A DNA stretch of 32,000 bases, from contig NC_010632.1 in the NCBI RefSeq assembly GCF_000020025.1, positions 180,001-212,000 of the forward strand, in the 5' to 3' direction. Position 1 is the first letter of the stretch; every line of letters starts with the position of its first letter. A program made the translations under genes and the position numbers. Shown here piece after piece: positions 1 through 32,000 of this stretch. Below the pieces are notes generated by a model. It was not told the DNA's origin, did not search any database, and worked only from the letters and a program-made list of their open reading frames with translations. This stretch comes from Nostoc punctiforme PCC 73102 (lineage in GTDB: Bacteria > Cyanobacteriota > Cyanobacteriia > Cyanobacteriales > Nostocaceae).

Positions 1-1
1 T

Positions 2-1216
2 ATCTCTTTACGGGCAGGGAGTAGTATAGGCTCTGCAACTTTTGGTCAAGGTAAAAGTGGTAGTGTTTCAGTTAATTCAAACTCTATAGAAATAATTGGC
101 ACATCTACTGGTTTAGGTAACGCAAGTAACATTCAATCATCTACTTATAAAGATGGCAATGCTGGTAATTTAGAAATTAATAGTTCAAATTTATTATTAC
201 AAGATGGAGGTACTATTAGTACTAGTACTTTTGCTTCCGGCGATGCTGGTAATTTATTTATTAGATCCTCAGAAGCAATTACAATATCAGGAAAATACTT
301 AGACACATTAAGTGCTATATCTTCTTCAGCACCTATACTAAATGAACGCCTCAGAACCGGATTAAGATTACCTCCAGAGCCAACAGGTAGAGCGGGAAGT
401 TTAACTATTGATACTCAAAAGTTAACCATTTCTAATTTTGGACAGCTTAGTGTAATAAATCAAGGCTCCGGTGACGCTGGTACTATTAATATCAATACAG
501 ACAAAATCGATATTACAAATCAAGGGGGAATTACAGCGACAACTGCTGTTGGAGCAGGTGGGAACATCAATTTGAAAGCAGAAAATGTTCAACTGAATAA
601 TAGCTTTATATCTGCAACCGCAGGTACAAACGGCAGTACGGGCAATGGGGGCAATATTGGTATTGAAACAGGTGCATTAATATTGCAAAGTAACAGCCAA
701 ATTACAGCCAATGCCTCTGAGGGTAGGGGTGGGAACATCAAAATCAATACCCCAGGTTTATTTGCCTCGCCAGATAGCCAAATAAAAGCTACTTCAGAAA
801 GAGGAGTTAACGGCTCAGTACAGATTAACACTACTCAAATAGATATTGCTAACTCTGGGATTAGAAATACTGTCTTTCAGTCTCCACAACCGTTTAACAC
901 TTGCTCGCCAGAACCTCCTAACTTGCCGAGTGAACTAACTATCTCTGCTAAAGGAGGGCTTCCCGCTAGTCTTGATGATTTATCTAGCACTACACTGGGG
1001 TGGACAGACTCATCAGTACCCATCTCTTCTCAACAATTACCCCAATCTACTCAAACTGATAATACGGAAAATATAGTGGTAGCCCAAGGGTGGCGCAATA
1101 ACGGGGATGGGACTGTTAACTTTGTGATTACCCCAGATCCAAGTGACGATATGGGTGCGTACAGTTCGCCATTGAAATCTTCTTGCATCAAGAGAGTACC
1201 AGATGTAGGGGGTTAA
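2..1216 (+). CDS. Two-partner-secretion exoprotein (TpsA / filamentous-haemagglutinin-like beta-helix repeat protein), C-terminal part; 5' end lies outside the window
   Basis: My own translation of frame 2 is open from base 2 to the TAA at 1214-1216. The track's TTG start at 572 is therefore internal. Degenerate Gly/Asn-rich beta-helix repeats recur: GNAGNLEINSSNLLLQDGGTISTSTFASGDAGNLFI, GDAGTININTDKIDITNQGGITATT, GNGGNIGIETGALILQSNSQITANASEGRGGNIKINT. The tail ends with AKGGLPASL. A ShlB-type transporter gene follows immediately. Confidence 0.75.
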   Translation: MSLRAGSSIGSATFGQGKSGSVSVNSNSIEIIGTSTGLGNASNIQSSTYKDGNAGNLEINSSNLLLQDGGTISTSTFASGDAGNLFIRSSEAITISGKYLDTLSAISSSAPILNERLRTGLRLPPEPTGRAGSLTIDTQKLTISNFGQLSVINQGSGDAGTININTDKIDITNQGGITATTAVGAGGNINLKAENVQLNNSFISATAGTNGSTGNGGNIGIETGALILQSNSQITANASEGRGGNIKINTPGLFASPDSQIKATSERGVNGSVQINTTQIDIANSGIRNTVFQSPQPFNTCSPEPPNLPSELTISAKGGLPASLDDLSSTTLGWTDSSVPISSQQLPQSTQTDNTENIVVAQGWRNNGDGTVNFVITPDPSDDMGAYSSPLKSSCIKRVPDVGG

Positions 1217-1219
1217 ATA

Positions 1220-2917
1220 TTGAGTTTACATTTACTAGCGTATTTAACGGCAAGTCATTTTTCCTCGGCAGAACTTGAGTCAGGTGGCCTTCATCAAAAA
1301 AATCCGCCAACCATACAACAAACACCCCTGTCACCCACCCCTTTACCTCCAGCACCGCCACCATTAACGCTTCCAGCATCCTCTACTCCTTTGATTCCTC
1401 AAAGAACCCTTAAACCAAACAATTTCGTTAAAATCAAAGTTCAAGGTTTTCGATTTCAAGGAAATACAGTCTTTAATAATCAGGAGTTAGAGAAAGTATT
1501 ATCAGAATTCATTAGTCAGGAAATCACTTTTACTGATTTATCAAAAATTAGTGATAAGGTTACTGATTATTATGTAGAGCAAGGGTATATCAACTCTGGT
1601 GCATACATTGGTGTTGCCCAAAATCAATCTCTCAAGGTTGACAATGCTATAGTTACTGTCTCAATTGTTGAGGGACGAATAGAAAAAATCAATATTGTCG
1701 GCGGCAACAGACTACACAACTATATCCGCGCACGTATTCCACAACCGATTCTCAACAGTAAACGCTTATTGCCAGCACTACAATTACTTCAACAAGACCC
1801 ATTAATTGAGAAAATTACTGCTTCATTGAAAGAGGGAAGCAAACCAAGCCAAGCTATTTTGGATATTAATGTACAGCCCCAACAGGAATTTAAGGTTAAT
1901 ATTGGTCTAGACAACTACCGATCTCCAGTCATCGGAACTTTCCAGCGTCGCATTGATATCTCGCACAATAACATCCTGGGATTGGGAGACGGACTAAGCA
2001 TTGGTTACAGAAATACAGATGGCAGTAATGCTATCACCCTTGGTTATTCTGTACCTATCAACCCAAACAATGGTACTATCAGCCTTGTTTACGCAAATAT
2101 TTCCAACAATATCATTGAGCGACCGCTTAACGCGCTTGATATAGTAGCCGATGCAGGGGTCTATGAAATGACTTTGCGCCAACCTCTGATTCGGCAGGCT
2201 TCGGCTAACTCTGCACAAGAATTGGCATTGGGGCTGACTGTTTCGCGGCTAGAAAGCGAATCATCATTGCAAAATACTCCTTTTCCTATCTCGGCGGGCG
2301 CAGATGCTTCGGGGCGTACAAGGATTTTTGCACTCAGGTTTTTCCAAGATTGGGCAAATCGCAGCCTTAATCAGTCTTTTTACGCTCGTTCAACTTTTAG
2401 TTTAGGTTTAGATGCACTAGATGCTACCATCAATGCCAACCCTCCTGATGGGCGATTTTTTAGTTGGGTAGGCGAGGCTTTATGGTTGAAGCGTTTAGGA
2501 AATAGTAATACTTCTGTTGCTATCCGCTCACGCCTCCAATGGGCGGATAGACCTTTACCCGCTTTCGAGCAAATTAGTCTTGGAGGCATCAGCAATGTCA
2601 GAGGTTACAGGCAGGATACTTTTATATCTGACAATGGATTTCTCTTATCTACAGAACTACGCATTCCGGCCTGGAAAACGACTACGCAAGAATTACAGGT
2701 TGCTCCCTTCATTGACTTTGGCACAAGCTGGAACAATAGTTCTGATACTTTTAGCCCTGATGGTAGTTTAACCTCTATTGGTCTAGCTCTCCAATATCGA
2801 AGCGATCGCTTCAATGCCCGTCTTGATTGGGGCATTCCTCTAAATGAAACTAACTCAAACTCAAACACATGGCAAGAAAATGGAGTTTATTTTTCACTTA
2901 ACTATCAACTATTTTAA
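1220..2917 (+). CDS. ShlB/FhaC/HecB-family TpsB outer-membrane transporter (POTRA domain plus beta-barrel)
   Basis: 565-aa ORF with a Pro-rich linker followed by a POTRA-like segment (IKVQGFRFQGNTVFNNQELEKVLSEF...VTVSIVEGRIEKINIVGG). A long region of alternating beta-strand character follows and ends in the OMP-type C-terminus GVYFSLNYQLF. There is no in-frame ATG before the POTRA segment, and the only early start is the TTG at 1220, 4 nt after the TpsA stop. Confidence 0.85.
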   Translation: MSLHLLAYLTASHFSSAELESGGLHQKNPPTIQQTPLSPTPLPPAPPPLTLPASSTPLIPQRTLKPNNFVKIKVQGFRFQGNTVFNNQELEKVLSEFISQEITFTDLSKISDKVTDYYVEQGYINSGAYIGVAQNQSLKVDNAIVTVSIVEGRIEKINIVGGNRLHNYIRARIPQPILNSKRLLPALQLLQQDPLIEKITASLKEGSKPSQAILDINVQPQQEFKVNIGLDNYRSPVIGTFQRRIDISHNNILGLGDGLSIGYRNTDGSNAITLGYSVPINPNNGTISLVYANISNNIIERPLNALDIVADAGVYEMTLRQPLIRQASANSAQELALGLTVSRLESESSLQNTPFPISAGADASGRTRIFALRFFQDWANRSLNQSFYARSTFSLGLDALDATINANPPDGRFFSWVGEALWLKRLGNSNTSVAIRSRLQWADRPLPAFEQISLGGISNVRGYRQDTFISDNGFLLSTELRIPAWKTTTQELQVAPFIDFGTSWNNSSDTFSPDGSLTSIGLALQYRSDRFNARLDWGIPLNETNSNSNTWQENGVYFSLNYQLF

Positions 2918-5393
2918 AAGAATTAAGTACCTATTTTTAAGTTTAACATTGACGCTAATAGTAGTGTTTAACAATGGAGCAATATTAGCAACTCCCCCAA
3001 ACTTAGAAATAGCGCAATCTCTCACACAGCAAGGATTTTTACAATTATACAACGGACAGTCCGAAGCTGCTTTGAAAGCATGGCAATCAGCTTATCGAGC
3101 TTATGAACAATTAAATAACAAGCAGGGGATGAATGGCAGTTTAATTAACCAGAGTTTGGCACTTCAAGCACTAGGCTCTTATGCTAACGCTTGCCAAGTT
3201 CTTACTCAGGCTTTAGCACTAGAAAATAGAATTTGCCCTCATGCGTTAAAAGAACAAACTAATTCTTCTCAAATCTTATCTGATTTAAAAGAAATATTTC
3301 AAAAACAACCTATCCAAAATTTACAAATTATTGGTTTTTCTAATTTAGCTAATGTTTTCCGAGCTATGGGCGAACCGGAAGTTTCTTATACTATTCTGCA
3401 ATACTGTTTAACCTTCGCTGCACAATTACAAAAGAAAGAGATTCAAGATAACTTATTACTCAATTTAGCTAATACAGAAGTAACACTTTACAATCAAGCC
3501 AAGAGTAAATATCAACTCACTGATGACTTTACTGCTCAAAAGAAAGCACTGATTTTAGCCAAGTCTAAATTCGATGCTGCCCAAAAAGTATACGAAAAAC
3601 TCAGTAATAGCCCAAGTACAGTTTCTCTACAAGCTAAACTAAACTGGTTAAAGTTACTCATAGATAATACATCAATACAATTGTCACAATACTTACCTTT
3701 AAGTAATTCTGTTTCTAGACTAATAAATGATATTCTCACCAATTTGAAACAAATTGAAACGTTATCCAAGGTTGATTCAATTTATAGCAAACTTAAATTA
3801 TCTCATAACTTACTAAAAATCACCCAAAGTAATAACTTGAAAGTGAAACAATTCACAGATAACAATTTACAATCTATAGCCTTATCCTTATCACAGGAAG
3901 CATTAGCTAGTGCCAAGAAGTTAAATAATTTTAGAGCAATTGCTTATGCTAATAGTACTTTAGGTGAAATTTACGCTGCTGGTGGAGAATTATCAAAAGC
4001 TGAGAGTTCGTATCATGATGGGATGTTATACGCTCAATCAGTACAGGCTTGGGATATCGTTTATCAATGGCAATGGGAACTAGCTCGGCTTTATAAAACA
4101 TCTGGTAAAATCGAGCAAGCTAATAAATTTTATTCTACTGCTATAAAAAATCTTGATAAAGTACGTGGTGATGTTTTACTGTTTAACTCTGATATTCAAT
4201 TTGCTTTCACAGAAAAAGTAGAGCCACTTTACCGCGAATACATATCATTATTACTTAACAAGAATAATTCTAATAAAAACTACAATAGACAAGCTATTAA
4301 AATTCAAGAACAACTTAAATTTGCTGAAGTAGAGAATTTCTTGCGTTGTGGTAAATTTGCTGAAAATGCCCTAGATGCAAGATTGGATAGCGGATTAAAA
4401 GATTTGGATTATATTGTTTACCTCATTAAATTAGATGACCGAGTAGAGGTGCTTGTTAAAACTTCTCAAAATATCTATCGTCACACAATAGATTTAGATA
4501 TAATTGGTGAACCTCTGACTAATTTCTTCAATATTATCCAGAATTTAGAATTCGTTGATACTAAAGGTTATAATTTTCTCACTTATTCGCAAGCAGTTTA
4601 TCAGCTTTTGATTCAACCTATCAAACAATATTTACCCTCATCAGGCAAAATAGGTTTCGTCCTAGATAGTTATTTTCAAAATCTGCCCCTAGATATGTTA
4701 TATGATGGGCAACAATATTTATTAGAAACATACATTATTTCTGTAGGTTCTAGTGCTAAACAATTGCGGCAATCGATGCTCAAACCAGCTGCAACGTTAG
4801 CTAGTGGCGTTTCTAAAATTGGCCCTAGTTTTAGTAATCCTATCGTCCCTAGAGATTTACGTCCTTTACCTCAAGTCAGGTTAGAGATTGAGAATATTAA
4901 GAAAGCTAATCCCTCTGCCATTACATTACTTGATAGCGAATTTACCCATGAACGATTTAGTAAAGATATTGAAAACAATTCTTTTTGGGCTATTCATTTA
5001 AGTAGCCATGCTCAATTTAGCTCGGACATTGAACAAACCTTTGTCTTAGCATGGGATACTCCCCTGATGGTTAATGATTTAAAAGCTTTACTACAAAATA
5101 AAAGCAACCTTGATTTACTGGTGTTGAGTGCTTGCCAAACTGCCAAAGGTGATAGACGCTCCTTTTTGGGTATTGCTGGCATAGCTGCACAAGCTGGAGC
5201 GCGTAGTGTTTTAGCCAGTCTATGGCTAGTTGATGCTGATTCTACTGCTCAACTGATGACTCAATTTTATGAAGGACTGAAATCTGGACTTACCAAAGCC
5301 GAAGCATTAAGATCAGCACAACTCAGTTTATTAAAAAGTGACAAATATTTTCACCCATATTATTGGAGCGCATTTATTCTCGTTGGCGGATAA
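2880..5393 (+). CDS. CHAT-domain (caspase-like) protease with N-terminal signal/anchor sequence and TPR-like helical repeats
   Basis: The ORF is open from 2844, and ATG codons lie at 2844 and 2880. The N-terminus KRIKYLFLSLTLTLIVVFNNGAILA-TPP looks like a signal peptide or anchor. About 600 aa of helical repeats follow. The C-terminal domain has a caspase-type dyad: IHLSSHAQF (His codon 5007-5009) and LLVLSACQTAKGD (Cys codon 5133-5135), then YWSAFILVGG. The start is uncertain and overlaps the TpsB 3' end. Confidence 0.85.
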   Translation: MEFIFHLTINYFKRIKYLFLSLTLTLIVVFNNGAILATPPNLEIAQSLTQQGFLQLYNGQSEAALKAWQSAYRAYEQLNNKQGMNGSLINQSLALQALGSYANACQVLTQALALENRICPHALKEQTNSSQILSDLKEIFQKQPIQNLQIIGFSNLANVFRAMGEPEVSYTILQYCLTFAAQLQKKEIQDNLLLNLANTEVTLYNQAKSKYQLTDDFTAQKKALILAKSKFDAAQKVYEKLSNSPSTVSLQAKLNWLKLLIDNTSIQLSQYLPLSNSVSRLINDILTNLKQIETLSKVDSIYSKLKLSHNLLKITQSNNLKVKQFTDNNLQSIALSLSQEALASAKKLNNFRAIAYANSTLGEIYAAGGELSKAESSYHDGMLYAQSVQAWDIVYQWQWELARLYKTSGKIEQANKFYSTAIKNLDKVRGDVLLFNSDIQFAFTEKVEPLYREYISLLLNKNNSNKNYNRQAIKIQEQLKFAEVENFLRCGKFAENALDARLDSGLKDLDYIVYLIKLDDRVEVLVKTSQNIYRHTIDLDIIGEPLTNFFNIIQNLEFVDTKGYNFLTYSQAVYQLLIQPIKQYLPSSGKIGFVLDSYFQNLPLDMLYDGQQYLLETYIISVGSSAKQLRQSMLKPAATLASGVSKIGPSFSNPIVPRDLRPLPQVRLEIENIKKANPSAITLLDSEFTHERFSKDIENNSFWAIHLSSHAQFSSDIEQTFVLAWDTPLMVNDLKALLQNKSNLDLLVLSACQTAKGDRRSFLGIAGIAAQAGARSVLASLWLVDADSTAQLMTQFYEGLKSGLTKAEALRSAQLSLLKSDKYFHPYYWSAFILVGG

Positions 5394-6379
5394 CTCGTTT
5401 GCTCCTTGACCTTTGTGTGTGCCGCAATCTTTATACCAGCTTCTGCTAAAGCTAACTCTACAGTATTATTTGCTTGTTGTGCTAATTTCTTAGCTGTTAA
5501 ATACGCTTCATTAGCTTGTTGAGGAAAATTAGCTATTAAGTAGCGATCGCCTAATAATCTATAAATCGTTGGGTTCGTTGAACCTGCTTTAGCTCTAGCG
5601 TCTAACACTTTTATCGATTCGTTGACTAAATTGTATGACTCATATACTGCATCCATATCAATCGCCAATTCATCAAGCGGCTGTTGAAGGTTCTTGAGAA
5701 CGTTAATTGTCTTTTCTACTTCTTGTATATTGTCTGTGGCTAATAGCAACAACAACGAGTTACTGCCATCTATTACTCTATCGCCCCGCATGGCAACTAT
5801 ATCTAAAGTGTATGCTTGACCTGGTTTCAATGCTGGCTCTTGGGGCGGATAGGTTAAACTTTCTCCTTTGACTGCCACCTCCCAGCTAATGCCTCCATTT
5901 CCTCGCATACGCACAATGTAATCAGTTGCTCCCTTTGGTTTAGACCAAGATATTGTCGGGCGCTCTTGATTGATTACTGCTCCATAAGGTGTCATCTTTG
6001 TAGGTTTGTTCTCTTCATCCGGCCCTTTAGGGATGACACAGCTTCTTCCTTGTAAAACGTTGCATCCTCTACCTTCGTTCACTTTTAATGGCAAGCATTG
6101 TTTCCCGACAACATCACTAGGAATGTCTAGGATTTTTCCTCTTGGGTAACAGAAGATTTTTACCTTTCCACCATTAGCTGCAACAACTCTATCCTCACTA
6201 CATAATTTTTTTGAAGGTTGATAACGACTATCTCCACTTATCACTTTCGCTATAGGTTCGCAAGAGACTTTAGATTGCCGATTTGCCCTCACTACCTCCT
6301 GTCCCCACACACGACTTTCAGTGACGTTAACTAATATTAATCCTAATATAATGGCTCCAATCTGAATTCTCTTGAACAT
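5360..6379 (-). CDS. Secreted protein: Cys-rich N-terminal region, a beta-rich domain tentatively DUF928-like, and a helical TPR-like tail
   Basis: 339-aa ORF with a signal peptide (MFKRIQIGAIILGLILVNVTESRVWGQ). About 8 Cys lie in the first 120 mature residues. The segment PTISWSKPKGATDYIVRMRGNGG..WEVAVKGESLTYPPQEPALKPGQAYTLDIVA resembles, from memory, the DUF928 pattern seen next to CHAT and ShlB genes in cyanobacteria. The 3' end overlaps the CHAT gene 3' end convergently by 34 nt. Confidence 0.55.
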   Translation of the reverse strand: MFKRIQIGAIILGLILVNVTESRVWGQEVVRANRQSKVSCEPIAKVISGDSRYQPSKKLCSEDRVVAANGGKVKIFCYPRGKILDIPSDVVGKQCLPLKVNEGRGCNVLQGRSCVIPKGPDEENKPTKMTPYGAVINQERPTISWSKPKGATDYIVRMRGNGGISWEVAVKGESLTYPPQEPALKPGQAYTLDIVAMRGDRVIDGSNSLLLLLATDNIQEVEKTINVLKNLQQPLDELAIDMDAVYESYNLVNESIKVLDARAKAGSTNPTIYRLLGDRYLIANFPQQANEAYLTAKKLAQQANNTVELALAEAGIKIAAHTKVKEQTSYPPTRINALQ

Positions 6380-6429
6380 GGGATTTATATACTTGTTCTT
6401 CTACAAACTGTTTTTCAAAGTACTAAAAT

Positions 6430-8295
6430 TTATTTCTTTTTAAATATCCTCTCTATTAATTCCCCTCGCCATTTTTGTACTTCTGGCAACCACGTATCCA
6501 TCCTTGCCAATAAACATATTTCACCGTAACCACTTGCAGAATTTATATCTCCTAACGCTTCTTTCGCTTTCGATAACAAGCAATACACATCAACTCTTTG
6601 TGAATCTAACTTAAATGCTGTTTGCAAATCTTTATCCGCTCCTTGATAATCTTTTTGCGTCAGTTTCGCCCAGGCTAAATTTTTATACAATGCTGCTCTT
6701 AACTGTTTATCACTAGATGGGGCTTTATTCAATCCTTCTATTGCTAGTTTTTGAGCTTGAGTATAATTTCCTTGCAAATTATTCAACCTAGACAAATTAT
6801 TCACAGCAATTAACGCCTGCTCCTGACCAGATTTAATTGCTAAGTTATATTGTTCTTGAGCTAAATCATATTTTTCTTGAGTTTCATAAAAGTTAGCTAA
6901 ATTGTAGTGTCCTGTCCAGGAGTTAGGCTCTAGCCTAAAAAGCTGTTGGTAACTTTTATTAACACAATTTATATCTCTCAAAAATTGACAAGTCAATGCT
7001 AGATTATTATATGAATCTATATCATTCGGATTATATTTAGCCGCTAAATTATAATATTTCTTTTCTAATTCTAAATTTTCTTTAACTCTTCCTGCTATAT
7101 CAAAGTAGAATTTGGAAATTTGATTACTTAATTCCGGGCGGATTTTTACTGCTTGGTCAAATAGCTTTTGCGCTTGTTCTGTATTATTTTCTTGTTCTAG
7201 CTTTTGCCCTTGTGCTACTAAATTATTTGCATAAACTGGGAATCCAAGTGTATAAGCTAGTAATCCTATCAAACTAACGCTGGCGATCGCTGCACTGAAC
7301 ATGAAGGGTTTCGACCTTGTTAGTCTATAAATCTTATTTTGCTTAGGCAGTTTTTTCAGTCGCCACAAAATAATTCCCGTTGTTTGTGGTCGATGTGCTG
7401 GATTTGGAGCCATCAACTCATCAATAAAATCCGCCAATGGCTTATCTATCTGTGGTGCTTTATGTCTCCAGATCAGTCTCCCCACATCATGATTTGTCTC
7501 TAATTCTCTTAATTTTACCCCCGTCACCAACCGAACCATAGTCCGACCTAAAGCATAAAAATCCGACTGTGGAACCGCATGACCATGCGCTTGTTCTAGC
7601 GGACTGTAATAATGGGAAATTACTTTGGTGATTTCGTAATTACTGATAGTTCTGTCCGTTCCTCCAGTCGAGCTTACTTTGGCTAAATATGTATCTGTTA
7701 TCTGGCGTGCAGCCCCAAAATCTATTAAATATAAATGTCCATCCGGATCTAGAATTATATTACTTGGTTTTATATCTCTATGAAAAAATTCTGTATGATG
7801 TACTAAATCTAGTATTGCTACTATTTGTTCCAACCAATCTAGTGCTAACTCTTGTGAAATTGGTGGATGAGTTTCTATCCAATTTTCTAAATTTTCCCCT
7901 TCAATTTTATCCATGATTAAGCATCGGAATTTGAAGGGGCTGTTCTCTGATTCTAGGGTAAAGTAGTCATCATCTCCATTTGTCTGCGGAATATTTGGAT
8001 GATTTATTAATTGCAAGGCTAAAACCTCGCGCTCAAATCGCTCCACAAATTGAGGCGAATTCCATTTTAATATCTTCATGACTCGTCGTTTACGCCCAGG
8101 ACTCCACTGCGTCCCAGAATCCTCTATTTCAAAAATCTCATTTGCCGTGAACGGGTTGCGATCTAATTCTCTTAATGGTTTAACTAGACGGACACGTTCA
8201 TTGATCACTAAAGATGTACCGCAAGAAGCGCATTTGTAGGCATCATCAGGATTCTGCCGTCGTTCACACAGAGGATTTATACAGTAACACGACAT
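6430..8295 (-). CDS. Receptor-type Ser/Thr protein kinase: N-terminal Cys4 zinc ribbon, Hanks kinase domain, one TM helix, C-terminal TPR repeats
   Basis: The N-terminus CINPLCERRQNPDDAYKCASCG is a 4-Cys prefix. Kinase motifs are VMKILK (catalytic Lys), HRDIKPSNIIL (catalytic loop) and DFGAAR. A TM segment FMFSAAIASVSLIGLLAYTLGFPVYA follows. About 250 aa of TPR-like repeats complete the protein (YNLAAKYNPND, YNLANFYETQEKYDLAQEQYNLAI, and similar). Confidence 0.9.
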   Translation of the reverse strand: MSCYCINPLCERRQNPDDAYKCASCGTSLVINERVRLVKPLRELDRNPFTANEIFEIEDSGTQWSPGRKRRVMKILKWNSPQFVERFEREVLALQLINHPNIPQTNGDDDYFTLESENSPFKFRCLIMDKIEGENLENWIETHPPISQELALDWLEQIVAILDLVHHTEFFHRDIKPSNIILDPDGHLYLIDFGAARQITDTYLAKVSSTGGTDRTISNYEITKVISHYYSPLEQAHGHAVPQSDFYALGRTMVRLVTGVKLRELETNHDVGRLIWRHKAPQIDKPLADFIDELMAPNPAHRPQTTGIILWRLKKLPKQNKIYRLTRSKPFMFSAAIASVSLIGLLAYTLGFPVYANNLVAQGQKLEQENNTEQAQKLFDQAVKIRPELSNQISKFYFDIAGRVKENLELEKKYYNLAAKYNPNDIDSYNNLALTCQFLRDINCVNKSYQQLFRLEPNSWTGHYNLANFYETQEKYDLAQEQYNLAIKSGQEQALIAVNNLSRLNNLQGNYTQAQKLAIEGLNKAPSSDKQLRAALYKNLAWAKLTQKDYQGADKDLQTAFKLDSQRVDVYCLLSKAKEALGDINSASGYGEICLLARMDTWLPEVQKWRGELIERIFKKK

Positions 8296-8420
8296 CTTGT
8301 CTTAACTTTCTATTAAAGAATTAGCATTTGAGCAATATTTCGTTATTGACAACATTATAAAAATATTTCTTATGACTATTGCTTTTGTTCACATTTGATG
8401 CATTAAAGTAAAATCTTTTT

Positions 8421-8435
8421 GTGACTTAAAGTCAC
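8421..8435. promoter_or_regulatory. Palindrome GTGACT-TAA-AGTCAC in the divergent kinase/STAND intergenic region (candidate operator)
   Basis: Perfect 6-3-6 palindrome read directly at 8421-8435. A related copy is at 8604-8618 and a GTGACT half-site is at 8524-8529. Confidence 0.3.
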
Positions 8436-8603
8436 TTTGCGTTAAAAATTATATTTTTGCATTTACAATGATCCTACCAAAACCCTCATTTAATAAGGCT
8501 TGAGCAATAGTTAGCTAATCTGGGTGACTTTGTTTTGCATGAAAACACTCATTTAATCTTTTAGGAGATACACTTATAATCTAAAAAGCTGATACTATTA
8601 TAA

Positions 8604-8618
8604 GTGACTCAGAGTCAT
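8604..8618. promoter_or_regulatory. Second palindrome GTGACTCAGAGTCAT (core TGACTC-A-GAGTCA), candidate operator upstream of the STAND gene
   Basis: Read directly. It has the same GTGACT-N3-AGTCA architecture as 8421-8435 and lies 78 nt upstream of the ATG at 8696. Confidence 0.3.
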
Positions 8619-8695
8619 AAGAATTAAATAGCCAGTTGATTTGATTTTACAAACGTTTCTTGCGGAACTCACGTACCAAAAGGAAAACTTCTTTT

Positions 8696-10201
8696 ATGGA
8701 TTTGAGCATTGAGCATGGGGTAAATTTTCAAAATTCTCTTTCTTCATCCTTTTTTACACAAGAGCAACAGTCTCTGGAGTTACTACAGTCTTCCCCAACC
8801 GTATCCTTTTACCAAGCTCTAACTGTAGTCAACAATATAATTTTTACTGAAAAAAATCGCTCCTTGACTAAACCTGAGATCGCCGTCCTCAAGGGTGCAT
8901 GGGAAAACCAAGATTTTTCTGAGATAGGGCAGCAGTCTGGCTATAAGGCTGGCTATTTACAGCGTCGTATAGCTCCTCAACTGTGGAACTTGCTTTCTGA
9001 AACAGTAACCAAAGGACAACAGGTCTTAAAGAGGAAAGTACGAACTCTGCTCACAGAAGTTGTTATAAACTATTATCAATCTAATCCCCACTTAGAACTT
9101 CCTTTATTTGATAGCCAGTTTATTAAAGGTCAACTTCCTAGCTCTAAACTATCCAATTTTTACGGTAGGCAACAAGAACTCTACCACTTAAAGAAATTAA
9201 TTAACAACCACCGATGCATATCTTTGGCAGGTGTTCCTGGGGTTGGCAAAACTGCTTTGTCCGCAAAACTCTTAGCAGAACTTAGCTTAGACTCTACTCA
9301 ACATTTTGATTTCCTGGTTTGGAAATCAGTAACTCACTCAGTACGCCTTCAAGATTTATTGAGCGAACTAATTGATTTAATTCAACCAGATACTTCTCTC
9401 AACTTACCTGAATATACTCAAGCTCTGATTACCGCCTTAATTAAGCATTTACAATCTCATCGTTGTTTACTCGTACTGGATGGTTTTGAGGTTCTGTTTA
9501 AAACTCCTAATTTAGAACAAAGATTAGACTATAAAATATTCATGCGTCGGCTGTTAGAGGAAGAGCATAAGAGTTGTTTATTACTGACTTGCCGAGCTTT
9601 ACCTAATGAAATTTATGCTATGAGCAAAGATGACCGATCTATCCTCTATTTTCGAGTAGACGGTTTAGATACAGATGCTGCTTTAAATTTTTTATCGGAT
9701 CAAGGTTTAACAGACAAAAACGATTGTCTTGATTTAATTAAAACCTATCGTAGTAATCCCTCAGAATTAGCCACAGTAGCTAAAAAGATTAAACATTTTT
9801 TCTCTGGCAGTACAGAAATATTCTTTCAACATAAAACTACTTTTATTACTGATGAGTTTCAATCAATGTTAGATGAAACTTTTGGTGAATCTTTGGAGCA
9901 AACCGAACGTTATATTATGATTTATTTAGCTCAAAGATTATCCCTAGACCCCGCACCAATTAGTTTTAGTGACCTCTTAATACAGATCAATTCTTCTAAT
10001 AATATATCGGCTTCTACTTCGGCAATTATTAAAGCTTTAGAAAAATTAGAACAACTATCTTTAATTGAAAGCATTAAAGATCCAAACACTAAAGAAATCG
10101 CCTTTACTTTGCAACCTGTAGTCAAAAAATACATTAATACTGATCCCTTGGGTCTAGTAAAGCCACAAAACTCTTTCCCCTCATTAGCTAACGCATTTTA
10201 G
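8696..10201 (+). CDS. STAND-class P-loop NTPase (NB-ARC/NACHT-like) with an N-terminal HTH-like domain and no C-terminal repeat sensor
   Basis: Walker A is LAGVPGVGKTALSAKLL and Walker B is RCLLVLDGFEVLF. The segment LLLTCRALP follows. The N-terminal segment LTKPEIAVLKGAWENQDFSEIGQQSGYKAGYLQRRIAPQLWNLLSE resembles a LuxR/sigma-region-4-type HTH, as found at the N-terminus of many cyanobacterial STAND/WD40 proteins. The track start at 8660 is a TTG, so the ATG at 8696 is preferred. Confidence 0.8.
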   Translation: MDLSIEHGVNFQNSLSSSFFTQEQQSLELLQSSPTVSFYQALTVVNNIIFTEKNRSLTKPEIAVLKGAWENQDFSEIGQQSGYKAGYLQRRIAPQLWNLLSETVTKGQQVLKRKVRTLLTEVVINYYQSNPHLELPLFDSQFIKGQLPSSKLSNFYGRQQELYHLKKLINNHRCISLAGVPGVGKTALSAKLLAELSLDSTQHFDFLVWKSVTHSVRLQDLLSELIDLIQPDTSLNLPEYTQALITALIKHLQSHRCLLVLDGFEVLFKTPNLEQRLDYKIFMRRLLEEEHKSCLLLTCRALPNEIYAMSKDDRSILYFRVDGLDTDAALNFLSDQGLTDKNDCLDLIKTYRSNPSELATVAKKIKHFFSGSTEIFFQHKTTFITDEFQSMLDETFGESLEQTERYIMIYLAQRLSLDPAPISFSDLLIQINSSNNISASTSAIIKALEKLEQLSLIESIKDPNTKEIAFTLQPVVKKYINTDPLGLVKPQNSFPSLANAF

Positions 10202-10890
10202 AGAAGTATTTATGCTCTTAAGAAAAAACAAAAATCTAGCTACTACAATTTTAACAACAAATAATTATGTAGAGATTTTACTCCAAAAACTGTTTTTTTC
10301 TACACAAGTAGCTTTGAATCCAGCCGATCATTGGCTTGCGCTGCACGAGCCTAAGCAAAAAGTTTTCCCCGCCAATCTGAAGATGAAGCTTCTAACCTAC
10401 TACTAGGGTTGGCTTGAGAAAAACCCTTATAAAATAGGGTAATTTTACTAAGTTTAACAAAACAGGAGGTAGTATAACTCAGATTTAAATCTTACTAGAT
10501 GCGAAAAGGTGCGAAGTTTTGTAAGATCAAGCTTGTCAACTACGTAAAAAGGAGGAACGCAGACTGTACATAAAAATTTAGGCAAAACGCACTAGGGAGT
10601 ACGCTTTGCCTTAAGGTGAAACAAACGACATATTTTAGGGCGGGGTTGATCTCGGCTGACAAAGAAAGTGGCACTTAAAGTTTGGCGACTTGAAACCACT
10701 CACTTGTCAAAAGATACCCACGCTGCTTTGCTATTGCCATTATACTCTAAAGCAATACGCACGGCCAGTTTTTGCTGACCGTTGGTAGTATTTTGACAAA
10801 AAATTTATATTTGAAATATGTAAATTTTTGTAAAAGCAGCGTCATAAGTAATTCGCAAAACCCTACGGAAAGCAGCACAAAGCGCATCTA

Positions 10891-11016
10891 CGCAATTCGC
10901 AATTGCAGAGTAATTGAATAATTAATGAATTCAGACTCATTTACTCTACTTCGTCTATGAGAAGGAAGTACGGGCGTAAATATAACTGCGAATTGCGAGT
11001 TGGTAATTGCGAATTG
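10891..11016. repeat. Hairpin-type element with heptamer-array arms just upstream of the replication gene
   Basis: The left arm is CGCAATTCGCAATTGCAGAG (10891-10910). The right arm is GCGAATT GCGAGTT GGTAATT GCGAATT (10989-11016, period 7). CGCAATTCGC (10891-10900) is the exact reverse complement of GCGAATTGCG (10989-10998). An extra AATTCGCAA copy is at 10850-10858. Confidence 0.5.
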
Positions 11017-11069
11017 ATTTAATCGACCCCCTCTGAAACTTGACAATAAAGTTATCGGAGGAATCTACC

Positions 11070-14000
11070 GTGCAAAATAACCAATGCCCAGAAGAGATGG
11101 GCGTTGGGGATCAAGTGTTGCCAGGTAACATTTGTGAATACCCCAATTATCTTACTGCCGCCGAGTATCATGAATTAGCGGTGGGCAGCGCCATTCATCC
11201 GGCGTTGATTGAGCGCAACTTTTTCCATGTAGAGGGAGAATCAGTTTATGATTTCCTGTTCATATCTGATAAAGTCCCACGTAAGAATGCGGGTCGGGTA
11301 ACAGATGGATACATTAAAATGTATCAGCATCTATTACTGGGTGGGACGTGGATTCAGTCACTTGACCCCTTTAAAAACTGGCAACCGATGGAGTGGGGAA
11401 GGATCAAGCCCAACTTTCCTCGCATTGATTGGCACTCCTGTAAACCCGTCAAATACGAGTCACCGCCTAAAACCCCCAACCGCGTTACCTACTTTGATGT
11501 CGCTAACCCCATTTGGGACAAAGTTGCAAAGCGTTATTTAATTAAGCGCTATCATTCACTTTTAACATTGCGCTTACTGGATCAACTCAATCCACTAATA
11601 TTTTGGGAGTGGGTAAAGCAACATCCAGAGATTCCAGTTATCTTATGCGAGGGCGAAAAAAAAGCGGCCTGCTTGCTCTCTTTAGGGTTTGTAGCGATCG
11701 CACTCCCTGGAATCTGGAACGGGCGCGTGGGCAAACAAGATTTTGATGAACGGTTGCATCCAGATTTAATGCCCTTGGCACAACCGGGACGCAAGTTCAT
11801 TATATTATTTGATTACGAAACTAAAGCTAAAACCAGGTGGTCAGTTTACCAGGCAACTGTTCGCACAGCAAAAGCAATTGAGTCTGCTGGTTGTGAATGT
11901 GAAGTTGCGCTGTTGCCGGGGACAGAGAAAGGTGTAGATGATTTTGTTGTGGCGCGGGGCGAAGATGCTAACGCTCTATTAACTGCGATTATTAACGATG
12001 CCAAATCTCTTTTTGACTACCAGCGCTCATATCGAGCTAAGAAATGGGGACTCAGTAAATACAAACCGGATGTCACAGTCAATATTAAATATTTGACCCA
12101 AGCACTCTGCATTCCGGATCTGGAGGAAAAATGTTCATCTGTCCCGCCACTTTACGATATTTCACAAGAGCAATTGTTCACACCTTGTGTTAGCTCTACA
12201 AGCTGTGGGGAGGGAGAAGGAAAACAAGAATTAACAGATTCTAGCTCCTTTAACGCCAAACCAAGTACCCAAAATCCTAAAAAATCTTTCCGTTTTCCAG
12301 AAAAAGGACTGGTTGTACTCTGGAGCGATATGGGCACTGGCAAAACTGAACTTATGCGCTGGTGGCGTGACCAAAATCCTGATGCCAGATTTCTCAACAA
12401 TGGACATCGGGTTAACTTGTTGAAAAATCTTGCCGAACGTTTGCGGACGGCGATGTATTCAGACTTGGGTTACACAGGTTTAGCCCAGGCCCAAGCCCTT
12501 AGTATTACTATTGACAGCTTGCACAAACTCAATACTCAGTCTCTCACCTACGGCTGCATATTTATTGATGAAGCCTGCCAATACCTCACCCACCTACTGC
12601 ACAGTAATACTTGCAAACAGCACCGTGCCGCCATTTTGGAGGTACTGGAATATATAGTATACAACGCGCCACTGGTCGTCATCGCTGATGCACACATGGA
12701 TGACCTGACTGTGGATTTCTTCCGCTCCATGCGACCACTCGGTGAAGTACCTTACATCATTAAAAACGAGTGGCGAAACGGGGAGCGCACAATTTATTGG
12801 TACGAGGGGGATAATTCAAGCGCCCTAGTTGCCCAAATCTCGGCAGCGTTGATGCTTGGAGAAAAAGTTATGGTTGCCAGTGACAGTAAGCGTTTTATCA
12901 AAAAACTCGACAAATCCTTTACTATCAAGTACGAAGAATCTAGTAGTTCGCCAAGTGAACTTGGCTCTTTAAAGGGTAAAGGGGATACTTCGACTGCGCT
13001 CAGTAACCGGGTAAAGGAAGAATTAACAGATTCCTCCTCCGCCCTTTCCCCCTTACCCCTTACCCCTTGCCCAGCCCGTAGGACTTCATACCGCATTTGG
13101 TCGGTTCATTCAGACAATTCTGGCAGTGATGAGAATGTCGCTTTCATCAAAGATATCACCAACGCCGTCAAAAACTTTGATGCCTTGTTCACCTCTCCCA
13201 GTCTCGGTACTGGTGTCGATATTTCTGAGTATCATTTTGATTTAGTATTTGGTGTGTTTCACGGCGTTTCCCAAACTGCTACTGAGTGCGCTCAACAACT
13301 GTACCGTTATCGTCCAAAAGTCCCGTTTCATATTTGGGTGGCAAAGCGTCCTCCCTTCGGTTACAAGGATACAAATGCATCCAAAATCAAAGAGCGCCTC
13401 TTGCAAACCAATGAAATGACTGCTTTTCTGTTGCGAATTGACAGAGAAACAGGCAAGCGGGGAGCGGAGAAAGATTGGGCGCTTGAGGCTTACTGCCAAA
13501 TTATGGCTAACCGCCACTATTCTCTCAATAATCTCCGTGATGATTTGCGATCGCTCCTCACCGAAATGGGCAATACATTTATATATGTGGGCAGTGATTC
13601 AGATCCTCAGTCTCTCGAAAGTCTTAAAGCAGCAGCACAAGCTTTGGATCGTGCCCACAATTCGGCTGTTGCCAAGGCCAAGAATATTACTTTGAGCGAG
13701 TACCGTGCCCGTCAGAGCAAAGATTACCTTGACCCTAATGAAATTTTTGAATGCGAAAAATTCCGCATTTCTGATTCTTACGGCATCGAAGTAACCGAAT
13801 CGCTCGTAGAAATGGATAAAGGTGGCCGCTTAATTAGAGCAATTGCTGGACTTGAGGCCATTTTAGCCCCACCCGAAGAATCGTTTACTGACCCCAAAAC
13901 TGGGCAAACTTATCCTACGCCACCAACAATTGTCACCCAAAAAGACCGCACCGAGCGCGACAATCTACCTTTGTGCATCGACTGGGGCAATTATTCGGCG

Positions 14001-14816
14001 CGGTGGCTGGCTAGATTTAACCTGGGGCTGCATCAAATTCTCACTTCTTTAATGAAGGGTGATGAAGTTACTGCCGACGATTCCACCTTACTCAAGATGA
14101 CGGAGATCGCTAAAAACTGCGCTGCTCACGTCAAAGCAATTCTTGGGTTTACTATTCCCAGTGACTGTAAACCTATTTGGTTGCTGGCCACAATGCTAGA
14201 GCAGCTGGGGCTAAAACTGACTTTCCGCAAGCAGGGTAAACGGGGTCAACAGGTGAAACTTTTCTCTTTATCTAAAGAGGAATTAGAATTTGCAATGCAT
14301 GTAATTGCTCATCGTGAAACGAAGCGTAATCAAAAAGAAAATCGAACCTATTATGCGACCCAAACCCCTGCTGCGTATAGTGTAAACCCCAATCAGCAGC
14401 CCGTATCCACACCCCCCCTTGATGCTATAGGGAACTCCCATGAAGGAGGGGTGGATACTACAGATAAGAGCAGGGGAGCAGGGGAGCAAGGGAGCAAGGG
14501 AACAGGGGAGTTGAGGGACACAGAAGAAATTTTTACAAATTCTTTCCCCTCTGCCCCCCTGCCCCCCTGCCCCTCTGCTCTCTTCACAGATCGCACTACC
14601 CTACTCCATTGCGTGGAAATACTTCGCTCTGGCATTACCAAGGGAGTGGACGCAATCAAAGGCATTCTCAAGCAATGGACTGGGGATTTGCGCTGGGAAA
14701 CGGTGCTGGAACTTGAAGCGATCGCGGCAAATGAACTGCGACTTGTCGAGGCTGCAGTACCGGAATTTTACACCTTGCTAAATGAAGAAGTGTTGCCAAT
14801 GGAGGGGGCTAGCTAG
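11070..14816 (+). CDS. Plasmid replication protein, CyRepA1 family (Toprim/DUF3854 primase-like N-domain plus P-loop helicase domain)
   Basis: Toprim-like motifs are PVILCEGEKKAACLLSLGFVAIALPGIWNG and EKGVDDFV. Helicase Walker A is WSDMGTGKTE and Walker B is CIFIDEACQYL. The size and architecture match the cyanobacterial plasmid Rep typified by Synechocystis pSYSA Slr7037. The ORF is open from the TTG at 11040. The GTG at 11070 is preceded by GGAGGA (11057-11062), and an ATG at 11097 is an alternative start. Confidence 0.85.
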   Translation: MQNNQCPEEMGVGDQVLPGNICEYPNYLTAAEYHELAVGSAIHPALIERNFFHVEGESVYDFLFISDKVPRKNAGRVTDGYIKMYQHLLLGGTWIQSLDPFKNWQPMEWGRIKPNFPRIDWHSCKPVKYESPPKTPNRVTYFDVANPIWDKVAKRYLIKRYHSLLTLRLLDQLNPLIFWEWVKQHPEIPVILCEGEKKAACLLSLGFVAIALPGIWNGRVGKQDFDERLHPDLMPLAQPGRKFIILFDYETKAKTRWSVYQATVRTAKAIESAGCECEVALLPGTEKGVDDFVVARGEDANALLTAIINDAKSLFDYQRSYRAKKWGLSKYKPDVTVNIKYLTQALCIPDLEEKCSSVPPLYDISQEQLFTPCVSSTSCGEGEGKQELTDSSSFNAKPSTQNPKKSFRFPEKGLVVLWSDMGTGKTELMRWWRDQNPDARFLNNGHRVNLLKNLAERLRTAMYSDLGYTGLAQAQALSITIDSLHKLNTQSLTYGCIFIDEACQYLTHLLHSNTCKQHRAAILEVLEYIVYNAPLVVIADAHMDDLTVDFFRSMRPLGEVPYIIKNEWRNGERTIYWYEGDNSSALVAQISAALMLGEKVMVASDSKRFIKKLDKSFTIKYEESSSSPSELGSLKGKGDTSTALSNRVKEELTDSSSALSPLPLTPCPARRTSYRIWSVHSDNSGSDENVAFIKDITNAVKNFDALFTSPSLGTGVDISEYHFDLVFGVFHGVSQTATECAQQLYRYRPKVPFHIWVAKRPPFGYKDTNASKIKERLLQTNEMTAFLLRIDRETGKRGAEKDWALEAYCQIMANRHYSLNNLRDDLRSLLTEMGNTFIYVGSDSDPQSLESLKAAAQALDRAHNSAVAKAKNITLSEYRARQSKDYLDPNEIFECEKFRISDSYGIEVTESLVEMDKGGRLIRAIAGLEAILAPPEESFTDPKTGQTYPTPPTIVTQKDRTERDNLPLCIDWGNYSARWLARFNLGLHQILTSLMKGDEVTADDSTLLKMTEIAKNCAAHVKAILGFTIPSDCKPIWLLATMLEQLGLKLTFRKQGKRGQQVKLFSLSKEELEFAMHVIAHRETKRNQKENRTYYATQTPAAYSVNPNQQPVSTPPLDAIGNSHEGGVDTTDKSRGAGEQGSKGTGELRDTEEIFTNSFPSAPLPPCPSALFTDRTTLLHCVEILRSGITKGVDAIKGILKQWTGDLRWETVLELEAIAANELRLVEAAVPEFYTLLNEEVLPMEGAS
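12966..13072. repeat. In-frame small inverted-repeat insertion inside the rep gene (G-rich arm ... C-rich arm)
   Basis: The left arm is CTTTAAAGGGTAAAGGGGATA and the right arm is CCCTTTCCCCCTTACCCCTTACCCCTTGCCC; they are imperfectly complementary. The element contains the 16-nt core AAGAATTAACAGATTC (13018-13033). That core also occurs at 12226-12241. The element is translated as low-complexity ...KGKGDTSTALSNRVKEELTDSSSALSPLPLTPCP... Confidence 0.5.
14468..14580. repeat. In-frame G-rich/C-rich hairpin element inside the 3' part of the rep gene
   Basis: The left arm is GAGCAGGGGAGCAGGGGAGCAAGGGAGCAAGGGAACAGGGGAG (14468-14510). The right arm is CCCCTCTGCCCCCCTGCCCCCCTGCCCCTCTGCTC (14546-14580). 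The loop is 35 nt. It is translated as GAGEQGSKGTGELRDTEEIFTNSFPSAPLPPCPSAL without breaking the frame. Confidence 0.55.
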
Positions 14817-14926
14817 ATAAAAAATCTCTTTGGCATTTGAAAGCTGTTTCTTGTTTCGTTTCCAGTAGCAATTGATATTACTGGTTCCAATTTCTGCTGG
14901 ATTTTCGCAAGTCATCTGCATAAATC

Positions 14927-15856
14927 TCAAATATCCATCAAGTTCATAGCACTGCTGTCATTAGGTCTAGCCTTGAGATAGCGATCGGTGATGGCTAAAT
15001 TGGCATGACCCAAAGTTTCTTTCACCAATACAGGATTAGTTCCGCGCTCAATTGCGTGAGATCCATGAGCATGACGTAACCAGTGTGCCGAAACCAGTTC
15101 GCTTAATCCGGCTTCGAGTGCAATCGCTTTTACAATCGGGTGCAAGTTTTGACGGTCTAAATGTCCCCCCTTTTGACTTGGAAACACTGCTTGATTGGAG
15201 TGAGCATTATCTTTGAACTCGATTAATTCCGCCCAAAGCTTCGGCTTGATGAGAATTGTCCGATTTTTGCTGCCCTTGGCTTTACGAACATACACCTGAC
15301 CACTGTCGCCACGGGGTGTCAAATCTCCCCATGTTAACTCACAAATTTCACTTGCCCGTAACCCTGCTTGATACAGGAGTTTGATAATTAACAGATTACG
15401 TAGGGCTGTGTACTGCCGCTTAGGAGTTTTAGCATCAGTTAAATGCTTAGAAGCTGCTCTTACCAACAATTTAATATCAGCTTCATCGAGATAGCGTTCG
15501 TTGATTACATCTGGCAATTCACCCAGTTTTAGTGCCATACCTACATTAAAAGGGAGATATCCAATTTTATGAGCGAAACTAATCAAGCTTTTAGCAGCAG
15601 CAATGTATATCCGCTTTGTGCTTTCGGCATTGCCCCCAAAAGAACTAGCGTATTCTACCAAGTCTTCATAAGTCACTTTTTTGAGCGGCTTGTCCAGAAA
15701 ATCCAGAAATCGCCTAGTGTATCGCTGGTAAGCCCGAATAGAAGACGACGCTTTTCCCTCTAACCACAGCGCAATCAACTTCGCCTCCGCCTGCGCTACT
15801 GGCAAGGAAGCGATCGCCTTTCTATGCGCTGTTATGTGGACAAGAGAGAGGGTCAT
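14927..15856 (-). CDS. Tyrosine site-specific recombinase (XerC/XerD / phage-integrase family)
   Basis: The N-terminal SAM-like core-binding region contains SIRAYQRYTRRFLDFL. Catalytic signatures are GLRASEICELTWGDL (Arg), HWLRHAHGSHAI (H-x-x-R) and LGHANLAITDRYL (His, and the Tyr nucleophile). The ATG at 15856 is preceded by a GGGAG Shine-Dalgarno-like sequence. The track start at 15886 is a TTG. Confidence 0.9.
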   Translation of the reverse strand: MTLSLVHITAHRKAIASLPVAQAEAKLIALWLEGKASSSIRAYQRYTRRFLDFLDKPLKKVTYEDLVEYASSFGGNAESTKRIYIAAAKSLISFAHKIGYLPFNVGMALKLGELPDVINERYLDEADIKLLVRAASKHLTDAKTPKRQYTALRNLLIIKLLYQAGLRASEICELTWGDLTPRGDSGQVYVRKAKGSKNRTILIKPKLWAELIEFKDNAHSNQAVFPSQKGGHLDRQNLHPIVKAIALEAGLSELVSAHWLRHAHGSHAIERGTNPVLVKETLGHANLAITDRYLKARPNDSSAMNLMDI

Positions 15857-15871
15857 TTTTATTACTCCCTT

Positions 15872-15922
15872 AAAAATCAGACACAAGAGTAGTTTCGTCT
15901 GGTTTTATAGTGTCTGATTTTT
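15872..15922. promoter_or_regulatory. 13-bp perfect inverted repeat immediately upstream of the recombinase start (candidate operator or recombinase binding sites)
   Basis: AAAAATCAGACAC (15872-15884) and GTGTCTGATTTTT (15910-15922) are exact reverse complements separated by 25 bp. The spacer contains a third CAGAC-like copy (CGTCTGG). Confidence 0.35.
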
Positions 15923-16083
15923 ATTGTCCTTTAAAATGGGCGTTTCAACTCACCCTCAAGCGAATGAAAATTTCTCGATTTTTGCGTATAGTACACCTCT
16001 AATACTGAGGAGCGTGACAAACACAATACTGTTATGCAATTGTTCAGCAGGGTATTTATTTTGAAAAACCTAAAAGTAGGTGA

Positions 16084-16229
16084 AAAAAATAAACTAAAAA
16101 TGACTTTATAGTTAATAAATGATATAAGAGGTCAAAGAGCGGACTCCAAAGTTTATTTACGCCGCAGTGTACTGCTTTTTAAGCGCTATCACGCCATAAA
16201 ACTATAGAGTCATTTTTAGTTTATTTTTT
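16084..16229. repeat. 146-bp element bounded by 30-bp near-perfect inverted repeats (MITE-like, or a recombination/partition site)
   Basis: The left arm is AAAAAATAAACTAAAAATGACTTTATAGTT (16084-16113). The reverse complement of the right arm AACTATAGAGTCATTTTTAGTTTATTTTTT (16200-16229) differs from it at one position. The spacer is 86 bp. Confidence 0.55.
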
Positions 16230-16452
16230 GAGAGTGGTTTGATTGCTTTGTATTTAAGACACTTTTTTTCTAGAACCGCAAACGGGAGCTAGAGAAGTAG
16301 TTTCTCAAGAATTGCCAAGGCACTTACCAGTAATGAAATGCCCCGCCGTCACTTACCAGACACGGGGCGAAAGCACAGCTAGCTACCAGATTTCTCACTC
16401 TTGATTGAGAGCAACAACCGCAAGCCGGGTGAAATTGTTAAGTTGAACATTT

Positions 16453-18222
16453 CTAAATTGCAATCGTTGGGTGCAAAAAAGCGCTTTCCAACCGCTGCTG
16501 TAATCGCGTATATCGCAGTTGTCCGTCACTAGAACGCAAAGCCTTGGATATCGCTTTCTTGGAACCAACGACGATCGCTAACTGCTTGGCACAAGTTAAT
16601 GCTGTGTAAAACTGTTTACGAGACAACATCATATAAGGCTGCGTATAGATTGGCAGAATCACCACCGGATATTCTGACCCCTGGCTTTGATGAATGGTGA
16701 GGCTCCAGGACAGGGCAATTTGATTTAAGTCTGCTCCCGTCCTAACAACAGTATGCTTACCATACTGTACAGTAACTTCCATCTCTTCAGGATCAATGGC
16801 CTTGATAATTCCGAAGTCGCCATTAAAAACTTCGTGATTATAATCATTAGTCAGTTGAATGATCCGATCGCCTTCTCGTAATAAATTCCCGCCCCTGGTA
16901 ATCTCTACTTTGTCGGGACTGGGCGGATTAATCAACTGCTGCAATACGGTATTGAGGTTACGAGTCCCAAGCAAACCCCGCGACATGGGGCAAAGCACTT
17001 GCACATCAGTAGCTAGATTGTAACCCAGGCGGGGAATCAAGTCTGTGATGATTTCGGATATTGCTTTAACACCATGTTTGGGGTGATGACCGCCGCCGTG
17101 CCACAGACACTCAGACACGGGATTATCGGAAATCGGTTCAATTGTGGGAAACTGGCTTCGGTTAATTTGGTGAGCAGCGATGATAATTGCGCTCTGTTGG
17201 GCTTGCCTAAATACCTTGGTCAACCGCACCACCGGAACGTGACCAGAATTAATCAAGTCAGAAAGGAATTGACCGGGGCCGACAGAGGGTAACTGGTCAA
17301 TGTCACCCACTAGCAGTAGTTGGGAACCGTATTGTATCGCCTTTACCAAAGAAGATGCCAGAAACAAATCAAGCATACTAGCTTCTAGCGCGACAATTGC
17401 GGTATGGGGTAAAGGGTTTTGATTATCGCGTAAGAAGCCCATTGTCTTTGGGTCAAATTCCAACAAGCAGTGTATCGTCTTGGCTTCGAGTTGTGTGATT
17501 TGACTCAGGCGTTGAGCAGCGCGTCCAGTTGGCGCAGCTAAGGCGATAGATTTGCCCATTGCTTTCCACAGAGAGACTATGATCTGGGTGGTGAAAGTTT
17601 TACCGCAACCGGGGCCACCAGTAAGAATCATTACCCTTGAATATGCAGCCATTTCTACCGCTAGCCGTTGCTGTGGTGAAAGTTTGATTTTACGACTCTT
17701 GGTGAAGCGCTCAATCCAGGCGCGAACACGAGGCATATCTTGTGCAACTGGTTGGCAAAATCTAGATTGTATTAATTGAGCAAGGTTCTGTTCAGTGTGA
17801 AAGTACGTTGGTAGATAACATAGCAGCGTTTGGTCTTCGCTTTTCTCGCGGATTAAGTCATCCTTGAGTGCCATGTCTTTGATAATATCAGCAAGGGCAT
17901 CTTCTTCAGGTGTGTGATCTGCTGTAGTCAGCAGTTTGATAACATTCTCAATGAGTTTTGGCTGGGGTAAATAGCAATGCCCATCGGCAGCAGCTTCGTT
18001 CAAAACATGAATTAAACCAGCACGGTAACGGAACTGACTATCAGGCGCAACTCCTAAATTAAAGGCAATTTTATCAGTTCTCAGAAAACCAATACCGTAG
18101 ATGTCAGCAGCTAACTGGTAGGGATTGCTGGTGAGAGTAGCGAGTTCTTCATCCAAGTAATGCCTGTAAATTTTGACTGCATAAGTAGTAGAAACGCCAT
18201 GACTGTGGAGAAATAGCATTAA
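16453..18222 (-). pseudogene. RecD2-like SF1 helicase, 5'-truncated and with altered catalytic motifs; read as one ORF with the IS630 fragment
   Basis: Homology begins abruptly at LFLHSHGVSTTYAVKIYRHY (the helix-hairpin-helix region), so the usual N-terminal part is missing. Walker A LTGGPGCGKTF and LLLVGDIDQLPSVGPG are intact. Motif II reads ALEASM where DEASM is expected. TIHQSQGSEYP stands where HKSQGSE is expected. Motif VI reads YTALTCAK where YTA.TRAK is expected (TGT codon, one transition away from CGT). Confidence 0.65.
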
Positions 18223-18306
18223 ATAGATGTAAGAAAATAAAATAAAAATAAGTTGATAGCTAAATAAAGATATTTTGAATTGAAGCAGAGACTTGATATT
18301 TGGGTT

Positions 18307-18570
18307 ATGCCATCGGCGACGGCGACCCGGACGCGAACAATCCCACAAACTATCGAGTTTGCCCCAGTACCAGCGATGAATTGTGTCGCGTACAGTCTGT
18401 GGATGCCATTTTAAGTATTGTGCGATCTTTAGCACTGTCCATCCAGCGGCTGATAATCGTAGTACAGTGGCACGACTTTGAGTTCTTGGTGGTATACCTT
18501 TTGCTTGAGTGAGTGCTAGTAGGGCTTGATCTTCTATTGGTGACAGGTCAACTTTTAAAGGCGCTGGCAT
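18307..18570 (-). mobile_element. IS630-family transposase N-terminal HTH fragment (about 88 codons), fused in frame to the helicase remnant
   Basis: MPAPLKVDLSPIEDQALLALTQAKGIPPRTQSRATVLRLSAAGWTVLKIAQYLKWHPQTVRDTIHRWYWGKLDSLWDCSRPGRRRRW is the characteristic IS630/Tc1-type winged-HTH N-terminus. No DDE catalytic domain follows. An AT-rich junction (18223-18306) links it to the helicase. Confidence 0.65.
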
Positions 18571-18775
18571 CTTGGTCAGGGGTAAAAATATTTACGACTA
18601 AAAGAGATTATCCCAACTTGATGTGCCATTTTACTTTATCGAATTCTATTTACGAACGCCAAGATGCTCCCTGATGGCTGAAGGGACTTTAGCTGATTGC
18701 GAGTTAGTTTATGATGTCGTAAATTACACAGTTAAAAATACAACTTTAACATCGAACCAAACCACCGTGCTATAT

Positions 18776-18849
18776 CATGATACTTGTCTAGGTAAACAAA
18801 TATGTTGTTGGTAGGTTTATTTAGCCTATTTACCTAGATGAGTATCATG
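18776..18849. repeat. 21-bp inverted repeat (2 mismatches) with a 32-bp spacer
   Basis: The arms are CATGATACTTGTCTAGGTAAA (18776-18796) and TTTACCTAGATGAGTATCATG (18829-18849). The right arm contains the ATG of the 18838 ORF. Confidence 0.4.
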
Positions 18850-19128
18850 CAGAAAGTTTTACTGCATAGCGATGCCTATAGTAATTATAATTGCGTAAAG
18901 CAAAGTGTTTTAGATTACAAAAAACACAGTAATACAGAGGGCATAAGGGAAGGCACAGACATCGTTTGGCATGGTGGTCTGCAAATTCCCGCTCCTTTTA
19001 ATACCCTCGATCTTGGCTCATATAAAGGATTAGTTTTTGCCGACCAATGGTCGGCAAATTGCGATTTTCATAGAGCGATCAGCTACGCTCTTGCGGTTAC
19101 GCCATCGCTTAATAAAAGCATGAAGTAA
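18838..19128 (+). CDS. Hypothetical protein (96 aa), no recognisable motifs
   Basis: Only ORF-level evidence is available. It lies in a region of gene remnants, so coding status is doubtful. Confidence 0.25.
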   Translation: MSIMQKVLLHSDAYSNYNCVKQSVLDYKKHSNTEGIREGTDIVWHGGLQIPAPFNTLDLGSYKGLVFADQWSANCDFHRAISYALAVTPSLNKSMK

Positions 19129-19225
19129 TCAGTGACTGCAAAGTTTAAGTATAAAAAGCTATAAAGCCTTGAGAAATAACTGATGTGCGTGAGCAAAACT
19201 ATTTACTGGCTGAACTAACTTAGAA

Positions 19226-19535
19226 ACGGCGATCGCCACCGAAAAGAGCGAGTACGCCATCGCTGTTGACTGCGCTGCTCACATCAAAAATTTTGGGTTT
19301 CACTGTTCCTTCTGACCCCAAACCGATTTGGCTGTTGGGGTTGTTGTTAGACCAACTGGGGTTAAAGTTAACTTACCGCTTGCAGGGGACAAGAGGTCAA
19401 CAAGTTAAATTATTTTCTTTATCTAAGAAAGAATTAGACTTGAATTGCGTTGGTTGGTTGTGCTGGAGATGGAGGAAGTCGCCGCAACGGAACTGCGATC
19501 CAAGGAAGCGACTGTGCCTGATGTTTACGATTGCG
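19226..19535 (+). pseudogene. Relic of a second CyRepA-type replication gene (C-terminal fragment, frameshifted and internally deleted)
   Basis: 19269-19441 parallels 14116-14287 of the intact rep gene. At protein level ILGFTVPSDPKPIWLLGLLLDQLGLKLTYRLQGTRGQQVKLFSLSKKELD matches ILGFTIPSDCKPIWLLATMLEQLGLKLTFRKQGKRGQQVKLFSLSKEELE. 19445-19527 parallels 14688-14772, but only in another frame (VLEMEEVAATELR versus VLELEAIAANELR). About 400 bp is missing between the two blocks. An extra C in GGGTTTCACT near 19300 shifts the frame. Confidence 0.7.
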
Positions 19536-20202
19536 TCTTCTTCCATTCGTCTAATGTTAAGCAAGTTTTCCCAGTGGGTATTAATCCTGTGGTTGCTGAC
19601 ACACCGAAATTTTTCAGCGCATAATTTTCTACTTCTGCGTCCTTGAAGGCAAATTCTACTACTGTTTGCTTTTCCTGCTTTGACAGAGCTTCAATCTTCA
19701 CGTTTGCTGCGGTAGGAACAGCATTCGTTTTATCTCTGGTGAAATTTTTTACATTATAAAATTGCTCTTGTTTTGGCTTACCTGAGTTCAAGCATCCTTT
19801 AGACTTGACAAACAATCCTGTAGCCCAATAGCTATTAACAAAGTGTTGCTTATTAACAAACTGCACCCCATTAGCTGCCCAAACATAAACGGGATCAACA
19901 TATCCTTTAGTTTTGGGAATTTTAGTTTCGCTACATCTTACTCCATCCCGCAGACGACTTCTATAATCTCCGCATACCTTCCAAGTTATTCTATATAAGT
20001 TAGGTGTCTCTTCTACATATTGCCTTATTTGCTCCTGTACTTCCTTATCTTTTTGGCTTTGTTCATCAGTTACTTTTGCAGCATAAGCCTGTTTTAAGTC
20101 ATTCTCTGCCTGAGCAACGTTGTCCGCATCAGAGTGGCAAGCTCCTAAGCAAAGTGCTACACCTATTGAAACAAGTGCTGTAAATATTTTTCTTTTACTC
20201 AT
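19525..20202 (-). CDS. Putative lipoprotein of unknown function
   Basis: 225-aa ORF with a lipoprotein signal peptide and lipobox (MSKRKIFTALVSIGVALCLGAC-HSD). No catalytic motifs were recognised. Confidence 0.65.
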   Translation of the reverse strand: MSKRKIFTALVSIGVALCLGACHSDADNVAQAENDLKQAYAAKVTDEQSQKDKEVQEQIRQYVEETPNLYRITWKVCGDYRSRLRDGVRCSETKIPKTKGYVDPVYVWAANGVQFVNKQHFVNSYWATGLFVKSKGCLNSGKPKQEQFYNVKNFTRDKTNAVPTAANVKIEALSKQEKQTVVEFAFKDAEVENYALKNFGVSATTGLIPTGKTCLTLDEWKKTQS

Positions 20203-20236
20203 AAATACTCCAACAAATGATTATGAAAATTGTAAT

Positions 20237-20374
20237 AATTCAGCACCCAGAAGTCAGAAGCCAGAAGCCAGAATTTAAAAGCAATGAGCGTATAACTCTT
20301 CTATTGATTGAAAAGAATTTACTCTTCTTCTCCAACATTCTGGCTCCTGACTCCTGAATTCTGACTCTTGACTG
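20237..20374. repeat. Dispersed hairpin repeat, copy A (arms are heptamer arrays AGAAGYC / CTCCTGA)
   Basis: The element reads AATTCAGCACCCAGAAGTCAGAAGCCAGAAGCCAGAAT ... central core AAAAGCAATGAGCGTATAACTCTTCTATTGATTGAAAAGAATTTACTCTTCTTCTC ... ATTCTGGCTCCTGACTCCTGAATTCTGACTCTTGACTG. The arms pair over about 27 bp with 4 mismatches. A near-identical copy is at 26974-27128. Confidence 0.75.
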
Positions 20375-20411
20375 AAAATTAATTCCCAATTTCCTTGCTT
20401 GACCATTTAAT

Positions 20412-20637
20412 GAAATTCAAAATTTAAAATTCAAAATTCAAAATTCAAAATGAATAATAAGAATAATTTTGAATTAATTGGCTATTTCTTGCCCCCACTG
20501 ATTTTTTGAATCAGTGGTCTACAAGACGCTCCTACACTGCTAATGCTACGCTATCAGTGGTGGGTTTCAAGCCCCTACTGATAGCGCCGGCGGCAAGCGA
20601 GCTTGCGAGCGTCTTGTAATTTTGAATTTTGAATTGT
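20412..20637. repeat. Composite palindromic element: inverted AAATTCA heptamer arrays enclosing nested perfect stems
   Basis: Five tandem AAATTCA/AAATTTA units lie at 20412-20448, opposite ATTTTGA ATTTTGA at 20618-20637. Three perfect stems lie inside. A 9-bp stem is CCACTGATT/AATCAGTGG (20495-20517). A 12-bp stem is TACAAGACGCTC (20520-20531) with GAGCGTCTTGTA (20607-20618). A 10-bp stem is CGCTATCAGT (20549-20558) with ACTGATAGCG (20577-20586). The palindrome GCAAGC-GA-GCTTGC is at 20594-20607. Confidence 0.6.
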
Positions 20638-20808
20638 TTTGACCCAATATCTACTTCTAACAAATGCTGAAGTACAAGCTGCAAGTATTATACATATTTG
20701 TTATATACATGCAATCAAGTTTTAACAGTTTTTAGTTACGATGCAAAACATGGTGAGGTATCGAAGGGAAAGCTGAATTTATGGAGAGCGGGGATACTTA
20801 AACAAGTG

Positions 20809-20829
20809 GGAAGTCGGAAGTCGGAAGTA
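20809..20829. repeat. Tandem heptamer GGAAGTC x3 (STRR-like)
   Basis: GGAAGTCGGAAGTCGGAAGTA was read directly. Confidence 0.7.
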
Positions 20830-21185
20830 CAGTTTTGTAACGGGGATTTTAATTAGGTAGGGGACTTAAACCCCCAAACTTTGTTAAAGCTAATTTAAAT
20901 ATTTCACATCATAAAGCTAGCCAATAGTCAATCCCCCCTATTTAACACTTACTGAAGAGATAGTACAGATATTTATACTAATAAATAAGTATAAATTTAA
21001 GTAAATCAAGCAAAAAGACTGATAATACAACAAAGAATTTCTATCTACGTACATTATTTATGTTAGTAATATTACTCCAGTACTACAGGTCTGTTTTTTT
21101 CAGTACCAGAGTACCTCGATTTTGGGATTGACTTATTCAAGAATGTGCCTATCCCTCAAGACATCGTTCAGGAGAACGAAAACAG

Positions 21186-21779
21186 ATGCGTACTGACTAC
21201 GAATACCCAGAAAGTTTTTCCGCTTCGTCAACAGCAACCCTCTCACCTTCTCCAAAGAATGACAGGGCGAAAAAAGGCACACTTACACTCATGGGTGTGA
21301 CTGGTGTGTTGATGATAGCAGAGATGTCTGTCCACAATATATTGATGGGTGGATTTATGATTGCGTCTGCCGTGGTCATTGCCTTGCCGAAACAGTCACA
21401 AGCATTATTTACTAACTTCGATAAACTACAACGAAAGTATGGAGTTAATCTGTATGCAGTGTTATTTGCACTGTTAGCAGTAATTTGTCTAATTGATTTT
21501 GCGGCGGCTCCAGCTAATGCTCAGTTTTTCAATAATGCTCAAACTTGGATGTCCAACACTTTTGGTAATGCCGGCAATGGACAAACAGCAGCAGTTATCG
21601 CACTTTTTTTCAATGTATTGAGAGCTTTATTCCTATTATATGTTGGGATTAGTCTAGTTCAGATTATTCAATCTGCCCGGAACGATGAAGATTGGCAGAC
21701 ACTAGCAAGAACTCCATTAATCATAGTTATGGCAGTTTTTGTTGGAGATTTAATTACTGGTTTGATTGTTCAGGTTTAG
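21186..21779 (+). CDS. Candidate T4SS pilin precursor (VirB2/TrbC-like), first gene of the transfer operon
   Basis: The 197-aa membrane protein has a long leader that ends in a signal-peptidase-like site (LIDFAAAPANA-QFF). The roughly 90-aa C-terminal part has two hydrophobic helices separated by a charged loop (SARNDEDWQTLART), which is the VirB2/TrbC topology. It sits two genes upstream of virB4. AGGAGA lies 12 nt upstream of the ATG. The assignment rests on topology and position only. Confidence 0.45.
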   Translation: MRTDYEYPESFSASSTATLSPSPKNDRAKKGTLTLMGVTGVLMIAEMSVHNILMGGFMIASAVVIALPKQSQALFTNFDKLQRKYGVNLYAVLFALLAVICLIDFAAAPANAQFFNNAQTWMSNTFGNAGNGQTAAVIALFFNVLRALFLLYVGISLVQIIQSARNDEDWQTLARTPLIIVMAVFVGDLITGLIVQV

Positions 21780-21794
21780 TAAGAAAGCTTTTTA

Positions 21795-21842
21795 AGTTAT
21801 CAGTTATTGATAAATACGTATTTGAATTAATAGCTGATAACT
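21795..21842 (+). promoter_or_regulatory. Intercistronic stem-loop between the pilin-like and VirB3-like genes
   Basis: The arms are AGTTATCAGTTATT (21795-21808) and AATAGCTGATAACT (21829-21842). They form a 14-bp stem with 1 mismatch and a 20-nt loop. No U-tract follows. Confidence 0.4.
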
Positions 21843-21862
21843 CGTGATTAAATTCAGTAAAT

Positions 21863-22165
21863 ATGTCAAATAAACATGATTTTCGGACAGTAAATCGGAT
21901 TTTAGGAGAAAGACCAAGACTAGGGCCATTCCCTGCCGATCAAATATTTGCCTGGACATTAATAGCAGTAGTCAATGTATTTATCTTTAATTATCTACTG
22001 AAAACAAGTTGGTTAGGTACAGGATTAAGTATTGCTTGGGGATGGGCAACATGGTGGACAATTTCTACAAATAAAGACTTTTTCGGTAAATTCGTCAGCG
22101 TCCCTCGGATTAGTAGGGGATATATGAGATTTCAATCAATACAACAGAAGTCGGAAGAAAAATAA
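21863..22165 (+). CDS. Candidate VirB3/TrbD-like small inner-membrane protein
   Basis: The 100-aa protein has two hydrophobic segments (IFAWTLIAVVNVFIFNYLL and LGTGLSIAWGWATWWTI). It lies directly upstream of virB4, as virB3/trbD does. The assignment rests on size, topology and position only. Confidence 0.45.
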   Translation: MSNKHDFRTVNRILGERPRLGPFPADQIFAWTLIAVVNVFIFNYLLKTSWLGTGLSIAWGWATWWTISTNKDFFGKFVSVPRISRGYMRFQSIQQKSEEK

Positions 22166-22189
22166 GTTCTAAGTTCTAGTTAAATTTCA

Positions 22190-25024
22190 GTGATTGGTAA
22201 AGTTATGCCAAAATTTTCTAAGAAAGTTAAAGATAAATTAGGTAAAGTCGCATTAGAAAACGAGCAGATTAGTGTTGCCAAAATGCTTACTCCCTTTGAA
22301 GATATTATCCATTTAGGGGGAATTTGTGACTTAAATTTAGGAGGTAGGCAGGGCGTAGGCGCATTAATTCTCAAAAAAGGCGAAAATATTCAAATCAAAT
22401 TCTGCTTTGATTGTTTAGGGATTCATCCGAATTTACAATCATCGCAAATGCTGCCAATATTTGAGGGGATAGAAGGGGGGCTAAAAGAAATTCCCGAAGG
22501 TGAAAACTTAACAATACATTTAGGTTCTTTTACGTCTGATTATCACCGACAAGAAGAACTGTCCAAGCTAGAGAGTAATTGTCAGATTGACCAATTAAAA
22601 TTGTTAATACGTAGTGAAAGATTAAGGACTAAAAAACTAACGGAAAGTGGAGCTAGGAAGAATAAGTTTTTGAGACTATGGTGTACTTACACTGTTATTG
22701 ATGACGATGAACGGTCTAAGGATTTTATAGAATCTCTGATTAGAAAATTAGAAAAGGGCTGGTTTCGCTTTACAGGTGAAATTCACGCTCATAACAATAC
22801 TAGAATTGAAAATATTCTGCAAAATTCATTTAACGATGGATTTTTACAGTGGTCAGCTATCCTGGGCAACAAGATGAAGTTGGGGATTAGGGTTTTAAGT
22901 GCTGAAGAAATTTGGTCAACAATTTGGCAACAGCTTAATTACTCTACTCCTCCGGCAATCCCTAATCCATTAAAAATTGACCCAATAGATGGACTAGTAG
23001 AAACTCAGACGAGCGATTTTCACATCCGCCACCAGATGTTAGAGAATGAGGAGTCTGTGCCATTTTTCGATAGAAAATGGGTAAAACTACAAAATAAATA
23101 TATTGGGGCGCTCAACTTCAGCCAAAAGCCAGGGGGGTGGTATGACGAGCAAGCTCAATTGCGATATCTGTGGGAGTTAATTTCTAGAGATAGTATTTAT
23201 GATACCGAGGTTATTTGTCAGGTAACAAAGGCAAATCAAACTATCTCTAAAACAAATCTTCAACGCATTACCAAGCAATCAATTACCAGCACTTCTTTAT
23301 CTACAGATAAAGGAAATATTGATGTCAAATCAGGCATGAATATTGAAGAAGCGGTAGAGGCGCAGAAGACAATATATAAAGGTAGTGTAGTAGTGCATAC
23401 CGCAGTTGCTTTTCTTGTCCACCGCCCAACCCCACGGGAATTAGACGAAGCTTGCCGATATCTTGCCAGCTATTTCTTGCGTCCGGCAGTAGTAGACCGG
23501 GAGATTGAATACGCCTGGAAGCTATGGTTGCAGTGTTGCCCATTTGTTTGGGAGCCGTTGTTAACCAAGCCTTTTAACCGCCGACTGCCATATTTTAGTT
23601 CGGAAGCACCAGGGCTGATGCCATTGATTAGGACTGCCACAGGCGATCGCACTGGCTTTGAGTTAATTGCAGAAGAAGGCGGCACACCAGTACATTTAGA
23701 CTTGTACCAAAACCACAAGAATTTGGCAGTCTTCGGCGCAACTCGTTCAGGTAAATCAGTGCTGGTGGCAGGTATTCTTACCCCGGCACTTGCACAAGAT
23801 ATTCCGGTAGTGGCACTAGACTATCCCAAACCAGATGGTACTTCTACATTCACCGACTACACAAATCTGCTGGGTGAAGATGGCGCATACTTTGACATCT
23901 CCAAAGAATCAAACAATCTTTTTGAACTACCTGATTTGCGCTCTTTGGATGCAGAACTGAGAAATGAGCGATTGAACGATTTTAAGGAATTTCTCAAATC
24001 AGTGCTGATGACAATGGTGATGGGGACGAGCATGATTGGTGTCAGCCCAACGATTACCACTAATATTGAGTCAATCATTGCTTTAGCTTTAAAAACATTT
24101 TTTAATGATGATGAAATTAAATCACGCTACAAGTCAGCAATACAAAATGGATTTGGGACTCAATATTGGAACGAGACTCCGACACTCAAAGATTTTTATA
24201 ATTTTTGTTCTCCAGCTTTCATACAATTAGATTCTATTGCTAGTAAGAGTCAAGAGATTTCCGAAGCCTTACAGCAAATCAGGCTGAGAATAAATTATTG
24301 GTTGAGTACCAGGGTCGGGCAATCCATCTCACGCCCATCTAGTTTTAGAACTAATGCCAAATTGCTAGTATTCGCTTTACGTAATTTATCGAGTGAAGCT
24401 GATGCTGCCATACTCGCTCTTAGTGCATACTCTGCTGCATTACGTCGCGCATTATCATCAAAAGCTTCGATCTTCTTCCTTGATGAAGCACCAATTTTAT
24501 TCCAATTTGATGCGATAGCGGAGTTAATTGGGCGATTGTGTGCCAATGGTGCTAAGTCTGGTATCCGCGTTATTATTTCTGCCCAAGAACCAGAGACCAT
24601 ATATCAGAGTGCATCTGCACAAAAGATATTTGCCAATATCACTACACGTTTAGTAGGCAGGATTCAATCATCAGCCGTTGACCCTTTTATCGTTCGCTTT
24701 AAATATCCTACCGAGATCATCAGGGTCAATAGTACAGAAGCTTTTTATCCAAAAAAGGAGGGGATTTACTCTCAGTGGTTGCTTGATGATAACGGCAAGC
24801 TAACTTTCTGTCGCTATTATCCTGCCTACTGTTTATTAGCCTCAGTTGCTAATAATCCCAACGAGCAGGAATTACGCAGTTTGTTTCTTAAACACTATCA
24901 CAATAATCCTATGCTTGGGTTAGTCAAATTTAGTGAGGATTATATCAGAATGATTCGGACAGAAGAGTTATCAGACTTGGCTAAAACATTGCTCTCAAAT
25001 TTACATTTAAAGCAGGTGGCGTAA
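22190..25024 (+). CDS. virB4: VirB4/TrbE/TraC-family conjugative T4SS ATPase
   Basis: 944-aa ORF with Walker A LAVFGATRSGKSVLVAG (codons 23735-23758) and Walker B ASIFFLDEAPILF. The size and domain order are typical of VirB4. The start is either the GTG at 22190 or the ATG at 22205. Confidence 0.9.
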   Translation: MIGKVMPKFSKKVKDKLGKVALENEQISVAKMLTPFEDIIHLGGICDLNLGGRQGVGALILKKGENIQIKFCFDCLGIHPNLQSSQMLPIFEGIEGGLKEIPEGENLTIHLGSFTSDYHRQEELSKLESNCQIDQLKLLIRSERLRTKKLTESGARKNKFLRLWCTYTVIDDDERSKDFIESLIRKLEKGWFRFTGEIHAHNNTRIENILQNSFNDGFLQWSAILGNKMKLGIRVLSAEEIWSTIWQQLNYSTPPAIPNPLKIDPIDGLVETQTSDFHIRHQMLENEESVPFFDRKWVKLQNKYIGALNFSQKPGGWYDEQAQLRYLWELISRDSIYDTEVICQVTKANQTISKTNLQRITKQSITSTSLSTDKGNIDVKSGMNIEEAVEAQKTIYKGSVVVHTAVAFLVHRPTPRELDEACRYLASYFLRPAVVDREIEYAWKLWLQCCPFVWEPLLTKPFNRRLPYFSSEAPGLMPLIRTATGDRTGFELIAEEGGTPVHLDLYQNHKNLAVFGATRSGKSVLVAGILTPALAQDIPVVALDYPKPDGTSTFTDYTNLLGEDGAYFDISKESNNLFELPDLRSLDAELRNERLNDFKEFLKSVLMTMVMGTSMIGVSPTITTNIESIIALALKTFFNDDEIKSRYKSAIQNGFGTQYWNETPTLKDFYNFCSPAFIQLDSIASKSQEISEALQQIRLRINYWLSTRVGQSISRPSSFRTNAKLLVFALRNLSSEADAAILALSAYSAALRRALSSKASIFFLDEAPILFQFDAIAELIGRLCANGAKSGIRVIISAQEPETIYQSASAQKIFANITTRLVGRIQSSAVDPFIVRFKYPTEIIRVNSTEAFYPKKEGIYSQWLLDDNGKLTFCRYYPAYCLLASVANNPNEQELRSLFLKHYHNNPMLGLVKFSEDYIRMIRTEELSDLAKTLLSNLHLKQVA

Positions 25025-25025
25025 G

Positions 25026-25745
25026 ATGAAACCAATCATGAATAAATTGACTCTTGGTGCGATAGCTTCTGCGACTTTGGTCAGCTTATTTATTGCTGCA
25101 CCTAGCTATGGCATCAGCATCAACGATTTTTTTAGTTCTATCGTATCGGATCTTCAAGGAGAAGTTTCGGAAATTCAAACCTGGGCATCCGATGAAATTA
25201 ACAGTGCTTGGGCTGACCTGACAGAAAACGCTAATGCGGCAATTGATAATTCTATCGGTCAATTGGGTGCGCCCGACCCGATTGCTTCGGCCGAACAATT
25301 GAAAAATACGCTCAAAGATGATTATTCTTATCCTGTCGCCCAAGAAAAAGCACAGAAGTTGGAACGTGACCTAGCTTTGGCTTCTGTCGCTAGCGTCGTC
25401 AGCCAAAAGGGGCAACAAAAAACTCAAGCCAAGATTGATACTACTGCACAAATCGTTAAGCTTGCAAAAGATATTTCTGATGAAGCTCAGAACATGGATG
25501 CCTCTCAAAACGTTCTCAAGGCGATCGCCGCTCAGAACGGCTTAATTGTGTCGATGTTAGCAGAACAACGTACTGATTCGCTATTAGCCCGACAGGACAA
25601 TGCTTACTCTAATCTGATGCTGACGCAAGTGGCAGATCATCTTGACTCCCAACGGAAAAAGGAGAACTCCGAAGAAGATGGCAGATTATCTCTAGTACAT
25701 GAAGTCGTACTTAATGCACGGCTAGATCCTACTTCTGCTGACTGA
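25026..25745 (+). CDS. Secreted helical protein, candidate VirB5/TrbJ-like component
   Basis: 239-aa ORF with a signal peptide (KLTLGAIASATLVSLFIAAPSYG). The remainder is predicted helical and rich in Ala/Gln/Asp. It starts 2 nt after the virB4 stop, which is the trbJ/virB5 position. Confidence 0.4.
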   Translation: MKPIMNKLTLGAIASATLVSLFIAAPSYGISINDFFSSIVSDLQGEVSEIQTWASDEINSAWADLTENANAAIDNSIGQLGAPDPIASAEQLKNTLKDDYSYPVAQEKAQKLERDLALASVASVVSQKGQQKTQAKIDTTAQIVKLAKDISDEAQNMDASQNVLKAIAAQNGLIVSMLAEQRTDSLLARQDNAYSNLMLTQVADHLDSQRKKENSEEDGRLSLVHEVVLNARLDPTSAD

Positions 25746-25864
25746 TTAAAAGGATATATAAACACAGTAAGAGGTAAAGTTACAAGAGCTTTTTCCTCCT
25801 ATACAAACAATCAACTAGCGTTCAAATATCTGACAAAATTACGTATTGAGCAAGGATTCAAATT

Positions 25865-26965
25865 ATGTTTTTACTAGCCAAACTAGATGGTGGTGATTTA
25901 GCTGATTTAGCAAAAGAAAATGCAGCTTCAATAGCGCAAGGATTTGATGAGCTTTGGAACGAAACTATTACAGGTGGTGTTTATTCAGCAATTTGTATAG
26001 TCGGAGCTTTATTTGCTGTAGCAACACTAACTTTCTTTGTTGTTGAATGGACAAAAAAAATGATGGCGGGAGAAGAACAAAGAGCTTATACAGACTTTAT
26101 TTGGCCGTTAATAGTAGTTCTTTTGCTCAGTAATAAGGGGGATGTACTAGGAAAGTCAACTTTGGGGATTAGAAACTATATTAATAATGTAAATAATATA
26201 GTTCTTAGCGAAGCGGCGGTAGGAATTGATCTCAAGCAAGCGTATGAAAGTGCATTGGGAACTGAAGCAGCACGTAGCGCTATTGGTATTGCTGTAAATA
26301 AATGTAGAAATTCATCTTTAAGTCAACAAGAACAAATCAACTGTTTGGAGCAAGCTAAAGAAGATTTAACCAAAAAATATCCAGATAAATTTAACAAAAA
26401 TAATGGAGTTTTTTCTTGGTTTATAGATGCAATTGATGGCGCTATCGATGCTTTTAATGATGTGAAAGATGGCCAAGCAAATGGAATGGATTTAATTTTA
26501 TCTCCCCTTAATGCTTTTGTTGGGTCTGCTGTTACTGACATAGTTACGATAATTTTAGTCGGGATGAATGGGGCTTATCAATGGGGAATTGAACTGACTA
26601 TGCTCGTAACAGCACTGCTGGGGCCTATAGCTGTTGGTGGTTCTCTGCTACCTTACGGAGCTAAATCAATCTACAGTTGGTTAGTAGGATACTTCAGTGT
26701 AGGTTTTGGAAAACTCTGCTTCAATATCATTGTTGGCTTCGCCGGGCAATTAGTTGCTGATTCTAAATCTTATCAGCCAATGTTCTTCCTATTTACAATT
26801 GGTATAATTGCACCATTCTTAGCTACAGGTTTAGCGGCTGGTGGTGGCATTTCTGTTTTACTTCAAATTAATAAAGCTGCTGAAACTTACAGTGGGATTG
26901 CCATTGAGGTTGCTAAAGGTGTTGCTACTAAAGGTGGTAGTTTAGTCGGGAAATTAGCTAAATAA
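25865..26965 (+). CDS. Polytopic membrane protein, candidate VirB6/TrbL-like
   Basis: 366-aa ORF with at least 5 hydrophobic helices. Examples are VYSAICIVGALFAVATLTFFVV, FIWPLIVVLLL, VTDIVTIILVGMNGAY, LTMLVTALLGPIAVGG, FNIIVGFAGQLV and MFFLFTIGIIAPFLATGLAAGGGI. A large loop separates two of them. It sits in the virB6/trbL position. Confidence 0.5.
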   Translation: MFLLAKLDGGDLADLAKENAASIAQGFDELWNETITGGVYSAICIVGALFAVATLTFFVVEWTKKMMAGEEQRAYTDFIWPLIVVLLLSNKGDVLGKSTLGIRNYINNVNNIVLSEAAVGIDLKQAYESALGTEAARSAIGIAVNKCRNSSLSQQEQINCLEQAKEDLTKKYPDKFNKNNGVFSWFIDAIDGAIDAFNDVKDGQANGMDLILSPLNAFVGSAVTDIVTIILVGMNGAYQWGIELTMLVTALLGPIAVGGSLLPYGAKSIYSWLVGYFSVGFGKLCFNIIVGFAGQLVADSKSYQPMFFLFTIGIIAPFLATGLAAGGGISVLLQINKAAETYSGIAIEVAKGVATKGGSLVGKLAK

Positions 26966-26973
26966 AACGTAAG

Positions 26974-27128
26974 AATTCAGCACTCAGGATTCAGAAGCCA
27001 GAAATTAAAAGCAATGAGTGCATAAATCTTCTATTGATTGAAAAGAATTCACTCTTCTTCTCTAATATTCTGACCGGAGGCGGAGCGTCTCCGGCTCCGC
27101 TCCTGGATTCTGACTCCTGAATTCTGAC
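26974..27128. repeat. Dispersed hairpin repeat, copy B, inside the T4SS operon, carrying a nested 26-nt palindromic insertion
   Basis: It has the same core as copy A (AAAAGCAATGAGTGCATAAATCTTCTATTGATTGAAAAGAATTCACTCTTCTTCTC) and the same heptamer arms. An extra CCGGAGGCGGAGCGTCTCCGGCTCCG (about 27074-27099) is absent from copy A and is itself self-complementary (CCGGAG/CTCCGG and GCGGAGC/GCTCCGC). Confidence 0.75.
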
Positions 27129-27138
27129 AATAAAACCT

Positions 27139-27930
27139 ATGCTGAATCAAAAAAGTAAAACTCAACCCAGAGAACCATTACAACTACTTAGTTACAACAA
27201 ATACGTGACAACACGAGTTGGAATAATCTCTTTAGTTGGGTTTTCAATGGCGGGATTTTCCCTCTTATTACAATTTCTCAATTATGGGGCAATCAGCATA
27301 CTAAATCAAAAGCAATTAGCCCTGGTACAACTATCATCAGGTGAGACGATTTCCGCTAGGGCAGTAGACCCTGGGCAACGCTCTGATGAAGTGATTAGAA
27401 AGTTTATTTCTGATACCTTCATTAAGATGTTTAATTGGGATGGGATAGTACAAGTTTTCAATGAAAAAGGCGAACCTATTACTAAACAAGATACTGGGGT
27501 AGAAGTAGGCAAGATTAATAATAAATCTAATAGTCGAGTCACAAGTAAAGCTTATGATGCTGCCTTTGCTTTGAGTGAAAATGGAGGATTTAGAGCCGCA
27601 TTTCTGAAAAAATTAGCCTCAATTACTCCGACGAGCATATTTAATGGTGATACGCAAGTATCTTTAATCCCTAGATTTATTTCACAGCCACGGCAACTCA
27701 GGGATGGAAAATGGGAAATAGATTTTATTGGGACGCTGGTAACTTTTGAACGTAGTGATAATTCCGGCAAAGGGATTACTTTTAATAAAACCATTACACT
27801 TTCATCAATTTCTAATCCAGAGTATATCCCAGCTAACACTAGCGAATTAGCTAAGAAAATCTACGCCACCCGGAGAGCCGGATTAGAAATTACCGAAATT
27901 GTCGATTTAGATTTGGGCAAAAGGAAATGA
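27139..27930 (+). CDS. Bitopic membrane protein, candidate VirB8/TrbF-like
   Basis: 263-aa ORF with a short N-terminal cytoplasmic part, one TM helix (VGIISLVGFSMAGFSLLLQFL) and a roughly 200-aa extracytoplasmic domain. The assignment rests on position and topology only. Confidence 0.4.
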   Translation: MLNQKSKTQPREPLQLLSYNKYVTTRVGIISLVGFSMAGFSLLLQFLNYGAISILNQKQLALVQLSSGETISARAVDPGQRSDEVIRKFISDTFIKMFNWDGIVQVFNEKGEPITKQDTGVEVGKINNKSNSRVTSKAYDAAFALSENGGFRAAFLKKLASITPTSIFNGDTQVSLIPRFISQPRQLRDGKWEIDFIGTLVTFERSDNSGKGITFNKTITLSSISNPEYIPANTSELAKKIYATRRAGLEITEIVDLDLGKRK

Positions 27931-29492
27931 GTGAAGAGAATAATAAAAATGGGTCTGTATCGACTTTAGAGGATTTGCTGAATCTAGATGATGCTAATAA
28001 AACTAATGGTAAAAAAGCACCAGAACCGGAAAGTTTATTAGTAGCGACTAAGCACACAATTGTCACTTCTCCTTGGTCAAGACTAGCAATAATTGCTGTC
28101 CCTTTTGGAGTTGGATTTTTAGCGATATTTTTGATGCTCAATGGTGTTTTCAATCCCGCACCAGCACCAAAGATTGCTCTGAAAACGCAGGAAATACCGA
28201 CCACTGAACAAGCCCAAGAAAGTGATGAGGGAGACGGTGATGCGCGTGCAAAACTCGCTCTGTCGGATCAAGAAGATGAGTTAGGTCGCATTAACAAAAA
28301 TAAATTTGACCAACCAGCGCCAGTACCAGTTTCTCAAACTAAAAAGGTCGTGCCATCTAGCCCACCATCTCCACAACCTGCGCCACGTTCTGTTCAAAAT
28401 ACACAACCACGTCGCGTAACTCAGACTGCACCACAGCCGATTAGAACCTACACTCCGCCACCAACACACACGAGTTTTTCTCCAAGACCATCTATATCTG
28501 CACGGACACTCACGCCCCTAGATCCCCTTGAGCAATTGAACAAACTCCGCAGCATCGGTTCTTATGGCAAAATCGCCTACACCGAAACTAGCACCAGTAA
28601 ACAATCTTCATTAGATCCATATCTTGCTCAAGCTCAAGCAATTCAAAATCAACCGAATGAACAAACAGATACAAACAATTTTGACCAAACCACGCCGCAA
28701 AACTTAAGCGAGTCGATTGAAAAGATCCGCCCCAGGTGGCAAGCAACTTCTAAAGTTAACAAGATTACTTTAGCTAACAATTATTTACCTCAAGAAAGCC
28801 AAATTCTCCAAGGTAAGCAAACTCGTTATTTGACAGTTGGCACTTTTGCTAGTGGTGTCCTTGTTACATCTTTAATTCAAGCCACAGTTAATAATTCAGG
28901 GCAGACACAGACACAGACACAAACGCTAACCTCTAATAACACTAGGTCTGTTGCTCGACTGCAAGAGGATTTACGCGATAACTATGGGCAAGTGGCAATT
29001 CCTTCGGGAACAATGTTTGCAGTCGAGTTAGCTTCGGTTGATGGCGGCAGTTACGCTGTTGCTTATGTCAGAGCGATCATCAAAGACAATACAGAATATC
29101 CGATTTCTGCGGGTGCGATTTCCGTGACAGGAGTTGGTGGTAGACCCCTAATAGCTCGGAGATTTCAAGACAGGGGTGGCGAGATTGCACGAAATGACTT
29201 GTTTGGCGGTGCTGTGTCTGCATTGGGGAAGGTTGGGGAGATTATGAACCAACCGGATAGTGAAGAAGAAATTCTTGATGAATCCACAGGCAGGATTCGC
29301 ACACGTAGTAGTGGCAATCAGCGCAATATTACTGGTGCGTTAATGTCAGGTTTTTTTGGTCAAGTTAGTCAAAATCTTAGTCAACGCAATCAACGTGCTA
29401 CTAAAGAAATTACTTCTCGCCCTAATACTTGGTTTATTCCACAGGGAACCAAAGTTACCTTTAATGTAAATCGTTCTTTAGAGTTGCCATGA
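27927..29492 (+). CDS. VirB10/TrbI-like T4SS core protein
   Basis: 521-aa ORF with an N-terminal TM helix (LAIIAVPFGVGFLAIFLML) and a long Pro-rich linker (PAPVPVSQTKKVVPSSPPSPQPAPRSVQNTQPRRVTQTAPQPIRTYTPPPTH). The C-terminal domain matches the VirB10 pattern: LTVGTFASGVLVTSLI ... VAIPSGTMFAVEL ... ending TWFIPQGTKVTFNVNRSLEL. An ATGA overlap joins it to the upstream gene. Confidence 0.65.
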   Translation: MSEENNKNGSVSTLEDLLNLDDANKTNGKKAPEPESLLVATKHTIVTSPWSRLAIIAVPFGVGFLAIFLMLNGVFNPAPAPKIALKTQEIPTTEQAQESDEGDGDARAKLALSDQEDELGRINKNKFDQPAPVPVSQTKKVVPSSPPSPQPAPRSVQNTQPRRVTQTAPQPIRTYTPPPTHTSFSPRPSISARTLTPLDPLEQLNKLRSIGSYGKIAYTETSTSKQSSLDPYLAQAQAIQNQPNEQTDTNNFDQTTPQNLSESIEKIRPRWQATSKVNKITLANNYLPQESQILQGKQTRYLTVGTFASGVLVTSLIQATVNNSGQTQTQTQTLTSNNTRSVARLQEDLRDNYGQVAIPSGTMFAVELASVDGGSYAVAYVRAIIKDNTEYPISAGAISVTGVGGRPLIARRFQDRGGEIARNDLFGGAVSALGKVGEIMNQPDSEEEILDESTGRIRTRSSGNQRNITGALMSGFFGQVSQNLSQRNQRATKEITSRPNTWFIPQGTKVTFNVNRSLELP

Positions 29493-30244
29493 AAAGCATA
29501 ATTAGCACGGTTACAAGCGGCACTCTAGCGTTAGCGATTGCCCTGACTCCAATATCCACAATTGCCGCCCCAGTTGTTCGCACTATCTTTCAATCAATGG
29601 CTAGTGGAGAGCAGGCCAAACTACAAACTATCAACGTCTGGAATGGTCACGGGGTAGCAATTTCTTTCTATGAAATTGGCGAGACAATTAAAAAAGTTTG
29701 GTTAGATGACCCATCGCAAATCCTGCTTGACACAGATGGTTGCTTAGAGGGACTGGATCAGAATTGCTCTAAAGGAGGCGCTGGGCTGATTCATCTGCGA
29801 CGGATCAAGAAAGTAAACATTCCCGGAATACCGCAAACATCTACCACTTTGTTAACAGTAATTACGCAGTCATCCTCTGGTGAGCGTAAAGCTTACAGCT
29901 TTCGGTTAGCAACAAGCAATGGCACTCCTAAATATAGTCAGGTGGCGATCAAGGCTGATGTGGCACGAGAACAAACAACCCCAAAACCTCAATTGCAATC
30001 ATTAGTTAAAACACAGCAAACAATTAACCAAATTCGAGGCGGTATTGTTGTCGCTATTAAAAGTGGATGGATTCTTCAGCAAGATGAACTACACCAGCGC
30101 TTGCAAAAGTTAATTGGTTATTTACAAGCAGGTGATGACATTTCTACTGCTACTAATAAGGCTTCTGTCTCTGAAGACTTAGTTAACAAATTAATTGCTT
30201 TGAATAATAATTCTGATAACTTAAGACAAGGTAATAGTTTATGA
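29489..30244 (+). CDS. Secreted protein, candidate VirB9/TrbG-like (N-terminal domain type)
   Basis: 251-aa ORF with a signal peptide (GTLALAIALTPISTIAAP). The segment VWNGHGVAISFYEIGETIKKVWLDDPSQILLDTDG ... GLIHLRRIK ... TTLLTVITQSSSGERKAYSFRLA resembles the VirB9/CagX N-domain pattern. ATGA overlaps occur at both ends. Confidence 0.4.
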   Translation: MKSIISTVTSGTLALAIALTPISTIAAPVVRTIFQSMASGEQAKLQTINVWNGHGVAISFYEIGETIKKVWLDDPSQILLDTDGCLEGLDQNCSKGGAGLIHLRRIKKVNIPGIPQTSTTLLTVITQSSSGERKAYSFRLATSNGTPKYSQVAIKADVAREQTTPKPQLQSLVKTQQTINQIRGGIVVAIKSGWILQQDELHQRLQKLIGYLQAGDDISTATNKASVSEDLVNKLIALNNNSDNLRQGNSL

Positions 30245-31440
30245 AATCATCTTTTCGCCTCAATGATAACGCCTTACGTTACCTAATCTTTTTTAGTTTA
30301 GTAGGTAGCTTATTGATTCATAGTTTCATAAGATATGAGCTATTGAACTCTTTTGTAGGCTTTTTGCTGCCCAAGGCTTCAGCACAAGTACCCATTGTAA
30401 ATTCTCCTAATGGGTTTACTCCTGATTGGTCGCGCTTTCGTTTTAGCGACATGATTATTTCTGTAAGTAGCAGTGTTACCTACCCAGGCACAAAAGGTAC
30501 AGAAAGCAGAACTTGGACGGCAGGACAAAGCATTAGCGAGTTTATGGAACTGGGAGATTTTGAAACACCTCAATTAGCAATAGAAAATTTAAATCTCTCA
30601 ATCATAGCTTCAGCACAAGGAATCAATTTAAGTGGGTTAACATTAGATGATTTTCAATTAACCCAATGGCAAACTTTACCATCTTTAACCGAAGCGATTC
30701 CTGGCTTAGGTAATAGAAATGTTACAAGTGTTAAACCTGTGAGCGATTTTTTGAGAAGATTTGGAATTACTGGGGGCACAATCGGTAACGCCAGCCGAAA
30801 TTCTCGTTTACGTGACGTTCCATTAGGAAGAGTAATAAATTTAAAAAATTACTCACTAACATCTATTTTCGACATTGAAAACACATCTATTAATAGATTT
30901 GGAAATTGGCAAGACTCCAAAATTAATGGAGTACCTGGACTATCAACTTTGACATGGGATAATTTGCCAGGACTACGAACACTTGACCTTTCATTTGTTG
31001 CCAAAGTTGATCTGCCATTGGGAGATATTGAAGCTAACCGCACACGCTCCATATCTGGTAGCTACCAAGATGGCTTTAATGTTCCCTGTCTACAAAATAA
31101 TTGCGCTCATACGGAAATGTCAGGCATTGGTAAGACTACTGGAACACAGTGGATATCTGGGAAATCCCAAAAGGTTAATGGTGGATTTGGCATTTTAAAA
31201 GCTCTCAATGGTGGTAAAGAGCCTACTGGTCGAAACCCCTTTGGCTCCAGCTTTAAGCAAGTAGTTTGGAATATTGATGAAGGCAGTGGTTCTGTCGAGA
31301 CTACTATGTTTTTCCGTATCTGCAAAACCATCCCCTTCATTGGTCGCACTTGCAGCCCCTACTTCATAGGGCCTGTACCTTTTATTGCCTACCAGGAGAA
31401 AGACCCTATCGTTCTTGGTCAACCTAATTCTTTACCTTAA
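30241..31440 (+). CDS. Membrane-anchored or secreted protein of unknown function within the T4SS operon
   Basis: 399-aa ORF with an N-terminal hydrophobic segment (LRYLIFFSLVGSLLIHSFI). Five Cys lie in the C-terminal half. It is translationally coupled on both sides. No family was recognised. Confidence 0.6.
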   Translation: MKSSFRLNDNALRYLIFFSLVGSLLIHSFIRYELLNSFVGFLLPKASAQVPIVNSPNGFTPDWSRFRFSDMIISVSSSVTYPGTKGTESRTWTAGQSISEFMELGDFETPQLAIENLNLSIIASAQGINLSGLTLDDFQLTQWQTLPSLTEAIPGLGNRNVTSVKPVSDFLRRFGITGGTIGNASRNSRLRDVPLGRVINLKNYSLTSIFDIENTSINRFGNWQDSKINGVPGLSTLTWDNLPGLRTLDLSFVAKVDLPLGDIEANRTRSISGSYQDGFNVPCLQNNCAHTEMSGIGKTTGTQWISGKSQKVNGGFGILKALNGGKEPTGRNPFGSSFKQVVWNIDEGSGSVETTMFFRICKTIPFIGRTCSPYFIGPVPFIAYQEKDPIVLGQPNSLP

Positions 31441-31441
31441 A

Positions 31442-32000: not shown

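Follow-up and report, generated by a model that had tools for sequence, protein, structure and literature searches.

A plasmid-borne gene set joining a TpsA exoprotein to a TPR-CHAT protease, a receptor kinase and a STAND NTPase in Nostoc punctiforme

A Nostoc plasmid carries a set of six genes that extends to position 10201 of the window (the whole 32,000-nucleotide stretch of DNA that was analysed). Judged from sequence, the set is a secreted surface protein, an outer-membrane pore, a caspase-like protease predicted to be extracytoplasmic, a small helper (protein X), a receptor kinase and a cytoplasmic switch ATPase of the STAND type. What the analysis shows is which genes the set contains and which domains they encode, that the catalytic residues are intact, which topology is predicted for the proteins, and that the linkage is strongly conserved. 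The best explanation, offered tentatively as a whole, is that the locus represents the plasmid version of a system spread across cyanobacteria, with TpsA, a periplasmic TPR-CHAT protease and a small periplasmic protein of the DUF928 type as its three parts. No paper describing the combination of TpsA, TpsB, TPR-CHAT, X, kinase and STAND was found in the literature. An earlier note on this DNA had described a module of five genes; all five are present where it had placed them, but the unit is larger, as a sixth gene (the HTH-STAND NTPase) occurs in every related locus with sufficient contig. The features are as follows.

2 to 1216, plus strand: TpsA exoprotein, C-terminal 404 aa with beta-helix repeats; the frame is open from base 2 and the N-terminus lies left of the window
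902 to 1213, plus strand: unannotated conserved TpsA C-terminal module, bounded by two Cys, C301 (902-904) and C395 (1184-1186)
1220 to 2917, plus strand: TpsB outer-membrane transporter, POTRA and ShlB/Omp85 barrel
2844 to 5393, plus strand: TPR-CHAT caspase-like protease (PF12770, 2.1e-53); likely start ATG 2880
5360 to 6379, minus strand: protein X, with signal peptide, Cys-rich domain, FN3-like sandwich and TPR-like helical domain
6430 to 8295, minus strand: receptor Ser/Thr kinase, with 4-Cys zinc-ribbon prefix, Hanks kinase, one TM and C-terminal TPR
8660 to 10201, plus strand: STAND NTPase (NB-ARC 2.2e-11, NACHT 3.1e-10) with N-terminal HTH-type domain
11040 to 14816, plus strand: CyRepA1-family plasmid replication gene (NF042913; DUF3854 5.8e-45), context outside the module

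Domains and predicted topology of the six proteins

The beta-helix TpsA reported in the earlier note is confirmed by its C-terminal 404 aa in frame and by a full-length orthologue on pNFSY06 (740 aa, PF05860 TPS domain 2.6e-57), which the fragment matches with a phmmer score of 350. The fragment itself has no Pfam match and no toxin or pretoxin domain. The start of tpsB lies one codon past the tpsA stop, and its product is the ShlB-type pore that had been proposed, matching ShlB (PF03865, 5.7e-30), POTRA_2 (PF08479, 3.3e-13) and Omp85 (PF01103, 1.7e-17). Comparison of its N-terminus with those of orthologues indicates an unusually short signal sequence in this plasmid clade.

The protease matches the Pfam CHAT model over profile positions 3-288 of 289, together with TPR models. 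Across 18 homologues, with identity down to 29%, H718, H722 and C764 never vary; the conserved His codons fall at 4995-4997 and 5007-5009 and that of the catalytic Cys C764 at 5133-5135, so that the His/Cys dyad and Cys codon had been read correctly. The N-terminal part has one hydrophobic segment (residues 29-50, about 2928-2993), with the residues KRIK before it. The segment is kept in 98 of 115 homologues, in 93 of which K/R precedes it, and the proposal of an extracytoplasmic protease with an N-terminal signal peptide or anchor holds as a prediction. A Cys pair, C117/C131, is found mainly in this subtype. Topology for the module proteins is drawn from hydropathy and Cys patterns, and a Sec signal in cyanobacteria may also target the thylakoid lumen.

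The gene for protein X converges on that of the protease, their 3' ends overlapping by 34 nt. Its product has a signal-like N-terminus and is predicted to be extracytoplasmic. It contains a small Cys-rich domain with six conserved Cys (alignments A2 and A3), and the cores of its predicted structure exceed pLDDT 90; in Foldseek the model matches the MtxA C-domain, FN3 and TPR. The description of X as a signal-peptide protein with a DUF928-like domain stands in part: no match to the Pfam DUF928 model appears even at E<=10, but profile-profile comparison by hhalign gives 86.9%, which suggests a remote DUF928 homologue that is not a member of the Pfam family.

The kinase (Pkinase 1.4e-24, 4Cys_prefix_kin 1.3e-08, plus TPR matches) has intact HRD and DFG motifs and one hydrophobic segment, residues 329-355, with the TPRs C-terminal to it. 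The kinase domain is accordingly predicted to be cytoplasmic and the TPR domain extracytoplasmic. The single TM and both motifs are retained in 23 of 24 orthologues, in agreement with the TPR region having been placed beyond the membrane. As for the STAND protein, orthologues carry PF26355 HTH_VMAP-M9, and a domain search revealed neither sensor repeats nor a recognisable killing effector.

Plasmid carriage, also proposed earlier, is well founded. The CyRepA1 gene reaches 317.9 bits where the cutoff is 200, the window also encodes TrbI and a weak VirB4/TraC-like ATPase, and the TPR-CHAT protein is 100% identical to a plasmid-encoded protein of Nostoc punctiforme PCC 73102.

Conservation of the loci and a sister cluster type

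Twenty-four related loci, designated type 1, span several cyanobacterial orders, and all keep TpsA, TPR-CHAT, X, the TPR kinase and STAND when the contig suffices. Protein X is retained in 24/24, the kinase and STAND in 23/24 each and TpsA in 22/24, and wherever one of these families is missing, the contig breaks off at the module edge or no more than about 60 bases from it. The gene set persists despite inversions and altered gene order, for instance in loci L017 and L005, and the same set surrounds X homologues of 36-37% identity and is found on metagenome contigs. The STAND, kinase and X genes overlap by 1 nt in a single operon in loci L009, L011 and L029, and in most of 80 loci TpsA is the immediate upstream neighbour of CHAT. 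TpsB is near 13 of the 24 type-1 loci and missing from the flanking DNA in 9, contigs cut at the module edge included. The recurrence of these families, for which a neighbourhood check had been suggested, thus goes far beyond chance and survives both rearrangement and deep divergence. Four of them had also been described as neighbours in many cyanobacterial genomes; the recurrence stands, but the true DUF928 partner belongs to a sister cluster type and not to that of the window.

This sister cluster, mostly chromosomal, comprises TpsA (27/33), a true DUF928 protein (25/33), TPR-CHAT and a CHAT-CHASE2 receptor (23/33). In both types TpsA belongs to one family and ends in one C-terminal module; they also have in common a related TPR-CHAT protein (32-35% identity), a membrane receptor and a small secreted protein that is often adjacent and convergent to CHAT. 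They differ in that a true DUF928 protein takes the place of X, and the CHAT-CHASE2 receptor that of kinase and STAND. Several sister loci are on megabase chromosomal scaffolds, with no rep gene seen in the flanks of this type, whereas the window type is linked to CyRepA1. The sister cluster is visible in annotations and is uncharacterised.

The two types meet in the TpsA tail. Among 74 near-full-length ORFs adjoining CHAT genes, aligned from 82 matched, nearly all share a two-Cys C-terminal module in the order C ... (G)GLP ... variable linker ... VAQGW..dG.v.f ... C; in the window, C301 and C395 are the only Cys residues of the TpsA fragment. The last Cys is invariant and the E, A and G of EAxGW nearly so (alignment A4), and a search for a Pfam domain in the module found none. 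The GRGGLP motif is degenerate in type-1 loci, and no conserved cleavage site can therefore be named.

A proposed mechanism and its precedents

Taken together, family recurrence, the predicted extracytoplasmic location of CHAT and X and the conserved kinase topology make a secretion-coupled envelope proteolytic and signalling system a reasonable reading, and to that extent the interpretation in the earlier note is partly supported. Beyond this, we infer what the protease acts on, what X does, which way the signal runs and what the biological outcome is. In the leading proposal, which we favour while giving it somewhat less than an even chance, a periplasmic CHAT acts on a periplasmic TpsA tail, and kinase and STAND signal across the membrane. 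TpsA would be exported via the ShlB-type TpsB pore and stay attached through periplasmic folding of the C-terminal module that its two Cys enclose, the way HMW1, HxuA and CdrA are held. The TPR array of the protease may bind this tail, and cleavage would mature or release TpsA. Protein X, through its FN3 and TPR domains, could be an adaptor or a securin-like inhibitor of the protease. The kinase would sense the periplasmic state by its own TPR domain and phosphorylate cytoplasmic targets, and the module is probably under the transcriptional control of the HTH-STAND NTPase. Weighing against this proposal are the degenerate GRGGLP motif, the type-1 loci without TpsB, the short TpsB signal sequence of this plasmid clade, the decayed copies in the two closest plasmids and the occurrence of the tail on an orphan fragment.

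The closest functional parallel is CdrA of Pseudomonas aeruginosa, a TpsA whose periplasmic tail is cleaved by the periplasmic Cys protease LapG (PMC5422565). There, too, a TpsB (CdrB) exports a TpsA held by a periplasmic C-terminal tail, as would be the case in the window, and a transmembrane signalling protein, LapD, links cytoplasm and periplasm (PMC5422565). The window protease, unlike LapG, is a TPR-CHAT protein of caspase fold for which cleavage is presumed; in place of a c-di-GMP receptor, the membrane carries a Ser/Thr kinase whose TPR domain is predicted to be periplasmic; and the module adds a STAND NTPase and an FN3-TPR protein. The protease gene also lies inside the tps locus, which according to a review is unusual for TpsA maturation proteases. 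The tail recalls the C-termini of HMW1 and HxuA, which provide a literature precedent for periplasmic anchoring by a disulfide loop: two Cys bracket the module, a possible periplasmic plug. The window-type loop is about 90-110 residues long and has its own motifs (EAQGW...), with no sequence similarity to HMW1 or HxuA established, and its disulfide and periplasmic location are likewise putative.

For the protease, an AlphaFold model (pLDDT 82.8) finds its best PDB matches in Csx29/Craspase, DdvA and separase. Csx29, of the type III-E CRISPR Craspase, and separase share the TPR-plus-CHAT architecture and His-Cys dyad; these proteins, however, are cytoplasmic, regulated by RNA-guided Cas7-11 or securin, and lack a signal peptide or secretion context. 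DdvA of Myxococcus xanthus, a transmembrane anti-sigma factor, is a precedent for a periplasmic TPR-CHAT protein (PMC11506125), with a separase/craspase-type fold outside the cytoplasm, and its structures 8rw5 and 8rot are among the top Foldseek matches (E about 1e-12). It differs in that its cytoplasmic part is a zinc anti-sigma domain and its partner an ECF sigma factor, where the window CHAT has only a signal peptide or anchor. Furthermore, the CHAT domain of DdvA lacks three helices, whereas that of the window covers the whole Pfam model, and DdvA has no TPS link. The module offers a concrete handle for testing the roles of the many caspase-like proteases of cyanobacteria.

Alternative explanations

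The main rival, possible but clearly the less probable account, is envelope-sensing conflict or defence on the logic of DdvA, which controls a defence island. Periplasmic TPR-CHAT and X would detect a foreign envelope protein, such as a phage or conjugation component, and respond by proteolysis; the kinase would relay the signal to STAND, leading to a response or to cell death, with TpsA as surface bait or sensor. An abortive-defence version is conceivable but has little to back it directly. Conflict systems typically contain STAND NTPases and Ser/Thr kinases, the HTH_VMAP-M9 domain is tied by name to vWA-MoxR-associated (VMAP) conflict systems, the sister type adds a fusion of cytoplasmic CHAT with a CHASE2 sensor, and the module is carried on plasmids. 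The kinase matches PADLOC PD-T4-6 models (7.2e-89) and MADS6, although PD-T4-6 is represented by numerous broad kinase profiles; it is the only strong match, STAND giving one marginal hit (PDC-S27, 1.5e-4) and the other four proteins none. The absence of sensor repeats and of a recognisable killing effector from STAND also weighs against defence, which moreover does not account for the constant presence of a TpsA whose tail is conserved.

A role in the backbone of CyRepA1 plasmids seems improbable; it could take the form of surface or entry exclusion, mating-pair adhesion, or replication or transfer coupled to envelope state. The CyRepA1/DUF3854 rep gene adjoins the module in 14 of the 24 type-1 loci, in 13 of them 700-1300 bp past STAND and in L005 at the opposite module end. 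The linkage extends to Leptolyngbya and L094, and TrbI and the VirB4-like ATPase are in the window. However, the sister type has the TpsA-CHAT-DUF928 core on rep-free flanks, megabase chromosomal scaffolds included, and none of the proteins was found to be homologous to known exclusion or partition proteins. The copies in the two closest plasmids have decayed, one with a truncated CHAT and the other with an IS-split TpsB; cells can therefore do without the module, in culture at least, and such tolerated loss of CHAT or TpsB in close relatives argues further against a backbone role.

Slightly less probable still is that CHAT acts as a transpeptidase or assembly factor, PorU- or GPI8-like, removing the TpsA tail and joining TpsA covalently to an envelope component. 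Some clan-CD enzymes have sortase-like activity, and this account draws on the same conserved parts as the favoured one, yet the analysis turned up neither an acceptor nor supporting data, and no motif that both cluster types conserve.

Contact-dependent growth inhibition of the CdiBAI type, or kin discrimination, would suit a TpsA/TpsB pair on a mobile element, and the earlier note had thought contact-dependent competition or kin recognition a fit for carriage on a conjugative plasmid. It is very unlikely, given TpsA orthologues that are short (about 740-890 aa), a C-terminus made up of a conserved module and not of a polymorphic toxin, with no toxin or pretoxin domain in the last 404 aa, and tpsA being followed by TpsB and CHAT with no small immunity-like gene.

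The tail module itself is largely a cyanobacterial feature, as all but one of its matches with a named source are cyanobacterial. Two loci were chosen by the TpsA tail alone: one is an orphan fragment, and the other has CHAT and DUF928 nearby.

Gene content and the two cluster types

An earlier note, made from the sequence only, had grouped five adjacent genes at 1-8295 into one envelope module. All five were found, but the unit is larger than proposed: the STAND gene at 8660-10201 is also part of the module, because it is kept together with X, the kinase and CHAT in distant loci. The six genes are the following.

2-1216, + strand: TpsA, last 404 residues of a repeat-rich exoprotein cut by the left window edge
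1220-2917, + strand: TpsB, POTRA plus ShlB/Omp85 barrel (PF03865 5.7e-30, PF08479 3.3e-13, PF01103 1.7e-17)
2844-5393, + strand: TPR-CHAT protein, CHAT PF12770 at 2.1e-53 over the whole model, plus TPRs
5360-6379, - strand: protein X, 339 aa, no Pfam family
6430-8295, - strand: receptor kinase with 4-Cys prefix, Hanks kinase domain, hydrophobic segment 329-355 and C-terminal TPRs
8660-10201, + strand: STAND NTPase (NB-ARC/NACHT; NB-ARC 43.9 bits, cutoff 23.5; NACHT 40.6 bits, cutoff 26.7)

All three TpsB scores exceed the curated cutoffs, which identifies the protein as a type Vb TpsB, and the kinase, with 87.3 bits for Pkinase (cutoff 31.7) and HRD and DFG present in 23-24 of 24 orthologues, is of the Hanks type. 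A Pfam search with the TpsA fragment gave no match. The N-terminus of this protein lies outside the window; its 740-aa orthologue on the Nostoc flagelliforme plasmid pNFSY06 (L001) carries the TPS domain PF05860 at 2.6e-57, and the same domain appears among precomputed matches for the orthologues in four further loci (L003, L004, L005, L089). The start of tpsB lies one codon past the tpsA stop, in the same frame (window 1214-1280). In the window's Nostoc plasmid clade, TpsB begins with a very short signal sequence that lacks a positively charged n-region; other orthologues have signal sequences ending in ...AQT.

Conservation of the module was followed with a CHAT profile across one genome per species, which yielded 80 loci whose open reading frames were scored with the window proteins. 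These loci separate cleanly into two cluster types. Type 1, the kind found in the window, comprises 24 distinct loci with CHAT identity of at least 35%. X is present in all 24, the kinase and STAND in 23 each, TpsA in 22 and TpsB in 13; wherever one of the families X, kinase, STAND and TpsA is missing, the contig ends at the module edge or within ~60 bases of it. In the available sequence, TpsB is missing at roughly one third of the loci (9/24, including contigs that end at the module edge). Among the hosts are Nostoc, Nodularia, Komarekiella and Leptolyngbya, together with MAGs labelled Chroococcales, Thermosynechococcaceae, Coleofasciculus and Synechococcales. Gene order varies while content is constant: TpsB may be adjacent, displaced or absent, and STAND either points away from the kinase or runs in its direction, overlapping it by 1 nt. 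X homologues of 36-37% identity in Nodularia and another Nostoc stand in the order TPS, (ShlB), CHAT, X, kinase, STAND; one locus (L017) runs STAND, kinase, X, CHAT with TpsA convergent, and a Leptolyngbya boryana plasmid carries the same set with CHAT 36% identical, X 32% (6e-40) and STAND 29% (2e-49).

The sister kind, type 2, has CHAT identity of 32-35% and was counted in 33 loci that are flanked by 5 kb or more on each side. Of these, 27 have TpsA, 25 a true DUF928 protein, 23 a membrane protein of the CHAT-CHASE2 kind and 8 TpsB; X, kinase and STAND occur in none of the 33. Twenty kilobases make up only a fraction of a percent of such a genome; assuming at most a few tens of TPS genes per genome, chance adjacency of a TPS gene is estimated at a few percent, versus the 82-100% observed. 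The linkage of the module genes is demonstrated, and TpsA, CHAT, X and the kinase recur together far above chance; the DUF928 association, which the earlier note had placed in the same set, belongs instead to the sister type. More distant CHAT proteins, such as one in Crocosphaera (L007), have no TPS context, and the TPS association is therefore specific to one CHAT subfamily.

The chromosomal sister clusters encode a cytoplasmic CHAT-like domain fused to a CHASE2 sensor (CHASE2 2.1e-65), and often also contain DUF1822 and a small Pfam-less protein of sigma-70-like look; L047:827-3193, L039:605-1567 and L041:1191-1841 serve as examples of these genes. A methyltransferase gene upstream of tpsA was considered as a seventh member and rejected: only close Nostoc relatives carry it and the Leptolyngbya one is unrelated. 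Genes of this kind beside tpsA at L001:9453-10301, L002:9445-10266 and L005:6389-7213 belong to unrelated families, the Nostoc one being limited to close relatives.

The CHAT protein, protein X and the TpsA tail

At 100% identity, the CHAT protein matches one encoded on a 254,918-bp Nostoc punctiforme PCC 73102 plasmid. Its CHAT domain scores 182.1 bits against a Pfam cutoff of 24. Across 18 aligned homologues, down to 29% identity, H718, H722 and C764 never vary, and the codon of C764 (5133-5135) is the very one that had been singled out for the catalytic cysteine. By domain score and conserved His-Cys dyad, the protein is a member of the clan CD caspase-like peptidase family, with predicted peptidase activity. 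The closest structural matches to its AlphaFold model (pLDDT 82.8) are Csx29 of Craspase, separase and DdvA.

Translation likely starts at ATG 2880. A single hydrophobic segment lies near the N-terminus with KRIK before it; such a segment is found in 98 of 115 full-length homologues, preceded by K/R in 93, and only 6 have a further, later one. In 23 of 24 orthologues of the kinase, a lone TM helix separates the kinase domain from the TPR domain. The locations of CHAT, X and the kinase are predictions drawn from hydropathy and Cys patterns. A Cys pair of CHAT (C117/C131), found mainly in the window's subtype, and the six Cys of X are consistent with an oxidising compartment, which may be the thylakoid lumen as an alternative to the periplasm. 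CHAT and X are convergent, with 34 nt shared at their 3' ends (window 5360-5393); overlaps of 20-53 nt occur in 14 of 24 type-1 loci.

Protein X had been described as DUF928-like, a label that does not hold in the Pfam sense. X has no match to DUF928 (PF06051) even at E ≤ 10, nor does any of ten distant members of its family, whereas a true DUF928 neighbour representing type 2 matches the model at 5.6e-52. X therefore falls outside Pfam DUF928 membership. Comparison of X with the DUF928 neighbours by hhalign gave 50% with a thin alignment of 26 sequences and 86.9% with 152 sequences (E 4.1e-6, 149 columns, both domains in the same order; reversed control 0.1%). In type 2, DUF928 is often directly downstream of CHAT and convergent with it in 8 cases, which is the position of X. 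X is probably a remote relative of DUF928 and its positional counterpart.

A word-based search gathered the X family into 37 clusters, all source-named ones from Nostocales, and a full HMM search gave 182 representatives at E ≤ 1e-30, mostly of 300-370 aa. Distant members on metagenome contigs again lie beside kinase, CHAT, ShlB and TPS genes, with a few in variant contexts. The alignment shows a signal-like N-terminus, six conserved Cys, a beta domain with RPxLSW...Y.V...LxPGxxY and a helical C-terminus. The AlphaFold model, whose domain cores are mostly above pLDDT 90, combines an FN3-like sandwich with a small beta domain and six TPR-like helices; Foldseek matched the C-terminal domain of MtxA, many FN3 domains and TPR proteins, and a PDB sequence-profile search was concordant. 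More distant X-like FN3-TPR proteins occur beside TIR-TPR and giant TPR proteins (L088:6682-9077) and beside an HTH_VMAP-M9-TPR protein (L091:3757-6134).

A feature absent from the earlier list is the end of TpsA. Among 82 TpsA open reading frames near CHAT genes, the 74 of at least 400 aa were aligned at their C-termini, and one unannotated module closes nearly all of them. It begins with a Cys, followed by S.F.tGRGGLP..P...W.D, a variable linker, ivEAqGW...dG.v.L.a and an invariant near-terminal Cys; the S.F.tGRGGLP..P...W.D motif is degenerate in type 1. The window TpsA has only two Cys among its 404 residues, C301 (902-904) and C395 (1184-1186), and these match the Cys of the module. No Pfam model matches this tail. 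In a profile search with it, source-named matches were all cyanobacterial except for one Candidatus Obscuribacterales MAG, and most were short fragments. Of two loci chosen by the tail alone, one carries ShlB, TPS, CHAT and DUF928 adjoining a DUF3854 rep gene and the other is an orphan fragment.

A proposed mechanism and its alternatives

To our knowledge, CHAT proteases are abundant in cyanobacteria and almost none has a known substrate. The tight, rearrangement-surviving link of a tail-bearing TpsA family to a predicted periplasmic CHAT offers a concrete candidate.

In the TpsA proteins HMW1 and HxuA, a C-terminal disulfide loop left in the periplasm holds the protein in place. The TpsA adhesin CdrA is released under c-di-GMP control through cleavage of its periplasmic tail by LapG, a periplasmic cysteine protease; maturation proteases of TpsAs are not usually encoded in tps operons (PMC5422565). 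The only characterised periplasmic TPR-CHAT is DdvA, reported in 2024, where this domain has been proposed both to detect a signal and to act as a protease (PMC11506125). By analogy, we infer that TpsA would be tethered through its Cys-bounded tail, that the periplasmic TPR-CHAT would bind and cleave this tail with X as adaptor or inhibitor, and that the TPR kinase and HTH-STAND NTPase would link the periplasmic state to gene expression. The three steps together form a tentative proposal, held at somewhat less than even confidence. Its likeness to LapG/LapD-CdrA is one of logic only, as the LapG, GGDEF, EAL and HAMP families match none of the six module proteins; the retention tail may have a counterpart in the conserved Cys-bounded C-terminal module, whose periplasmic location and disulfide are putative. 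The module also differs from a DdvA-type anti-sigma arrangement, with its cytoplasmic zinc anti-sigma domain, TM helix and cognate ECF sigma gene, in that the window CHAT has only ~28 residues before its hydrophobic segment, and no sigma or anti-sigma family match occurs in the module.

A rather unlikely alternative, though the strongest of them, is that the module is a DdvA-like defence sensor. It would fit the STAND gene, carriage on a plasmid, the CHAT-CHASE2 partner of type 2 and the kinase, which matches the PADLOC models of PD-T4-6 at 7.2e-89 (residues 3-372) and of mad6, the MADS6 kinase, at 1.9e-32. These models may, however, describe a broad cyanobacterial 4-Cys-prefix kinase family. 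Besides the kinase, the defence models yield one marginal match for STAND (PDC-S27, 1.5e-4) and none for TpsA, TpsB, CHAT or X, and a sensor of this kind leaves the obligatory TpsA unexplained.

A role in the plasmid backbone is very doubtful. Linkage to replication genes agrees with it: a CyRepA1/DUF3854 rep gene is found in 14 of 24 type-1 loci, 700-1300 bp past STAND in 13 and at the opposite module end in one (L005). The chromosomal sister type disagrees. Still more doubtful is a sortase-like role for CHAT. A contact-dependent inhibition (CdiBAI) reading is disfavoured: neither a toxin nor a pretoxin domain occurs in the last 404 aa of TpsA, whose C-terminus is conserved across loci, and tpsA is followed by TpsB and CHAT rather than by an immunity gene.

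Extended beyond the window, the proposal of a tethered and cleaved TpsA would describe a widespread, so far undescribed cyanobacterial TPS class in which a periplasmic TPR-CHAT and a DUF928-type partner control a surface-tethered TpsA, relaying across the inner membrane to kinase and STAND on plasmids or to the cytoplasmic caspase-like CHAT-CHASE2 receptor on chromosomes. So broad a claim is distinctly unlikely to hold; if true, it would amount to a proteolytic cascade that signals from outside to inside and that multicellular bacteria use to decide on self/non-self or cell fate. Nostoc punctiforme is genetically tractable, and a few mutants could test TpsA as the CHAT substrate.

Each part of the module is of a known kind; their combination is undescribed in the papers searched, as are the X family, the TpsA tail and the division into two cluster types. 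Searches found no paper joining DUF928 and CHAT, nor the CHAT domain with filamentous hemagglutinin, or with two-partner secretion or CHASE2 in cyanobacteria; DUF928 alone returned one unrelated WD40 survey, and a 2020 conflict-systems paper mentions neither TPS nor hemagglutinin. Current annotation misses the FN3-TPR, DUF928-related X family, the TpsA C-terminal module and the kinase-STAND pairing.

Plasmid setting

CyRepA1 replication genes are under development as cyanobacterial vectors, and the module is a recurrent cargo beside them. The window also encodes a CyRepA1 replication gene, an integrase, a RecD2-like helicase, a weak VirB4/TraC-like ATPase and TrbI. An Rfam scan of the window gave no match, and promoter and terminator scans were at background level. 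In the 840-bp spacer between STAND and CyRepA1 (10202-11039, especially 10845-11016), five direct and inverted copies of a AATTGCGAATTG-like motif lie just upstream of the rep start, as candidate iterons or a candidate operator. In 13 related loci, STAND and rep are likewise separated by a spacer of comparable length. The RecD2-like helicase, with an N-terminal HTH, is at 16453-18570. Farther on, the open reading frames at 19525-31440, mostly without a family match, surround the weak VirB4/TraC-like ATPase (22190-25024) and TrbI (27927-29492), and presumably represent a divergent cyanobacterial gene set for type IV secretion or conjugation.

The DUF928 form can also adjoin a plasmid rep gene, because one contig (L094:698-16800) joins a DUF3854 rep gene, ShlB, a frameshifted TPS gene, an IS605 TnpB, a TPR-CHAT and a true DUF928. 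Damaged copies of the module are found in both closest plasmids: CHAT is cut to 385 aa in pNFSY06 (L001:14184-15341), and TpsB is interrupted by an IS1380 transposase in pNSMS102 of Nostoc sp. MS1 (L002:12560-16091).
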